From assembly GCA_016934745.1 (NCBI GenBank), contig JAFGSF010000042.1, forward strand, positions 1,202 through 65,201: DNA of 64,000 nucleotides, written 5' to 3'. Position 1 is the first letter of the stretch, and each line of letters opens with the position of its first letter. The translations under genes were made by a program, and so were the position numbers. Of this stretch, positions 1-64,000 are shown one piece after another. This stretch comes from Candidatus Aminicenantes bacterium. Its GTDB lineage: Bacteria; Acidobacteriota; Aminicenantia; UBA2199. The notes under the pieces are model-generated. The model ran no database searches. It saw only the letters and a list, made by a program, of their open reading frames with translations, and was not told the origin of the DNA.

Positions 1-916
1 CACACAGGCTGCAAAGTTCTTTGGTTTCGGTGAAAAAATAGTCCTGGCGCAAGTCGCGGTAATTGGAGGCCACGGCGTCATTCCGGGCCTTGTCTTTCTT
101 GAAAGCGGGCATTTTTCCGAAACAGTATTTTTTATAATCGGGATGATCGGGTCTGTGTCCCAACAGGTCGTAGAATAAGTAACAACCCCAAACGGTATTG
201 TCGGGGAGCAGCGCCAAGCGGTCACGGCCGGCAAAGCAGGCAAAAATTCCTTTTTTGCCGGAATCTTTGAAGTTTTCCAGCGTCATCCTGCCGGTTTTAT
301 TTTGGACTTCCAGGCAGCGACCGGCCAAGCGATTGAGCTCCCTTTGCAAAACCATCAGGTCAAAATCCTGCCAGGGAACGCTCAGGTCCAATGAGTATTG
401 CAGGTTCCGGTGACCCTGTCCCATTAAAATCTCGATCGAAGCGGACAGCATGGAAACGGTAGCCGGGGTAAAAACGCTGTTGATCGTATAACCTTCGGGA
501 TAATTTTTCTTCAGGTCGGCCAAAGCCTTTTCGACCGCAACGACGCTGCCCGGGTCGCGCTTTGCCTGGGCCAGGCCGTCGTAGCTCAAAACCAGCTCGA
601 ATTTATTTTCCTTAAAAAAAACAATCTGTTCTTTCTTCAGCAGCGAACCGTTGCTGGTCAGGGTGAAATGGAATTTAGTTTTTCGGCTCTTTTGCAAGTG
701 TTCGACGGTTTTTTCGACCAGCGGCCAGGCCAGCAGCGGTTCACCGCCGTAAAAGCCCAACCAGACCTCCTCGGCTAGCCTGGGCTTCAGATAATCGAGG
801 AAATCCTTTATCGCTTCGATCTTCAATGTCTTTTTTCCCCGATGCTGGGGGCAGTAAGGACAGGAAAAATTACACTTGTCGGTCAAGACCAAGGTCAGTG
901 AGGAGAGCTCTTGCAT
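1..916 (-). CDS. radical SAM / SPASM-domain maturase-like protein (3' end runs off the window start; absent from the supplied ORF track)
   Basis: Manual minus-strand translation from ATG at 916-914 gives MQELSSLTLVLTDKCNFSCPYCPQH (CxxxCxxC), GGEPLL, TSNG and SYDG. These are followed by SPASM-like Cys motifs: GIFACFAGRDRLALLPDNTVWGC, KKYCFG, KELCSLC. The frame is open to position 1. Confidence 0.8.
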   Translation of the reverse strand, partial: MQELSSLTLVLTDKCNFSCPYCPQHRGKKTLKIEAIKDFLDYLKPRLAEEVWLGFYGGEPLLAWPLVEKTVEHLQKSRKTKFHFTLTSNGSLLKKEQIVFFKENKFELVLSYDGLAQAKRDPGSVVAVEKALADLKKNYPEGYTINSVFTPATVSMLSASIEILMGQGHRNLQYSLDLSVPWQDFDLMVLQRELNRLAGRCLEVQNKTGRMTLENFKDSGKKGIFACFAGRDRLALLPDNTVWGCYLFYDLLGHRPDHPDYKKYCFGKMPAFKKDKARNDAVASNYRDLRQDYFFTETKELCSLC

Positions 917-998
917 TGAAGATCATTTTAGCAAACCGGGCCACTTCATGCAATCGCTTCAGGCGACGCCGGGATTGGCAACCGAGTTTTCGGGGATA

Positions 999-1027
999 TT
1001 GTTTAAAAAATTATTTTATTTTACAAT
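999..1027 (+). promoter_or_regulatory. candidate sigma70-type promoter for the small ORF (TTGTTT-N17-TACAAT)
   Basis: TTGTTT at 999-1004, 17-nt spacer, TACAAT at 1022-1027, about 30 nt upstream of ATG 1057. Confidence 0.3.
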
Positions 1028-1056
1028 CAAGTGCATTTAACTTAAGGAGAGCACTC

Positions 1057-1263
1057 ATGGACATTAAAAAAGCCAATGTGAATTTAATGTTGGGCAAAGT
1101 CGAGGAACTTCTGAAAGGGCTGCCGGGTGAGGCGAAAACGGGCAATGAATTTGCAGAAGCCGAAAAAGCGCTGGCCAAACTCCAGGAACTATTTGCCGGC
1201 AAGGATGGTGAAATAGAATTTTTAGCTTGCATGTCAAGTAAAGGCCCTGTTATAGATCGCTGA
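1057..1263 (+). CDS. 68-aa small protein of unknown function, divergent from the radical SAM/SPASM gene
   Basis: Internal ATG at 1057 within track ORF 826..1263. It is preceded by AAGGAGAG about 7 nt upstream. The longer ORF would overlap the rSAM start. Sequence: MDIKKANVNLMLGKVEELLKGLPGEAKTGNEFAEAEKALAKLQELFAGKDGEIEFLACMSSKGPVIDR. Confidence 0.5.
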   Translation: MDIKKANVNLMLGKVEELLKGLPGEAKTGNEFAEAEKALAKLQELFAGKDGEIEFLACMSSKGPVIDR

Positions 1264-1294
1264 TCCATATTCCTGATCTGGTCCGGAATTCAAG

Positions 1295-4200
1295 TTGAGC
1301 TTGCGAAAAAGCATTTTTTTATTTGTTTTATTCAATATTTTATGGGGGAGGCTTTGGAGCCTTGATCCGCAAAAAAAAATAACCCAATATACTTTGAATG
1401 CCTGGAAAACCGAACGGGGTTTGCCCGATAATACGGTTTTAACCATTGTGCAAGATCGCTCAGGTTATTTATGGCTGGGCACGACCGAAGGGCTGGTTCG
1501 ATTTGACGGGGCGAATTTTACCATTTTCAACAGCGACAATACCACTGGATTTCGCGATCATTTTGTTAACAATCTATATTTTAGCCGCGAGGGAACTCTT
1601 TGGGTCGGAACTTTGCGCGGGCAATTGCTGAGCCTGGAAGGGGACAAATTCATAAATCATCCGCTGAACGGAAATGTTTCCAGCTTGTCCAATCACTGCA
1701 TTATCGAGGATGCCCGGGGCGATCTCTGGGTCGGGACATCCCATGGTTTGTTTTCCCGTTCATACTCAAGCAAAGGGATTTTTCGGAAATCTCACTCCTT
1801 CCCCAGTATGAAGATCCGCTGCCTGGCAACAGACTCTAAAGGTCGATTGCTGGTTGGTACAATGAACCAGGGTGTTTATTTCCTGGAAAAAGAAAAATGG
1901 CGTAAGATCATTTCTTTTGAGGATAAATTAACCAGTAATATCTATGTCCTGAAACAAGGCCGCGCCGGCTGTTTGTGGTTGGGAACAGAAGACGGATTGT
2001 ATAGTTTTGAGGACAACCAATTGTTTAAGCATTCTTTAGGGTTGGGCTTAACTACAATTATTACCACACTACTCGAAGATCACGACTGTAACTTGTGGGT
2101 AGGCAGCGAGGGCGGTTTATTTCGCCGGCAAAATAATGATTTTCAGTTCCTGGACAAGGACCTGGGAATGGGCGGCAATATCGTCTATTCGCTCTGTGAG
2201 GATGCTGAGCGCTCTTTGTGGGTAGGGGCCGTAGATGGAGGATTAGTCCAGATTCGTGATGAAAAAATAATAGCTTTTACGGATCGCGAAGGATTGAAAG
2301 GCGACAAGTTCCGTTGTCTGCTTGAAGATGCCTCCGGGGCGTTATGGATCGGCGGTTTAGGTGGTTATTTGAACCGCTATCAAAATGGCCAGATTGAAAA
2401 TTTTAGTCTACCTGTCCGATTAAAAAATATTGAAATTATTTCCTTGGAAAAGGATGTTGACGGCTCATTATGGTTGGGAACGAATCTGGGGTTGATGCTT
2501 TTTCGTGCCGGACGGTTCCGGGAAATTCCCCTCCCCGGGTCAAACCCCAATATTGAAACGCGCTGTGTTTTAAGGGATGGTGGCGGCCGAATTTGGATCG
2601 GCACTTGGGGGAAAGGATTATTCTGCCGGCAGGAGGGGATTATAACCGCCTTTTCCGCCAGTAATGGTTTGCCCGGAGATCGGGTTCTGTCTCTTTTTGA
2701 AGACCGACAAGGGAATCTTTGGGTCGGCTGCGAAAACGTATTGGCAATCGTCAAGGCGGGGGAAACCGGCAAAGTTTTTATACAACCGTTTTTAAACAAT
2801 TGCCATGTGTATTCATTTTACCAGGATGCTTTCGCTACGATTTGGTTGGGCACTCAACAGGGATTGAAAATTTACAAGGACGGTCGCTGGGGTTCACTGA
2901 ACAGTGACCGTGGCTTGTTCGACAGCCGGGTCTATTCCATTTTGGAAGACGACCTCGGTTTTCTGTGGCTGAGCAGCGAGCGCGGCATCTTTCAGGCAAA
3001 GAAAAGCGAACTGGAAAATGCGGCCTTCGATCCTTCACTGAAAGTCAGCGGCCGCTTGTTCGATGAAAACGACGGCATGAAGAGCCGGATAGGCAACTAC
3101 GGCAACCCAGCCGGCTGGAAGGATGGCCAAGGTCGCTTGTGGTTTGCCAACCTGGCAGGAGTCGTCAGCATTGATCCGGCCCATATCTTGAGAAATGACC
3201 GGGTGCCCCCGGTCATACTGGAAAAAGTCCTGGTGGATCAAAAAAATTTGCTTGCTCCAGGTGTTGATCCGACTCAAAAAGCGGAACTCCAGGCCGGCAG
3301 CCAGAGGTACGAATTCCATTATACGGCCCTAAGCTTTATCCGTTCCGACAAGATCGAATTTAAATACAAGTTGGCAGGCTATGATAAAGACTGGACTTCT
3401 GCCGGCAACCGCCGCCAGGCTTTTTACAATAACCTCAATCCCGGCCATTATCGTTTCCAGGTCATCGCCGCCAATGCCGACGGTGTCTGGAATATGGCTG
3501 GTGCCACTTTTTCTTTTCATCTGCAGCCTTTTGTTTATCAAACCGGGTGGTTCATGGCTCTGGCCGTCCTGGCTTTCGCCGTGCTGTCGGCCCTGTTATG
3601 GCAGCTGTTAAAAAAATACTTGCGTGCCGTCTCATTTTGGAAAAAAAAGACCCATATCGGTCACTTCAAGATCCTGGAGACCATCGGCAGCGGAGGCATG
3701 GCCACGGTTTACAAGGCCCAGGATCTGCTGGACAGGAAACGCATCGTGGCCCTCAAGGTCTTGAAAGAAGAGAACTTTTGCGACGAGAACCAGAAAAACC
3801 GCTTCAAGCACGAGTCGCTGATCACCGAGCAGCTCGACCATCCGCACATCGTGCACATCGTCGAGCGCGGTGAAATCGAGGACTGCTGGTATATCGCCAT
3901 GGAGCTGCTGACAGGGCAGTCGCTGGCCTTGCTTATCAAGACGACGGGGCGGCTGGAAATCGGGGTGGCGCTGGATATCATGCTGCAGATCATTGACGCC
4001 CTGCAGGCCATCCACGCCCAGGACATCCTGCATCGCGATCTGAAGCCGGAAAACATTATAGTCAGTGAACGGTACGAGCGGCGTTATTTCGTCAAGTTGC
4101 TCGATTTCGGTCTGGCCATCACTCCGGCCCAGTCGCGGCTGACCATGTCCGGGGTGGTCATGGGCACCATCCGCTACCTGCCGCCGGAAAGGATCAAAGA

Positions 4201-4483
4201 CGGCATTTCTTGCCCGCCCGGCGATATTTACTCGGCGGGAATCATCCTTTATGAAATGCTGACCGGCTCAAAACCGTTCTGGTCTGAAGCCACCGGCGAG
4301 GTGATTCACCGTATCCTGGAAACCACCCCTCTGCCTCCCAAAGAAATCAGTCACGAGATTCCCCGGGAATTAAATGCCCTGATCATGGCCATGATTGATA
4401 AGGACCCGGCCCGGCGGCCCGACTTGGAGATCATTCGTACTGAATTGATGCGCCTGGCTGAAAAATTTCCGCTGCAATCTTAG
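1295..4483 (+). CDS. transmembrane Ser/Thr protein kinase with Reg_prop beta-propeller repeats and a Y_Y_Y domain as ectodomain
   Basis: N-terminal signal anchor. Repeated ..LW(V/L)GT..GL.. propeller motifs. Y_Y_Y-like YEFHYTALSF...FKYKLAGYDKDW...GHYRFQV. TM helix WFMALAVLAFAVLSALLWQLL. Hanks kinase motifs GSGGMATVYKA, VALKVLK, HRDLKPEN, DFGLA, YLPPE. Confidence 0.85.
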   Translation: MSLRKSIFLFVLFNILWGRLWSLDPQKKITQYTLNAWKTERGLPDNTVLTIVQDRSGYLWLGTTEGLVRFDGANFTIFNSDNTTGFRDHFVNNLYFSREGTLWVGTLRGQLLSLEGDKFINHPLNGNVSSLSNHCIIEDARGDLWVGTSHGLFSRSYSSKGIFRKSHSFPSMKIRCLATDSKGRLLVGTMNQGVYFLEKEKWRKIISFEDKLTSNIYVLKQGRAGCLWLGTEDGLYSFEDNQLFKHSLGLGLTTIITTLLEDHDCNLWVGSEGGLFRRQNNDFQFLDKDLGMGGNIVYSLCEDAERSLWVGAVDGGLVQIRDEKIIAFTDREGLKGDKFRCLLEDASGALWIGGLGGYLNRYQNGQIENFSLPVRLKNIEIISLEKDVDGSLWLGTNLGLMLFRAGRFREIPLPGSNPNIETRCVLRDGGGRIWIGTWGKGLFCRQEGIITAFSASNGLPGDRVLSLFEDRQGNLWVGCENVLAIVKAGETGKVFIQPFLNNCHVYSFYQDAFATIWLGTQQGLKIYKDGRWGSLNSDRGLFDSRVYSILEDDLGFLWLSSERGIFQAKKSELENAAFDPSLKVSGRLFDENDGMKSRIGNYGNPAGWKDGQGRLWFANLAGVVSIDPAHILRNDRVPPVILEKVLVDQKNLLAPGVDPTQKAELQAGSQRYEFHYTALSFIRSDKIEFKYKLAGYDKDWTSAGNRRQAFYNNLNPGHYRFQVIAANADGVWNMAGATFSFHLQPFVYQTGWFMALAVLAFAVLSALLWQLLKKYLRAVSFWKKKTHIGHFKILETIGSGGMATVYKAQDLLDRKRIVALKVLKEENFCDENQKNRFKHESLITEQLDHPHIVHIVERGEIEDCWYIAMELLTGQSLALLIKTTGRLEIGVALDIMLQIIDALQAIHAQDILHRDLKPENIIVSERYERRYFVKLLDFGLAITPAQSRLTMSGVVMGTIRYLPPERIKDGISCPPGDIYSAGIILYEMLTGSKPFWSEATGEVIHRILETTPLPPKEISHEIPRELNALIMAMIDKDPARRPDLEIIRTELMRLAEKFPLQS

Positions 4484-4559
4484 TCGGGGAAAGGCCGACT
4501 GGAAAGTTTTGCATGCCTACATGGACTATGTATAATAAATGTGTTCAAGGAGGTATGCC

Positions 4560-4754
4560 ATGGCCTGCAATGTGGGAGAAACGGACAGGATTATCCGGCT
4601 GATCATCGGATTGGTGATCGCCGGGTTGGGTTTTTATTTCAAGAGCTGGTGGGGACTGCTGGCTATCATCCCCCTGCTTACGGCGGCGCTTGGTTTTTGC
4701 GGGCTGTATGTGCCGTTCAAGATTTCAACCGTCGAAAAAAAGAAAACCGAATAA
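4560..4754 (+). CDS. DUF2892 (YgaP-like) small membrane protein
   Basis: ATG 4560 follows AAGGAGG (4548-4554). Motif DRIIRLIIGLVIAGLGFY...GLLAIIPLLTAALGFCGLY is typical of DUF2892. Confidence 0.65.
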   Translation: MACNVGETDRIIRLIIGLVIAGLGFYFKSWWGLLAIIPLLTAALGFCGLYVPFKISTVEKKKTE

Positions 4755-4858
4755 ATGAATAGCAGATGACAGACGGCAGAATCCGGAAAGGAAAAAAACT
4801 GCAGGGCAATCATTTTTCTGTCATCTGACCTCTGTCTTCTAGTCCTGAAGAGGAAACC

Positions 4859-5201
4859 ATGGATGCTTCTGCCTGGCTGAATGGAATGGACGTGGCGATG
4901 ACGGTCTGTAACCGCGAAGGAATGATCCTGTACATGAAACGATCAGGCGACGTGTACTTTTACCGCTGCTGGGGACAAAGCCCTAGTCGGCAGGAATCTG
5001 TGGGACTGCCATCCCGGAGCCGCCAGGGAGAATATCCGCCGCATCATGGCCACGGGGATCAGCCACAGCAATACGATCGAGAAGAACGGCGTGAAAAAAC
5101 TGATCCAGCAAGTGCCCTGGCATGAGCATGGTGTGCCGGCCGGCTTGGTGGAATTCTCCTTGGTCATTCCCCACACCATGACCCACTTTGTCAGGAGTTG
5201 A
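4859..5201 (+). pseudogene. small PAS-domain protein gene with an apparent +1 frameshift near 4935-4940
   Basis: Frame 1 reads MDASAWLNGMDVAMTVCNREGMILYM and then nonsense. The next frame continues NDQATCTFTAAGDKALVGRNLWDCHPGAAREKIRRIMATGISHSNTIEKNGVKKLIQQVPWHEHGVPAGLVEFSLVIPHTMTHFVRS* (stop 5199-5201). The junction is at the A-run 'atgaaacga'. Confidence 0.55.
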
Positions 5202-5226
5202 AACCGTCAGGCTGTTTCCTTTTTCT

Positions 5227-7266
5227 TTATTGGTCAGTGATGTTTTCCGCAAACCAGTCAAAAACGGTTCGCCACCAAAGCCGGGCATTCTGTGGTTTTT
5301 GCACAAAGTGGTTTTCATCAGGAAAGTAGAGCATTTTGGATTTCACACCGCGCCGCTGCAGAGCGGTGAAGAGCATTAGGCCCTGCGTGACCGGCACACG
5401 GAAATCGTTCTCGCCGTGGACAACCAGTATAGGCACTTTGAACTTGGCTACATGGTTGGCCGGGTTCCATTTTTCATACAATCCGCTTTCCCAGGGTGTG
5501 CCGCCGTGCTCCCATTCCTCGAACCATAATTCTTCGGTTGAATAATACATGCTGCGCGAATCAAAGATGCCGTCATGCGAAACCAGGCAGCGGAAGGGGT
5601 ATTTAAAATCGTCGCTGTGCCCGGCTATCCAGTTGATCATAAATCCCCCGTAGGATGCGCCGGCGGCCACGATTTTATCCTTATCGATGAAAGGGAAGGT
5701 CTCCACCAGGTACTGTTGCCCCTTGACCAGGTCGATGAAGGGCGCGCCGCCCCAGTCACCGGAGATCGAGTCGGTGAAAGGTTGGCCGTACCCGGTGCTG
5801 CCATGGAAGTTGATTGCAGCCACCACGTAACCTGGAGATGCGAACATGCTATGGTTCCAGCGGTAATGAAAATCATCGGTCCAGCCGCCCTGAGGGCCGC
5901 CGTGGATAAGGAATACCAACGGATATTTTTTACCGGCGTCAAAGAAAGGCGGCTTGAGCAGCATGCCTTCGATCAACTCGTCATGGGCGCCTTTAAAATG
6001 GAAAAGTTCGGCCCGGTTCATTTGTACATCCTTAAAGAGGTCCGCATTGAAACGGGTCAGCTGTATCTGCTGCCGACGGCGCAGGTCGAATTTGAAGAGT
6101 TCTTGAGGTAGGGTCACGTTCTGGACCATGTATACCAGAGTCCGGCCGTCCGGGGTCAGGCGCAGGGAATTGGCGTTTACAGCGGGGACGATTTTATCGA
6201 TTTTTTTTGAAGCGATGCGCAGCCGGAAGATCGGATGGTAGATGCTTTGCGAAGCGATGAAATAGATGGTTTTTTCATCGGCACCGAAAATGAAGTCAGA
6301 GATGGTATCCGGGAAAGCGGCCGTCAGGTTCTGCAGCTTGCCGCTTTTTAAATCGTAAAGGATGATGTCTTTTTTGTCGGCTTCAAAACCGGGCCGGCGC
6401 ATGGAGAGATAGGCCAGGTATTTGTTGTTAGGCGAAAAAACCGGGTTGGCGTCACCGCCCTTGTTGTTGATGCTGATGTTCTTTTCCTTGCCGTTGCGCT
6501 GATCGCGCAGGAACACATCATTGTTGGTGGAGATGGCCACGACCGGGTCGGTGTTCTTCACGTAGGCGAACCAGGCGCCGTCGCCGGAAAACAAATAATC
6601 CTGGTTGCCGCCAAGGTCCAGGGGAGGAGTGTCGAAATCGCCCGGGGTCAGGTCGGTAAATTCGGAAGTGCCTGGACGATGCTGGAATACATGGCTGCGC
6701 TTGCCGTCGCGCCAGGAATCCCATACCCGGAACATGAGACCGGTTAGCAATTTAGCCTGGACTTTGGAACCCGATGCTTCTTTTTCCATGGCCATGGCTT
6801 CGGCGAAAGTCGTGGCCCGGGGATCAATATCCTGGGCAAAGGCGATGGTTTTTTCATCGCTGGACCATAGGAAGTTGCTGATACCGCTGGAAACGGCGGT
6901 AACAGCCTTGATGTCCCGGGGATTTTTCAAATCCAGCGAAAAGACCTGAGGAGCACCGTCCCGGGTGGAGACGAAAGTCAGCCGGCCCGATTTCAGGAAG
7001 CGGGGATTGAAATGGCTGCCTTTGCCTTCGGTCAGTTTTTTCAGGGCACGACCCTGCATGTCTGTCGCATAAAGATTGGTTTGAAACGTGTTGGCATTGA
7101 TGTCGGCTGTTTTAACCGCGAATACGACCCATTGGCCGTCCGGAGATATGACCGGTGATGAGAGGCGGCCGGCGGTGAACATATCCGCAAAACCCAGCGC
7201 TTTTTTATCACTCCAGATTTGAAGCGATAAACAGAGGCATAAAAAAATAAACAATATTCTTTTCAT
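5227..7266 (-). CDS. secreted S9 family serine peptidase (prolyl oligopeptidase/acylaminoacyl-peptidase type) with N-terminal beta-propeller
   Basis: Signal peptide MKRILFIFLCLCLSLQIWS. Nucleophile elbow GASYGGFM. HGENDFRVP (Asp) and DENH (His). Confidence 0.9.
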   Translation of the reverse strand: MKRILFIFLCLCLSLQIWSDKKALGFADMFTAGRLSSPVISPDGQWVVFAVKTADINANTFQTNLYATDMQGRALKKLTEGKGSHFNPRFLKSGRLTFVSTRDGAPQVFSLDLKNPRDIKAVTAVSSGISNFLWSSDEKTIAFAQDIDPRATTFAEAMAMEKEASGSKVQAKLLTGLMFRVWDSWRDGKRSHVFQHRPGTSEFTDLTPGDFDTPPLDLGGNQDYLFSGDGAWFAYVKNTDPVVAISTNNDVFLRDQRNGKEKNISINNKGGDANPVFSPNNKYLAYLSMRRPGFEADKKDIILYDLKSGKLQNLTAAFPDTISDFIFGADEKTIYFIASQSIYHPIFRLRIASKKIDKIVPAVNANSLRLTPDGRTLVYMVQNVTLPQELFKFDLRRRQQIQLTRFNADLFKDVQMNRAELFHFKGAHDELIEGMLLKPPFFDAGKKYPLVFLIHGGPQGGWTDDFHYRWNHSMFASPGYVVAAINFHGSTGYGQPFTDSISGDWGGAPFIDLVKGQQYLVETFPFIDKDKIVAAGASYGGFMINWIAGHSDDFKYPFRCLVSHDGIFDSRSMYYSTEELWFEEWEHGGTPWESGLYEKWNPANHVAKFKVPILVVHGENDFRVPVTQGLMLFTALQRRGVKSKMLYFPDENHFVQKPQNARLWWRTVFDWFAENITDQ

Positions 7267-7298
7267 TTTATTTCTCCAAGATTGGCTTCAGAAAAACA

Positions 7299-7333
7299 AT
7301 GCCGCAGGAAACGGTTATCGATTCCTGCGGCAT
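7299..7333 (-). terminator. intrinsic terminator after the lipoprotein gene
   Basis: 12-bp perfect stem ATGCCGCAGGAA / TTCCTGCGGCAT. On the minus strand it is followed by TGTTTTTCTG. Confidence 0.6.
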
Positions 7334-7361
7334 ATGGTTTCAGTAAGTGAGTGAATGTAAA

Positions 7362-8057
7362 TTATTTCCCTTGCTCAAAATCTTCTTTGGGTTGAATCTT
7401 CAGAATAATAAAACGGTTGGGTGCCACCTTGTTGGTCAGGGGATTGATTAGCTCATACTTTCTCAGCAAAAACACGTAATCCTTATCACCGCTGGCTGTG
7501 GTGACCCTGACGATGGTTTTTATGGTGACGGCTTTGCCGGTCATGAGTTCCTGGTTCTGTTCGATGCTGGTGGACATGGTGACCATTTTCTTTTCAATTT
7601 CCACCTGGTTTTTCATTTGGGTATATTCGACCTGGGCCTGCTTGTAATTCTGGGTCTCCATCGCGAGCTCTGCTTCACCGGCTTCGATCTGTTTCTGCAA
7701 TTCGGCTTTTTGCCTTCTGCCGCGTGTTTCTTCCAGATTGGTTTTCAAGATATCCAAGGCGTCTTTTTTATCTTTGACCACGCCGATTTGGGTGTCTTTC
7801 TTTTTCTTGAGATCGGTCATGCCGGCAATTAATTGCTGAAGAATAAGATCTTCGCTGACCGGTTCGTCAGAGGAGACCATGGACCAGGACTTGAATTCCA
7901 AAGCCATCGGTTCCGCTGCCATGGCGGCCATCGTGTCCCTGTCCTTTGCTTTCATGGCCTGAAAATATTTTGAAAGGGTAATTTCTTCAGGCTTCTGACA
8001 GGAAGTTGTAATCATGATTAAAATCATTAATGCAACCAATAATAAAGTTTTTTTCAT
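7362..8057 (-). CDS. coiled-coil lipoprotein, unknown function
   Basis: Signal peptide with lipobox LIMITTSC. Charged heptad-like central region. No catalytic motif recognised. Confidence 0.6.
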   Translation of the reverse strand: MKKTLLLVALMILIMITTSCQKPEEITLSKYFQAMKAKDRDTMAAMAAEPMALEFKSWSMVSSDEPVSEDLILQQLIAGMTDLKKKKDTQIGVVKDKKDALDILKTNLEETRGRRQKAELQKQIEAGEAELAMETQNYKQAQVEYTQMKNQVEIEKKMVTMSTSIEQNQELMTGKAVTIKTIVRVTTASGDKDYVFLLRKYELINPLTNKVAPNRFIILKIQPKEDFEQGK

Positions 8058-8243
8058 GTAATTCCTCCTTTAATTTTTTTTAATTATGGGTTGATCCGCG
8101 CAGTTAGTATTTGCGCTATTATTTTTTTTTGAAGAATGCATGATGAACATGAAGAAATTATAAATAAATAAAAATTTAAAAGCAAGCCAATTTAAAAAAA
8201 TTAATCAAAAAAACTAAAATGATTTCTTGGAGTTTTCGGCAGG

Positions 8244-9188
8244 TTAATTTTGGGAATCCAAGATGAAGTCGGCCGGATTCATCGGCTTGTTAAAATAACG
8301 AACTTCATAATGCAGATGGGGTCCGGTGCTTCTGCCGCTTGTTCCGACATAACCGATGACATCGTACCGTTTGACACGCTGGCCCTCCCGGATTTTAAAT
8401 CCAGAAAGATGACCATAATGGGTCACATAGCCGAATCCATGGTCGATGATGATGGTGTTGCCAATATAATCGCGGCGTTCGGCCACCAATACCACGCCGT
8501 CCGCCGTGGCAACGACTTTATTTCCCAATTGGGTGGCGATATCCAGACCGTAATGGAATTCCAGTCTGCCGGTGAAAGGATGGATGCGGTTGCCAAAAAA
8601 ACCCGACAGGTAACCGCGTGTGGGCCAAATGATAGGCGTGGCTGCCAGTTGAAGCTTCTGCTGGTTGACCATGCTTTCAACGGATTTTAGTGACGCCTCT
8701 ATCTGCTTGGCGTTTTCCTTGATTGCTTTTGTTTTGCTTAATAAGTTCTGTGGCTGGCTGATGATGCCATCCGGGAGTGTTTTCTGGGCCATGGGGAAAC
8801 CGTTGGTCATCTGGTCATTGAACTCGGGGCCGCCGCTGCCCACTTCTTTCAATGCCAGGGGTGATGTCAGGCCGGTCGCTACCATGATCCTTTCCTTATA
8901 ATTTTCGATATTTTTCAGCCTTTGGTTCAAATCCTCAATGGTTGAGGTCAATGCGCTGATTTTTTGCTGTTTATCGTTGGCCTCCAGTTCGAGACGTTTC
9001 ATTTTTTGCTTGTCCAGGGTCATGGTTAGATATTGAAATATGATGAAACCGAAGAAAACGACCAGAAAAGAAAAAGCCAATATGGATGTTTTGATGAATT
9101 TGGCCGAAACGGCAAATTCCTTGTTGGTGGATTTGGCGTCGGAAACAATAATAACCGAGTAACTTTGGCTGTTTTTTACATTTTTCAT
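8244..9188 (-). CDS. M23 family metallopeptidase (LytM/EnvC-like architecture: TM, coiled coil, M23 domain)
   Basis: HYGLDIA (HxxxD) and GRSTGPHLHYEV (HxH) motifs. N-terminal TM helix plus coiled coil. Confidence 0.85.
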   Translation of the reverse strand: MKNVKNSQSYSVIIVSDAKSTNKEFAVSAKFIKTSILAFSFLVVFFGFIIFQYLTMTLDKQKMKRLELEANDKQQKISALTSTIEDLNQRLKNIENYKERIMVATGLTSPLALKEVGSGGPEFNDQMTNGFPMAQKTLPDGIISQPQNLLSKTKAIKENAKQIEASLKSVESMVNQQKLQLAATPIIWPTRGYLSGFFGNRIHPFTGRLEFHYGLDIATQLGNKVVATADGVVLVAERRDYIGNTIIIDHGFGYVTHYGHLSGFKIREGQRVKRYDVIGYVGTSGRSTGPHLHYEVRYFNKPMNPADFILDSQN

Positions 9189-9251
9189 AAGTATTTTTGC
9201 GAATATCCATACAAATTGTATGGCAAAAAAATTGTTTTGTCAATCATTAAG

Positions 9252-9656
9252 TTAATTGGCATGTTCGCGGGCGAGTATTTCCCTGATTTTAGCGGCAATA
9301 TTTTCCAGTGCGGTTCCGGGCGGGAACACTTCCTGAATTCCAAGTTTCTTCAATTCCGCTATATCTTCTCTGGGAATAATGCCGCCCAGGAACATCGGTG
9401 GCGGCGGAGTGTTTTTTTCCGAGAAAACAGTCACGATTTTCTTGCACAGCTGCATGTGAGCACCCGAAAGAATACTCAGGCCGATAATGGCCGCGTCTTC
9501 TTGAATTGCCGTATTGACAATGGTTTCAGGAGACTGGCGCAACCCGGTGTAAATGACTTCCATCCCGGCATCACGGAGGTATTTGGCCACGATTTTTGCG
9601 CCGCGATCGTGGCCATCCAAGCCAGGTTTGGCGATTAATACTTTTACTCTGTGCAT
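9252..9656 (-). CDS. cobalamin-binding domain protein (methylmalonyl-CoA mutase C-terminal/small-subunit type)
   Basis: KVLIAKPGLDGHDRGAKIVA (DxHxxG B12-binding motif). 134 aa, stand-alone. Confidence 0.85.
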   Translation of the reverse strand: MHRVKVLIAKPGLDGHDRGAKIVAKYLRDAGMEVIYTGLRQSPETIVNTAIQEDAAIIGLSILSGAHMQLCKKIVTVFSEKNTPPPPMFLGGIIPREDIAELKKLGIQEVFPPGTALENIAAKIREILAREHAN

Positions 9657-9761
9657 GGGGATATTCTAGATAAAAATATTAAAAAGTCAACCTTTGACTT
9701 GACATTGTAATTGAAAAAGTGATAAAGAATAGCTATAAGAGGAAAAAGTGTAGGAGGCTTC

Positions 9762-11129
9762 ATGATGAGAAAAAAAGTGATAGCTCTCGCTGATAATAGT
9801 TATACAATACGCCGGATCGTCGAATTATCTTTTTCCGAAATTGAAAATGTCGAAGTCCATAGTTTTGAAAATGGGTCTGGGTTGAAGGAGAAATTATTGG
9901 CCCTGGCTCCGGACGTAGTCATTACTGATATAAAATTACCGGAAATCAGCGGCTATGATGTCTGCCGCTTCATCAATGAAACTCCGAAGCTGAAGCACAG
10001 CCACGTTTTTTTAATGAAGGGCAGTTTTGAAGCGGTAGACAATGAAATGATAAAAGACTTGAAATATGACGATATCGTCACCAAGCCTTTTGATTCCAAT
10101 GCCTTGGTCAACGCGGTCATGAAAAAACTCGATCAGGAAGAACAAAAAATCTCCACTGAATTTGCCGATGATGAGCCCAGCTCATTTCCGGAAGATTTAA
10201 TTGAAATCGAAACAGATGCCCCGGGGACTGAGGGCATTAGTTTTTCTGATTTGCGCCTCGATTTGGGAGCGCCGGTGCCCACAGGCGGAGCTAGCCCGCA
10301 AAACCCGGTTCTGGAAAAGGATGAGATCTTGCCTTCGGAAGAAATTACCCAGGGAACGCAACCCCTCAAGGATGCCCTGCAGGAACCGGATAGTGAGGAA
10401 GCCATTCAAAATCCCTTTAGCGAAGAGCCTATTGCCGAGGATCTGAAGCTTGCTCAAAACGAAATAATCCCGGCTGCTGCCCCAAACCAGAAAAATGGAT
10501 CTGCCGCCCAAACTCCGGTTGCGGAAAATATGACGACGGATATCTCTGATGAATTTCACGAACGTTTTCAGGAAGTGGGCAATGCGGACACTTCAGAAGC
10601 CATGATGAAATTTTCATTGGAAGCGACCCGGATGGTGGACCGGCGCGATGCGAAATTCAGCTTGGATCAGGATGATCAATCTTCCCCTGCTCCGAAAAAT
10701 AAAATCGGTGATGTGTTCAATGATGTCGCAGCCGATGCTCCCGTCAAGACCATGTTTTCGGAAAAAGACGAGATGTTTGATTTTAATGCGGCCAAACCGG
10801 TTCAAAATGAGGACAACGGTCTTGCCGAGAAGACGGAAAAGCTTATTGACCCGGAATTATTTATCCAAAAAGTACGCCCAGAAACGGTATCGCCGGAAGC
10901 AGAACTGGAAAAACTGTCCCAATCACCGCACCAGGAAACCATTAACCAGCCGCAAGTAGAAGGCAAGTTATCGTTACAGGAAAAAATGGATTTATCGGGA
11001 AAATTGGAAGATAAGCTGACGTTGACCATTAAAGAGTTAATCTGGGAGATCGTTCCTTCTTTGGCTGAAAAAATCATAAAAGAAGAAATCGATAAAATCA
11101 AAGCTGAAGCCGACAACACCGGTTTTTAA
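9762..11129 (+). CDS. response regulator: receiver domain plus a long acidic/proline-rich region and a short conserved-looking C-terminal helix
   Basis: The receiver (REC) domain has phospho-acceptor context VVITDIKLPEISG. A strong AGGAGG RBS precedes it. Residues from about 130 to 400 are low-complexity D/E/P/Q-rich. The C-terminus reads LTIKELIWEIVPSLAEKIIKEEIDKIKAE. Confidence 0.75.
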   Translation: MMRKKVIALADNSYTIRRIVELSFSEIENVEVHSFENGSGLKEKLLALAPDVVITDIKLPEISGYDVCRFINETPKLKHSHVFLMKGSFEAVDNEMIKDLKYDDIVTKPFDSNALVNAVMKKLDQEEQKISTEFADDEPSSFPEDLIEIETDAPGTEGISFSDLRLDLGAPVPTGGASPQNPVLEKDEILPSEEITQGTQPLKDALQEPDSEEAIQNPFSEEPIAEDLKLAQNEIIPAAAPNQKNGSAAQTPVAENMTTDISDEFHERFQEVGNADTSEAMMKFSLEATRMVDRRDAKFSLDQDDQSSPAPKNKIGDVFNDVAADAPVKTMFSEKDEMFDFNAAKPVQNEDNGLAEKTEKLIDPELFIQKVRPETVSPEAELEKLSQSPHQETINQPQVEGKLSLQEKMDLSGKLEDKLTLTIKELIWEIVPSLAEKIIKEEIDKIKAEADNTGF

Positions 11130-11147
11130 TCTTTTTGGAGTTTTAAA

Positions 11148-13778
11148 GTGACAGAAAAAAACATGGAAAAAGCATATGACCATTTACAGACCGAAAGTGA
11201 CTGGTACCGGAAATGGGAAACCAGCGGCTTGTTCACTCCCGACAGTCAATGCAGCGCAATACCTTTTTCTGTGATTCTGCCTCCGCCCAATGTGACCGGA
11301 TCACTGCACATCGGCCATGCCTTGACGCTTTCACTGCCGGATATCATCGTCCGCCGGAAAAAGATGCAGGGTTTTAATGTGCTGTGGCTTCCGGGAGTCG
11401 ATCATGCCGGGATCGCCACCCAGATGATGGTGGAAAAAAATCTGATCAGGGAAAGGCATTTAAACAAAGAGGATCTGGGCCGGGAAAAATTTCTGGAACT
11501 GGTTTGGGAGTGGAAGGATATATCTGAAAAAAAAATCGTTGCCCAGATCAAGAAACTCGGCTTGGCGTTGGATTGGAGCCGGATGAAATTTACCCTGAGC
11601 GATGAGATGCAGCGCGTGGTGCGCAGGGTTTTTGTTCGGCTTTACCGGGAAGAAAAAATTTACCAGGGAACTTACATGGTTAACCGCTGCCCCAGTTGCA
11701 AGACGGTACTTTCCGATCTGGAAGTGGAGCATAAGGAAGTTAACGGCCGATTGACCTACATCCGCTATCCACTGCGAAAAAATCCGAAAAAATGGATTGT
11801 CGTGGCCACGACCCGCCCGGAAACCATGTTGGGGGATGTAGCGGTCGCGGTGAATCCCAATGATTCCCGTTACCAGAAAATGATCGGACAGGAAGTGCTT
11901 CTGCCTTTGACCGGGCGGAACATACCTGTCGTGGCCGATGAAGAAGTGGACAAGCAATTCGGCACCGGGGCGGTTAAGGTTACCCCGGCACATGATCCGG
12001 CCGATTTCAAGATCGCCATGAGGCATCATCTGGAAAAGATAGTGGTCATTGATGAGTTAGCCCGCATGTCCGGTCCCATCCCGGAAAAATATATCGGCTT
12101 GGATCGTTTCGCTTGCAGGCACGAGGTGCTGAACGATTTGCGCATTTTGGGTCTGATCGAAAAAGAAGAAGAATACACTCACAATATAGGCCATTGCCAG
12201 CGTTGTGAAACGGTGGTCGAGCCTAATATTTCCCGGCAATGGTTCTTAAAAACCGCCGATCTGGCCCGACCGGCCATTCGGGCAGTCATGGAAAACCAGA
12301 TTGTTTTTATCCCAGACAAATGGAAAAAAGTGTATTTCAACTGGATGGAAAATATCCAGGACTGGTGCATCTCAAGGCAGTTGTGGTGGGGACACCGTAT
12401 CCCGGCGTACTATTGCCAGGATTGCCAAGAGGTCATCGTGGCCGAGGAGACTCCCGTTCAATGCCCCACCTGCTCCGGCTCCCGGCTGATTCAGGACGAA
12501 GATGTACTGGATACCTGGTTTTCTTCAGCGCTGTGGCCTTTCACGACTCTGGGCTGGCAGGATGACAGTGCCGATTTCAAGACTTTTTACCCGACTTCGA
12601 TCATGGCGACTGCTTTTGACATCATTTTTTTCTGGGTGGCGCGTATGATTATGATGGGGATCCACTTCGGCGGAGCGGTACCTTTCCGCGAAGTGCTGAT
12701 TAATGGCTTGATTCGCGACGAAAAAGGCCAGAAGATGAGTAAAACTAAAAATAACGCCGTTGATCCCCTGGATATCATTCAGGAATACGGTACCGATGCC
12801 TTGCGTTTTACGCTGGCGATCCAGGCGGCGCCAGGCATGGATATCGCGCTTTCCATCAATCGCATCAAGGGTTACAGGGCCTTTGCTAACAAGATCTGGA
12901 ACGCCTCCCGCTATGTCATCATGAATTTGCAGGGCGATGAAGACATGGAAATCGACGTGCAAAAAATCAGCGATGCCGATAAATGGATCCTGCAAATGCT
13001 GAATGTCACGGTTGAAAAAGTGAATATGTTCTTTGATGAATATCATGTTTATGAAGCGGCGGACCTTATTTATCATTTCATTTGGGATGAATATTGCGAC
13101 TGGTACCTGGAATTTTCAAAAAGCGATTTGGATAGTCCCCATACTCGATCCGTCCTCAAGCTGACTCTGTTCAGAATTCTGCAACTGCTGCATCCGTTCA
13201 TGCCCTTCATCAGCGAAGAAATTTACCAAAAAATCAAAACTGAAAAAGAGTTCCTGTTGCAGACCGAATTTCCCGCTTTTAATAAAAACTTTGTCTTTCC
13301 CGAAATCTTTACCGCTGTTGAAACATTGAAGAAAGTCGTGAATGAAACCAGGAAGACAAGAACGGAAAACCGCATTGAACCGAATAAAAAAATTCCAATC
13401 TACCTCCAATGCGACTCGCCGGTGGAAAAAAAACAGATGCATGATCACATGAAATATTTCGATTTTCTCAGCCGCAGCCTGCAAACGGAGATCGTCGATG
13501 ATTTTTCAGGCCTGGCCAAGGGATTTCGGGGTGTCAGTCAGAATTGGCAGATCTTGCTGCCATTCACCAGTGATGAGGACCGGTTGCGTGAGTTGAAAAG
13601 GCTTCGTGGCGAACATGACAAACTGGGCAAGCTGATCAGCCAGATGGAAAGCAAATTGAGCAGCAGCGGATTTGCCGACAAGGCCCCGGCCGAAATCATC
13701 CAGAATTTCAAGAAAAATTTGCAGGAATACATTGAAAAAAAGGCCAAAATAGGGAAAACCATTGACGACCTGTCTTAA
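11148..13778 (+). CDS. valS: valine--tRNA ligase
   Basis: PPPNVTGSLHIGHAL (HIGH) and KMSKTKNN (KMSKS). C-terminal coiled coil. GTG start 11148 after GGAG; ATG 11163 is an alternative. Confidence 0.95.
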   Translation: MTEKNMEKAYDHLQTESDWYRKWETSGLFTPDSQCSAIPFSVILPPPNVTGSLHIGHALTLSLPDIIVRRKKMQGFNVLWLPGVDHAGIATQMMVEKNLIRERHLNKEDLGREKFLELVWEWKDISEKKIVAQIKKLGLALDWSRMKFTLSDEMQRVVRRVFVRLYREEKIYQGTYMVNRCPSCKTVLSDLEVEHKEVNGRLTYIRYPLRKNPKKWIVVATTRPETMLGDVAVAVNPNDSRYQKMIGQEVLLPLTGRNIPVVADEEVDKQFGTGAVKVTPAHDPADFKIAMRHHLEKIVVIDELARMSGPIPEKYIGLDRFACRHEVLNDLRILGLIEKEEEYTHNIGHCQRCETVVEPNISRQWFLKTADLARPAIRAVMENQIVFIPDKWKKVYFNWMENIQDWCISRQLWWGHRIPAYYCQDCQEVIVAEETPVQCPTCSGSRLIQDEDVLDTWFSSALWPFTTLGWQDDSADFKTFYPTSIMATAFDIIFFWVARMIMMGIHFGGAVPFREVLINGLIRDEKGQKMSKTKNNAVDPLDIIQEYGTDALRFTLAIQAAPGMDIALSINRIKGYRAFANKIWNASRYVIMNLQGDEDMEIDVQKISDADKWILQMLNVTVEKVNMFFDEYHVYEAADLIYHFIWDEYCDWYLEFSKSDLDSPHTRSVLKLTLFRILQLLHPFMPFISEEIYQKIKTEKEFLLQTEFPAFNKNFVFPEIFTAVETLKKVVNETRKTRTENRIEPNKKIPIYLQCDSPVEKKQMHDHMKYFDFLSRSLQTEIVDDFSGLAKGFRGVSQNWQILLPFTSDEDRLRELKRLRGEHDKLGKLISQMESKLSSSGFADKAPAEIIQNFKKNLQEYIEKKAKIGKTIDDLS

Positions 13779-14523
13779 GCCCTTTAACAAGATTCACCTG
13801 GTTGCTTGCGATTCAACCAACGATTATATCAGGCAAAATATCGCCCGGCTCGAAAGCGAATTTCCCCTGATGGTTAGCAGCGATGTCCAGATTGCCGGGC
13901 GCGGGAGGGAAAAGCGCGAGTGGGTTTCACCGCTTAACCTCGCTATTTACGCAACGTTTGGATTTCATCTTGCCAACAAGCGGGATTTGTCGCTCCTGTC
14001 AATCACGTGCGGGGTCGCGGTAAGCGACATGCTGCAAAACTGGACCGGGAAGGAATTCACCTTGAAATGGCCCAACGACATCCTGGCGGACGGAAAAAAA
14101 ATCGCCGGCATTCTCTGCGAAACCATTGTCAACGCCAATAAAATTATATGCCTGGCCGGCATCGGGGTGAATGTCAATCAAGACAACAAAGATTTCCCCG
14201 GCAGCTTGCGCAGCCGCGCCGGATCAGTGAAGCTGCTGACCGGGAAAACCTGGTTGCTGGCGGAAGGGCGCGCGCGCCTGGCCGCGAGTATGGCCTGCTG
14301 GCTGGGATATTTGATTGCTGATCGAGGGTCATTCATCATTGACCGCGCCCGGGTGCTCAGCCGATCTTTCCTGGGCCGGGCCATTTCTTTTCATCATCAG
14401 GGAAAACGCACCCGGGGGATTTTCTTGGATATTGCCGCGGACGGCGGCTTGCTGCTGGACCAGGAAGGTGCCGGGGGAAAAGTATTTTACAGTGGTGAAC
14501 TGGATCAAGCCGATTTTTCCTAA
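13762..14523 (+). CDS. birA: biotin--[acetyl-CoA-carboxylase] ligase (group I, no N-terminal HTH)
   Basis: GRGREKREWVSP and KWPNDILADGKKIAGIL motifs. TTG start overlaps the valS end; the exact start is uncertain. Confidence 0.85.
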   Translation: MTTCLKPFNKIHLVACDSTNDYIRQNIARLESEFPLMVSSDVQIAGRGREKREWVSPLNLAIYATFGFHLANKRDLSLLSITCGVAVSDMLQNWTGKEFTLKWPNDILADGKKIAGILCETIVNANKIICLAGIGVNVNQDNKDFPGSLRSRAGSVKLLTGKTWLLAEGRARLAASMACWLGYLIADRGSFIIDRARVLSRSFLGRAISFHHQGKRTRGIFLDIAADGGLLLDQEGAGGKVFYSGELDQADFS

Positions 14524-14668
14524 GTCTATCCAAAAAAATTACTTTTGCCAAATTCCCTAAAAAAGTCACAATCGTTTATTGCAATTTTAAACAAAGTTTT
14601 TTAAAATCACAGCAAGGAGAAAATCGGTTTTACTATGCCGTCAATCTGAATTAGTAAAACCAGGTCCA

Positions 14669-15700
14669 ATGAAAGTTACGCACATATATTTATCTGCGCC
14701 GCAAGTAAAATTTGCCGAATATTCTTTAAACAACCAGCAGGTATTAGACCGCATTGAGGATAATTTTAAAGGGGAAAAAAGGGAATTAAGAAGGATAAAA
14801 AGTGGAATTTCCATGGTTTTTAAATACTGTGGCACGAATATAAGATTTCTTGGAACTGCAGCGGGTAAAAAACCCCTTGATTATGCCATTGAAGTTTCAA
14901 AAGAGGTCTGTCACGAAAACGGACTGGATCCGTCGCTACTGGATTTGGTCATTTACGGGGGAATATTCAGAGATTATTTTGAACCGGCGACGGCGATGGA
15001 AATTACTGCGGGATTGGGAATAAAAAAAGCGCACGTGTTTGATGTAACCACGGCGTGTGCCGGATTATTGCAGTCTGTGAATGTCGCTGCTTCATTGATG
15101 ATGGCGGATCCTTCCATAAAAACAGCGCTTTGCTGTACGACGGATTTTCCCGATGAAGCGATCAGTTTTGATATTCAGAGTTTTGAAGAACTTTCATTGA
15201 AGGCCGCCGGCTTGACACTGGGAAGTGGAGCGGCGGCGTGGTTATTAACCAGAGAACCCGGGAAGGGGGGCAGTGCTCAATTGCGTGAAATCCAAAACAC
15301 TTCCATTGCGGCTGCCTTCCGGCTATGTCAGGTGCCGGTGAGTAAACGCAGGTTCATATCCCAGAGCAAGGAAGTGTTTGATCTGGGGCTGGAACATGTT
15401 CCGGGAGAAATTCGAAATATTGCAAAGAAAGTGAACTGGGAAATCGACGATATCGATTATTTTATTTCTCACCAACCCAGTGAAAGGATCATTCATCAGA
15501 TTTGCGATATTTTGGACATTCCGCATGAAAAAGCTCCGGTGACGCATCATTTATATGGAAATACCGTCAACGTCAGTGTACCCATGACCCTGGATTATTT
15601 ACTGAAAAACAAATACCTGAAAGATGGACATAAAATAATTTTGTCCAGCGCCGCTGCCGGTTTTACGATGATTACCATTGCCGCCGAGTGGGTCCAATGA
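14669..15700 (+). CDS. 3-oxoacyl-ACP synthase III (KASIII/FabH-like) family protein, divergent
   Basis: Cys-His-Asn triad contexts TTACAGLLQS, ISHQPSERII, YGNTVNVSVPM. Confidence 0.8.
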   Translation: MKVTHIYLSAPQVKFAEYSLNNQQVLDRIEDNFKGEKRELRRIKSGISMVFKYCGTNIRFLGTAAGKKPLDYAIEVSKEVCHENGLDPSLLDLVIYGGIFRDYFEPATAMEITAGLGIKKAHVFDVTTACAGLLQSVNVAASLMMADPSIKTALCCTTDFPDEAISFDIQSFEELSLKAAGLTLGSGAAAWLLTREPGKGGSAQLREIQNTSIAAAFRLCQVPVSKRRFISQSKEVFDLGLEHVPGEIRNIAKKVNWEIDDIDYFISHQPSERIIHQICDILDIPHEKAPVTHHLYGNTVNVSVPMTLDYLLKNKYLKDGHKIILSSAAAGFTMITIAAEWVQ

Positions 15701-15701
15701 T

Positions 15702-16793
15702 GTGAGTTCACAAGTTAAAACACTCCGGTTGTTGTTTTCAATTTTTGGATTTAAGATTAAGTATTTAATCATTCCTGTTTATAGATTTTTTTATAGGGCA
15801 TGTATTTCTTTGACTGAGTTCATGGACCATTTGTTTTTTTCGGGATATAAAAAAAGGAAACTGCACAAACCCCTTTTTTTAATCGGGCATCCTAGGAGCG
15901 GGACAACTTTTCTGCATAAGTTCATTTTAAAAAACACCAGCGAGTTTAAAGGGATGCTTCTTTGGGAAATGATTTTTCCCTCGATATTTCTTCGTCGCTG
16001 CGTCCGGCCTTTTTTACCTTTTTTGGCTAAAAAAATCCCTCAAGGCATATATGATTCTCGCATCCATGAAACCGGATTAGAAGAGCCGGAAACGGATGAT
16101 GTTGCCATGTTTTTCAGAAGTTTTGCAGGCATGTTTTATTGGCTCTATTTTTCTGCCTGGCATAAATATAATAATCCTGAAGAATTAAGCAAACATCTGA
16201 TTAAAGAGAGTGAACCAAACAAAGTTATTGGATATTTGGAAAATTTACATAAAAAGAATTTGCATAAAACGGAGATTAGGAAAAGGATTTTTTCAAAATC
16301 TTTTTCATTAATCATGGACATTTCGGGTGTATTAAAAAGATTTGAAAACGCCAGGATTATCGTATTGTTGAGGGATCCCATGGAGGTCATTCCTTCAAGT
16401 ATTTCATTGGCCGTGAATATCCAGAAGCAACTGAATGATTTTGACAATCTGGAGGAGAAAAAAAAGCAAAGGTACTATCAGAATATATACCAGGCTTCTT
16501 GGGTGTTTTTTAAATATTTTGACAGGCAAATGTCTGCGGACAAAAGTTTAAAGGACAATATTTTGATTGTCACACATAAGCAATTGAAGACACGATTTGA
16601 AGAAACCATGATTAAAATTTGTGATTATTGCGAAATAGAAAAGTCGCCCGAATTCATGCAAAAAATCAAAATGCAGGCTGAAAAGCAACCCGATTTTAAA
16701 AGTAAACATCGCTATAGTCTTGAGACGTATGGCATCACAAAAGAAAAAGTATTAAATGATTTCGACTTCATCTATGCGCAATATGATTTATAG
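15702..16793 (+). CDS. sulfotransferase family protein
   Basis: PAPS-binding 5'-PSB loop LIGHPRSGTTFLHK. The candidate GTG start at 15702 lies directly after the KASIII stop (15698-15700); the start is uncertain (ATG at 15822 is also possible). The sequence is very AT-rich. Confidence 0.75.
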   Translation: MSSQVKTLRLLFSIFGFKIKYLIIPVYRFFYRACISLTEFMDHLFFSGYKKRKLHKPLFLIGHPRSGTTFLHKFILKNTSEFKGMLLWEMIFPSIFLRRCVRPFLPFLAKKIPQGIYDSRIHETGLEEPETDDVAMFFRSFAGMFYWLYFSAWHKYNNPEELSKHLIKESEPNKVIGYLENLHKKNLHKTEIRKRIFSKSFSLIMDISGVLKRFENARIIVLLRDPMEVIPSSISLAVNIQKQLNDFDNLEEKKKQRYYQNIYQASWVFFKYFDRQMSADKSLKDNILIVTHKQLKTRFEETMIKICDYCEIEKSPEFMQKIKMQAEKQPDFKSKHRYSLETYGITKEKVLNDFDFIYAQYDL

Positions 16794-16816
16794 GATATGG
16801 GATTGACAAAAATCCG

Positions 16817-17422
16817 TTGAGAGAAAGAAATAACACCAGATGCTGGATCGCCGGACTGGTTTTGCTTTCGTTTGCCTGGGTCGCCCTGGGGACGGCCGCG
16901 GACATGCCGCTGGGGGCTACGACCGGCAGGACGGATGGCAAGGCCGGTGCGGTACAAATGGATCCAGCGACCGACGGCGAAAACGGCGTCCTGGAAAAAT
17001 CGGCTGCCATGCCGACTATCAGCAAGAAGAAAAAATTTCCCTAGCTCCTGGCCGTGGTCGGAGTGGCCGTGGTCGGGGTTGCCGTGTATTATTTGTTCAT
17101 CCATGAGCCCACGCAGGTTCAGGATATCCGCGGCAAATGGCAGGTCGAGTTTCACCAGGGGAATTTTACCATGGTTGCTTTATTCTCCGGAACACTGAGC
17201 GCGGGGATGGTTTCGATTCTTGACGGATTCCTTGAAGGTGAGGCGGGGACGTATCAGGTCAGTGGAAACCAGGTCTCTTTCGACATCCCGACGAGATCGG
17301 CATACTACGTGTACAAGTATCAAGGCCACTTTGATACTCCGGACTCCCTTTCGGGCACATATTACGTTGAAACCGATTCTCCGGGTGCTCACAGCGATTT
17401 TACTGCCGTCCGTATTGAGTAG
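16817..17422 (+). pseudogene. member of the small membrane-anchored beta-rich protein family (paralog of 62064-64000), split by an in-frame TAG at 17042-17044
   Basis: Track ORFs 16817..17044 and 17054..17422 are in the same frame, separated only by TAG-CTC-CTG-GCC. The combined architecture (hydrophobic H1, acidic spacer, KKKKFP, TM helix, G.W...GTY.V.G..V...Y.G.F....SGTY domain) matches the three paralogs at the window end. Confidence 0.55.
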
Positions 17423-17544
17423 GAGCTGTGAGTTCCTCGATCCTTGATTGGCCGGCTTTTTTTATAAAAACAGCCACAGCTATCCGGTTTGATATTACAA
17501 AAAATATTTTATAATGGTAGCATTTTGTCGTCAGGAGGTTGTTC

Positions 17545-19614
17545 ATGAAAAAAAATGCCAGGTTGATCATGGTTATGGTGGGATTGTTCTGGACTGGCGC
17601 TCTAGGGGCCGAAGATGCCGCCACGCCGATATTTCAGGCCGCCGATCATCTTAAACAAGTCGCGATCGGTGCGCCGCAGGTCTCGCCTGACGGGCAGTGG
17701 ATCCTCTACTCGCTCTCCATGTACTGTGCCAAGGAAAAAAGCGAAACCAGCGATCTCTTCCTGCTTCCGTTCGCCGGCGGGTTGCCCCGGCAGTTGACCC
17801 ACTCAACTGCAGCCGAAAAAAGTTATTGTTGGAGTCCCGATTCCCGATCCATCGCCTTCTCAGCCAAACGAGACGGTGACGCCAAGAGTCAGATATACAT
17901 CCTCCCTTTGAACGGCGGTGAAGCCTGGCGACTGACCAGCCTGGCCGCTGGCGCTTCGGATCCTCTCTGGTCTCCGGATGGAAAAACACTGGCATTTTAC
18001 TCGGAAGTCGGCGAGCTGTACTCTCCTGAACAAAAGGAGGCTTTCGGTGCAGTTCGCTACGCCATGCATCCCCGTTATCACCATCTGGGCAAAGGATGGG
18101 ACAACGGTAAACGGCAGCGGATTTTCGTCATTCCGGCGCGGGGAGGAGCCGCACTGCAGTTGACCGGCGGTGCTTGCGCCGATGAAGGCGATCACTCGAT
18201 GGTTTGGCGCAATGATTCCAGGGTGCTGGCATTCGTTTCCAACCGCTCGCCTGAATGGTGGAACACGATCGACACCGACATCTACCAGGTGGACATTGCC
18301 GGCAAAGAGCTGAAACGCCTGACCCGTAACCCCGGTCCCGACCATAGCCCGATCTTCAGCCCGGACGGCAAGTGGCTTGCCTGGCGCGCCAGCTATGAAT
18401 ACAACTATGAAAGCGAGGACTACAAAATCCACGTTCAGCCCGTGGCCGGGGACGAATCCCACGTGCTGGCCGCCAAGCTCGACCGTGATGTCAATTTAAT
18501 TCAATGGGCGCCCGACAGCCGTGGACTCTATTTTACGGCTGGCAGCGAAGGTCGCTCCAATATCCAATACGTTTCCCTGGCTCGACCGGAGCGCTGGAGC
18601 GATATCACTCGTGGGCAAAACAATCTGTTTGGATGGAAAGTGGCTGGAAAACAGCGTTTTGCCATGATCCGTACTACCGATACCTGCCCCGGAGAGATAT
18701 ATACTTTCAACCAGGGGCGCTTTAAACGGTTGACCACGGCGGCCGAGGAACCGTTCAATGCGTATAAGCGGCTGCCCTCCGAGGAGATCTGGATCACCGC
18801 TGATGACGGCAGTCGGGTTCAGGGATGGCTAATCCGTCCGCTCGGCTATCGGGAAGGGCTGAAAACACCGCTGATCCTCAGCATTCACGGCGGGCCGCAC
18901 GGCATGTCGGCGCCGACATTCCGCTTCGACTTTCAACTTTACGCCCACCACGGCTTCGCCGTGCTCTATACCAACCCCCGCGGTTCCAATGGCTACGGAC
19001 AGAAATTCAAGGATGTTACTTTCGAGGACTGGGGCACCAAGCCCATGGCCGACCTGATGATGTTTGTCGACCTTGTGATCGGCAAGGGCATCGCCGATCC
19101 CTCCAAGCTGGCCGTTACCGGTGGTTCCTACGGCGGATTCATGACCAACTGGCTTATCACCCATAGCGGGCGCTTTGCCGTAGCCGTCAGCGTAGCCGGG
19201 CTCTATAATATGACCTCTTTCTGGGGCACTACAGACGAACAATTTTTCGCTGAAAAGGAAATGGCCGGCCTGCCCTGGCAAAAGCAGGATGTTTATATCC
19301 GTAACAGCCCCATCTGGAATAGCGAACGCTTGAAAACCCCGACCATGGTCATCCATGGCGCTAATGATTGGCGTGTGCGCCCCGAACAGGGCGAGCAACT
19401 CTTTTCCGCTCTGCAGAAGATGGGAGTTCCGAGCGTCTATGTTAATTTCCCGGAGGAGCAGCACGGCATCCGCGGCAAGATCAACCGCACACTCTACAAC
19501 CGGCTGCTGCTGGAATGGTTCGAGCACTGGCTGCTGGGCAAAGAGGTCAAGTTGGCCACCTATCTGCAGCCGATTCCCTATTCTTATCCGCCGCGCTCTG
19601 TGGAAAAGAAATAA
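17545..19614 (+). CDS. secreted S9 family serine peptidase (second copy; acylaminoacyl-peptidase/DPP type)
   Basis: AGGAGG RBS before ATG 17545. Signal peptide MKKNARLIMVMVGLFWTGALGA. GGSYGGFM, HGANDWRVRPEQ, EEQHGI. Confidence 0.9.
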   Translation: MKKNARLIMVMVGLFWTGALGAEDAATPIFQAADHLKQVAIGAPQVSPDGQWILYSLSMYCAKEKSETSDLFLLPFAGGLPRQLTHSTAAEKSYCWSPDSRSIAFSAKRDGDAKSQIYILPLNGGEAWRLTSLAAGASDPLWSPDGKTLAFYSEVGELYSPEQKEAFGAVRYAMHPRYHHLGKGWDNGKRQRIFVIPARGGAALQLTGGACADEGDHSMVWRNDSRVLAFVSNRSPEWWNTIDTDIYQVDIAGKELKRLTRNPGPDHSPIFSPDGKWLAWRASYEYNYESEDYKIHVQPVAGDESHVLAAKLDRDVNLIQWAPDSRGLYFTAGSEGRSNIQYVSLARPERWSDITRGQNNLFGWKVAGKQRFAMIRTTDTCPGEIYTFNQGRFKRLTTAAEEPFNAYKRLPSEEIWITADDGSRVQGWLIRPLGYREGLKTPLILSIHGGPHGMSAPTFRFDFQLYAHHGFAVLYTNPRGSNGYGQKFKDVTFEDWGTKPMADLMMFVDLVIGKGIADPSKLAVTGGSYGGFMTNWLITHSGRFAVAVSVAGLYNMTSFWGTTDEQFFAEKEMAGLPWQKQDVYIRNSPIWNSERLKTPTMVIHGANDWRVRPEQGEQLFSALQKMGVPSVYVNFPEEQHGIRGKINRTLYNRLLLEWFEHWLLGKEVKLATYLQPIPYSYPPRSVEKK

Positions 19615-19698
19615 AAAGGAAGATCAGCGATCGACTGTTATCCTGAACGCTGAATCGGACGAAACCGTGATTGTTCCGCTTGAATTTCAAAGAATCGC

Positions 19699-20457
19699 TT
19701 ATACTTTAAAAATAACGTTCAACTGGCAGAGGGTAATCTCGTCTTCGTTGTGCAGCTCGTGTTTCACCCCGGTCTGCAGCTTGCTGCCATTCAAGAAAGT
19801 GCCGTTGATCGCCCCCGGTTCCTCGGAAAGATAAAATTTCCCATCCTTGAACATGACTTGTGAATGCTTGCGCGAGATGTATTTTTCCTCGTCCTCATCG
19901 GTCAAATCGATGTCTGGAACGAACCCGGTGGTGTAATCGCGCCGGCCCAGGACTGTGTGGGTTTTGGTCAATTGCACGATGCGGTTCGAACGCTGGATGA
20001 TCAGATAGGCCTTGATATCCGGACTGATTTTTTCCGTGGTCTGATCCTCTTTTTTCACTTCCTTGTTTGCTGTTTTTTCCTTTGCAGCCGGGGAAGAAGC
20101 AGCCTGGGCCATTAAAATAGATTGAATTTTAATATGTTTTTCACTCAATTTTTTTAAAATTTTCAAGGCGATATCGGGCATTTGCTTGAGCATTTCGGTC
20201 AAGGAGACATAGGGGATCTTGATCATGTCCGCATCTTCAATGACTTCCACTGTGTAAATGGCATTCTGGTCGTTGTTCAGTGATTCCTCGCCAAAAAAAT
20301 CACCTTTGCCCAGGGTGGTCAGGATCTGATCGTTTTTATCGTTCTTAAGCTGGATTTTTCCTTTATTGATGATAAAAAAATCGGTTTGATTGTCCCCTTT
20401 CTGATAAATAATGTCGCCAGCCTTGTATTTGCTAATAAATTTTTTTAGTACGTCCAT
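19699..20457 (-). CDS. cyclic-nucleotide-binding domain / FHA domain fusion protein
   Basis: N-terminal cNMP-binding motifs FFIINKGKIQL...GKGDFFGEESL. C-terminal FHA motifs VLGRRD...DIDLT...ISRKHSQVMFKDGKFYLSEEPGAINGTFLNG. Confidence 0.85.
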   Translation of the reverse strand: MDVLKKFISKYKAGDIIYQKGDNQTDFFIINKGKIQLKNDKNDQILTTLGKGDFFGEESLNNDQNAIYTVEVIEDADMIKIPYVSLTEMLKQMPDIALKILKKLSEKHIKIQSILMAQAASSPAAKEKTANKEVKKEDQTTEKISPDIKAYLIIQRSNRIVQLTKTHTVLGRRDYTTGFVPDIDLTDEDEEKYISRKHSQVMFKDGKFYLSEEPGAINGTFLNGSKLQTGVKHELHNEDEITLCQLNVIFKV

Positions 20458-20530
20458 GTTTTTTAGGTTGAGTAAAATATTTTATAAAAGATATTGCCAT
20501 TTGTCAATTTTTATCTTTTCTAAATTTTCT
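20398..20530 (-). repeat. direct repeat copy A (5' 20 codons of the cNMP/FHA gene plus its promoter region)
   Basis: Aligns with 26238-26372. 51/60 nt are identical over the first 20 codons (hand count). The upstream region is collinear with small indels and includes an identical TTGACA-N17-TAAAAT layout. Confidence 0.75.
20479..20507 (-). promoter_or_regulatory. sigma70-type promoter of the cNMP/FHA gene (TTGACA-N17-TAAAAT)
   Basis: On the minus strand: TTGACA (20507-20502), 17-nt spacer, TAAAAT (20484-20479). The ATG at 20457 lies about 21 nt downstream of the -10, with no obvious SD. Confidence 0.55.
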
Positions 20531-20890
20531 TTTTCAGATTTTCATGAATAATGCACAATCCCCGACGGGAAAATACTTTTACTATGATTTCAGCCAATCC
20601 ATTTGTGTTGAAATCATCTAGTGAAAGGACATCAACTGAGCAAGTGGATGATTGGCGCTGTCGCTTATTGATATTTTTGAAAAAGTTCTTTAAAATAATA
20701 TCATGGAGAAAATTGATTTTCCTATCGTATCATCGAGACGCTGGTCGGCAAAATGGGAAACCGGTCCAGTGCTTTTTATCTGTCCGTCGTCCTGGGAATG
20801 ATCGACAAAAACCTAATCGATATCGCGGCCCCGTCCACTGCCCTGGCCGTGAATTTAACCCTGAACGAATCGGTTCTTCACCGGAGCTGA

Positions 20891-22291
20891 ATGGACCCGG
20901 CCGGCATAATGAGCTTCCCGGGTCAAAACCGCCGCCTGACGATCCTGGGCGGCGGCATGGCCGGGCTTTCCGTCGGCTACTATGCCGGGAAGGCCGGTCT
21001 TCCGTTCATGATCCTGGAAGCGCAGAACGAGCTCGGAGGAAATTGCCGAACGTTCCGCTATAATGGATTCGCCTTCGATGCGGGAGCGCACCGCTTCCAT
21101 GACAAGGACGCATTCCAGACCCGGGAGATCAGAGCCCTGCTGGGTGACGATATCCGCGAGGTCTGCGCACCGAGCCGGATCTATCACGACGGCGTCTTCA
21201 TCGATTTCCCGCTCTTGCTCCCCGATCTCCTTCGGAAGCTTGGCCTTCCCTTTTTTTTCAAAGCGGCGCTCGAAGTCCTGAAAGCCAGGCTGTCCCCCAG
21301 GATCCCGGACATGAATTTCGAGGAATTCGTCCTGCGCGCCTATGGGCGGACAATCGCCGGGATCTTCCTGCTCGGTTACACCGAAAAGCTCTGGGGCGTC
21401 CATCCCCGTTGCCTCTCGCCGCTTGTCCTGGGAGGGCGATTGCGGGGCTTGGACCTGGCCACTTTTCTCGGTGGGGGTCTCGGCATCTGCAAGCCGGGGG
21501 CAAAGCACCTGGACGGTTCTTTTTATTATCCGCGCCAGGGGATCCAGGACATCCCCGATGCTTTGGGGAATTTTTGCGGCCGCGACTGCATCCGGACCGA
21601 AGCGCGGATCAGCCGGGTCATGCATGATGGAAAGACGATCCAGGCCGTCGAGGTTAACGGCAGGGACCGGATCGAGACCGACCGGGTCATCACCACCCTA
21701 CCGCTCACGAGCTTTTTGGGATTGCTGGACCCGCCTCCTCCGCCTGAAGTCGCCCTCCTGGCCGGGGATCTGGCATACAGGGACCTCGTCCTCTGTGCGC
21801 TCTTCATAGACCGACCAAAGATATCGGACTGCGCTTCTTTCTATTTTCCTGACCGCGGGACGCCTTTCTCCCGGGTCTATGAGCCGAAAAACAGAAGTGC
21901 GGAGATGTCGCCTCCGGACAAAACCTCTTTGGTCGCGGAATTTCCCTGCGTTCAGAACGATGCGGTCTGGAACGCGGCCGACGCCGGGATCGCGGAGATG
22001 CTCGGGGCCGAATTCATCCGGATGGGGCTGCTTCGACCGGCAGACATCCTCGGTCATCAGGTGGTTAGAATGCGCCATGCCTACCCGGTGATCAGGAGGA
22101 ACATGGCCGATACCCTCGGACCGATCTTCCGCTACTTGGACGAGCTCGGGAACTTGCATGTCTGCGGCCGCGGCGCAAGTTTTGAATACATCCACATCCA
22201 TGACCTGATGCGCCGGGGCCATGACCTGATCGAGGATCTGCGCGGCGGCGGTAAAGGGGCGGCCTTAGGAAATCCCGGTCAGCTTCAGTAG
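20891..22291 (+). CDS. FAD-dependent oxidoreductase (amine-oxidase / UDP-galactopyranose-mutase-like fold)
   Basis: Dinucleotide-binding LTILGGGMAGLSVGYYA...LEAQNELGGNCRTF...FDAGAHRFH. High GC. The true start may be the internal Met 20909. Confidence 0.7.
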   Translation: MDPAGIMSFPGQNRRLTILGGGMAGLSVGYYAGKAGLPFMILEAQNELGGNCRTFRYNGFAFDAGAHRFHDKDAFQTREIRALLGDDIREVCAPSRIYHDGVFIDFPLLLPDLLRKLGLPFFFKAALEVLKARLSPRIPDMNFEEFVLRAYGRTIAGIFLLGYTEKLWGVHPRCLSPLVLGGRLRGLDLATFLGGGLGICKPGAKHLDGSFYYPRQGIQDIPDALGNFCGRDCIRTEARISRVMHDGKTIQAVEVNGRDRIETDRVITTLPLTSFLGLLDPPPPPEVALLAGDLAYRDLVLCALFIDRPKISDCASFYFPDRGTPFSRVYEPKNRSAEMSPPDKTSLVAEFPCVQNDAVWNAADAGIAEMLGAEFIRMGLLRPADILGHQVVRMRHAYPVIRRNMADTLGPIFRYLDELGNLHVCGRGASFEYIHIHDLMRRGHDLIEDLRGGGKGAALGNPGQLQ

Positions 22292-23650
22292 GCCCCGAAG
22301 ATTCGTCCGCCAATCCTCGATGTTCAAGCTTGCCAGGCGGCGGAGGATATAGGTCGGCCGGAAATAGAACGAGCGATAGGCTTTCTTCAGCATTCCCCGC
22401 AGCTCCGGGGTCGGGATGTCCGTGGCGTTCATCGAACAGGAATCCGATCGCAAATGCAACGCATCCCCTTCCCCCAGGAACCAGCCGTTCTCGGCAGCCA
22501 TACGATGGAGCTCCGTGCCCGGGAAAGGGGCGCAGCTCTGAAAATTCGCAAAGTCAGCCTTGATATCCTTGGCCAGGGCGATCGATCTCGCGATTGTCTC
22601 CCGGGTGTCGCCGGGATTGCCGATCATGATGTTGGCGACCGCCCGGATGCCGGCCTCCCGTGTCATCCGGAACGTCTCGATGACCTGGGGAATCGTGATG
22701 TTTTTCTTTAATGTATCGAGGATGTTTTGGTCTCCCGACTCGACTCCGTATTGGATGAGCCGGCATCCCGAGCGGCGCATTTCGCGGAGCAAGACCGGGT
22801 CCATGAGTCCGATGTGGCCATTGCACGTCCACGGGATCCTTTTCGGCTCCCGCATTAAAAGCTCGCAAAATTCCAGGACGCGCTCCCGGTCCAGGGTGAA
22901 ATCGCTTTCCTTGAACATGATTTCTTTGACCCCGAACTCGCCGACGAGAATCCGCCATTCCCTGATCATCCGCGGCGCGGAATAGGCCCGGTATTTCTTC
23001 CCGAGGACGATGCGACTGTCGCAAAAGATACAACGGAACGGGCAGCCCCGGCTCGTGAGCATCATCCCCAGCGGAGCATGGGCGGACTGTGGATTGGAAT
23101 AACGGCGGATGGGGAGAAGGTCATACGCGGGCAGAGGCAGCTCGTCGAGGTCCTTGATGAACGGTCGGGGGGCGTTGATGATGACCCGGCCATCCCTCTT
23201 GAAAGCGACACCGCTGACGTCGTCCGGGCTGCGCCCCTGCTCCAGCGCCCGGGCCAAATCGACGACTGTCCTTTCCCCTTCGCCGAAAACTACGAAATCA
23301 ACGGATTCCATCCCTGCCACGTCCCCGGGAAAAATGGTTGGGTGGACGCCGCCGAAGATGACCTTTGTCTCGGGACTCCGTTTCTTGATCGTTCGGGAGA
23401 TTTCCAGTCCGGTTTCGAACAGGGGTGTTGTCAGGCTGAGTCCGACGACGTCCGGAGGTTCCGAGGATAAAGCCCCTAAGATCTCCTCGTTCGGGTGTCG
23501 GGAGATATTCGCGTCCAGAATGCGGACCCGATTAAATCCGGCTTCCCTGAGGGCCGCGGCGATATAGGCCAGCCCCAACGGAGGCAACCGGATATCGGAA
23601 AAATAACTCTTTTCGAGCTTGGGATGGATGAGCAGTATTTTTAAATGCAT
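22265..23650 (-). CDS. B12-binding-domain radical SAM protein (class B rSAM)
   Basis: N-terminal B12-binding-like KILLIHPK...PPLGLAYIAAALREAGF..VRILD...VVGLS. Cluster motif LTSRGCPFRCIFCDS. The 3' end overlaps the convergent oxidoreductase gene by 27 nt. Confidence 0.85.
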   Translation of the reverse strand: MHLKILLIHPKLEKSYFSDIRLPPLGLAYIAAALREAGFNRVRILDANISRHPNEEILGALSSEPPDVVGLSLTTPLFETGLEISRTIKKRSPETKVIFGGVHPTIFPGDVAGMESVDFVVFGEGERTVVDLARALEQGRSPDDVSGVAFKRDGRVIINAPRPFIKDLDELPLPAYDLLPIRRYSNPQSAHAPLGMMLTSRGCPFRCIFCDSRIVLGKKYRAYSAPRMIREWRILVGEFGVKEIMFKESDFTLDRERVLEFCELLMREPKRIPWTCNGHIGLMDPVLLREMRRSGCRLIQYGVESGDQNILDTLKKNITIPQVIETFRMTREAGIRAVANIMIGNPGDTRETIARSIALAKDIKADFANFQSCAPFPGTELHRMAAENGWFLGEGDALHLRSDSCSMNATDIPTPELRGMLKKAYRSFYFRPTYILRRLASLNIEDWRTNLRGLLKLTGIS

Positions 23651-23712
23651 CGGTGCGGTACTATATACACCCGTTCTGGGCGAAAATCAAGGGTCCCCCT
23701 GCCTGCGACAGC

Positions 23713-26079
23713 TCATTTAACGGCGATCCTGACAAACACTCCAAGCGTCCTGTTGTCGGGGACGCGCCGGTCGAGGTGGTAGGGAACGAACGGCGAATGT
23801 TCCCGCACCCGGACCAAGTATAAATAGGCTCCCCGCCAGCGAAAGCCGCGAGGAGACTTGAAAACGACCCTATACTCAGGGGATCGTTCCGGATCATGCC
23901 GGACGCTCGCCCGAAACCGGTCAACCCGGATCTCCGCATGGCCCGGAGCGGCGCCAGCGAGCGATAGAGCGATCTCCGCAAGCCGCTTCGGAGACTGGAG
24001 CACGACGGAAGCCTCTGCCGTTCCCTTCGTCCAGAATCCGCCTTCCTCCAGACCGAACTGGTTTTCGTCTTGAAAATATAGGATATAGCCGCCGGCCTTG
24101 AAGGAAACCGGATTGACGAGGCGAACATGAAAGAACACGATGGCCAGAAAGAGAACGGAAGAAGCCAGGACGATGCCCACCCGACTGATCGAAGAAAAGG
24201 ACGGGACGGAGGTCTTGTTTCGGAGGCGGAGGATGACAACCGTGACGAGGAGAAGGGCCAAAACCCACCCCGCCAGGGGACCCATCTCCAACGCGCCCGA
24301 CGCCTTTAATGCGGGTGTCCACGTGTTCGGATCAAAGAAGAGATTTCCGGCCGCGGCCAGGAAGCGGCTTTCCGAAAGGATGTTGCCGGCTTTGGGATTG
24401 CTGTTGACATGGTAGAGGAGTTGAGGGACGGACAGGGAAAAACCGGCGATGAGGGCGCTCAGGCCGGCCAGCCCGGCTTTGATCACCGCCGCGAGCCGAC
24501 CGGTTGGCGCGGCCAGGGCACATGCGCAGAAGGCTCCTGGGATCCACATCAAGGGAAGCAGCGGTCGGCCCGGCGGGCAGTAACCTCCCAGATGGAAAGC
24601 GGCCGCCGCGGTGAACCAATAGGCCCCGAAAGCGATGACGAGTTCGACCCGGGCTGTCATCTTTCTTTTCCGCAGGATGAGGAAGCCGGCCACGACCAGC
24701 AAATAGAGCGGGGCATGGATGAATATCCCGTTCTTCTTCTCGAAAAACAAGCTCAGCGCGGCGCCGATGAAGGACGGGACATCGGTCGGCCTGAGCGGCC
24801 GAATCAAGTCCAGGCTGCTCGGGAGGTTTACGCCGGTATAGGCCGAAGCCGGGTTGACATGTCCATAACACGACCAGAGGAAAAGCAGAAACAAGCCCAT
24901 GGAAACGAGGGGAAAGAGGGTGAGTCGAACCACCTTCCCAAGATCAGCCGCCGGTTTTTTCAGGTAGGGACGTGCTCCAAGGACGAAGAAAACGGCCGAG
25001 AGCACGATGTATTTGATCCCGAACCAGGGAAGGAGGGCCAGCCCGAGCCCCGAGAAGAAAAGGATGTGCGGGCGGTCGTCCCGCTTGAAGATGAGATGCC
25101 TGAAAATGAGAAGGGTGATGAGCGCGACCGGGACTTCAGGGTAAATGAGCCCTGAGAAAAAGAGCATCGGGCCGGTGAACATGAAGGCAAGCCAGGAGAT
25201 GAGCGCCGCCGTGCGATTTCGGGTCAGGTCGAAAATGAAAAAGAAAAAAGCCATGCCCAGAAGTGCGGTCAGGATCATGATGGGAAGGCGGACCAGAAAG
25301 ACGAAGGCCTTGAGACCGCCGGCCTTCTCGCCCAGGGCGTAAAACGGGACGAGCAGAACCGAAAGTCCAGGAAGGTGGCGGGAATACTGATGATCGGGAC
25401 CGAGCCGGCCAGGATTGGCGTGGGATTCAAGCTCTCCGGGATAGAAGCGCAGATAATCCCTGTTCGCGTACTCGTCGGCAAGGTTGATGTCCCCATCGCC
25501 AAGGAGACTTTGTGTAATCAGGAGATAATGCGGTTCGTCCCCGGTCAGAGGATGTTGGGGAAAGACCAGGCCCGAAGCGAGAAACGTAAAAATGGTAAAA
25601 GATCCAAGACACAGCGCCAATCCGGTTCGCCGCGGAATGGGGCCTTCGGCGTTTCGGGAAATCTGCCCATCCCAAAAAAGAAAAAAGAGCAGCCCGGTCG
25701 AACCGGCCAGGGCCGTAGGCAGGAGATAACACCGGATATCTTTCAAGAACCAGAGCAACGACATGTGTTTTAAAAAAAGAAGACAGAGGGGGGATAATGC
25801 CAGAACGACCCTCGATTCGATTTTCCTCGGATTCTCTGCCGTTTGTTCAGTGAGGAGGCGCCTGCAGCCGCGGATGAATCCGGAAAGGGCCAACGCCGCC
25901 GCCGCCCAGGAGACGAATATCAGGAGATCTCCTGCGATAAACGCGCCCACGGCGGCCGATTCCAGGATAAAAAGGACCGTGGGCATTGCCGGGTTCGAGT
26001 TTCCTACCACCGGGGCGGCCACCGCATCCTTCTTCCGTAGGTCGCGGGATAAGGCTGGCCGGGGGCGGGAAGGAGTCAA
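23713..26079 (-). CDS. 788-aa polytopic membrane protein, GT-C-fold (ArnT/PMT-like) glycosyltransferase candidate with a C-terminal soluble domain
   Basis: More than 10 predicted TM helices. The first-loop acidic motif HPLTGDEPHYLLITQSLLGDGD resembles the DE.(H/R)(Y/F) loop motif of GT39/GT83 enzymes. About 150 aa of non-membrane C-terminus. Confidence 0.5.
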   Translation of the reverse strand: MTPSRPRPALSRDLRKKDAVAAPVVGNSNPAMPTVLFILESAAVGAFIAGDLLIFVSWAAAALALSGFIRGCRRLLTEQTAENPRKIESRVVLALSPLCLLFLKHMSLLWFLKDIRCYLLPTALAGSTGLLFFLFWDGQISRNAEGPIPRRTGLALCLGSFTIFTFLASGLVFPQHPLTGDEPHYLLITQSLLGDGDINLADEYANRDYLRFYPGELESHANPGRLGPDHQYSRHLPGLSVLLVPFYALGEKAGGLKAFVFLVRLPIMILTALLGMAFFFFIFDLTRNRTAALISWLAFMFTGPMLFFSGLIYPEVPVALITLLIFRHLIFKRDDRPHILFFSGLGLALLPWFGIKYIVLSAVFFVLGARPYLKKPAADLGKVVRLTLFPLVSMGLFLLFLWSCYGHVNPASAYTGVNLPSSLDLIRPLRPTDVPSFIGAALSLFFEKKNGIFIHAPLYLLVVAGFLILRKRKMTARVELVIAFGAYWFTAAAAFHLGGYCPPGRPLLPLMWIPGAFCACALAAPTGRLAAVIKAGLAGLSALIAGFSLSVPQLLYHVNSNPKAGNILSESRFLAAAGNLFFDPNTWTPALKASGALEMGPLAGWVLALLLVTVVILRLRNKTSVPSFSSISRVGIVLASSVLFLAIVFFHVRLVNPVSFKAGGYILYFQDENQFGLEEGGFWTKGTAEASVVLQSPKRLAEIALSLAGAAPGHAEIRVDRFRASVRHDPERSPEYRVVFKSPRGFRWRGAYLYLVRVREHSPFVPYHLDRRVPDNRTLGVFVRIAVK

Positions 26080-26195
26080 TGGCTAAACCCGGCCCCGTAC
26101 GATCCCGTGCCAACGATCCGGAGTTCCGTCCCGAAATTCGAGTCGGAATCGCGTGCCCCATTCGACCGTCCCGAATCCGGCGCTTGGCATCATCG

Positions 26196-26297
26196 CCTCG
26201 AGACAGGCTTCGTTCGTCGCTGCCGGAATCTCATCATTTTTTGAAAGATCCTGTCGCCAGCCTTGAATTTACTATTAAATTTTTTTTGTACGTCCAT
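26196..26297 (-). pseudogene. truncated remnant (33 codons) of a cNMP/FHA-type gene 5' end
   Basis: MDVQKKFNSKFKAGDRIFQK matches MDVLKKFISKYKAGDIIYQK of the 19699..20457 gene. It then diverges (MMRFRQRRTKPVSRR*) into high-GC DNA. Confidence 0.6.
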
Positions 26298-26372
26298 GTT
26301 TTTCTGGTTTGAATAAAAAACATTTTAAAGAAGATGTTTTTACATGTCAATTTTTGTCTTTTTTATTTTAAA
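26238..26372 (-). repeat. direct repeat copy B (remnant 5' codons plus promoter region)
   Basis: See copy A (20398-20530). Confidence 0.75.
26322..26350 (-). promoter_or_regulatory. second copy of the TTGACA-N17-TAAAAT promoter, reading toward the cassette's minus-strand genes
   Basis: On the minus strand: TTGACA (26350-26345), 17-nt spacer, TAAAAT (26327-26322). Confidence 0.5.
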
Positions 26373-26453
26373 TGACACGTTGTTCGCGCCGATTTGCCAA
26401 GGAGCTTTTTTTATTCTAAAATACTCTTGCGCCCTGTTTCCGGCTGTATTTTT

Positions 26454-28184
26454 ATGAGCATGAACATTAAAAAAGAATTTCCGTTTTTGTTCCCGGCCCC
26501 AAAGACGATTCGTCTGCAAAACCGCACTCTCGATATCCAGAGCTTGTGTTTCCCTCTCGAAATCACAAAAAAGTATGATTTTTTATTTGAGTATTTTCAC
26601 ATAAAGAATAAAAATCGTGGCTTGGAGATCACCTGCCAAGAAAAAAAAACATTGGCTGCTGAAGAATATGTCATTGAGTGCGATCAGACCCAGGTTGTCA
26701 TCGGGGGCAATTCCCTGCGTGGTCAGTTTTATGCTTTGTCTACCTTGTTGCAGATTCTCGCTTATTATCAGCCCGGCGGGCGCATGCCCGGTTTTATTAT
26801 TGAAGACGCTCCCAAATTAGGTTTCCGTGGTTTCCTGCTTGCTGTGGAGCATGGAGCCTTTCCCCTGCAGGCGGAACTTCAGCGCCTGCTGTTGAAGCTG
26901 GCTTTGTTGAGGTTCAACCAGTTTTCGTTGTCCCTGGCTGCTTGGTCCGGGGAAGAAGAAAATGCCGGCAACACCCTTCCGAAAGAAAACCTGCCCCGGG
27001 AAGAAATGAACCAGATCATTGACCTGGCCGGAAAAATGGGGATCGACTTCGTCCCTGCCATTGTTGCCGGACCCGCGCTTCACCTCCCTGATATATTCAG
27101 CGCTGGGATTTTAGCTTCTTTCCGTTCAAGAAAGATCATGATCCGATTCAACGAAACGACTGAAAGTGATCCGGCGGCGGAATGGTTTGAACGTTTTCTG
27201 AACACGTATCGCTTGTTCAAGGCCCATGGCAAGACCATGCTGATTTGGGGAGATGCTTTTCTGAAAGTACCCGATTTGATAAGGAAAATGCCCAAGGATG
27301 TGGTTGTGCTCAGCGGTGATGGTGACATTGAAAGAACGGAGATGTACCGGAGAAAAGCCGGACCTTTCAGAAAGCACCATATCCCTCAAGTGTTATGTAC
27401 GGCAACCTGGGGCCGGGCCAGGTTTATCCCGGCCATGCGTAAAAGTGCGGTAAACAATTTGGCGGCGTATGCGGCGGTCAAAGAGGAAAAACTCGCCGGG
27501 ATCCTGCTGAAGGATTGCCAGGACCAGGGAGATGGCAGTTTTTTGGAGGGGATCATCCTGGGGTTGTATCAAGCCGGAAATCTTTTCTGGAGCGGGCAGG
27601 CACCCGGACCGGAAGCCTTTGCCCGCTGGGCCCTGGGCTTTAACGAGCCCGATCTGTTCAGGATTTATACGTTCTTGTCGCAGGTCGACAGCCCGCTGCA
27701 GCATAGCCATTGGCAGTACTTGTTCGAAGATCCCCTGTGCGCCACTTTTTCCAAGCAGGACAATGTCAAGGAAATTGTGGCGCGTTACCGGAAAGCATCG
27801 CAATATTTGAAAAAAAGAAAGATCGTCCGCAACGAGATGAGCGATTTTTTGAACATTGCCCAGCACCTGTATGAATTCGTCGCCGAAAAAGTGGATTTTT
27901 CCAGCCGGCTCCTATCCGGCCTGAATGCGATCGACGGTGATGCACATCTCCAGCGAAAACTGGACCGGCTTCTAGCTGACGTAGAAAAACTGAAGAATCT
28001 TTTTTGCGCATTGTGGCTCAAGCGGCGCAAACCGTATGGTCTGGCAAAAAAAGTCAGGAGATTTGATTTTTTGCAGGAGCGTTTGAATTATCTCCTGCTC
28101 TCCATGGCTCATCCGGCGGCAAGAAAAATACTTTTGTCGGAACTTGAAAACGGTACCCCGCCGATGGAGTCGCGGCGCCGCTAA
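26454..28184 (+). CDS. glycoside hydrolase family 20-like protein (beta-N-acetylhexosaminidase-like); catalytic pair not evident
   Basis: GH20b-like N-domain and junction motif LRGQFYALSTLLQIL...GFIIEDAPKLGFRGFLL. Where GH20 enzymes have H(I/L)GGDE, this protein reads MLIWGDAFL. ATG 26454 is preferred over the track's TTG 26394. Confidence 0.5.
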   Translation: MSMNIKKEFPFLFPAPKTIRLQNRTLDIQSLCFPLEITKKYDFLFEYFHIKNKNRGLEITCQEKKTLAAEEYVIECDQTQVVIGGNSLRGQFYALSTLLQILAYYQPGGRMPGFIIEDAPKLGFRGFLLAVEHGAFPLQAELQRLLLKLALLRFNQFSLSLAAWSGEEENAGNTLPKENLPREEMNQIIDLAGKMGIDFVPAIVAGPALHLPDIFSAGILASFRSRKIMIRFNETTESDPAAEWFERFLNTYRLFKAHGKTMLIWGDAFLKVPDLIRKMPKDVVVLSGDGDIERTEMYRRKAGPFRKHHIPQVLCTATWGRARFIPAMRKSAVNNLAAYAAVKEEKLAGILLKDCQDQGDGSFLEGIILGLYQAGNLFWSGQAPGPEAFARWALGFNEPDLFRIYTFLSQVDSPLQHSHWQYLFEDPLCATFSKQDNVKEIVARYRKASQYLKKRKIVRNEMSDFLNIAQHLYEFVAEKVDFSSRLLSGLNAIDGDAHLQRKLDRLLADVEKLKNLFCALWLKRRKPYGLAKKVRRFDFLQERLNYLLLSMAHPAARKILLSELENGTPPMESRRR

Positions 28185-28295
28185 CACATAAAGGAAGCCG
28201 TAGTCCATGGTTGACCTGAAAACAGGACATAAAACTCCTTCAGCGCTGGCAATGAATATGCTTGCAATGTATCTGACATAAGGACAGGAGGAACC

Positions 28296-30671
28296 ATGGC
28301 CGTCATTTTTACCAGTTTCAGGCAATTAAAAAAAAGTTTGCTGATCGTTCAGGTAATCGTCTGGAGTTTGATTTCCCCAGTTTTCGCCCAGCAGCCGCCG
28401 CAAAAAGAATATGTCCAGGTAGTCAATGTGGAAATGATCCTGCGCGTGTTCAAAGATGGCTCTCCGGTTGGGGGATTGAAAAAAAGTGATTTCTCGCTGT
28501 ATGAAGATGGAAAGAAGAGCGAGATAAACGGCTTTTTTGAAATTCACCGGCGCATGGCGCCCCATGAAGAAACAAAAAAACAGGCGCTTCCAGCCAGGTT
28601 GTTTCTGCTGTTTTTTTGGGTCGGAAATCCCGCGGCCGATGTCGAGGGCGCTTTAAACAAATTTTTTTCAGTGGTATATCGCCAAGGGGACCGGGTGATC
28701 CTGAGCACTCCCATGAAAACATTCGAAATCCTGTCCCTGGAAGACATCGAGCGGATAAAAGTGAATTTTTTGGAGCAATGGCGACAGGAAGTGAAGTTCC
28801 GTTATTCTGAAAGGCTGCAATTCATAAATAACTTGAATCGACTGGTCGAAACCCATGTAATCGGATTGGTCGGTAAAACTATCACGGCCCAAATGAAAAG
28901 TTTTGAAACTTTCATTGTCCAGTATGGCGCGGTGGTTCAGGAATATCAACTTCGTGAATTAACACCTGACATGAAAGCCCTGGAAGCGATGGCGCGTTCC
29001 TTGATCGCCGTGAACAATGATAAATTCGCCCTGGTCTTTTTTCAACGGGATACGCTGCCGCTTTTTGATATTTCCCAGGTGGGGGACCATTGCCTGTTGA
29101 ACGGAATTCGTATCGAAATGGTCGATTTTTTAAAAGATGAAATGTTGAAAATTGAATTCCAGGCTAAGAGCGTTTTGAATATGAGCAAGTTGTCGGAACG
29201 ACTGAAATCGTTGTTCATTCAAGCCAATACTCAATTTCATCTGCTGTTCCTCAGCCCCGATCGAAGTAACAGTCAAAGCCATGCAGGCCAGACGTTGTCG
29301 CTCACAAAAAGCGAGGAATTGTTTTCCAACTGGGATTTAGTCATGCAAAAGATCAGTGCGAACACCGGCGGGCGCATCCTGGAAGGAGACCGGATGGTTG
29401 AGGTTCTGGATCAGGTCGTCTCGTTCGAGGACATCTACTACCATATCACCTATGTTCCCCGCCAAGCCGGGGCAGGCAAACGAAAAATTGACATCCGCGT
29501 CAATCAGCCTGGAATGGAAATCATTCACGGCCGCATGCTGGAATTGAAAGATCTGCCGCACGTGAAAATCGATGCCATATCCGTCCATGACCGATTCATC
29601 CGCTTTACGGTCAGCGATTTCTACCCCATCTCTAAGCAAGGCGTTCCGACCGGAATGATGAATGTGTATGTGACCGGCAACCAGACGGATAATGAACCGC
29701 CCCGACTCCTTCTTTCACAAGCAAGCGAAACGGCCGGAACCATCACATTGCCCATTAAATTTCCTCATCCAGGCACTTGGAATGTCCAGGTCCGAGTCAT
29801 TGACCAAATTACCGGGGAGCAGGCCGTGAATAAGACGAGGGTTGACTTCCAGGCTGACATTCCTGCCCTTCCCGTCGATGGCATTCATTCCGATGCCGCC
29901 TTGAACGCCGTGTTGGCCAAAGCGGCCGCTTACGCGGAAAAACTGAAAAAAGCGGCCTTCCACTTTTTTTGCCGGGAAAATGTGCGCCAGGAGGTGTTTG
30001 GCATAGACGAACGCTCTGTCCTGCAGCCTGTTTCTCGAAGCTACTGGATATATGACTATCAAATCATCGGACAGAACGGAAAGATTACTGAAAAACGGGT
30101 GCTGCTTGAGAAAAACCGGAAAAAAGTCCACCAGGAAAAAGCGCAACTGGAAACCATGTACCAATCTTTTTATTCTTTTTATATGCCGGTGACCATTTTG
30201 GCTGGGGAAAAGCAGCCTTTGTATCACTATCGACTGTTGGGCAAAGGAAAAATCGATAAAAAAATGGCATGGCATATCGCTGCGGTTCGGCGCGATCATT
30301 CGTTGTCTATCCCCTGGGGGGAAGTATGGGTGGTTGAAGAGGATGGGGCCGTTTTGAAAATTCAAGTCGAACAAACTTCGATTGTCGGATTTGAAAAATG
30401 GGTCGAAAAAGTAAATAAAAAAGGATTCGAGCCGACCATCACGACTATTCACGAATATAACACACTTAAAAATCAGCTTCGTTTTCCCAGCAAGACCACT
30501 TTTATTGAAAGGTTCAAATCCGCTTTGGAAGAAAAAAAAACATGGGACGGACGCGCCAGGGGAAAAGTCGAATTCAACCATTACTCTTTCGAACGCTCAC
30601 GGACATATTTTGAGTATAAGCGCTATCACTTTTTTTCTGTTTCGACCCGCGTAGAGGAACAAAACGAATAA
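28296..30671 (+). CDS. large secreted protein; N-terminus resembles the acidobacterial VWFA-related domain family (TIGR03436-like)
   Basis: Signal peptide ...LISPVFAQQ. Then VQVVNVEMILRVFKDGSPVGGLKKSDFSLYEDGKKSEINGF, the pattern typical of that family. AGGAGGA RBS. Confidence 0.4.
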   Translation: MAVIFTSFRQLKKSLLIVQVIVWSLISPVFAQQPPQKEYVQVVNVEMILRVFKDGSPVGGLKKSDFSLYEDGKKSEINGFFEIHRRMAPHEETKKQALPARLFLLFFWVGNPAADVEGALNKFFSVVYRQGDRVILSTPMKTFEILSLEDIERIKVNFLEQWRQEVKFRYSERLQFINNLNRLVETHVIGLVGKTITAQMKSFETFIVQYGAVVQEYQLRELTPDMKALEAMARSLIAVNNDKFALVFFQRDTLPLFDISQVGDHCLLNGIRIEMVDFLKDEMLKIEFQAKSVLNMSKLSERLKSLFIQANTQFHLLFLSPDRSNSQSHAGQTLSLTKSEELFSNWDLVMQKISANTGGRILEGDRMVEVLDQVVSFEDIYYHITYVPRQAGAGKRKIDIRVNQPGMEIIHGRMLELKDLPHVKIDAISVHDRFIRFTVSDFYPISKQGVPTGMMNVYVTGNQTDNEPPRLLLSQASETAGTITLPIKFPHPGTWNVQVRVIDQITGEQAVNKTRVDFQADIPALPVDGIHSDAALNAVLAKAAAYAEKLKKAAFHFFCRENVRQEVFGIDERSVLQPVSRSYWIYDYQIIGQNGKITEKRVLLEKNRKKVHQEKAQLETMYQSFYSFYMPVTILAGEKQPLYHYRLLGKGKIDKKMAWHIAAVRRDHSLSIPWGEVWVVEEDGAVLKIQVEQTSIVGFEKWVEKVNKKGFEPTITTIHEYNTLKNQLRFPSKTTFIERFKSALEEKKTWDGRARGKVEFNHYSFERSRTYFEYKRYHFFSVSTRVEEQNE

Positions 30672-30684
30672 GCCGTGCGCAGGC

Positions 30685-31497
30685 TTATTGCAGCTCGGAA
30701 AAGCGGAAATTTCCCGACGTGATGGCACTCCAGATGCGCTGGTTGACGAACCCGGGAGCCCAGCCGGGCGAGCTTGTTTCCAGTGGAATATAATAGCCCT
30801 TGCCCTTGATAAATATCGCCGACATCCCGGGGCTGGGCATGCGTTTGACCAGCAGAATGGAATGTTTCAAACCCAGGTGATTGATAAACAAGAGCGCCGT
30901 TTTTTCTTCATTATTATCACTGGTCAGGAAAACCGCCAGTAAAACCGATTTGGAATCGCAATCTCCGCTTTGTTCATAGAGACAGATCAGCGGAGGGAAA
31001 AAAGAATTGATGAATTTGTTGTTATAGTAAAAGGGAGGCTTTTTATAGGTGATGGCTTGAACAAAAACAAGAAATTCCATGAGTTGGCGTTCGGGTGGTT
31101 GAGGCTTGATCGCGTCGTAAAGAATCTGGGTCAAGCTTCGGAAATATTCCAGGTTGCGCAGGAATACTTCCTGATAATTTACCATGTAGACCTCCACTCC
31201 CTTGCTGACGCCAATATGTTTGAATCCTTTTTTTTGGAGCAAGAGTGCGTTTTCCTGTCCACGGGGAACCCCGAATTTATTTAGTTCTCTTTTTATCCTG
31301 GACTTGGAAAGAGAAAATGAGACTTGCTTTGCTTTTTTATCCGCCCCGGTCCAATTAAATGTGCGCAACAAGTGATTTCCATGGGCTGGTTTCACGTGGG
31401 CCTTGTTGATTGGTTCTGGCTTTGCTTCGGCAAGAACAAGTGCCGGCAGCAGGGCAGTCAACATGATGCCGAGGGAGCGAATTTCCCGCTTTTTCAT
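30685..31497 (-). CDS. secreted hypothetical protein (possible transglutaminase-like cysteine-protease fold)
   Basis: Signal peptide. Candidate Cys context YEQSGDCDSKSVLLAVFL followed by a His-containing strand GLKHSILLV. Weak evidence only. Confidence 0.3.
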   Translation of the reverse strand: MKKREIRSLGIMLTALLPALVLAEAKPEPINKAHVKPAHGNHLLRTFNWTGADKKAKQVSFSLSKSRIKRELNKFGVPRGQENALLLQKKGFKHIGVSKGVEVYMVNYQEVFLRNLEYFRSLTQILYDAIKPQPPERQLMEFLVFVQAITYKKPPFYYNNKFINSFFPPLICLYEQSGDCDSKSVLLAVFLTSDNNEEKTALLFINHLGLKHSILLVKRMPSPGMSAIFIKGKGYYIPLETSSPGWAPGFVNQRIWSAITSGNFRFSELQ

Positions 31498-31502
31498 TTA
31501 CT

Positions 31503-32036
31503 TTAAATCAAATTCAATGAATTAAAAAGCGCCAGGCTGATGGAACTGATGATCGACTCGATGAACATGCCCAGAACGATCACGGTGACACCGATGACCA
31601 CGGCCACGGCGATGTTTCCGCTTTTGATCTCCTTCCATTCATCAATATCCCGGGTAATGACCATGAGCAGTTTTAGGGCCAGAAAAACGATCAGTGCCCC
31701 TGAAACCAGAGCCACAAGCAATGAAGCGATCACGCCAAGAAAAAACAACAGCCCGGTTGCGAGACGGATGCCCGCAGGGTAATTGATATACCAAACGTTC
31801 ATGATCGGTTTGATCGTCTCGAAACACAAGTGGCCGACGGTCCAGATGAAAGCTCCGAGTACCATGGCCGTGTTGATGTTTTGGCGTTGGACGATTTCCT
31901 TTTTTTCCTGGATGCTTTTCCTGGTCAGGAAGGCCATGATCCAAATGCTCCCCAATACCGAAATAATGGCGGCAATGAAGATTACGGCCAGATAGATTAC
32001 GGTCGAAAGTAGGTTCAAACCGTTGCTTTCCATCAT
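31503..32036 (-). CDS. DUF350-type integral membrane protein (two DUF350-like halves)
   Basis: Four or more TM helices. Motif ITRDIDEWKEIKSGNIAVAVVIGVTVIVLGMFI is typical of DUF350. Confidence 0.6.
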   Translation of the reverse strand: MMESNGLNLLSTVIYLAVIFIAAIISVLGSIWIMAFLTRKSIQEKKEIVQRQNINTAMVLGAFIWTVGHLCFETIKPIMNVWYINYPAGIRLATGLLFFLGVIASLLVALVSGALIVFLALKLLMVITRDIDEWKEIKSGNIAVAVVIGVTVIVLGMFIESIISSISLALFNSLNLI

Positions 32037-32151
32037 AAGTCACCTCCACGCGACCCTTGCATTATAATTGCCTGGGCGAAAAACTTCAATGCATTTAACT
32101 TCTGGACCTGCGTGCTTTGTGATTTCGCTGGATTTAAACTATAATCAAATC

Positions 32152-34956
32152 ATGGCAGCTATTGATTTTTCTGTACATGACCATGTGTCTTTGACAAAAA
32201 AGAAAACGATCGCCTGCCTGTTTAGCGCCCTCATTTTACTTTATTTTCTATGCTTGCCGCTTCAGGCGCAGGCCAAGCACACTCTGGTCCTCAGTGACCA
32301 GAAGCAAACATATGAATTGGGGCTGCATTTGGAAATACTGGCTGATCCCGGTGCCAGATTGACTGTCGAGGATATCCAAAAACCGGAATACAGTTCACAG
32401 TTTATGCCCAGTGGGCATCGTGTTCCCAATTTTGGTTTCACAAAGTCGGCCTTCTGGGTACGGTTCAATGTAAGGAACGAGGCCAGTAGCCGATCGCCTT
32501 GGGCGCTGCAATTGAATTATCCCAGCATGGATTTTGTGGATTTATTCATCGTGACTCCCGAAGGCAAATCCCTGCCGGTAAAAAAGTCCGGAAGAATGCG
32601 CCCGCTCCCGGAGAAGGACCATGTTGATCCTTACCCGGTTTTTCTGATCCCCTTTCCCAAGTTCCAGACGCAGAAAGTATATATGCGTTTCCAGAGCGAA
32701 GAATCGATGACCATCCCCCTCATTCTCTGGTCCATGACGGGGTTCGTTGCGCAAGTGGGACTGGCTCATATTGCCAATGGATTCGTCCTGGGTATTTTGG
32801 CTGTCATGGCTCTCTACAATTTGTTCCTTTTTATTTCCTTGAAAGATAAAAACTATCTTTATTTTGTTTTATGCATCGTCACTATTCTTTTTTTCATACT
32901 CTCTTCAAGAGGAATTGGTTTGCATTATTTTTGGCCCAACTCTATTGTGTTTAACAAGTTAACCCTGCCCATTTCCGCCGGGTTAATGGTCCTTGCTTTG
33001 ATGAAGTTCGCCGATGCGTTCCTGATGGTAAAAAAACACATGCTTGGTTTGCACTGGGTTTTCAATGGTTTGCTGCTGGCCACCGCTGCCTTGGTAGTGG
33101 CTGCGCCTTTTTTGAGTTATCACACGGTGATCCAACCCATGGTCCTGGCCGGAATATTCGGGTCTATTTTAATGCTGGCATCGGCCGTCGGTTCATTTCT
33201 CAAGGGCTACCGGCCGGCTCGATATCTGCTGTTGGGATTTTCGATCATGTCCATGGGCGGGATCGGTTTTTTCCTGGTACGCTTGGGCCTGTTGCCGAGC
33301 ACGCACCTGACCGAGCAAGGCTTCACCTCCGGAAATATCGCGCTCATCCTGCTGATGGCGTTGGCCCTGGCCGATCGCATTAAAATCTTGAAGCTTGAAA
33401 AAGAACAGTCTGAAGTGAATTTGCGGGAAAGCGAAGAGCAGCTGCGCATTTTGTCCCGCGCCACCGAGCAGAGCCCGGCCCTGATCATCATTACTGATTT
33501 GAAGGGAGATATCGAGTATGTCAATCCGCGCTTCAGTACTGTGACTGGATATTCTTTCAACGAGGTCAAGGGAAAGAATCCGCGCTTGTTGAAATCGGGG
33601 GAAACCCCGGCGTCAACCTACCTGGAAATGTGGGCCACCATCCTGTCAGGCGAAGCTTGGCGCGGTGAATTGCACAACAAAAAGAAAAACGGCGATTTGT
33701 ACTGGGAAAACGCTTTCATCTGCCCGATTAAAAATGAAGCGGATGAAATCACCCATTATCTGGGCCTTAAAGAAGATATTACGGTGAACAAGGAACTTCA
33801 GGAACAATTGTTTCAGGTTCAGAAAATGGAGTCCATCGGCACATTGGCTGGCGGCATTGCCCATGACTTCAACAACATCCTGACGGTCATCAAGGGACAC
33901 TGCGATCTGGCCTTGAGCAAAATGGATAAAGGCAGTCCCGTCTATGCCAATGTGTCGGTCATCCATTCTGCCGGCGAAAAGGCGGAAAACCTGATCCGGC
34001 AAATCCTGGCATTCAGCCGCAAACAGATCTACCTGCCTCATATTGTCAATATCAACCAGATTGTCACCGACATAAAAAACATGATTGTGCACTTGATTGG
34101 CGAAGATATCAAGATCGAGATGGTATTGTCCCCGACAGCCCCTGTGATAAGCGCCGATCCCAGTCAAATCGAACAAATTTTCGTAAATCTGATCGTCAAT
34201 GCCCGTGATGCGATAAACCAAAAGACGGAAAAGGCTTCCGAGAAGAAAATTACCATCGAAACCGGGTTGACCCTGCTGGATGAAAATTATACCAAGATGC
34301 ACGTCGGAGCAAAAGCGGGCCCGCATTTATTTTTTTCGGTCAGTGATTCCGGGACCGGAATCGACGAAGCGAACCGGAAAAAGATATTCGAGCCGTTTTT
34401 TACCACCAAGAAAAATGGCACTGGCCTCGGGCTGGCAACCGTTTATGGGATTGTCAAGCAGAATGACGGAAATATCTTTTTGTATAGTGAATATGGCAAG
34501 GGCACCACTTTTAAAATCTACTGGCCGGCGATTGTCGAAAAAATTCCGACCATCACCCATGAGCCGATCGATGCAAAGGACCTGCGGGGCCGGGAGAAAG
34601 TGCTGCTGGCCGAAGACGATGCCGATGTCGTCGCTTTTACCGGCAGGGTTTTGAAAGAAGCCGGTTATCAGGTTGAAGTTGCCAGAGATGGTCAAAAGGC
34701 CCTGGACGTGGTGTTGAAAGGAGGCTTCACCCCCGATCTGCTGGTCACCGACCTGATCATGCCCGGCATGAACGGCAAAGAGTTAGCGGAAAAGGTCAAG
34801 GAAAAAGTACTGGGGATTCGCATTCTTTTTACATCGGGATACACGGATAACCATCTTGTGCATAATGGGCAATTGGACGCAAACATCGATTTCCTGCAAA
34901 AGCCTTACTCCATGGTGAAGCTCTTGAAAAAAGTTCGCGAAGTTTTGCAAAAATAA
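32152..34956 (+). CDS. hybrid sensor histidine kinase: 7TMR-DISMED2 + 7TMR-DISM 7TM + PAS + HisKA/HATPase + receiver
   Basis: DISMED2-like [25 protein letters not shown]...[14 protein letters not shown]. Seven TM helices. PAS ([19 protein letters not shown]). H-box [16 protein letters not shown] boxes [38 protein letters not shown]. The start is uncertain (32068-32152). Confidence 0.85.
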
Positions 34957-34984
34957 TCGCTGCCGGCGGGGTGTGTCCATAGGG

Positions 34985-35009
34985 GCCGTCAGTTAGTCGC
35001 CTTGACGGC
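34985..35009 (+). terminator. candidate terminator hairpin between the convergent histidine kinase and nrdJ genes
   Basis: GCCGTCA-N11-TGACGGC followed by TAATTTTCTT. Confidence 0.4.
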
Positions 35010-35037
35010 TAATTTTCTTCCGCTATTTTAACCAGGC

Positions 35038-37119
35038 CTATACGCCGTTGCATTTTGACCAGCCGCAATTGGCACAAGTGGGGCATTTCTCGTCGGTGAC
35101 ACTACTGCCGCATATGGGGCAATTGAGGGCGTTGAAATCCTGGTGACGGGAGTTGACTTTGCCCACGTGGGTTTCCAGGACCTTGGCGATGGCATCGGGG
35201 ATCGATTGGATCAGCTGCCCGTTGGTAAAAATCGGTTCTGCGCCGCCGATACCCTTCAGTTGGTTGACCACTTCTTCGGTGGAAATGCCGCTGCGCAGTG
35301 CCAGCGAAATCAAACGGCCGATCGCTTCGGCATCGGCCATGGTCGAATAACCGCTTTTGCCAATGGAAGCGAAGACTTCAAAAGGCTTTTTGTTGAAATA
35401 AGTGACGGTGATATAGAGATTGCCCAGCCCGGTGGAAATCTTGTGCGTGGTGGAGGGAATGGCGTCAGGACGTCCCATGGGCTTTGGTTTTTCCTCGCCG
35501 GCCTTGTTCAGGACCTGCAGGGACCGGCAACCATCGCGGTACACGGTGATGCCCTTGATGTTCATGTCGAAGGCTTGCAGGTATGCGTCCGCGATGTCTT
35601 CGCGTGTGGCCGAGTTGGCGAAATTGATTGTTTTGGAAACGGCGCTATCGACGTACTCCTGAAAAACCGCCTGCATCGCCAGGTGATCAAGCGGAGAAAT
35701 TTCCTGGGCGGTGATGAAGTGTGCGGGAGGCTTTTCTTCCGGGTGTTTTTCCTGCCATTGCTGAAATTGGGGATGGATGTCGCTGATTTCGCCGTCCAAA
35801 ATTTTTGAAACAACGCGAAAAGCAAAAATCGGTTCAATGCTGGACGAACAACCGGCGATGCGGGAAATGGTCCCGGTCGGGGCGATGGTCAGAACCGAGG
35901 CATTGCGCATTTTTTGCCCTTTGTAGATGGATTTTTCAATGTTTGGAAAATTGCCGCGCGTTTCGGCCAGTGAGCGCGAAGCCAGCACGGCTTCTGCCTT
36001 CATGAATTTGATGATTTTGGAACCCAGGGAACGTCCGGCTTCGCTATTGTAGGCAATACCCATTTTAATCAACAAGTCGGCGAATCCCATCAGGCCAAGC
36101 CCGATGCGGCGGTTGGACCGGGCCATTTGTGCGATTGGCTCGAGTGGATAAAGGTTGATCTCGATGACATCATCCAGAAATCGAATGCCCAGCTGGATGG
36201 TTTCACGCAATTTTTCCCAATTCACCAGATCCGGTGATTTTTTGTCATATACATTAAGCAGGTTGATCGAGCCGAGATTGCAGGCTTCATAATCATGGAG
36301 AGGTTGTTCACCGCAAGGATTGGTGGCGCGGATCGGTCCCTGGAGCGCGGTAGGATTCAACTGGTTGACTTTATCGATGAAAATCAAGCCCGGATCTCCG
36401 TTGGTCCAGGCTGAATTGACGATCAGATCAAATATTTCCTGGGCGTTGGCTTGGCCAACCACCTGGTTGTCCATGGGATTGATCAGGTCGAACGTAGTTT
36501 TATTTTTAACGGCCTGAATGAATGCGTTGCTGACGGCCACCGAGATATTGAAGTTCTGGGCGGTGATGCCGTCACTTTTCATGGTGATGAAGGTCTTGAT
36601 ATCCGGATGGTCCACGCGCAGAACTCCCATATTCGCTCCGCGTCGGGTGCCTCCCTGTTTCACCGCTTCGGTTCCGGCGTCAATGACTCTCAGAAATGAC
36701 ACGGGCCCGGAAGCGATGCCCTGGGTCTTGCGTACGAAACTCCCCGCTGGTCTGATCCTGGAGAAATCAAAGCCGGTCCCACCGCCTTCCTTGTGGACCA
36801 GGGCGGCATTTTTTACTGTTTCAAATATCCCATCCAATGAATCTTCAATCGGCAACACAAAACAGGCGGACAGGCACATGTTTCTTTCCGCTCCGGTCAG
36901 GGTCGGAGAATTGGGCATGAAATCCTTCTGCATCATGGCCTGGAAGAACCTTTCTTCCCATAACTTTCTTTCGGCCTCGTTTTTTTCGGCCTTGGCAATG
37001 AAGCGGGACACGCGGCGAAATAATTGCGAAGGTTTGGTTTCCACCAGGTTCCCTTTTTCGTCTTTTTTGAAATAACGGGCTCTTAAAATTTTCATTGCAT
37101 TTTCAGAAAAATTCTCCAT
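35038..37119 (-). CDS. nrdJ: adenosylcobalamin-dependent (class II) ribonucleotide reductase
   Basis: ATNPCGEQPL active-site motif. Overall NrdJ-like N-terminus (ILRARYF.KDEKG). C-terminal Cys-rich ribbon CPICGSS...CPTCANCGWSKC. AAGGAGAG RBS. Confidence 0.9.
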   Translation of the reverse strand: MENFSENAMKILRARYFKKDEKGNLVETKPSQLFRRVSRFIAKAEKNEAERKLWEERFFQAMMQKDFMPNSPTLTGAERNMCLSACFVLPIEDSLDGIFETVKNAALVHKEGGGTGFDFSRIRPAGSFVRKTQGIASGPVSFLRVIDAGTEAVKQGGTRRGANMGVLRVDHPDIKTFITMKSDGITAQNFNISVAVSNAFIQAVKNKTTFDLINPMDNQVVGQANAQEIFDLIVNSAWTNGDPGLIFIDKVNQLNPTALQGPIRATNPCGEQPLHDYEACNLGSINLLNVYDKKSPDLVNWEKLRETIQLGIRFLDDVIEINLYPLEPIAQMARSNRRIGLGLMGFADLLIKMGIAYNSEAGRSLGSKIIKFMKAEAVLASRSLAETRGNFPNIEKSIYKGQKMRNASVLTIAPTGTISRIAGCSSSIEPIFAFRVVSKILDGEISDIHPQFQQWQEKHPEEKPPAHFITAQEISPLDHLAMQAVFQEYVDSAVSKTINFANSATREDIADAYLQAFDMNIKGITVYRDGCRSLQVLNKAGEEKPKPMGRPDAIPSTTHKISTGLGNLYITVTYFNKKPFEVFASIGKSGYSTMADAEAIGRLISLALRSGISTEEVVNQLKGIGGAEPIFTNGQLIQSIPDAIAKVLETHVGKVNSRHQDFNALNCPICGSSVTDEKCPTCANCGWSKCNGV

Positions 37120-37133
37120 AATCTCTCCTTGAG

Positions 37134-37179
37134 CTATAAATATAGTTGCCGGCCAATTATAAAGCGCTAAATATAGCGT
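37134..37179 (-). promoter_or_regulatory. two NrdR-box-like palindromes 31 bp apart
   Basis: GCGCTAAATATAGCGT (37164-37179) matches the NrdR-box consensus acaCwAtATaTwGtgt at 12/16 positions. CTATAAATATAG (37134-37145) shares TAAATATAG, offset by exactly 31 bp. Confidence 0.6.
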
Positions 37180-37184
37180 GTCAA
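37156..37184 (-). promoter_or_regulatory. consensus sigma70 promoter of nrdJ (TTGACA-N17-TATAAT)
   Basis: The minus strand reads CCTTGACACGCTATATTTAGCGCTTTATAATTGG. The distal NrdR box fills the spacer. The proximal box lies just downstream of the -10. Confidence 0.7.
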
Positions 37185-37219
37185 GGTGTTTTCAAAAAAA
37201 AATAATTTTTGAAATTTTC

Positions 37220-37248
37220 TTGACAATGTATATATATATATATTATCA
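37220..37248 (+). promoter_or_regulatory. candidate dcw (mraZ) promoter containing a (TA)7 tract
   Basis: TTGACA at 37220-37225; (TA)7 at 37229-37242. Possible -10 elements are TATTAT (spacer 15) or TTATCA (spacer 17); the exact -10 is ambiguous. Confidence 0.45.
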
Positions 37249-37250
37249 TT

Positions 37251-37276
37251 GTGGGAGAAAATGGGACAAAATGGGA
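37251..37276 (+). promoter_or_regulatory. three direct MraZ-box-like repeats with 10-bp phasing
   Basis: GTGGGA (37251-37256), ATGGGA (37261-37266), ATGGGA (37271-37276). This corresponds to the TGGGN-N5 direct-repeat operator described for MraZ. The third repeat abuts the mraZ ATG. Confidence 0.6.
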
Positions 37277-37752
37277 TGAAAAAACATTTCAGGGGCAGTT
37301 ATATTGCCAAAATTGATGACCGCGGCCGGGTCAAAATCCCGGCTCAATACCTTTCTGCTTTGGAGCAGAGTTTTGGCAATGAAGTTTATTTGACCTCGAT
37401 CAATGGGGATCACATTCTCTTCTACCCGATGCAGGTTTGGGAGGAAATTGAAAGAAAAATTGCCCGCATTCCCATGCGTGATCCTGATCTGGAAGAATAT
37501 ATCAGCCGCATCAGTTTTTGGGGTAATGAAACCGAAATTGACCCTAAGGGCCGTATCCTGATTCCATCTGCTCTGAGGGAAAGCAGCCAGTTGGAAACTA
37601 ATTTGTTGATTCTCGGGAAAATCGATTATCTGGTCATCTGGAACAAGGAAGCATTCACGGCCAAGTACATGGGCGGTCAATTCAGTGATGAAAAAATGCA
37701 AAAAGTGTCGAGGCTGCTCAATGAATTTCCTTCACTATCCAGTCATGAATAA
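37276..37752 (+). CDS. mraZ: transcriptional regulator MraZ
   Basis: MKKHFRGSYIAKIDDRGRVKIPAQY and a second ...IDPKGRILIPSALRE half (duplicated SpoVT/AbrB-like DxxGR motifs). The start is chosen by family N-terminus (MFRG...); the track ORF begins at 37249. Confidence 0.85.
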   Translation: MKKHFRGSYIAKIDDRGRVKIPAQYLSALEQSFGNEVYLTSINGDHILFYPMQVWEEIERKIARIPMRDPDLEEYISRISFWGNETEIDPKGRILIPSALRESSQLETNLLILGKIDYLVIWNKEAFTAKYMGGQFSDEKMQKVSRLLNEFPSLSSHE

Positions 37753-38605
37753 AGAGGTCCTTGAAATATTTCAAGGATCGGCGAAAAAACTCTTCGTGGA
37801 TTGTACCGTAGGCGCTGGCGGTCACAGCTATCATATCCTCAGTGTTTTTCCGGATGCCCGAGTAATCGCGATTGATCAGGATGAAGACAGCATCGCACTG
37901 GCCAGGGAAAACCTGAAGGATTTCGGGCGGCGGGTGAGTTTTCATCTGGGCTCTTTCTGCGATCTTTTCGAGCATTTTAATTGCCGGCAATTGGCTGTTT
38001 CCGGAATATTGGTGGATCCCGGGATATCCACGGTTCAATTGAAAAAAAGCCAGCGCGGTTTTTCGCATACGGTCGATGGCCCGCTGGATATGCGCAAGGA
38101 CCGAAGTATGGAGCTCACCGCTGCCGACGTGCTCAATTCATATCCCGAGGAAAAACTGGTTGAAATTTTTAGGCGCTACGGGGAATGTGTCGAAGCCGGG
38201 CGTTTGGCCAAGAAAATTATTGAAAAAAGATTGTTTGTCCGGTTTCAATCAACGGTTCAGCTACGGCTTTTGATTGAAGATGTTACCCACTGGCGGCCCC
38301 GTCCGGGTTTGCTTCATCCCGCCGCCAAAGTGTTTCAAGCCTTGCGTATTTTTATCAATCATGAACTCGATGGAGTTGAATCCTGGCTCGAAAAAATTCC
38401 TTTGAACTTGCGCGCCGGAGGGCGCGTTATTTTCATCACCTATCATTCACTGGAAGACCGTCTGGTCAAAAAAGGATTTCAGCGGTTGCAGCTATTAAAA
38501 AAAGTCAAGCTGCTTCGTCCCTTTCCCTCATTTCCCGGTGCTGAAGAATTGGCTCAAAACCAGGCCTCACGCTCGGCGAAAATACGGGCGCTGGAGGTGG
38601 CATGA
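37721..38605 (+). CDS. rsmH: 16S rRNA (cytosine1402-N4)-methyltransferase
   Basis: HYPVMNKEVLEIF...DCTVGAGGHSYHIL...DPGISTVQL motifs. Confidence 0.9.
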   Translation: MNFLHYPVMNKEVLEIFQGSAKKLFVDCTVGAGGHSYHILSVFPDARVIAIDQDEDSIALARENLKDFGRRVSFHLGSFCDLFEHFNCRQLAVSGILVDPGISTVQLKKSQRGFSHTVDGPLDMRKDRSMELTAADVLNSYPEEKLVEIFRRYGECVEAGRLAKKIIEKRLFVRFQSTVQLRLLIEDVTHWRPRPGLLHPAAKVFQALRIFINHELDGVESWLEKIPLNLRAGGRVIFITYHSLEDRLVKKGFQRLQLLKKVKLLRPFPSFPGAEELAQNQASRSAKIRALEVA

Positions 38606-38901
38606 ACCAGCCCAGAAAATCCCTGGCCTATTTTCGCCTGGCCATCCTTGCTTTTTTTATTTTTGTCGTTCTGTTCATTTATTCCAGTTTAAACCTGAAA
38701 AATGTGGATTTGGGTTATCAGCAACACGAGCTGCTGCAGCAGGAAAAAAAAATGCGCGCCGAAATCGATCGCTTGCAGGCGCAAAAAGCCTTGCTGCTGA
38801 ACCTGGAGCGCATGGAAAAAATCGCCATGGAGAAACTGGGTTACCAGTATCCGGAGCCAGAGCAAATTATCAAGGTGGTCGACCATGACGATGAAGATTA
38901 A
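38602..38901 (+). CDS. ftsL: cell division protein FtsL
   Basis: 99 aa: TM helix plus coiled coil. Position is between rsmH and ftsI. The ATG overlaps the rsmH stop. Confidence 0.75.
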   Translation: MNQPRKSLAYFRLAILAFFIFVVLFIYSSLNLKNVDLGYQQHELLQQEKKMRAEIDRLQAQKALLLNLERMEKIAMEKLGYQYPEPEQIIKVVDHDDED

Positions 38902-40582
38902 CTACCAGGGAAAGAAGCGATTCTTTTTTCTTTCCATAATTTTTTTCGTCTGGATTTTTTTTATCGCCTTTAAGCTTTTCAAGTTGCAGGTAATCGATTT
39001 CAATACATACCTGGCCAAGGTCAAAGCTCAGACCAACCGGGTGGAGGATCTTCATTCAAAACGCGGTACGATCACTGACCGCCATGGCGAGATCCTGGCC
39101 ATTTCGTTACAGTCCAAGTCCGCATTTCTCAGCAACAAGGATAAGGAAATATCCCTGGCCGTGTTCCGGGATTTTTGCCGCCTGCTCGCTTTGGATAATT
39201 CTCAAAAAATCAAGGTGAATAAAAGGATCCGCCGCGGCGAAAAATTTATCTGGCTCAAGCGCAAATTGACTGACGAGGAGTATCAGAAAATCCTGCCATT
39301 GGCTTCAAGCAAACAAACGGCCGGAACGATTGATTTCATAGACGAATACCGGCGGGTATACCCGCAGAAAAAAATGGCCGCGCATATCCTCGGCGGTGTG
39401 GGCATGGACGAACAAGCCCTGGGCGGCATTGAAACCAGCCTGGATTCAGAAATCAAGGGACGTGGCGGCAAAATCAAGGTGTTGATCGACGCCCGTAAAA
39501 AGATTTTCCAATTCAAATATCTTGAAATGCCGGTCGCGGGCAAGGATATCCATCTGAGCATTGATGCGGCCCTGCAGTTTTTGGTTGAGCGGGAGTTGGT
39601 CGAAACGGTCAGAAAATACAGGGCGGCAGGCGGAGCCGTTATCGTCCTGCGCAGTACTGACGCACAAATTCTGGCCATGGCCAGCTATCCCGACTATTAC
39701 CCGCAAATGATCTGGCGTGCCCCGTCACAGGCATTGAAAAACAAGGCGATTTCCTTCCTTTATGATCCCGGTTCGACTTTCAAAATCGTACTGGCTGCCG
39801 CCGCACTCGAAAACCATTCCAGCGCTCCCGGAGAAATGTTCAATTGCCACCAGGGTGTTTACATGATCAAGGACAGACGGATCACCGACGTTCATCCCTT
39901 TGATCGTTTGTCTTTTGAGGATATTATCATTCAGTCCAGTAATATCGGCGCTGCCGGCATCGGCCAAAGGCTGGGCAAAGAAAAATACTTTCACAGCATC
40001 CAGGCATTCGGATTCGGCCGTCGCACCGGGATCATGCTTCCGGCCGAGGAAAACGGGATTTTGAATTCTCCGGAGAAATGGAGCGGAGTTTCCCTAGTTT
40101 ACCTCTCTCATGGGTATGAAATTTCGGTCACACCACTGCAAATGGCAGCGGCATTCAATGTGCTGGCCTCCGGGGGCTATTGGCTTCAGCCGCAAATATT
40201 GCTGGAGCCGGGTCCAGAAAGTGAGAAACGGAAAATTTTGTCTCTTTCGAGTCAGCAACCGCTGACCGCTATCCTGACCGCGGTAGTCGATAGGGGGACT
40301 GGAAAAAAAGCCCGCATTGCGGGCATCGAAATCGCCGGAAAAACCGGGACGGCCCGTAAAGTCAAGGCTGGGAAATATGCCAGTTCTTATGTTTCTTCTT
40401 TTGGAGGGTTTTTTCCCGCCGGCGATCCGCAGGTAACTGTTTTTGTGATGATTGATGAACCCCTGGGACTGTATTATGGAGGAGATGTGGCGGCGCCGCT
40501 GTTCAAATCCGTTGCGGCCAAAATCATGCCTTATCTCAGGCTTTTTCCTGACCGGCCGGATCAGAAAGAGATTTACCTATGA
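38885..40582 (+). CDS. ftsI: peptidoglycan D,D-transpeptidase (class B PBP, FtsI)
   Basis: STFK (DPGSTFKIV), SSN (QSSNIG), KTGT (AGKTGTA). Confidence 0.9.
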   Translation: MTMKINYQGKKRFFFLSIIFFVWIFFIAFKLFKLQVIDFNTYLAKVKAQTNRVEDLHSKRGTITDRHGEILAISLQSKSAFLSNKDKEISLAVFRDFCRLLALDNSQKIKVNKRIRRGEKFIWLKRKLTDEEYQKILPLASSKQTAGTIDFIDEYRRVYPQKKMAAHILGGVGMDEQALGGIETSLDSEIKGRGGKIKVLIDARKKIFQFKYLEMPVAGKDIHLSIDAALQFLVERELVETVRKYRAAGGAVIVLRSTDAQILAMASYPDYYPQMIWRAPSQALKNKAISFLYDPGSTFKIVLAAAALENHSSAPGEMFNCHQGVYMIKDRRITDVHPFDRLSFEDIIIQSSNIGAAGIGQRLGKEKYFHSIQAFGFGRRTGIMLPAEENGILNSPEKWSGVSLVYLSHGYEISVTPLQMAAAFNVLASGGYWLQPQILLEPGPESEKRKILSLSSQQPLTAILTAVVDRGTGKKARIAGIEIAGKTGTARKVKAGKYASSYVSSFGGFFPAGDPQVTVFVMIDEPLGLYYGGDVAAPLFKSVAAKIMPYLRLFPDRPDQKEIYL

Positions 40583-42039
40583 AATACTTGGACGAATTGC
40601 TCGGCAAACAAGAATCCCTGGCCTGGCGCGGGGATCTTCACGTGCCCGTTTCCGGCATTGAACTTGATTCACGCAAGATCAGGAAAAATTATTGTTATAT
40701 CTCCATCAAGGGCTTTGTCAGAGACGGCATCGCCTATGCCGCCGAGGCCATCCGCAACGGCGCCAGCGCGGTGGTTTCAATCCATCCGCCTCCGCAAAAT
40801 CACCGTCAAGTCACCTGGGTGCAGGTCAAGAATGACCGTCGGGTACTCAGCCAGATGGCCAGCCGTTTTTTTGACAGCCCGGCCGAAAAAATGCGGGTGA
40901 TCGGGGTGACTGGCACCAATGGCAAAACGACCACCGTAGGTTTGATTCAAGCGCTGCTCAACGCCATGGTCAAGACAGCGGCCATTGGAACCTTGAACAT
41001 GAATTTCCCCGGGTTTTGCCAAAAAACCAAATTGACGACCCCGGAAGCCCCGGACTTGTTCGCATTTATGGACAAGGCGCTCAAGGCCGGATGTCAAAAT
41101 CTGGTGATGGAAGTATCGTCGGCCGCCCTGAGCCTGCTTCGCGTTGAAGATATCAATTTTTCTCAGGCGGTTTTCACTTCGTTTTCCGGCGATCACCTTG
41201 ATTTTCACCAGACCATGGAGAATTATTTTGAAGCCAAGCTTTCGCTTTTTAAAAAACTCGGCAGTGAACAATGGGCAATCATCAATGGGGATGATCCAAA
41301 AGGTGAAAGCATTATCAGGGAACTGAACTGCCGTTATATCACGTTCGGATTTTCAGCGCATGCGGATATTCGGCCGTTGAAATATCATTTCTCCCTCAGC
41401 GGCATCAAGGCGCTGTTGCATACGCCGCGTGGAAAAATTGACATCCAAAGCAATTTGCTGGGCCGTTTCAATTTGATGAATATCATGGCGGCGGTGAGTT
41501 CGGCACTGGTCAACGACATGGCCCTGGAAAAGATCAGTGCCGGCCTGAATGAATTTATCCCGGTCAAGGGCCGGGTGAACATCGCCCATGCCGGTGATTT
41601 TCTGGCCGTAGTGGATTATGCCCATTCCGATGACGCGTTGGCAAACCTGTTGAAATCATTCCGGGAATTTTCTTCAGGGAGACTAATCGTGGTTTTCGGA
41701 GCCGGCGGCTGCCGGGATAAAAGTAAACGGCCGCGCATGGGGCGGGTCGCCGCCAATTTTGCGGACTGGGTGATGGTCACCAGCGATAACCCCCGTCAGG
41801 AAGACCCCCACGATATTATTGCCGAGATCGTGGCTGGTTTCGACGAAGGTTTCACTGATTTCAGTACGGAAGTCGATCGCAAGAAAGCCATTGAAAAAGC
41901 CCTGGATATGGCTGGGCCCGGGGACGTCGTCCTGATTGCCGGCAAAGGCCATGAAGATTATCAGATTTTCAAAGAGCGAACCGTTCATTTTGACGACATT
42001 GAAATTGTCAGAAACAAAATGAGGAAAGGCCATGGCTGA
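40579..42039 (+). CDS. murE: UDP-N-acetylmuramoyl-L-alanyl-D-glutamate--2,6-diaminopimelate ligase
   Basis: GVTGTNGKTT P-loop. DNPR motif (SDNPRQEDP) indicates meso-DAP specificity. Confidence 0.9.
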   Translation: MKYLDELLGKQESLAWRGDLHVPVSGIELDSRKIRKNYCYISIKGFVRDGIAYAAEAIRNGASAVVSIHPPPQNHRQVTWVQVKNDRRVLSQMASRFFDSPAEKMRVIGVTGTNGKTTTVGLIQALLNAMVKTAAIGTLNMNFPGFCQKTKLTTPEAPDLFAFMDKALKAGCQNLVMEVSSAALSLLRVEDINFSQAVFTSFSGDHLDFHQTMENYFEAKLSLFKKLGSEQWAIINGDDPKGESIIRELNCRYITFGFSAHADIRPLKYHFSLSGIKALLHTPRGKIDIQSNLLGRFNLMNIMAAVSSALVNDMALEKISAGLNEFIPVKGRVNIAHAGDFLAVVDYAHSDDALANLLKSFREFSSGRLIVVFGAGGCRDKSKRPRMGRVAANFADWVMVTSDNPRQEDPHDIIAEIVAGFDEGFTDFSTEVDRKKAIEKALDMAGPGDVVLIAGKGHEDYQIFKERTVHFDDIEIVRNKMRKGHG

Positions 42040-43420
42040 ACTCCAAATAAGCGAAATTGCCGCCGTTGTTTCCGGAAGGGTAAGCCAGGCCGGACCAGTT
42101 CGTTCTTTCTCGGATTTTCAATTTGACACGCGGACCATGGGCGCCAATTCACTTTTTTTTGCTTTGCAATCGGCAAAAGCCGATGGCCATCGCTTTGTCA
42201 GGGAATTGGCCACCATTCCCGGGGCCGGCGCCGTAGTCAAGGAAGACTTCACCGGCAGCGAAGCTAAAATCCCTTTGATACGGGTAAGTGATCCGTTGCA
42301 GGCGGCTCAGAAACTGGCCATTCATGTCAGGGAAAAATACCGTTCAGTCAAGTATATCGGCATCACAGGCAGCGCCGGTAAAACCACGACCAAGGAATTT
42401 GTTTTTCAAATCCTTTCCCATAAATTCCGTTCTTTCCGTTCTTTGCAAAACTGGAACAATGGCATTGGGCTGCCTTTTTCGATGTTGAAAATGAACGGAC
42501 TGGAAGAAACCGCTATTTTTGAATTGGCCATGAGTGATCCCGGAATCGGGGAAATTGACTTGCTGGCCGGCATATTGAAACCGGATATTGCCGTTTTACT
42601 CAATGTTTTCCCGGTTCATTTGGAGTTTCTCGGAACCCTGGGAAACGCCGCCCGGGCCAAGGCTGAAATATTGAATTATCTGAGCTCCGATGGTTGTGCA
42701 CTGGTCAATGGTGATTCGGCATTGCTTCGACGGACCGTGGCCGCCAAGAAAGGCTGCAAGATTTTTTTTGGCGCCCATGCGACCCAGAATCAGGTTGTCT
42801 TGAAAAAAGTGGTTCGTGAAAACGGCAACAGCCGTATGTTGATTGACTTTTTTGGCATCGAAGCGGAATTCGTGGCGCCGCTGGTCAGCCGTCTCCATGT
42901 CGAAAATATTTTCGCATCCATCCTGGTGGCGCAGCGTGCGGGCATGAAAAATCATGAAATTCAGGAGGCTTTATCCGGCCTGCAGCCGCTGGCCGGCCGG
43001 GGCCAAATTCGCAGGGAGAAAGGCTTTGTCATTATAGATGAAACTTACAATTCAAATCCGGAAGCCCTAAAAAAGACATTGCAATGGATTGGTCGCGAAT
43101 ACCATCAGAAAAAAGTTGCGGTTTTGGGGGATATGCTGGAATTGGGCCGAGGCGAGTTGGCCTTCCATTTGCAAGTCGGGCGGTTTTTTGCCGATTTGCA
43201 TTTCGATTTGCTGCTGACCGTCGGCCGACGAGCTGCAAAAATCGCTGAAGGCGCCAGAAAAGCGGGGTATCCGGCCGGCCATATCCGTTGTTTCGATCAC
43301 GCCGTTGATGCCGGAAAATATTTGCGGGCCGAACTGCAACCTGAGGCGGTTGTCTTGTTCAAGGGGTCCCGGGGCGTGTCCCTGGAAAAAGCCCTGGCGG
43401 AGTTTGTCTATGAAAGATAA
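42032..43420 (+). CDS. murF: UDP-N-acetylmuramoyl-tripeptide--D-alanyl-D-alanine ligase
   Basis: GITGSAGKTTTKE. ETYNSNPEA. Confidence 0.9.
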   Translation: MAELQISEIAAVVSGRVSQAGPVRSFSDFQFDTRTMGANSLFFALQSAKADGHRFVRELATIPGAGAVVKEDFTGSEAKIPLIRVSDPLQAAQKLAIHVREKYRSVKYIGITGSAGKTTTKEFVFQILSHKFRSFRSLQNWNNGIGLPFSMLKMNGLEETAIFELAMSDPGIGEIDLLAGILKPDIAVLLNVFPVHLEFLGTLGNAARAKAEILNYLSSDGCALVNGDSALLRRTVAAKKGCKIFFGAHATQNQVVLKKVVRENGNSRMLIDFFGIEAEFVAPLVSRLHVENIFASILVAQRAGMKNHEIQEALSGLQPLAGRGQIRREKGFVIIDETYNSNPEALKKTLQWIGREYHQKKVAVLGDMLELGRGELAFHLQVGRFFADLHFDLLLTVGRRAAKIAEGARKAGYPAGHIRCFDHAVDAGKYLRAELQPEAVVLFKGSRGVSLEKALAEFVYER

Positions 43421-44780
43421 CCAGATCGCGGTCCTGGGATTCGGAAAAACAGGCCAGGCCGTACTGGAATTTGTTTTAACCCATGAGCCCGGTGCGTCCG
43501 TGGTTCTTTTCAACGACGCTGAAATTGCAGATCGCGAACGGCAGGAATTTTTTGCCAAGCGCGGGGTGCGTTTTTTAATTGGCGCCGAAAAATTTTCCGA
43601 GCTTGCCGCGTGCCGTTTGGTTATCCTGAGTCCTGGCTTTGATGGGAAACTGCCCCGGTTTTCCGCCTTGCGCATGAAGGGGGTCGAAGTCATATCTGAA
43701 ATCGAATATGCCTATGGCCTGATCCAGGCCAGGATCATTGCCGTCAGCGGCAGCAACGGCAAGTCAACCACTGTCAGCCTGATCCATCATGTATTGATTC
43801 ATTCCGGGCGGAAAAGCATTTTGGCGGGCAATATTGGCTTCCCGCTCATCGCCCGGGTTGGAGATATTCATGATGATTCCATTGTAGTCCTTGAGCTATC
43901 CAGTTTTCAATTGGAGGAAATCGTTGATTTCAGGGCCGATGTGGCCGTGCTGCTCAATATTACTCCCGACCACATGGACCGCTATCCTTCCATGGCTGCA
44001 TATGCCCATGCCAAGTACAACCTGTTTAAAAATCAACGGCCCGCCGATCTCATGGTGTTGAATGCCGATGACCCCCTGCTGCATGACGTCAAACAACTGG
44101 GGCCTGGAAAGCCCTGGTGGTTTTCCAGTACGCAGGCAGTGGCGGATGGGGCATTTTTGGAAAGCCAGGGCATCAGCCTGAGCATCGGCGCGGAACCAGA
44201 AAGAATTTCATTGCAATGCAATCCGCTGCGCGGCATTCATAATTTGGAAAACATCATGGCCGCCACCCTGGCTTGCCGCGCCGTCGGCTTGACTCCTGCT
44301 GAGATTGAATCGGGTTTAAAGTCTTTTCAGGGTTTGCCGCACCGCATGGAAGTGGTGGGATCGGTCGGCCGGGTGGAATTCATCAATGATTCCAAGGCCA
44401 CCAATGTCGACGCGGCCCTGAAATCCATTGCCAGTATCGAAGGTAACCTGGTGGTTATTCTGGGTGGAAAAGACAAGGGCTCCGATTTTGGCGGTCTAGA
44501 AAAAAGCCTGGCGAAAAAAGCACGGAAGATTCTGCTGATGGGGCAGGCGGCCCCTCTGATTGCCGCCCAATTGTCTGCGTTGGAAAAAAAACTGATCCAT
44601 GTCCGTGATCTGAATGAAGCGGTCCATAGCGGCTATGAGATTTTAAGACAGGAAGGCGGCGTCGTATTGCTGACCCCGGCATGCGCCAGTTTTGACATGT
44701 TTGAAAACTTTGAACACCGTGGCCGCGTGTTTAATCAGGAAGTGACGATGCTGCGCGGCAGGGAAATGAAAAATGGTTAA
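43410..44780 (+). CDS. murD: UDP-N-acetylmuramoylalanine--D-glutamate ligase
   Basis: MKDNQIAVLGFGKTGQA... and VSGSNGKSTT. ATG 43410 overlaps the murF stop. Confidence 0.9.
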   Translation: MKDNQIAVLGFGKTGQAVLEFVLTHEPGASVVLFNDAEIADRERQEFFAKRGVRFLIGAEKFSELAACRLVILSPGFDGKLPRFSALRMKGVEVISEIEYAYGLIQARIIAVSGSNGKSTTVSLIHHVLIHSGRKSILAGNIGFPLIARVGDIHDDSIVVLELSSFQLEEIVDFRADVAVLLNITPDHMDRYPSMAAYAHAKYNLFKNQRPADLMVLNADDPLLHDVKQLGPGKPWWFSSTQAVADGAFLESQGISLSIGAEPERISLQCNPLRGIHNLENIMAATLACRAVGLTPAEIESGLKSFQGLPHRMEVVGSVGRVEFINDSKATNVDAALKSIASIEGNLVVILGGKDKGSDFGGLEKSLAKKARKILLMGQAAPLIAAQLSALEKKLIHVRDLNEAVHSGYEILRQEGGVVLLTPACASFDMFENFEHRGRVFNQEVTMLRGREMKNG

Positions 44781-45879
44781 GAGCAGCGGCATTGACCGGA
44801 CTTTACTGATGGTTTCCCTCTTGCTGATGGCCATCGGTTTCCTGATGATATTCAGCACCACCCCGGTCATCGCCCGCGAAAAGTTCGGTGACAGCTTTCT
44901 TTTTTTTAAAAGGCAATTGCTCTGGCTGTGCCTGGGATTGATTGTGTTTGCAGTTTTGATTTTCATCAAAAAGCCTTTTTATTTGAATCAGCGGCTGGTC
45001 ATGGTTATCATGGCCATGACTTTTACCGGCTTGTCATTGGTTTTTTTCTTTGAAAAAATCAACAATACCAGCCGCTGGATTCGTTTTGGCGGTTTTTCCG
45101 TACAGCCTTCGGAGTTTGCCAAACTGGCCCTGGTGCTCTATCTGGCCCTGATGCTGAGCCGAAAAGAGACCGACGTCAACAATGTCAAAAATCTGGGTCT
45201 GCTTCTGTTGCCGGTTGCTTTTATGGAAGGACTCATTCTAAAAGAGCCGGATTTCGGCAATTTCGTCCTGATCGGGATAATCACCCTGGTTATGCTTTTC
45301 GTGGCCGGCGTGCATTTGAAATATTTTGCTATTTTATTTGCCTTGCTAATCCCGCTTTTAATCATGCTGATCCACATCGATCCCATGCGTCAGGACAGGA
45401 TCAGGAGTTTTCTCAATCCCGAAGACTATGCCTCGGGACAGGGGTTTCAAGTCCTGCAATCGACTTACGCCATAGGGTCTGGGGGGCTCTTCGGTCAAGG
45501 AGTCGGAAATTCAACCCAGAAATTATTTTACCTTCCCTATGCCTACTCGGATTTCATCTATGCCATCATTGCCGAAGAACTTGGTTTTTTTGGAGCCCTG
45601 ACCGTGATTATGCTTTTTGTTTTCTATTATCTTCGCGGCATGATTATTGCCAGGCAATCGGAAAACCCGCATACCTACCTGCTGGTGACCGGGCTGGTGT
45701 GCCTGATTGTCATCCAGTCAATGATCAACATATCGGTGGCCGTCGGCCTTCTTCCCACCAAGGGCATCCCGCTGCCGTTCATTTCTTCAGGAGGGTCCTC
45801 TTTGCTAAGCAGTCTGATAATTACCGGAATCATTCTCAATATATCGCGGCAACGCAAGGTGGTTTTTGGCAATGATTGA
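44773..45879 (+). CDS. ftsW: SEDS-family peptidoglycan glycosyltransferase FtsW
   Basis: FtsW/RodA/SpoVE-type polytopic protein (PSEFAKL, GLLPTKGIPLPFISSGGSS). Confidence 0.9.
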   Translation: MVKSSGIDRTLLMVSLLLMAIGFLMIFSTTPVIAREKFGDSFLFFKRQLLWLCLGLIVFAVLIFIKKPFYLNQRLVMVIMAMTFTGLSLVFFFEKINNTSRWIRFGGFSVQPSEFAKLALVLYLALMLSRKETDVNNVKNLGLLLLPVAFMEGLILKEPDFGNFVLIGIITLVMLFVAGVHLKYFAILFALLIPLLIMLIHIDPMRQDRIRSFLNPEDYASGQGFQVLQSTYAIGSGGLFGQGVGNSTQKLFYLPYAYSDFIYAIIAEELGFFGALTVIMLFVFYYLRGMIIARQSENPHTYLLVTGLVCLIVIQSMINISVAVGLLPTKGIPLPFISSGGSSLLSSLIITGIILNISRQRKVVFGND

Positions 45880-47257
45880 AACCAGCCGGATTAAAAAAAT
45901 TCATTTTGCCGGGATCGGCGGTTCGGGCATGTCGGGAATAGCTGAAGTGCTGCACAACATGGGGTTCGAGATTTCCGGGTCCGATATCTCTGAAAATGAA
46001 ACCGTGCGCCGCCTAACTGAGAAAGGAATCCGCATTGCCATCGGTCATGCCAGGGAAAACGTCGGCGCAGCGGAAGCCTTGGTCTATTCCAGCGCCATCA
46101 CGGAAGATAATGTCGAAGTGCTTGCAGCGCTTAAAAACAAGCTGCCGGTCATCCCCCGGGCTGAAATGCTGGCTGAACTGATGCGCATGAAGTTTTCCCT
46201 GGCTGTGGCCGGCACGCACGGCAAAACCACCACCACCTCCATGTTGGCGACCATTCTGACCCGGGCCGGATTGGATCCAACCTATGTGGTTGGCGGCCGG
46301 TTGAAGGTCGAAGGGAGCGGAGCCAAGCTCGGTTCCTCGCGCTACCTGGTGGCCGAAGCAGATGAATCAGACGGAAGTTTTTTAAGGCTTTTTCCTACGT
46401 TGGCCGTGGTGACCAACATTGAAAATGACCATCTGGAGTTTTACGGCCGGATGAAAAACCTGCTCCAGGCCTTCAGGCAGTTTGCCGATAAAGTTCCGTT
46501 TTATGGCGCGGTTATCCTTAATGCCGACTGCCCGAATACCAATAAAATCATGCCGCTGATCCGCAAAAAAATAGTCACCTTCGGTTTCTCGGCTGCGGCC
46601 GATATCCGGGCCGTAAAAGTAAAAATGACCAGCTTCACCACGACCTACCAGTTGCTGGTGCAGGGCCGGGAGACGGGATCGCTGCACTTGAACGTGGGTG
46701 GGAAACACAACGTGGCCAATTCGCTGGCCGCCATCAGTGCCGCACTGGAAGTGGGCGTGGACCTGGAGACGATCAGGGCCAGCTTGGAAAGATTCAACCT
46801 GCCCGAAAGACGCTTCCAGGTATTGTATTCCAGTCCCTCGCTGCTGATCATTGATGATTACGCCCACCATCCCAGTGAGATCAAAGCCACACTCAAGACG
46901 CTGCGCTGCAGCCCCTGCCAAAGAATCGTCGCTGTGTTTCAACCGCATCGTTTTACGCGCCTGCAGATTTTAATGAAGCAGTTCGCTACAGCATTCAAGG
47001 CCGTCGATGTGCTGGTCGTCGCTAAACTATACAATGCCAACCAGAAGGAGATTCCCGGCGTCAGCAGCCGGGTTCTGGCCGATCACATCCGCAGCCGCGG
47101 GCAGAACAATGTTTTCCACCTGGATTCTTTTGACGAAATCAGTGAATTTCTGCGCCGCCTGCTTCGTGAAGGTGACGGGCTGGTTTTCCTTTCTGCCGGC
47201 AACCTCACCGGATTGGCCCACGATTTTGCTGCGGAAATGGAGAGTATGAAAAAATGA
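45872..47257 (+). CDS. murC: UDP-N-acetylmuramate--L-alanine ligase
   Basis: HFAGIGGSGMSGIAEVL, VAGTHGKTTTTSM. ATG 45872 overlaps the ftsW stop (the track gives TTG 45866). Confidence 0.9.
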   Translation: MIETSRIKKIHFAGIGGSGMSGIAEVLHNMGFEISGSDISENETVRRLTEKGIRIAIGHARENVGAAEALVYSSAITEDNVEVLAALKNKLPVIPRAEMLAELMRMKFSLAVAGTHGKTTTTSMLATILTRAGLDPTYVVGGRLKVEGSGAKLGSSRYLVAEADESDGSFLRLFPTLAVVTNIENDHLEFYGRMKNLLQAFRQFADKVPFYGAVILNADCPNTNKIMPLIRKKIVTFGFSAAADIRAVKVKMTSFTTTYQLLVQGRETGSLHLNVGGKHNVANSLAAISAALEVGVDLETIRASLERFNLPERRFQVLYSSPSLLIIDDYAHHPSEIKATLKTLRCSPCQRIVAVFQPHRFTRLQILMKQFATAFKAVDVLVVAKLYNANQKEIPGVSSRVLADHIRSRGQNNVFHLDSFDEISEFLRRLLREGDGLVFLSAGNLTGLAHDFAAEMESMKK

Positions 47258-48057
47258 GCGACACCCGCAGCCATTCATTGAAATTCGAAGCCGAGTTTTT
47301 TCGAAAAAGCAATAATCTCACCTTGACCCGTGAAAAAAAAATTCGTTCGATTCAAATGCGCAGTATGCATATTTGTTTGCTGCTGCTGGTGACTTTGCTG
47401 GTGGGTTTTAGTGTTTACAAGGCAGCCGTTTTCCTGCTCGAATGCGACATGTTGCAGGTGCGTTCCTACCGTTTGCGACGGCAGCCGGTTTTTGCTAGAG
47501 AGGAAGTCAGAAGAATTCTCAGCCACCGAGCCGGAAATATTCTGACCCTGGACCTGCGTAGCCTGCGTGCTCAATTGCTGCGCTTGCCTGAAGTCGAAAA
47601 TGTGGCCATCAGTCGGATTTTGCCCGACACGGTGGAAATCGACTTTATACTGCGCCAGCCTCTTTTTTATACCAACCAAAATGGTGTGTATCAGTTGCTG
47701 GATGCCAGCGGCCTGGTGCTTGGTGAGCAGGCAGCCGAGCCCAAGGGGCTGATCCCCATTCGCGGCAACGATATGTCGCTCATGAGTCAAATTGCCGCCA
47801 TTTCCGAAGAATTGCTGCCCATGCGCCAAAAAATCGAATATATAGGTTACCATGAACCGGTTGGCATCGAACTTAAACTGCGCTCCAGCCCGGAGGTTTT
47901 TTTCCCGGGCCTGGACGGGTTTGTAAAAAAAATAAACCGCTATTTCAAAATAAAGCCGCATCTGCCGATGCACGGTGCACGGATCCGCAACGTGGATTTG
48001 CGTCTGGCCGGGCGGATTTATTTTGAATGTTTTGCTGAACCGCAGGGGGAGTCATGA
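47254..48057 (+). CDS. ftsQ: cell division protein FtsQ (POTRA domain)
   Basis: N-terminal TM helix plus a POTRA-like region. Position is between murC and ftsA. ATGA overlaps occur at both ends. Confidence 0.75.
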   Translation: MSDTRSHSLKFEAEFFRKSNNLTLTREKKIRSIQMRSMHICLLLLVTLLVGFSVYKAAVFLLECDMLQVRSYRLRRQPVFAREEVRRILSHRAGNILTLDLRSLRAQLLRLPEVENVAISRILPDTVEIDFILRQPLFYTNQNGVYQLLDASGLVLGEQAAEPKGLIPIRGNDMSLMSQIAAISEELLPMRQKIEYIGYHEPVGIELKLRSSPEVFFPGLDGFVKKINRYFKIKPHLPMHGARIRNVDLRLAGRIYFECFAEPQGES

Positions 48058-49274
48058 AGAACAATTATCTGGTCGGCATTGATATCGGTACCAAAAAAAT
48101 ATGCACGCTCATCGCCCAAATCAAGTCGGATGGAAAAAAGGAAGACGTGGAAATCATTGGCTATGGAATTGCCGAATCCAAGGGCTTGCGCAAGGGAGCC
48201 ATCGTCAATATGGAAGAGACCGTCGAGGACATCAAGAAATCGATCAAGGACGCGGAATTGACTGCCGGCGTGATGATCGAATCGGCCTATGTGAATATTT
48301 CCGGCAAGCATATTCAAAGCATCAACGCCAAGGGCAGCATCAATATTACCGGGCGCAGCAAGGAAATTTCCAGAGAGGACGTCGAACGGGCCATCACCCA
48401 CGCCAGCGCCATCATGCTTCCCGGAGACCGAACCGTGCTGCATGTTTTGCCCCAGGAATATATCGTCGATTCCCAGGACGGAATCAAAAATCCGGTGGGC
48501 ATGGTCGGAACCAATCTCGATGTCTACATCCACATCATCACCGGGTCGATCACGGCTACCAAAAATTTGCTGCTTTGCCTGAAAAAAGCAAAAATCAATG
48601 TCCTGGGCATGGTGCTTTCTCATATTGCTTCGGCGGAAGCGGTCCTGACCCAGGATGAAAAGGAACTGGGAGTCCTTTCCGTTGATATCGGCGGCGGGAC
48701 GACCGATATTGCTGTTTTTGAAAAGGGGGCGATCAGCTTTTCAGGAACCATTCCCTACGGCGGGGATAACTTCACCAACGACCTGTCAATCGGGATCCGT
48801 ACCGCGATTGATCGCGCTGAAAAAATCAAGCGCCGATACGGATGCGCCCTGGACCCGAACTTGAAAGATGAAACTTTCGAAGTTCCGTCGGTTAGCGGTA
48901 AAAAACCGCGCCAGATATCCACATCGCTGCTGATGAATATTTTAAAGCCACGGGCGTTCGAAATATTTGAAATGGTCAAGATGGAAATTGAAAAAGAAGG
49001 CCTGCAGAATTCGATCAATGCCGGTGTCGTGATCAGCGGTGGCACCGCGCTGCTGGACGGCATCCTGGACGTAGCCGATGGCATTTTTTCCATTCCGGTG
49101 CGTATTGGCTCGCCTTTCGGCATCGGCGGCTTGATCGACAAGGTCAATACTCCTGAGTTCGCCACGGCGGTGGGATTGATCAAGTATGGTTTCAGTGACA
49201 TGAAAGACAAAGGGTTTATCCGCAATAAACCGAAAAATATTTCCCAGAAAATCAAAAACTATTTTGGAATTTAG
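48054..49274 (+). CDS. ftsA: cell division protein FtsA
   Basis: Actin-like ATPase motifs VGIDIGTKKIC and SVDIGGGTTDIAVF. Confidence 0.9.
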   Translation: MKNNYLVGIDIGTKKICTLIAQIKSDGKKEDVEIIGYGIAESKGLRKGAIVNMEETVEDIKKSIKDAELTAGVMIESAYVNISGKHIQSINAKGSINITGRSKEISREDVERAITHASAIMLPGDRTVLHVLPQEYIVDSQDGIKNPVGMVGTNLDVYIHIITGSITATKNLLLCLKKAKINVLGMVLSHIASAEAVLTQDEKELGVLSVDIGGGTTDIAVFEKGAISFSGTIPYGGDNFTNDLSIGIRTAIDRAEKIKRRYGCALDPNLKDETFEVPSVSGKKPRQISTSLLMNILKPRAFEIFEMVKMEIEKEGLQNSINAGVVISGGTALLDGILDVADGIFSIPVRIGSPFGIGGLIDKVNTPEFATAVGLIKYGFSDMKDKGFIRNKPKNISQKIKNYFGI

Positions 49275-49283
49275 GAGGCGCAC

Positions 49284-50501
49284 ATGGACGATGACATTAA
49301 AATCCTGTATGGCCGCGAAAAAAAACGCGGTGCCGTGTTAAAGGTCATCGGCGTGGGCGGTGCCGGTGGAAATGCCATCAACCGCATGATCGAAGAGGAT
49401 TTGAAGGGCGTCGAATTCATAGCCGTGAATACCGATATGCAGGTTTTATCCACCATTCAGACTCCGGCACTGAAATTGCAGATCGGTGACAAGATTACCA
49501 AGGGACTGGGGGCGGGGTCCAATCCCGATATCGGCGAGCAGGCGGCCTTGGATGATACCGGACCGATTATCGAGGTTCTGGAAGGCGCGCATATGGTTTT
49601 CATCACGGCCGGCATGGGGGGAGGGACGGGTACCGGGGCTTCGCATGTCATCGCCAACCATGCTTCCACCATGGGTATTCTGACCGTGGCCGTGGTCAGC
49701 AAGCCGTTCCACTTTGAAAAGGAAAAAAGGATGCGCGTGGCCGAGGAAGGGATTCGCAAGTTAAGGGAGAATGTCGATGCCATCATCATCATTCCCAATC
49801 AGAAGCTGCTCGAACTGGGCGATGCCGATATCACTTACAAGAATGCCTACAAAAAAGCCGATGAAGTTTTGCTGCAGGCCGTGCGCGGCATTTCGGACAT
49901 CATCAACAGCACCGGGGCCCAGAATGTCGATTTTGCCGACGTCAAAGCCACTATGGTCGGCCGGGGCATCACCCTGATGGGAACCGGCGAAGCCAAGGGC
50001 GAAAATCGGGCCGAAGAAGCCACCAAACGGGCCATGAATTCTCCGCTGCTGGATAATCTGTCCATCAACGGCGCTACCGGCATCCTGTACAACATTACCG
50101 CGTCCGCCACGTTGACCCTGGCTGAAATCGAAAAGATCTCCGACCTGATAACCCGCAACGCCGATGCGGACGCCACGATAAAATTCGGAGTCATTGTCGA
50201 TGAAAATATCGGGGATATTCTGCGCGTAACCGTGATTGCCACCGGTTTCAAAGAGGTTAAAAACGAGTCCCAGGGCCGCAGCAAGACTCCTTCGGCTGCG
50301 TTTGTTCCCAGCGAGCCGTCGTACCGCCAGCCGACGCCGGCCCAGCCTTTTCTCATTCAAAACCGGCCCAGTAGCAGTGTCGATGTCAGCAGATATGTCA
50401 ACGACAGTAGCATGCCCAACATGACCCATGGCCCGGAAAATTTCGATGATCCCCTCGACATTCCGACTTTTCAGAGGCTGAATCCGATCAGAAAAAAGTA
50501 G
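49284..50501 (+). CDS. ftsZ: cell division GTPase FtsZ
   Basis: GVGGAGGNAINRM and tubulin signature GMGGGTGTGA. C-terminal DIPTFQR peptide. Confidence 0.95.
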   Translation: MDDDIKILYGREKKRGAVLKVIGVGGAGGNAINRMIEEDLKGVEFIAVNTDMQVLSTIQTPALKLQIGDKITKGLGAGSNPDIGEQAALDDTGPIIEVLEGAHMVFITAGMGGGTGTGASHVIANHASTMGILTVAVVSKPFHFEKEKRMRVAEEGIRKLRENVDAIIIIPNQKLLELGDADITYKNAYKKADEVLLQAVRGISDIINSTGAQNVDFADVKATMVGRGITLMGTGEAKGENRAEEATKRAMNSPLLDNLSINGATGILYNITASATLTLAEIEKISDLITRNADADATIKFGVIVDENIGDILRVTVIATGFKEVKNESQGRSKTPSAAFVPSEPSYRQPTPAQPFLIQNRPSSSVDVSRYVNDSSMPNMTHGPENFDDPLDIPTFQRLNPIRKK

Positions 50502-50551
50502 TCTGCTGCGCTGACACTCATGGAGCCGGGTCGTCAAAAAACAGAAAAGCA

Positions 50552-50580
50552 TTGAATCTTGCAAGTAACTCTTCTACAAT
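50552..50580 (+). promoter_or_regulatory. candidate promoter giving a leaderless hutI transcript (TTGAAT-N17-TACAAT)
   Basis: The -10 ends at 50580. The hutI ATG begins at 50587 (6 nt later) with no SD sequence. Confidence 0.4.
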
Positions 50581-50586
50581 AACTTC

Positions 50587-51894
50587 ATGATTGCTGTCGA
50601 TTGCGTCGTAAAAAATATCGGTCAACTGGTTAATCCCGGCTCCGACCGGGTCGTGCGCGGCAGGGAAAGCAACACTCTGCGGGTGCAGGAAAATGTCTGT
50701 ATCGCCGCCCAAAACGGCATCATTCTGTTTATCGGCCCCGAAGCTGATTTTCAGCGCCAATGCCGGCTTGAAGCCGGGGGGATGGAAATCGACGCCCAGG
50801 GTTTCGTGGCTCTGCCGGGTTTTGTCGATCCCCATACCCACCTGCCATTCGCCGGTACGCGCCAGGATGAATTCCAGCTGAAGCTGCAGGGTGTCAGTTA
50901 CCAGGAAATCGCCAGCCGCGGCGGCGGCATCAAGGGCACGGTGCGAAAGACCAGAGGCATCAGCCGACAGGACCTGGTCGTGATTTGTCAAAAACGGCTC
51001 GAGCTCATGCTGCTCAGCGGTACGACCACCCTGGAAGCGAAAAGCGGTTACGGATTGGACTCTGAAACGGAATTGAAGCAGCTCGAAGCGCTAAAATCCT
51101 TGTCCGTTCTGCAACCGCTGGATATCGTGCCCACGTTCATGGGAGCTCACGAGATTCCGGACGAGTTTTCCGGCAATCCCCGGGCATATCTTGAATTCGT
51201 TCTGGCTGAAGTCTTGCCCGAAGTGGCTACAAAAAAACTGGCGGAATTTGTCGATATTTTTTGCGAGCAAGGCTACTTTTCCTATGCCGATGCCGAGTTT
51301 TATTTAACCCAGGCCGCGGCCCGCGGTTTTAAACTCAAAGTGCATGCCGATGAATTCAGCAGCAACGGCGCCGGAGAACTGGCGGCACGCCTGCATGCCC
51401 GGTCGGCGGAACATTTGATCGCAGTCAGCGATGCCGAAATAGCCAAACTCGCCCCCTCAGACACTGCCTGCGTGCTGCTGCCCGGGGTCTCTTTTTTTCT
51501 TAAACTCGGGCATTATGCCCCGGCGCAGAAAATATTGGCAGCGGACGGCATTGTCGCCCTGGGCAGCGACTTCAATCCCGGCAGTTCGATGATTTCATCG
51601 CAGTTGTTCATTTTTCAACTGGCCGTTTTTCAAATGGGCTTGACCATTGAACAAGCCTTGAACGCGGTGACCATTAATGCCGCGTATGCCATTGACCGTC
51701 AGGAGCAGGTCGGTTCGTTGTCCACGGGGAAAAAACTGGACCTGCTGCTGCTGGATATTCCCGATTACCGTTACCTGGCCTACCAGCCGGGAATTCAACC
51801 GGTGCACACGGTACTCAAGTCAGCCCGACGCGTAGTCGACAACCGACGGATCGTTTTATCACCAAAAAAAGCAGGAGGGCCCGATGATTCGTAG
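50587..51894 (+). CDS. hutI: imidazolonepropionase
   Basis: GFVDPHTHLPFAGTR..EF..KL.GVSYQEIASRGGGI; HADE; amidohydrolase fold. Confidence 0.85.
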   Translation: MIAVDCVVKNIGQLVNPGSDRVVRGRESNTLRVQENVCIAAQNGIILFIGPEADFQRQCRLEAGGMEIDAQGFVALPGFVDPHTHLPFAGTRQDEFQLKLQGVSYQEIASRGGGIKGTVRKTRGISRQDLVVICQKRLELMLLSGTTTLEAKSGYGLDSETELKQLEALKSLSVLQPLDIVPTFMGAHEIPDEFSGNPRAYLEFVLAEVLPEVATKKLAEFVDIFCEQGYFSYADAEFYLTQAAARGFKLKVHADEFSSNGAGELAARLHARSAEHLIAVSDAEIAKLAPSDTACVLLPGVSFFLKLGHYAPAQKILAADGIVALGSDFNPGSSMISSQLFIFQLAVFQMGLTIEQALNAVTINAAYAIDRQEQVGSLSTGKKLDLLLLDIPDYRYLAYQPGIQPVHTVLKSARRVVDNRRIVLSPKKAGGPDDS

Positions 51895-52684
51895 CATGGC
51901 CGTGGCCGGTCAATTTTATCCGGCCGACAAGGGCACCCTGGAAAAAGAACTGAAAAAAATGGTGCCTGCCGGGGAAAAGCCACAAAAAGTTATAGGCCTG
52001 CTCGCGCCTCATGCCGGCTATATGTATTCCGGGACCTGCGCCGGTCAAGTCTTCGGCCGGGTCACGTTGAGCGAAACCGTCATCATCCTGGGCGTCAACC
52101 ATCGTGGTTATGGCGCCGACCTGGCCCTGGACGGCAATGATTTCTGGGAAACGCCACTGGGCAATGTGGCCGTTGACTCGGATTTGCGTTCTCGTCTGTT
52201 GGATGCATCAAAGTTGTTTACGATTGACAGCGAGGCCAGCCGGCTGGAGCACTCCCTGGAAGTCCAGGTGCCTTTCGTCAAGTATTGCAATCCCGAATCG
52301 CGGATTCTGCCCATTACGATCGCCGCCCATCGCCTGGCGGACCTGCTGGCTGCCGGTGAAGTTTTAGCCGGGCTGTTCAGAGAAAATACTAACGTGATGA
52401 TGGTCGCTTCCAGCGACATGAGTCATTACATTCCGGCCGCCAACGCCAAGGAACTCGATAGCAAGGCTATTGAGCCGATGCTCAAGCTGGATGCCCGGGA
52501 ATTGTACCGCACCGTCCAGGAAAACCGGATTTCCATGTGCGGGGTGGCGCCGGCCGTGATCATGCTGGCGGCGGCAAGGGAAGCAGGTGCTACCGGGGCC
52601 GAGCTGGTTTGCTATACAAATTCCGGTGAGGTGTCGGGGGACTTTAACGAGGTAGTCGGCTATGCCGGCTTGATCGTCTATTGA
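51884..52684 (+). CDS. amrB: Memo-like protein (AmmeMemoRadiSam system protein B family)
   Basis: MAVAGQFYPADKGTLEKEL...LLAPHAGYMYSG...SSDMSHY. Overlaps the hutI stop by 11 nt. Confidence 0.8.
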   Translation: MIRSMAVAGQFYPADKGTLEKELKKMVPAGEKPQKVIGLLAPHAGYMYSGTCAGQVFGRVTLSETVIILGVNHRGYGADLALDGNDFWETPLGNVAVDSDLRSRLLDASKLFTIDSEASRLEHSLEVQVPFVKYCNPESRILPITIAAHRLADLLAAGEVLAGLFRENTNVMMVASSDMSHYIPAANAKELDSKAIEPMLKLDARELYRTVQENRISMCGVAPAVIMLAAAREAGATGAELVCYTNSGEVSGDFNEVVGYAGLIVY

Positions 52685-52717
52685 CCGTCCCGAGTCGCGC
52701 CGGTCTTGGTTCTCTTT

Positions 52718-52746
52718 TTGACATCTGCCGCAAATTTCGCTATCTT
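52718..52746 (+). promoter_or_regulatory. candidate promoter (TTGACA-N17-TATCTT) upstream of the pcnB-like gene
   Basis: TTGACA 52718-52723, 17-nt spacer, TATCTT 52741-52746. Confidence 0.35.
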
Positions 52747-52797
52747 TGTGTTCGATGACAATTCCAGATCATGATCGTTGTTTTATTTTGCTAAGCC

Positions 52798-54039
52798 ATG
52801 GATGAGAAAGAACCAGCCGCGCCAATGAGCGCTGAAGCGGTCATCCTGAAGAAACCCGAGCACGGGATCTCGCGGCGCCATATCGATGCCGATGCCCTCA
52901 AGATTCTTTTTCGCCTCCACCATCTCGGCTTTACCGCTTATTTGACCGGTGGCGCCGTCCGCGACATGATGCTGGGAAAAGTTCCGAAGGATTTCGACAT
53001 CGTTACCGATGCCCGTCCGGGACAGATCAAAAAATATTTTCATAGGGTCTTTATCGTCGGCCGGCGTTTTCGCCTGGCTCACGTCCATTTCGGCGCCGGC
53101 AAGGTCATCGAAGTGGCGACGTTCCGCAGGCATTCCAGCTTGGCCGGAGCGAACGGCGCCCATGGCAGGAATGTCCCGGAAACTATTTACGGGAGCCCCC
53201 GTGAAGACGCCTGGCGCAGGGACATCACGATCAATGCCCTGTTTTACGATGCGATCAGCACATCGGTTATTGACTATGTCGGTGGACTGGCCGACCTGCG
53301 CCTGAAAAGAATCCGCATCATCGGTGATAGCGGCCAACGCTTCCGCGAGGACCCGGTCCGCATCTGGCGTGTAATCCGTTACGCGGCCCGGGCGGGCTTT
53401 GCCATCAGTGAGGATACCGAGCGCGAAATCGCAGGCCATCGCCACCTCCTTGCCGATTGTTCGGGCGCCCGATTGTTCGAAGAGTTATATAAAGACTTGA
53501 ATTATATGGCAAGCAGGCCCGTTGTGGCCGCATTGAGAAAATTCCGGATTCTTGGACATATCATCGGCCGGGCCGGTACAGATTATGAAAACGATGACGC
53601 CCTGTTCGCCAGGCTCGATCATTTCCTGGCTGTCGAAGATTGTGAAAAGGCAAACGGTCACCGGCCCATGCTTGACGAGTTGTGCGCCATACTCTTCTGG
53701 CCTTGGCTTGAGCCCCAATTGGCCGCGGCCCAGGGTGACATGCAACTGGCCTTGAAAAAAGCGTTCCTGGATGCCAAAATGAGCGTATTGCTTCCCAAGA
53801 GCCTGCGTGCTCAGGTCATCGACATCCTGGTGCTGACCGTTAAAATGATCCGCGCCTTGCGAACGGGGCGCATGCGCTGGTCGATGCGCGGGCGCGCTCA
53901 ATACTCAAAAGCTTCCCGGCTGTGTTTCCTTGTTGAAAAAAAACGGGCGCCTGAAAGTGGAGAATCCTTCGAAAGCCTTTTCCAGCAAGCTTTCCCGCGA
54001 ATCTGGGTTTCAGGCCCACACCGGCGCCGCGGAAAATAG
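52798..54039 (+). CDS. polynucleotide adenylyltransferase / CCA-adding-enzyme family protein (PcnB-like)
   Basis: LTGGAVRDMMLGKVPKDFDIVTDARP... and GRRFRLAHV head-domain motifs. Confidence 0.8.
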   Translation: MDEKEPAAPMSAEAVILKKPEHGISRRHIDADALKILFRLHHLGFTAYLTGGAVRDMMLGKVPKDFDIVTDARPGQIKKYFHRVFIVGRRFRLAHVHFGAGKVIEVATFRRHSSLAGANGAHGRNVPETIYGSPREDAWRRDITINALFYDAISTSVIDYVGGLADLRLKRIRIIGDSGQRFREDPVRIWRVIRYAARAGFAISEDTEREIAGHRHLLADCSGARLFEELYKDLNYMASRPVVAALRKFRILGHIIGRAGTDYENDDALFARLDHFLAVEDCEKANGHRPMLDELCAILFWPWLEPQLAAAQGDMQLALKKAFLDAKMSVLLPKSLRAQVIDILVLTVKMIRALRTGRMRWSMRGRAQYSKASRLCFLVEKKRAPESGESFESLFQQAFPRIWVSGPHRRRGK

Positions 54040-54079
54040 CTGCACTATGCGGGCCTTTCTGCAGCTGAGCGGGATGTTT

Positions 54080-55402
54080 CTACAAGCCTGAAACCACGAT
54101 GTTTTCGAATACCAGGCTGGGGAAACGTCGGGAAGACGATAAAAACGGGTCGTCGGCCACTTCAATCAGCTTGTTCCAGAATTGAAGATGGTTGTCGGCA
54201 ATGTTCATTTCGGCTATGGCCTGTACCGGCTCTCCATTCTCAAACAGGTGGCCGGTGATCCCGATCGATGTATCGCCGGTGGTCGGGTTGGAATTACCGC
54301 CGATAAATCCGTTGATCAGAATGCCGCGGCCCAGATCTTTCATGATCTCTTTGACCGTCCGTTTTCCCGGCGGAATAACCAGGTTGCTTATATTTCCTGA
54401 AGTCGGTTCCCAGCCCAGTTTACGGCTGTAATACCAGTCGATGAAAAAATCTCTCAGGATTCCGGCTTCGATGATCATCCTTTTCCGGGCGCTGAAACCG
54501 TCGCCGTCGAACAGGCGGCTGCCCAGCCCGCCCCTGATGAAGGGATCGTCGATCAGGGTGAGGTGCTTGCTGGCAACCGCTTGGCCCTTCTTGTCGGCCA
54601 GGAAAGAGCGTTTCTGCTGGATGCTGCGTCCGAACATGGCGGCGAGGAAGCCGCCGAAGATCCTGCCCACGTTCTGGTTTTCAATGATTATCGGCAGGGT
54701 TTCGGTCTTGATTTTTTTAGCTCCTAGCATGGCCAGTGTCCGCTGCGCCGCCTGGATGCCGATAACCTCGGGCTTGGGCAGATCCTTGCGCGCAATGGCC
54801 ACGGCATAACTGTATCCGTTCGGCCGGCGCTCGCCGATGTCCCTGGCCGTCATTTCGGCCATGGCCAGGTAATAAGTTCCCTGTGCATGGCCGGTAAAAC
54901 CATTACTGGACATTTGCAGTGATTCCTGGGTGCCATCCTCTTCCCGGGCGGTGACCGAAACGACCTTGTCGCCACCTTCTTTCAGACAGGCTGTTTCCAG
55001 TGCTTTAACCATTTCATGCCGGTTTTCGGGGCTGAAGGAATTGTAGGCGGGGTCGACCAGTTCGAGATCCAGCTCGGCCCGTCCCTGGTAGTATTTGGGG
55101 TCGGGCAGGGTGCGCAAGGAATCTTCAGCCAGCAGTTTTGTTGCCGCTACCGCATGGGCAATGAATTCCTGGAGAGCACCTTTTCTCAGGTCCGAGGTGC
55201 TCTGCTGGGAAAAACGTCCATTGATATAAATCTCGATAATCAGCGCCTTGGTGGAAGCTTCCTTGATGTTTTCCGGCTGGCGGTCGCGGTAGCTGATTTC
55301 AACCGAGCGGTTGCTGTCGAGATTGACCTTGCAATGATCGGCGCCGGCCGCTTTCGTGGCTTTTATCACCCATGAAGTTAATTCAAGCATTTCCTTGTTC
55401 AT
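54080..55402 (-). CDS. TldE/PmbA-family metalloprotease subunit (no signal peptide)
   Basis: PmbA_TldD family length and C-terminal GD(T/S)S.G..G motifs. Sits immediately downstream of the TldD-like gene. Confidence 0.8.
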   Translation of the reverse strand: MNKEMLELTSWVIKATKAAGADHCKVNLDSNRSVEISYRDRQPENIKEASTKALIIEIYINGRFSQQSTSDLRKGALQEFIAHAVAATKLLAEDSLRTLPDPKYYQGRAELDLELVDPAYNSFSPENRHEMVKALETACLKEGGDKVVSVTAREEDGTQESLQMSSNGFTGHAQGTYYLAMAEMTARDIGERRPNGYSYAVAIARKDLPKPEVIGIQAAQRTLAMLGAKKIKTETLPIIIENQNVGRIFGGFLAAMFGRSIQQKRSFLADKKGQAVASKHLTLIDDPFIRGGLGSRLFDGDGFSARKRMIIEAGILRDFFIDWYYSRKLGWEPTSGNISNLVIPPGKRTVKEIMKDLGRGILINGFIGGNSNPTTGDTSIGITGHLFENGEPVQAIAEMNIADNHLQFWNKLIEVADDPFLSSSRRFPSLVFENIVVSGL

Positions 55403-55420
55403 GATCTTTCTCCTATTTTC

Positions 55421-56953
55421 TCAAGACTTCACGCCCCCCACAGTGAGCGATTTGACCAGGCATGACGGCTGCCCGAAACCGACCGGGACTCTCTGTCCGC
55501 CCTTGCCGCAGGCGCCGGTGCCCCCTGGGTGCAATTCGAGATCATTGCCCACCATGGTGATGTCCTGAAGCATCTTGGGGCCGTTGCCCATGATATTGAC
55601 ATCCTTGATGGTAGCGGTCAGCTTGCCGCTTTCGATCATTCTTCCTTGCGAAACATAGAATGCGAAATCGCCCTCGCCAATGTTGACCTGGCCATTGCTG
55701 ACATTCTGGACATAGATGCCCTTCTGGGCGCTGCGGATGATCTCGTCGCTTGGCGCTTGTCCTGCCAGCATGATCGTATTGCGCATGCGGGGCTGTACAT
55801 AGTGCTGGTAGCTTTCGCGACGGCCGTTGCCGGATGGTTTTACGTGGTAATGGTGCGCCGATATTTTGTCGTGCATGTAACTTTTCAAGATGCCGTTCTC
55901 GACCAGCACGGTTCTCTGTCCCGGCGTTCCTTCATCGTCAACATTGATTGAACCCAGCAGATTGGGAATGGTCCCGTCGTCAACGATCGTAATGAAGGGT
56001 TCGGCCACCTTTTTCCCGATCATCGTGCAGTAGGTGGAAGTTTTTTTGCGATTAAAATCGGCTTCCATGCCGTGACCGATGGCTTCGTGGAGCAGGATGG
56101 CGGTCACTCCCGGTGCAAATACCACCGGCATTTCACCGGCCGGGGGCTGGACGGCGTCAAAAAGCAACAGGGCGTCATGGACGGCTTTGCCGGCAATCGC
56201 ATCAATGGCTTCCTGGTTGAAAAATGAAAAATTCTGCCTTCCACCCAGGTTCCATCCCGCCTGTTCCCGCTTGCCGTTCTTTTCAGCTACAACCAAAGCA
56301 GTCAGATAATCCCTGGGCTGCAGGTCCTCAGCCTTGATGCCCTCGGAATTGACCACCATGATCCGCTTCTGCTGATCATGGAACGAGGCGTTGACCTTGA
56401 CCACCAGCGGTGATAGCGAAAAACATTTTTCATTGATTTTCTGGACCAGGGGAAGTTTGGATTCCAATGCGACGGTGGTCAGCAGTTTTTCCAGGGGATA
56501 AAAGTTTTTGGTTTCCAGCCAGGTCAAGGTGGCTGCCGGCGTCACCTTCACTCCGCTGGCAATGGTGGCGGCAATGGCGGCGGCGTTCAACATTGATTTT
56601 TCATTCAGCTCCTGGGTGAATCCATAGCCGACCTGGTCATTTTTCACGGTGCGGATGCCCACGCCGAGCGCCACATCGCTGAAAGCCCGGTTGACCTTGC
56701 CGTCTTCCAGTACAATCCAGTTGCTGATGGTGTGCTCAAAATAAAGGTCGGCGAAATCTCCGCCTCGGGATAGGGCCTCAGCCAGTACCCTTTGACATAG
56801 CGCATCCGTGATGCCGAATTCCCGTTCGAAATAGCCCGGTTTTTCGGCTGCCAGCAATTGTTGCCAGCCTCCGCCGATGATCGGTACGGCGGCGCCCATG
56901 GCGGCCACTCCGGCCGTGGTTTTTAAAAAAGAGCGTCTGCTCATTTCCCTCAT
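55421..56953 (-). CDS. TldD-family metalloprotease with a twin-arginine (Tat) signal peptide
   Basis: AAGGAGG RBS before ATG 56953. MREMSRRSFLKTTAGVAAMGAAVPIIGG. HEAIGHGMEAD (HExxxH). Confidence 0.85.
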   Translation of the reverse strand: MREMSRRSFLKTTAGVAAMGAAVPIIGGGWQQLLAAEKPGYFEREFGITDALCQRVLAEALSRGGDFADLYFEHTISNWIVLEDGKVNRAFSDVALGVGIRTVKNDQVGYGFTQELNEKSMLNAAAIAATIASGVKVTPAATLTWLETKNFYPLEKLLTTVALESKLPLVQKINEKCFSLSPLVVKVNASFHDQQKRIMVVNSEGIKAEDLQPRDYLTALVVAEKNGKREQAGWNLGGRQNFSFFNQEAIDAIAGKAVHDALLLFDAVQPPAGEMPVVFAPGVTAILLHEAIGHGMEADFNRKKTSTYCTMIGKKVAEPFITIVDDGTIPNLLGSINVDDEGTPGQRTVLVENGILKSYMHDKISAHHYHVKPSGNGRRESYQHYVQPRMRNTIMLAGQAPSDEIIRSAQKGIYVQNVSNGQVNIGEGDFAFYVSQGRMIESGKLTATIKDVNIMGNGPKMLQDITMVGNDLELHPGGTGACGKGGQRVPVGFGQPSCLVKSLTVGGVKS

Positions 56954-57115
56954 GCATTCCTCCTTAATGTTGTTTTTAGGTACACTCACTGGTTGGCTTC
57001 ATGCTATGATAATATTAAGACGTTTTATTTTGTGAAAAGTTTCCTGGGAGTCATTTTTCAAGCGCTGCCATGGCCATCCTGCGACCGGCTGTTTCGATGA
57101 CTTCCTTGAGACGGT

Positions 57116-58306
57116 TTAACGGATTTCCTCCAGAACGGATAGTGCTTTTTCAGCCAGCCGGTTTTGAAAAGCGGCCAGTTCCGCCGGAGTGTGTATCACT
57201 TTTAGAAATCCATCGGTCAGGTCGAATATTTCCCTTTCGCAATCCAGCAGCCGCGGCAAAAATCCCGTCCCCTGACGATTGTCCAGGCGGGAGACATCCA
57301 GGTAGGCGCGACGGTCGACTTCGGGAAAAGGGCGGGCGATTTTTTTCAGACGCTTGGCGGCCAGGTACAGTGCCGCCGTTTCACCCCGGGCCAGCGGCAC
57401 GGCTGCCGCGCCCGCCTCTACCCACATGGGTACGGCGATGGTGAACAAAGGTTCGCCCAGCATGACCCAAAGGGTGGCCAGGGAATCATCCCGGCCCGGG
57501 ATGCGGCCGCAAACAACTACGGCTGCCGATGTGGATTCGCGGTCGATGGTGTCCCGGGTAGCGATCCAGAATGGTTTTGCGCCGGAAATGTTTTTAAATG
57601 ACGGGAAGGCGGGCTGTTGAACCAGAACATGCCCGGTGTCGCGGCTGATTTGGCTTAGAATCCACTGGTACGAGATCCGGCCAGGAATTTTCTCACGGAA
57701 CAATTGACTGGCTCTTTCGAAACGCAGGTAACCGCTTCCACTCCCGGCTTCACCGCTGCGGGCAAAGTTGGTGTTGATGATGTACTTTTCAGGGAAATCG
57801 GCCGCCAGGTGTTTTTTATAGGCGTGATTGGACACTTCGAATAGGGCTGTCGAACCGGCTGCATCCAGAACGCCGAAATTGGCCAAGCTGCCCAGGCTGG
57901 GTCCCAGGTTTGACCGGATATAATGCTCAAAATCGGCCACGCTCGAGCATGTGCGCAAGGCGTCGGCCATGATGGTTCCTTCCATATCTTTCAATTCTCC
58001 GCTTTTTTCGGGAAGATTGTAGGCTACGGAGTTAAAAATCGCGAAGCCGGCCGAATTCAGGCCGGCGTAAACCCAGCGACCGGAACGATCTTCGGAATTG
58101 ACCAGGGCCAGGTACGAAAACGGACTTTCAGCAACAAAGATGACCTTGTTGCTTAAAAAATCGGTGTCGCGGTTTTTCCAGAGCATGGGACGACCGTGGC
58201 TGGAGGCTGTAGCACTGATCACGGCTGTTGTGCAGGCATGGCTTGACGGCGAAAGGATGCAGGCCAAAGCCATGGCACCGATCAGGGACGAAAATAATCT
58301 TTTCAT
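57116..58306 (-). CDS. secreted N-terminal-nucleophile (Ntn) hydrolase, Cys-nucleophile type (C45/C59/C69-like)
   Basis: Signal peptide MKRLFSSLIGAMALACILSPSSHA followed directly by CTTAVISATASSHGRPMLWKNRDT. Confidence 0.6.
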   Translation of the reverse strand: MKRLFSSLIGAMALACILSPSSHACTTAVISATASSHGRPMLWKNRDTDFLSNKVIFVAESPFSYLALVNSEDRSGRWVYAGLNSAGFAIFNSVAYNLPEKSGELKDMEGTIMADALRTCSSVADFEHYIRSNLGPSLGSLANFGVLDAAGSTALFEVSNHAYKKHLAADFPEKYIINTNFARSGEAGSGSGYLRFERASQLFREKIPGRISYQWILSQISRDTGHVLVQQPAFPSFKNISGAKPFWIATRDTIDRESTSAAVVVCGRIPGRDDSLATLWVMLGEPLFTIAVPMWVEAGAAAVPLARGETAALYLAAKRLKKIARPFPEVDRRAYLDVSRLDNRQGTGFLPRLLDCEREIFDLTDGFLKVIHTPAELAAFQNRLAEKALSVLEEIR

Positions 58307-58430
58307 ACTTGCCTCATTGTCATGCATGATAGGAGAAGCGTGTAAAAAAGTCAACCGCCGTCACAGAACGTGAAGCGCAGATGATTTTGTGCTACAATAG
58401 CCATTTCCCGGGCAGGAGCGGGATAACAAG

Positions 58431-59162
58431 ATGGTTAATCTGTCCAATTGGCCCGTCATTAGTATTTTCAGCCGCTGGTTCACGGCCGCCAACAATGCTA
58501 CTGAGGGAATTCTGCAGGCTGTCAAGACCCAGCCCCATTTGAAATTCCACCTGCTGGCCTCGTTTTCGGTCCTGCTCGGCTGTTTTGTCATCGGGCTTGA
58601 CAAGTATGAGTTCGCCCTGATCGCCATGATCACCATCGTGGTCATCGTCACCGAAATGTTCAATTCGGCCCTGGAAGCGGTGGTGGATTTGACGACGCAG
58701 GAGTTCAAACTCCTGGCCCGGACGGCCAAGGATGTTTCAGCCGGAGCTGTACTGATCAGTGCCATCGGCGCCCTGGTCATAGCTTATTTGATCCTGGGTC
58801 CGCACCTGGTCAATATCTGGCTTGGATTTTACCGTGTTCCGCGCCATGCGGCCGGAAATATTGCGTTATTGGCCCTGATCATGATCATGTTGATCGTCAT
58901 CCTGATCAAGTCCCATTTCGGTAGCGGCCATCCGCTGCGCGGTGGTTTTCCCAGCGGTCATAGTGCTTCGGCATTTTCACTGTGGATTTCCCTTGTTCAT
59001 GTGACCGTCAATCCCTGGCTGATCGGCCTGGGATTGTTGGGAGCGATCTTGATTGCCGCCAGTCGCTTGCGCTTGAAAATCCATACGTTTCGTGATGTTT
59101 TTTTTGGCGCTTTACTGGGCTGCGCGATGACCTTGATCCTGTTCAAGGTGTTTTTTCACTAA
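58431..59162 (+). CDS. diacylglycerol/undecaprenol kinase (DgkA) fused to a PAP2-type phosphatase domain
   Basis: DgkA-like N half (ATEGILQAV...VTEMFNSALEAVVDL...AKDVSAGAVLISA). PAP2 motifs in the C half (PSGHSASAF; SRLRLKIHTFRDVFFGALLG). Confidence 0.7.
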   Translation: MVNLSNWPVISIFSRWFTAANNATEGILQAVKTQPHLKFHLLASFSVLLGCFVIGLDKYEFALIAMITIVVIVTEMFNSALEAVVDLTTQEFKLLARTAKDVSAGAVLISAIGALVIAYLILGPHLVNIWLGFYRVPRHAAGNIALLALIMIMLIVILIKSHFGSGHPLRGGFPSGHSASAFSLWISLVHVTVNPWLIGLGLLGAILIAASRLRLKIHTFRDVFFGALLGCAMTLILFKVFFH

Positions 59163-59163
59163 C

Positions 59164-60534
59164 ATGATGCGCATGAAGGTTCGTTTCATTCTGGCGGCCA
59201 GTTTGCTGATTTTTATGGTTGGTTGCGGCAAATCTGCCTTGAACATGATTCCCGAAATCAGTCCGCCCCTGATCCAGGAAGAGGTTTTTTCCTGGACCGG
59301 GCAAACAGCCGGCCATGTGCTGTTTTCCTGTACAGCGGGTGTCGGCTGGGTTGACAAGTCCGGGCAAATCGTCACCTGGAATCCTGAACAAAAGACCGCC
59401 GGCAAGATATTTCCCCTGCCTTTTGCGGTCAGTGATCCTCCCTTGTGCCAGGGTGATTTTTTGGCGCTGCAAAGTCAGACGGGTGATCAATTGCTTGTCT
59501 TCGATCTGGTTTTGATGAAAATAAAATTTGCGGCAAGTCAATTGACGGTGAAGCGGATCCTGGGCGTCGACGGCCGCCACTTGGTTCATCTGGACGGTGA
59601 AAACCTGGTGGTTCGAGATTTACTGAACCCGGACGCTATTTTTTATCAGCCTACTATCGATCAGGATTTTTTCAACTGTTGTTTCTTCCCCGAGCGCATC
59701 CTGATCATGAGCCGCGGCCATTTTTTTGTTTTTTGGAGGCATAACGGGAAATTCCAGCAGGTGCCCTTGCCTTTGCCGGCCGTCTCTCCATTCGCCTGCC
59801 AGGGGGGAAATATTTTTTACGGCTCCCGCCAGCGGCAGCTGGTGAAATATTCTCTGCGACGCCGGAAACTAATCTGGAAATTGAAACTGGGCCATGACTT
59901 GGTGCGGCAACCGCTGGTTCAGGCCGGAACCATCGTGGTCAGCCCGGCCGACAACAATGTGCTGCTGGTGAGCGGCAGCGGCAACATACGCTGGTGGCTG
60001 GCGCTCAATTCCATCATGCAATCCGATCTGGTGCCCTTGGTTGACCATCTCGCCGCTTTTTTAATTAATCACGAAATAAAATTCATTCACATCCGCAGCC
60101 AGCAGGTCACGCCTTTTAAAATCCAGGGCCGTCCGGCGGGAATGCCCCTGGCTTACAAAAACGATTTGTATTTTCTGGTTGCGGCCGGGGAAAAGCAAAA
60201 ACTGCAGCGGGTCGGCAATCAGTACGGCCTCGAGGTGACGGTAGCTCCGGGCCAGGCGCAATGGTTGGGCGTACCCGTGACCGTTTCCTTCCGGAGCAGC
60301 AATCTGCTCAAGCCGCTCATCCAGTGCGTGATCCGCGACCAAAGCGGGAAAACCGTTCTGCTGAAAAAATTCGGCCTGGCTGCACAGGGTCAATTGGTTT
60401 GGCTGCCGCAGCGGGCCGGAATTTACCAGGTGCACGTGAGCGCCGTGGCCCTGAACCGTAAGGACGAAAAGGAAGTTTCTTTTCAAGTCTTCGATCCGCG
60501 TCCCATCATGTCGATATGGCCATTCCATTTTTAA
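59164..60534 (+). CDS. lipoprotein, PQQ-like beta-propeller (BamB-like) candidate plus a C-terminal Ig-like region
   Basis: Lipobox LIFMVGC. Repeated ..G.I....G.L......G...W strands. Weak assignment. Confidence 0.35.
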   Translation: MMRMKVRFILAASLLIFMVGCGKSALNMIPEISPPLIQEEVFSWTGQTAGHVLFSCTAGVGWVDKSGQIVTWNPEQKTAGKIFPLPFAVSDPPLCQGDFLALQSQTGDQLLVFDLVLMKIKFAASQLTVKRILGVDGRHLVHLDGENLVVRDLLNPDAIFYQPTIDQDFFNCCFFPERILIMSRGHFFVFWRHNGKFQQVPLPLPAVSPFACQGGNIFYGSRQRQLVKYSLRRRKLIWKLKLGHDLVRQPLVQAGTIVVSPADNNVLLVSGSGNIRWWLALNSIMQSDLVPLVDHLAAFLINHEIKFIHIRSQQVTPFKIQGRPAGMPLAYKNDLYFLVAAGEKQKLQRVGNQYGLEVTVAPGQAQWLGVPVTVSFRSSNLLKPLIQCVIRDQSGKTVLLKKFGLAAQGQLVWLPQRAGIYQVHVSAVALNRKDEKEVSFQVFDPRPIMSIWPFHF

Positions 60535-60551
60535 GCCGGCATGGAGGAAAG

Positions 60552-61046
60552 ATGAAAAACAAGTGGTGCTTGTGGCTGGCTATCTTGGTGCTCGGATCGA
60601 CCCTCATGGCACGGGAGAAACCAATCTGCGTCATGGAAACCGAAAAGGGAGCCGTTGCTTTTGAACTTTTCCCCGAGGTGGCGCCGCGGACCGTGGAACG
60701 AATCAGCGTCTTGATCCGCAGTGGTTTTTACAGCAATATTATTTTTCACCGCGTGGTGGCCAATTTTGTCGTGCAGGCCGGCGATCCGACTGGAAGCGGA
60801 GAGGGCGGGTCCGGCCAAACCATTGCCGCCGAGTTTTCGCATCTTCACTTTATCCGCGGCAGCGTGGGCATGGCCCGAAATGAAGATATCCATTCCAATG
60901 ACAGCCAGTTTTTCATCTGCCTCAACGACCAGCCGCATCTGGACGGCAAGTATACCCTGTTTGGCCAAGTGATTCGCGGCGCCGATGTCCTGGATAAAAT
61001 CCTTCCGGGCGATAAAATCCTGTCCATGCACCTGGAAATTAAATAA
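60552..61046 (+). CDS. secreted cyclophilin-type peptidyl-prolyl cis-trans isomerase
   Basis: GGAGG RBS. Signal peptide. FHRVVANFVVQAGDPTGSGEGG, HLDGKYTLFGQV. Confidence 0.9.
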   Translation: MKNKWCLWLAILVLGSTLMAREKPICVMETEKGAVAFELFPEVAPRTVERISVLIRSGFYSNIIFHRVVANFVVQAGDPTGSGEGGSGQTIAAEFSHLHFIRGSVGMARNEDIHSNDSQFFICLNDQPHLDGKYTLFGQVIRGADVLDKILPGDKILSMHLEIK

Positions 61047-61991
61047 ATGTTTTCCTCGTTGACCCCCTGGTTGCGCGAACAGCGCCTGGATTTCCACGAA
61101 AACATTGCCATCGGGTCTTGGCTTCATTTTAAAATCGGTGGCAAAGTCAGCCTGCTGGTCACCTGCAATTCTCCGGCCCAGTTGACGGCTTGTTTAAAAA
61201 AAGTAATCGTGGAGAAAATCCCCTACCTGCTTATCGGCGGCGGTTCCAATATTGTTTTCAGTGACGGTTTGACGCGGGCGGTTGTCTTGCTATATCAGGG
61301 TACGGCAAAAAAAACGGCTGCGGCAAAAATTCTAGGCGGCCGTGCCTTGCAGGTTGACGGCCATGTTAAGAATCAGCTTTTTCTATCCTGGTGCGCAGCC
61401 CACGGCGTCGGCGGTCTGGAATTCCTTTCAGGTATCCCCGGTACCATGGGCGGGGCGGCGGCTGTCAACGCCGGCGCATTCGGCCAATCTTTGGCCGATG
61501 TCCTGCTGGGCGCCGATATCGTCGACAAACGGGGCAACATGGCCGCGGTTGACGCCGGATATTTCGCCTTCACATACCGCGGTTCGCGTTTCAAACTCGG
61601 CAATGAAGCGATCGTGTCTTTGCGCTTGAAATTCCATGCTGAAAAGAAAAGGGTTGTTGCCGGGAAAATCAAGGCGAACCTGGAATACCGGCTGGCGAAC
61701 CATCCTTCCTACCGTTTGCATTCCGCTGGCTGCTTTTTTAAAAACCCGTTGATACGGGGTGCGAAGCAATCGGCCGGCCAAATCATCGAAACATGCGGTT
61801 TGAAAGGCCTGGCTGTCGGCGGCATGTCCGTGGCTGACACCCATGCCAATTTTCTGATTCATAGCGGAGGCGCCACTTTTAAAGAACTGGAACGGCTCGA
61901 GCAAAAGATTAAAACCGCCGTAAAAGCGCGCACCGGCATCAGCCTGGAACGGGAAGTGATTTACGTGTCGGCGCGCGGAGAAAAGTACTGA
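61047..61991 (+). CDS. murB: UDP-N-acetylenolpyruvoylglucosamine reductase
   Basis: FKIGGKVSLLV...LLIGGGSNIVF...GIPGTMGGAAAVNAGAFG...AGCFFKNP. Confidence 0.9.
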   Translation: MFSSLTPWLREQRLDFHENIAIGSWLHFKIGGKVSLLVTCNSPAQLTACLKKVIVEKIPYLLIGGGSNIVFSDGLTRAVVLLYQGTAKKTAAAKILGGRALQVDGHVKNQLFLSWCAAHGVGGLEFLSGIPGTMGGAAAVNAGAFGQSLADVLLGADIVDKRGNMAAVDAGYFAFTYRGSRFKLGNEAIVSLRLKFHAEKKRVVAGKIKANLEYRLANHPSYRLHSAGCFFKNPLIRGAKQSAGQIIETCGLKGLAVGGMSVADTHANFLIHSGGATFKELERLEQKIKTAVKARTGISLEREVIYVSARGEKY

Positions 61992-62005
61992 AAAGCGAAA
62001 AAAAA

Positions 62006-62033
62006 CCGTCCCTTTCCGTGCGGAAAGGGACGG
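62006..62033 (-). terminator. intrinsic terminator (12-bp perfect GC-rich stem) between convergent murB and paralog A
   Basis: CCGTCCCTTTCC-GTGC-GGAAAGGGACGG. On the minus strand it is followed by T8. Confidence 0.75.
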
Positions 62034-62063
62034 TCGAAAATTCCGGATACCCGGAGAAGGGGC

Positions 62064-62690
62064 TTATTTGGAGAGCAACTCCCGAGATTTCTTTTCCTTG
62101 GATTTGGACGGTGTTCGGGGGGTGACGGCGCCTGAGCCGATACGAATTCCGCTCCAGGTACCGATTTCGTCCCAATAGGTCCATGTATAGGTGCCGCTGA
62201 TCTTGTTTTTGTTGTCGAACTGTCCGGTCATGGTGATGGAAATTGTATTGTACTTGATATAGGCGATGTTTTTGCCACTGATGCTGTACGTGCCGCTCAA
62301 GCCATCGGAATCCACGAAAGTCCCGCTCTTTTTGGTGCCGGTGAAAGTCATGTCCCAATAAAGATCATCGCCCGGGTATGTAATGGAAATAAAGCTGATA
62401 TCCCAGGTGCCGACGATGTTGTAATTTTTTAAAACCACCAGAACCAATACGACGGCCGTGATGGTGAGCAGGCCCACGCCGATCAGAATGAAAGGCAGTG
62501 CGCTTTTTCCCTTGGCCCCGGACATGCTGCCGCCTTCTTCTTCAATGAAGTTCGGCGCCTGTTCGCTGTTGGCGGCACCGATCTGCTCGGGGCCATTGGC
62601 CGCGGCCACGGGCATGGTCGAAAGCTGCATCAGCCAAATGAAAGTCAAGGCGACAAATAAAGCAATCCATTTTTGTTGTTTTTTTATCAT
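62064..62690 (-). CDS. small membrane-anchored beta-rich protein, family member A
   Basis: AGGAGG RBS. MIKKQQKWIALFVALTFIWLMQLSTMP..., acidic spacer, TM helix LPFILIGVGLLTITAVVLVLVVL, then a G.W...SGTF...GTY.I.GKN...SGTY...GTW domain. Confidence 0.7.
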   Translation of the reverse strand: MIKKQQKWIALFVALTFIWLMQLSTMPVAAANGPEQIGAANSEQAPNFIEEEGGSMSGAKGKSALPFILIGVGLLTITAVVLVLVVLKNYNIVGTWDISFISITYPGDDLYWDMTFTGTKKSGTFVDSDGLSGTYSISGKNIAYIKYNTISITMTGQFDNKNKISGTYTWTYWDEIGTWSGIRIGSGAVTPRTPSKSKEKKSRELLSK

Positions 62691-62823
62691 GGACAATAGT
62701 CCTCCTGATTTTTAGATACTCCATTATATATGAGATTGCTTTTTCATTGTCAATGTTTCGGGCAATAAAAAAGCCTCACAAGCAATATATTGTTTTTTGA
62801 CTATTCCCGGACGCTGATGGCGG

Positions 62824-63432
62824 CTATTTCCCTTCATCGTCCACGTCCATTTTGACAGCGGCTGCCTTTTGCAAACCGCTGGACACGGCGCTTGCATTTT
62901 TCGTCGCCGCCCAGGTGCCGGCGAGGGCATAGGGAGTGACCATCGTTCCCGACATGCTTTTTTTGCCGGAAAAGGTTCCGCTGTATTTGGTGCCGCTGCT
63001 ATAGGTCCATCCGACATTCTTGCCGTCGACTGTGTAGGTGCCGCTAGAAGAAGAGCTCGAAACGAAGGTGCCGCTTTTATTGTCGCCGGTGAATGTCAGG
63101 GTGACGGTTCCGGGAGATTCGCCCTGCCAGGTAAAAGTCATTTGCCAGGAACCGGTGATATTGTACTTGTTCAAAACGAGCAGGAACACGATGGCAGCGG
63201 CTATGCCCAGAATGCCCACGCTGATCAGGATAACGGGCAAAATGCTTTTTTTCATGGCCCTGGACGCGCCGCCGCCTTCCTCTTCCATGAAATCCGGTGT
63301 CGGTTCGCTGTTGGCGGTACTGACCTGCTCGGGGCCGTTGACCACGGCCCCAGGCATGGTCGAAAGCTGCATCAACCAGATGAACGTCATGGCCACAAAC
63401 ACGGCGGTCGGCTTTTTTTTCTTTTTGATCAT
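62824..63432 (-). CDS. small membrane-anchored beta-rich protein, family member B
   Basis: Same architecture as member A. The N-terminal approx. 55 codons are near-identical to member A at the DNA level. Confidence 0.7.
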   Translation of the reverse strand: MIKKKKKPTAVFVAMTFIWLMQLSTMPGAVVNGPEQVSTANSEPTPDFMEEEGGGASRAMKKSILPVILISVGILGIAAAIVFLLVLNKYNITGSWQMTFTWQGESPGTVTLTFTGDNKSGTFVSSSSSSGTYTVDGKNVGWTYSSGTKYSGTFSGKKSMSGTMVTPYALAGTWAATKNASAVSSGLQKAAAVKMDVDDEGK

Positions 63433-63546
63433 GGGCAGCACGCCTCACTTTGATTCTTCATTATTATTATAGTCTTGTTACCCGTTTGTCAGTGCTTTTC
63501 AGCGAGCAGTGCTGTGGCGGCAGGCGTTTGTGTGAAAGGTTGGTGA

Positions 63547-64000
63547 TCAATCCCGGTCCGGCTGTTCTTTCTGAGATTGCATCACGGGCAGTGCCGTCGC
63601 CGTAGCGGCACGGGTGGCCGTCCATGTGCCAGTGGTGGTGCCGTCAAATCTCAGATATGGGCCTGACATCGTGTCCTTGTCGCTGAATGTTCCGCTGTAC
63701 CTGGAACCGCTAGAAAAGGTCCATACCACGTTCTTTTTATCAACCGTGTATGTTCCGTGGAGCAAGGTTCCCGACTGCATGGCATCGAATGTGCCGCTGG
63801 CCTTCTCACCGATGAACTTGGTGGTGAAAGTGTATGGTGTTCCGGTAGTGGTCCGGCTGACGTTCCAATCACCGCGGATATCGTAGTTAGTTTTCAATAC
63901 CACCAGGAACAGGACGACGGCGGTTATGGTAATGGCGCCCACTCCGATCAGGATCCAGGGCAACATACTTTTTTTCTTGGCCGGGGCGGCCTTTTGACCG
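63547..64000 (-). CDS. small membrane-anchored beta-rich protein, family member C (5' end beyond the window)
   Basis: The frame is open to position 64000 (..GQKAAPAKKKSMLPWILIGVG..). By analogy with A and B, the N-terminal segment lies outside the window. Confidence 0.6.
   Translation of the reverse strand, partial: GQKAAPAKKKSMLPWILIGVGAITITAVVLFLVVLKTNYDIRGDWNVSRTTTGTPYTFTTKFIGEKASGTFDAMQSGTLLHGTYTVDKKNVVWTFSSGSRYSGTFSDKDTMSGPYLRFDGTTTGTWTATRAATATALPVMQSQKEQPDRD

Follow-up and report, generated by a model that had tools for sequence, protein, structure and literature searches.

How horizontally acquired genes obtain a promoter without harm to their new neighbours has usually been reconstructed from laboratory selections. 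Such genes can be activated by duplication-mediated promoter capture (PMC6614815). In these cases, among them rnk-citT of Cit+ E. coli, a resident promoter and gene start are copied in front of a promoterless gene through illegitimate breakpoints. The resident gene retains its promoter, mobile elements are not required, and the activated gene itself lies within the tandemly repeated unit. Diverged gene-end repeats are also left at both borders of e14 in icd and of Rac in ttcA, where the gene stays functional, a pseudo-fragment lies at the far border, and the repeats are attL and attR made by the integrase, one of them element-borne; e14 leaves a 163-bp pseudo-icd′ derived from the 3′ end of icd, and Rac, at the 5′ end of ttcA, alters the N-terminus of TtcA (PMC6379469). 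“Putative mobile promoters” (Matus-Garcia, Nijveen and van Passel 2012; PMC3575422) are similar promoters found before unrelated genes with no known mobile elements. Their mode of movement is called unknown by those authors, whose survey covered positions −150 to −50 and excluded pairs with similar adjacent coding sequence. When a cassette hits an essential gene, the insertion can persist within a duplication that holds one intact and one interrupted copy, as in transformation merodiploids, whose duplications span 100–900 kb and are bounded by IS repeats; the mechanism proposed joins incoming DNA across sister chromatids (PMC3784515). Transposons and IS elements, finally, flank their inserts with direct target duplications of 2–14 bp.

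The locus described here lies in a 64,000-nucleotide stretch of Candidatus Aminicenantes DNA (the window) and is a natural case in which the empty site in relatives, both junctions, a duplicated promoter and the decay of its spare coding stub are all preserved. One concrete route can thus be read from it, in which insertion went together with duplication of 131 bp of target promoter sequence. As in the promoter capture cases, the resident promoter and gene start stand before other genes while the original keeps its own; here, however, only 131 bp of target is duplicated, the foreign DNA is single-copy between the two copies, and capture is predicted from sequence. The borders resemble those of e14 and Rac, and the repeat is of the same order of length as icd′ of e14, but no recombinase is present, both copies are descended from the host, and the insert is a three-gene metabolic cassette. 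The second copy, together with a MGKIDFPIV module at the other end of the insert, fits the description of putative mobile promoters, with the differences that the repeat unit includes a start codon and coding stub and that the origin of the second copy, target duplication at insertion, is visible. Like the merodiploids, the locus holds an intact and a cassette-interrupted target copy, although the duplication is far shorter and had no pre-existing repeats to bound it. A transposon or IS origin was rejected: the direct duplication flanking the insert is 131 bp rather than 2–14 bp, with neither transposase nor terminal inverted repeats. Known transposition footprints fall far short of this length, and neither an enzyme nor an intermediate can be put forward for such a duplication.

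The initial annotation had described a diverged direct repeat of the promoter and first 20 codons of a cNMP/FHA gene and had proposed an alignment of 20300–20750 against 26150–26460 as a check. That alignment identified 20398–20528 (copy A) and 26238–26369 (copy B) as direct copies, with 106 of 134 columns identical (79%) and three small gaps. Its score of 124 lies far above composition-preserving shuffles (n = 500; mean 22.2, standard deviation 3.0, maximum 36), which bears the description out. The pair is the top non-coding repeat in a self-BLAST of the window and was also recovered by a repeat search; a 52-nt degenerate pattern derived from it matched the window only at A and B (expected matches, 0). 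The 20-codon peptides encoded by the two copies, MDVLKKFISKYKAGDIIYQK and MDVQKKFNSKFKAGDRIFQK, the identity of 51 of 60 nucleotides across these codons, and the TTGACA-17-TAAAAT element upstream in both copies were all as first annotated. Each element scores 11/12, and the two are the best sigma-70-like sites between 19.5 and 26.7 kb. One detail was corrected: the remnant open reading frame of copy B (26297–26190), which had been said to stop at codon 34, comprises 20 cNMP/FHA-derived codons and 15 junk codons, giving 35 sense codons with the stop as codon 36.

Copy A (minus strand; −35 TTGACA at 20507–20502, −10 TAAAAT at 20484–20479, ATG at 20457, codons 1–20 extending to 20398) is continuous with an intact 252-aa gene (19699–20457, minus strand) encoding cNMP-binding (Pfam cNMP_binding, 2.5e-18) and FHA (4.1e-10) domains. 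With 300 homologues of its product (best identity 94%) and orthologues at 60 genome loci, this gene is highly conserved across Aminicenantes. Copy A and the lone copy in the closest relative (locus L002) share 90% identity, and their 60 coding nucleotides differ by three changes, all synonymous. Copy A supplies the cNMP/FHA gene with its 5′ end and, as predicted, its working promoter.

Relatives were compared, as the initial annotation had suggested, for adjacency of the cNMP/FHA gene and a GH20-like glycoside hydrolase gene (26454–28184, plus strand, ATG at 26454; Pfam Glyco_hydro_20b and Glyco_H_20C_C; 86% identical to L002). The predicted adjacency was found: in ∼25 related Aminicenantes genomes (among them L002–L015, L017, L018, L021, L030 and L059–L061) the two genes are direct divergent neighbours with a single copy of the segment, which identifies the GH20-like gene as the ancestral divergent neighbour. 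Neither the cassette nor a second promoter/5′ segment copy occurs at any of 60 related loci. L002 has ∼90% DNA identity and an empty site; BLAST of the window against it aligned 19691–20529 and resumed at 26252, with a gap between 20529 and 26252. Both copies align to one L002 stretch (L002rc 10700/10714–10832), which shows that the insertion target was truly duplicated. Because copy B carries each of the three synonymous changes by which copy A differs from L002, the duplication was made from the lineage's own sequence rather than from that of a donor. On its outer side, copy B runs unbroken into intergenic sequence orthologous to that on the GH20 side in L002. The promoter-like site of the GH20-like gene (TTGCCA-17-TAAAAT, 26394–26422, plus strand) lies outside the duplication, and the right-hand breakpoint is therefore between the two divergent promoters. 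By this comparison, 5.7 kb was inserted in this lineage alone and 131 bp of target was duplicated with it, and the empty site in relatives supports the original reading of an acquisition or recombination scar with a diverged duplication rather than a classical mobile element.

None of the relatives has the inserted DNA (20529–26237, 5,709 bp), in which an AT-rich left end precedes a GC-rich three-gene cassette. GC content is 0.57–0.62 inside, 0.24–0.25 in the repeats and ∼0.46–0.52 beyond, confirming the GC step that had been noted between the copies; over the cassette genes it is 0.59. Individually, these genes have GC contents of 0.58–0.61 and GC3 values of 0.70–0.74, the highest among 40 window genes (means 0.51±0.05 and 0.61±0.07, respectively). 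Tetranucleotide correlation with the window is lowest at the cassette (0.785 versus 0.87–0.96 elsewhere), and the overall compositional deviation should be considered moderate (∼1.5–2 standard deviations). The interval is GC-richer than its surroundings, as had been claimed, but it is not unique in this: an S9 peptidase gene, which flanks the cNMP/FHA gene on its far side, has a nearly cassette-like GC content of 0.565 and is also a lineage-specific insertion.

The first cassette gene (20891–22291, plus strand) encodes a 466-aa FAD-dependent oxidoreductase (Pfam Amino_oxidase 1.2e-18, NAD_binding_8 2.3e-14) of amine-oxidase / PRK07208-like type (NCBIfam PRK07208.1-4, 2.2e-66, below cut-off) with weak similarity to UDP-galactopyranose mutase. 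Convergent with it, and overlapping it by 27 nt, is the gene for a 461-aa B12-binding radical SAM enzyme (22265–23650, minus strand; Pfam B12-binding 1.2e-24, Radical_SAM 5.2e-22). Assignment of this enzyme to HpnJ or BchE, its best NCBIfam matches, was rejected, as scores fell below the curated cut-offs (217 versus 578 and 215 versus 481) and the superfamily domains alone passed. The third gene (23713–25986, minus strand; 757 aa from ATG, with the open frame reaching a TTG at 26079) gave no Pfam match and only a weak match to NCBIfam LA_3751/2 (35 bits, cut-off 200). Its AlphaFold model (pLDDT 86, pTM 0.80) has a GT-C fold with a C-terminal beta-sandwich domain, and the top Foldseek matches were EmbC/EmbB, AglB, ArnT, Pmt4, AftB and ALG9. 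A loop motif, GDEPHY, is invariant in 24 homologues and places D150-E151-P152-H153-Y154 as an acidic motif in the first external loop. On the strength of this model, the protein is taken to be a polytopic GT-C membrane glycosyltransferase.

The trio recurs with unchanged gene order and orientation at L062, L063/L064 and L065, where the flanks are unrelated and contig GC contents are 0.57–0.62. DNA homology to these loci extends over 20923–25977 (∼72%). Amino acid identity is 67% for the oxidoreductase, 74–76% for the radical SAM enzyme and 62–67% for the closest GT-C homologues. Absence from relatives, deviant composition and the occurrence of the trio elsewhere in other contexts together mark the cassette as a foreign, horizontally acquired islet; its nearest proteins are just 62–76% identical, and the donor lineage is unsampled. 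All three open reading frames are full length relative to their homologues and are thus maintained by selection. Judged by homology, the trio most probably builds a modified lipid-linked sugar or transfers it onto the cell envelope, and it represents a conserved, uncharacterised candidate pathway for envelope-glycan modification.

Searches for mobile elements agreed with the initial annotation, which had seen no integrase, transposase, tRNA or terminal inverted repeats. Pfam and NCBIfam searches found no transposase or mobile-element domain in the cassette open reading frames, only metabolic or envelope enzymes; there was no integrase or recombinase gene or remnant between 16.8 and 28.2 kb and no tRNA at the cassette, and the insert does not end in terminal inverted repeats. 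The sole inverted pair near the ends, 20667–20696 with 26322–26351 (73%), consists of sigma-70-like promoters in opposite orientations, one of which lies within the duplicated target. Diverged gene-end repeats that leave an intact gene at one border and a pseudo-fragment at the opposite one are nevertheless a hallmark of integrase-type islands, and an rve fragment lies near the cassette relative in L062. The locus might then be a decayed island that brought a replacement 5′ end and promoter with it, leaving attL and attR as the repeats and losing its integrase. We consider this improbable. Copy A, the supposedly element-borne end, is AT-rich like the host and unlike the cassette, and matches the native sequence of L002 at 90%; its lineage-specific synonymous variants are found in copy B; no cNMP/FHA-like segment accompanies the cassette relatives in L062–L065; and the longest identical core, 16 nt, is at the start codon rather than at a repeat edge.

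The length of that exact match also bears on the assembly. The sequence is a metagenome assembly with abrupt GC changes at AT-rich, low-complexity borders, as would be expected if a cassette from another organism had been joined to an Aminicenantes contig at the repeat. Such a chimera is extremely improbable. The copies have no exact run longer than 16 nt, which is too short to mislead a k-mer assembler, and the left junction has no repeat able to bridge two genomes. Copy B, moreover, joins cassette DNA as a shortened and decayed stub and is no part of an intact gene from a second strain. Over 18,080 bp that take in both junctions, an independent Logan assembly of run SRR13394437 matches the sequence at 100% identity; note that it was built from the same reads.

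Copy B (minus strand; −35 TTGACA at 26350–26345, −10 TAAAAT at 26327–26322) points into the GT-C and radical SAM genes, lying 250–330 nt upstream of the GT-C gene, which has the same orientation and a different origin. Its 60 coding nucleotides carry nine changes, six non-synonymous and three synonymous, which hit the near-invariant residues Y11 and Y18, and the coding stub has decayed at roughly neutral proportions. About 19 sites are specific to B; nine columns are specific to A, none of them in the coding or core-promoter parts, and most of these proved on inspection to be alignment or boundary effects. Despite ∼20% divergence, copy B keeps all 12 hexamer positions and the 17-nt spacer, marginally beyond chance (P ∼0.07). 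The stretch between copy B and the GT-C start (25987–26237, minus strand) has a GC content of 0.63 and is untranslated donor DNA; a simple site scan found no promoter-like or terminator-like site on its minus strand. Since no terminator-like site intervenes between copy B and the GT-C and radical SAM genes that it faces, promoter capture is likely, that is, copy B probably drives an otherwise promoterless operon. These GC-rich 251 nt could, however, contain a donor promoter that a simple scan does not recognise.

Raw divergence from L002 at 4-fold sites is 0.21, or ∼0.11–0.125 per lineage, and B-specific divergence is ∼0.15. With near-neutral drift of the stub, the event is thus placed at about the time of the split from this closest sequenced relative. 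The value for B slightly exceeds the neutral per-lineage value, and the event could have predated the split, which would require a loss in L002. The same small excess would also suit a reading in which cassette and duplication were ancestral and the relatives lost both by recombination between the direct copies, a deletion that restores exactly their single-copy arrangement. Many independent, precise losses would then be needed among ∼25 empty-site genomes (67–94% cNMP/FHA identity), the cassette composition is foreign and unameliorated, and the closest cassette homologues are in unrelated contexts. We regard ancestral presence as highly improbable, with at most one loss, in L002, being plausible.

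Taken as a whole, foreign insertion with target duplication and promoter capture is the best explanation, and we assign it a probability of roughly 0.65. A foreign 5.7-kb segment entered between the GH20-like and cNMP/FHA genes, in the region of their divergent promoters. Of the two breakpoints, one separates the back-to-back promoters and the other follows cNMP/FHA codon 20, and the intervening 131 bp is now on both sides. Copy A left the cNMP/FHA gene with a complete promoter and reading frame, copy B would have become a second promoter reading into the GT-C/radical SAM operon, and the oxidoreductase gene on the opposite strand stands behind a separate host-type promoter module. The most economical route would be a single illegitimate insertion, either into staggered breaks 131 bp apart or with joining between sister chromatids, after which selection would have retained solely the outcome that spared the cNMP/FHA gene.

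The same final structure could have arisen in two steps by recombination with DNA of the same species, which we consider possible but unlikely. In one variant, the cassette lands at codon 20 and breaks the gene, which is then repaired from a cassette-free conspecific by homology-facilitated illegitimate recombination, with the gene body as anchor and the illegitimate joint at 20528/20529. In the other, a circle carrying the cassette and the 131-bp segment integrates through that segment by one Campbell-type crossover. When a circle recombines once in this way, direct repeats come to lie on both sides of the insert, and those seen here are its expected product. Either variant needs copies from this or a very close lineage, and both A and B fit; the conserved cNMP/FHA gene would also impose strong selection for repair. 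[quoted passage not shown] Two steps nevertheless demand an extra event and a viable intermediate: the first variant has to pass through a broken cNMP/FHA stage, and the second needs a prior arrangement yielding a circle with exactly this segment. The intermediate state was seen at none of the 60 related loci, and no mosaic pattern marks a crossover, as sites at which B appears to match L002 are alignment or boundary effects.

The left end of the insert has a feature that was absent from the initial annotation's description, a host-type promoter module (20661–20728, plus strand) facing the oxidoreductase gene. It contains TTGATA-17-TAAAAT at 20668–20696 (score 10/12), and its ATG at 20703 opens a 32-codon stub open reading frame, MEKIDFPIV..., ending at 20801. 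The module is 78% identical to the region upstream of a KASIII-like gene (14572–14636), and its anatomy, a promoter with an 8-codon stub, is like the promoter-plus-stub build of copy B. An integron gene cassette was ruled out by the missing attC-like palindrome: the 95-nt module consensus has no attC-like fold (ssDNA z-score −0.5), and no core or inverse-core sites were seen in it.

We tentatively suggest, as a doubtful extension of the insertion reading, that Aminicenantes have a general, transposase-independent process of gene installation in which insertion inside a resident 5′ end duplicates the promoter and first codons; this locus would be a recent instance in which the steps can still be read. 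Resident and newcomer would each receive one promoter copy, and repeated rounds would yield families of “promoter + N-terminal stub” modules. Among the older and more successful of these would be the ∼75-nt module that ends in M(G/E)KIDFPI(V/S). If true, such a process would provide a mechanism for putative mobile promoters, and if the link between the insertion and the reused module holds, it would also suggest how “mobile promoters” could spread without transposases in a large uncultured bacterial lineage. The same module occurs before unrelated genes in L002, L014 and 24 metagenome contigs, and in L002 and L014 it forms the 5′ edge of lineage-specific insertions.

The analysis supports a horizontally acquired envelope-modification cassette at this locus, accompanied by an unusually long duplication of the target's promoter and 5'-coding sequence. 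Local alignment of 20300-20750 against 26150-26460 recovered two segments on the minus strand, copy A (20398-20528) and copy B (26238-26369), which are identical in 106 of 134 columns (79%) with three short gaps. The score of 124 lies far above that of 500 shuffles (22.2 ± 3.0, maximum 36), and the similarity claimed in the initial annotation is thereby borne out. An independent repeat search of the window recovered the identical pair, which was also the top repeat in a self-BLAST of the window, a paralogous gene pair at 62-64 kb excepted; a 52-nt pattern derived from the two copies had no other match in the window. In both copies the promoter is followed by a short AT-rich leader, an ATG and 20 codons. 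The TTGACA-17-TAAAAT element reported earlier was confirmed in each at 11 of 12 consensus positions, and the two copies outrank every other promoter-like site in 19.5-26.7 kb. Copy A runs on into an intact 252-aa protein carrying a cyclic-nucleotide-binding domain and an FHA domain (cNMP/FHA). The stub in copy B reads MDVQKKFNSKFKAGDRIFQK, then continues through 15 unrelated codons to a stop; divergence after codon 20 was thus described correctly, but the frame holds 35 sense codons in total and not the 33-34 first counted. No extension of the repeat was found past 20528/26369 or into the gene body. At the left junction, 20529-20660 aligned to the repeat unit no better than shuffles did, and a third partial copy or tandem-duplication remnant there was rejected. 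Nothing credible as a riboswitch or RNA element in the leaders was returned by an Rfam gathering scan of the whole window or by a permissive scan of 20350-21000.

Hundreds of close homologues of the cNMP/FHA protein were found, those with names being annotated as Aminicenantes, and a scan using one genome per species yielded 60 related loci (L002-L061). Cassette genes were present at the cNMP/FHA site in none of the 60, and within 10 kb none showed the promoter/5' segment a second time. The adjacency proposed for checking, that of the cNMP/FHA gene with the GH20-like gene that lies beyond copy B, was found in L002-L015, L017, L018, L021, L030 and L059-L061, where the two genes are directly divergent and ∼100-170 bp apart. 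In one large subclade, the cNMP/FHA gene always lies between the GH20-like gene and a biotin-ligase-like gene. It is among the most conserved genes of the group (73% mean column identity, with long invariant stretches); blocks invariant across Aminicenantes include LGRRDYTTGF.PD.DLT.ED.EKYISRKH (19699-20457, minus strand, and loci L002-L061).

The closest relative, L002 (CAVYQZ010000010.1; cNMP/FHA protein 94% identical, DNA ∼90%), aligns to 19691-20529 of the window and then resumes at 26252. A single segment, positions 10700-10832 of its reverse complement, is matched by both copies, and in the multiple alignment copy B runs without interruption into the intergenic DNA on the GH20 side of L002, and copy A into the gene body. 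Because both copies fall on one segment with these continuations, the structure is a 5,709-bp insertion (20529-26237) with a 131-bp target duplication. The left breakpoint follows codon 20 of the cNMP/FHA gene, and the right breakpoint lies between two back-to-back promoters, the promoter-like site of the GH20-like gene (26394-26422) being beyond the duplicated segment. Note that the longest GH20-like ORF opens at TTG 26394, which is the -35 hexamer of that site; the gene probably starts at ATG 26454, giving 576 aa.

Three synonymous positions separate copy A from L002 within the 60 coding nucleotides, and at each of them copy B matches copy A, which indicates that copy B descends from the resident gene of this lineage and was not supplied by a foreign donor. 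Sites at which copy B agrees with L002 against copy A were considered as a sign of a donor-derived copy or a recombinant L002 and were rejected as alignment effects; they fall where the outer limit of copy A is blurred and where an indel has shifted part of the 5'UTR. Private changes in copy B affect ∼19 of 131 positions, nine of them within the coding stub (6 non-synonymous and 3 synonymous, near neutral expectation), where they strike residues at least 90% conserved among 37 orthologues. By column count copy A has nine private sites, located upstream of the -35 hexamer and in the 5' leader, with none in the coding part or core promoter. At four-fold sites the window and L002 have a raw divergence of 0.21 (0.25 after correction), or ∼0.11-0.125 per lineage; with a private divergence of ∼0.15 in copy B, the event would date near the split of the two lineages. 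This age counts against an assembly artefact.

The GC-richer DNA described earlier between the copies was evident in the GC profile (0.57-0.62 over 20.75-26.25 kb, 0.24-0.25 in copies A and B, and 0.46-0.52 in genes beyond). The three cassette genes have the highest GC (0.58-0.61) and GC3 (0.70-0.74) among the 40 genes of the window, for which the means are 0.51 ± 0.05 and 0.61 ± 0.07. Tetranucleotide deviation, also proposed as a check, gave the same picture, correlation with the whole window being lowest in 5-kb windows over the cassette (0.785-0.82 versus 0.87-0.96). The compositional shift is genuine but of moderate size; at 17539-19614 the S9 peptidase gene (GC 0.565) nearly reaches the cassette level. 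Descent of this gene and the cassette from one donor neighbourhood was rejected, as no S9 peptidase lies within 7-10 kb of the cassette in the cassette relatives (L062-L065).

Domain and family profile matches identify the first cassette gene (20891-22291, plus strand) as an FAD-dependent oxidoreductase of the amine-oxidase/PRK07208 type. A 45-codon ORF (20753-20890, plus strand), called as a gene in a Logan assembly, ends one base before its ATG; it is not conserved in the cassette relatives and may be a coupling uORF or noise. The second gene (22265-23650, minus strand) encodes a B12-binding radical SAM enzyme whose best named matches, HpnJ and BchE, are both far below cut-offs. The third (23713-25986, minus strand) encodes a 757-aa polytopic membrane protein without a Pfam match. 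A PDB sequence search with this protein gave nothing useful, and the informative result came from the fold search only: a structure model built from 24 homologues (pLDDT 86) had as its best structural matches the GT-C glycosyltransferases EmbC/EmbB, AglB, ArnT, Pmt4, AftB and ALG9, with a C-terminal beta-sandwich resembling carbohydrate-binding modules. A GDEPHY loop motif is invariant across the family. Since distant homologues (∼40% identity) are common in Aminicenantes and sometimes lie within polysaccharide clusters, the most probable role of the cassette is in modifying a glycan of the envelope or a lipid-linked sugar, a prediction of low precision made by homology. Among 5.8 billion proteins, the nearest homologue of the GT-C protein other than the window's own is 65-67% identical. 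The identical trio, in the same order and orientation, occurs on L062 (GCA_003153725.1), L063/L064 and L065 (protein identity 62-76%, DNA ∼72%, contig GC 0.57-0.62) with wholly different flanks, which argues that it is a portable functional unit; the donor lineage itself is unsampled.

Of the four routes considered for the origin of the duplication, one-step illegitimate insertion requires the fewest events. Incoming DNA would have been inserted at breaks 131 bp apart or, in a variant, its two ends would have been joined on different sister chromatids. Such a step fits the survival of insertions into essential genes as duplications with one copy intact and one interrupted (PMC3784515). An identical end product would result from two-step routes, which stand as a rival explanation: a broken gene could have been mended through homology-facilitated illegitimate recombination, or a circle bearing the 131-bp segment could have integrated by a Campbell-type event. 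The closest known anatomy is that of integrase-type islands that rebuild the end of their target gene, such as e14 in icd or Rac in ttcA (PMC6379469). Unlike these, the locus here has no recombinase, both repeat copies are of host origin, and no cNMP/FHA-like segment was found in the cassette relatives L062-L065, so this explanation fails. Transposition likewise fails, none of its defining features being present; together with the empty site in relatives, this supports the initial view of an acquisition or recombination scar with a diverged duplication and not a classical mobile element. The locus belongs with two known phenomena, the acquisition of genomic islets and promoter capture through duplication.

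The event left the cNMP/FHA gene intact through copy A, and the acquired cassette most likely uses the spare promoter. Copy B is oriented toward the GT-C and radical SAM genes, and the 251 nt of GC-rich DNA between it and the GT-C gene contain no promoter-like or terminator-like site on the same strand. Despite ∼20% overall divergence it retains 12/12 hexamer positions and the 17-nt spacer; the probability of this by chance is ∼0.07, so retention beyond chance is suggestive only. Compared with their homologues, the three cassette genes still have their full length after a time in which the unconstrained stub gained 15% changes, which argues that they are maintained by selection and must be expressed. 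From these observations we infer that copy B acts as the promoter of the GT-C/radical SAM operon. Laboratory studies show that transferred genes readily become active when a deletion or duplication at microhomologies lets them capture a resident promoter (PMC6614815); this is a precedent for such an outcome, though not for the exact geometry of this locus.

The AT-rich left end of the insert carries a second host-type promoter at 20661-20728 (plus strand); it faces the FAD oxidoreductase gene and is 78% identical to the stretch preceding a KASIII-like gene (14572-14636, plus strand). The conserved unit is ∼75 nt long and consists of TTGCTA-17-TAAAAT, six bases, and an ATG with eight conserved codons, M(G/E)KIDFPI(V/S), beyond which no relationship remains between the sequences. 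Its spacing points to a leaderless transcript, and it contains a palindrome, GAAAAT-TG-ATTTTC, that could be an operator. Sequence matching located further copies on the minus strand of L002 (14076-14006 and 13041-12976) and L014 (2634-2587). The L014 copy starts at the exact point where homology to three close relatives breaks off; L002 has one copy at the head of a lineage-specific 1.1-kb insertion and another before KASIII. In L002 and L014, the two cases open to checking beyond the window, the module lies at the 5' edge of lineage-specific DNA. The L002 insertion (13057-14174; 6583-7700 of the reverse complement) lies between biotin-ligase-like and KASIII-like genes and encodes a GC-rich 248-aa membrane protein without a Pfam match. 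With the module at its head and the KASIII promoter, which belongs to the module family but has diverged, after it, this insertion too has direct copies of a promoter on either side.

Searched for with a strict exact pattern, the module turned up on 24 metagenome contigs, one of which (L084) has three copies in 4.5 kb. The genes behind it vary (GT2, MBOAT-like protein, GT-C-like protein, thioesterase, lipoproteins), and its ATG frame is usually closed after 9-72 junk codons; once, on L084, it is fused in frame to a GT2. The module has no Rfam match, and attC-like folding was rejected on a z-score of -0.5. In its anatomy, a promoter and gene N-terminus stub placed before accessory genes and at the edges of lineage-specific DNA, it matches copy B, and both fit the published category of putative mobile promoters, for which the mechanism of spread is stated as unknown (PMC3575422). 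The resemblance makes the locus more than a one-off scar; that one mechanism connects duplications of the copy B type to spread of the module seems unlikely. Alternatively, the module may simply be the conserved promoter-operator of a regulon, travelling with its genes.

Two further private insertions relative to L002 were found in the window. One (16807-19690, GC 0.55) encodes a 122-aa ORF without a family match and the PD40/S9 prolyl-oligopeptidase-type peptidase, and lies precisely within the 26 nt that separate the convergent sulfotransferase and cNMP/FHA genes. The second (32091-35035) carries a 962-aa PAS/hybrid histidine kinase-response regulator gene of host-like GC (0.48). Neither has flanking duplications, so duplication is not general to every indel here. 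Toward the end of the window, 62064-63982 contains tandem paralogous ORFs of ∼205-210 aa without a Pfam match (62390-62695 versus 63132-63437, 74% identity; third partial copy at 63871-63982), and a 30-nt near-perfect palindrome lies at 62005-62034.
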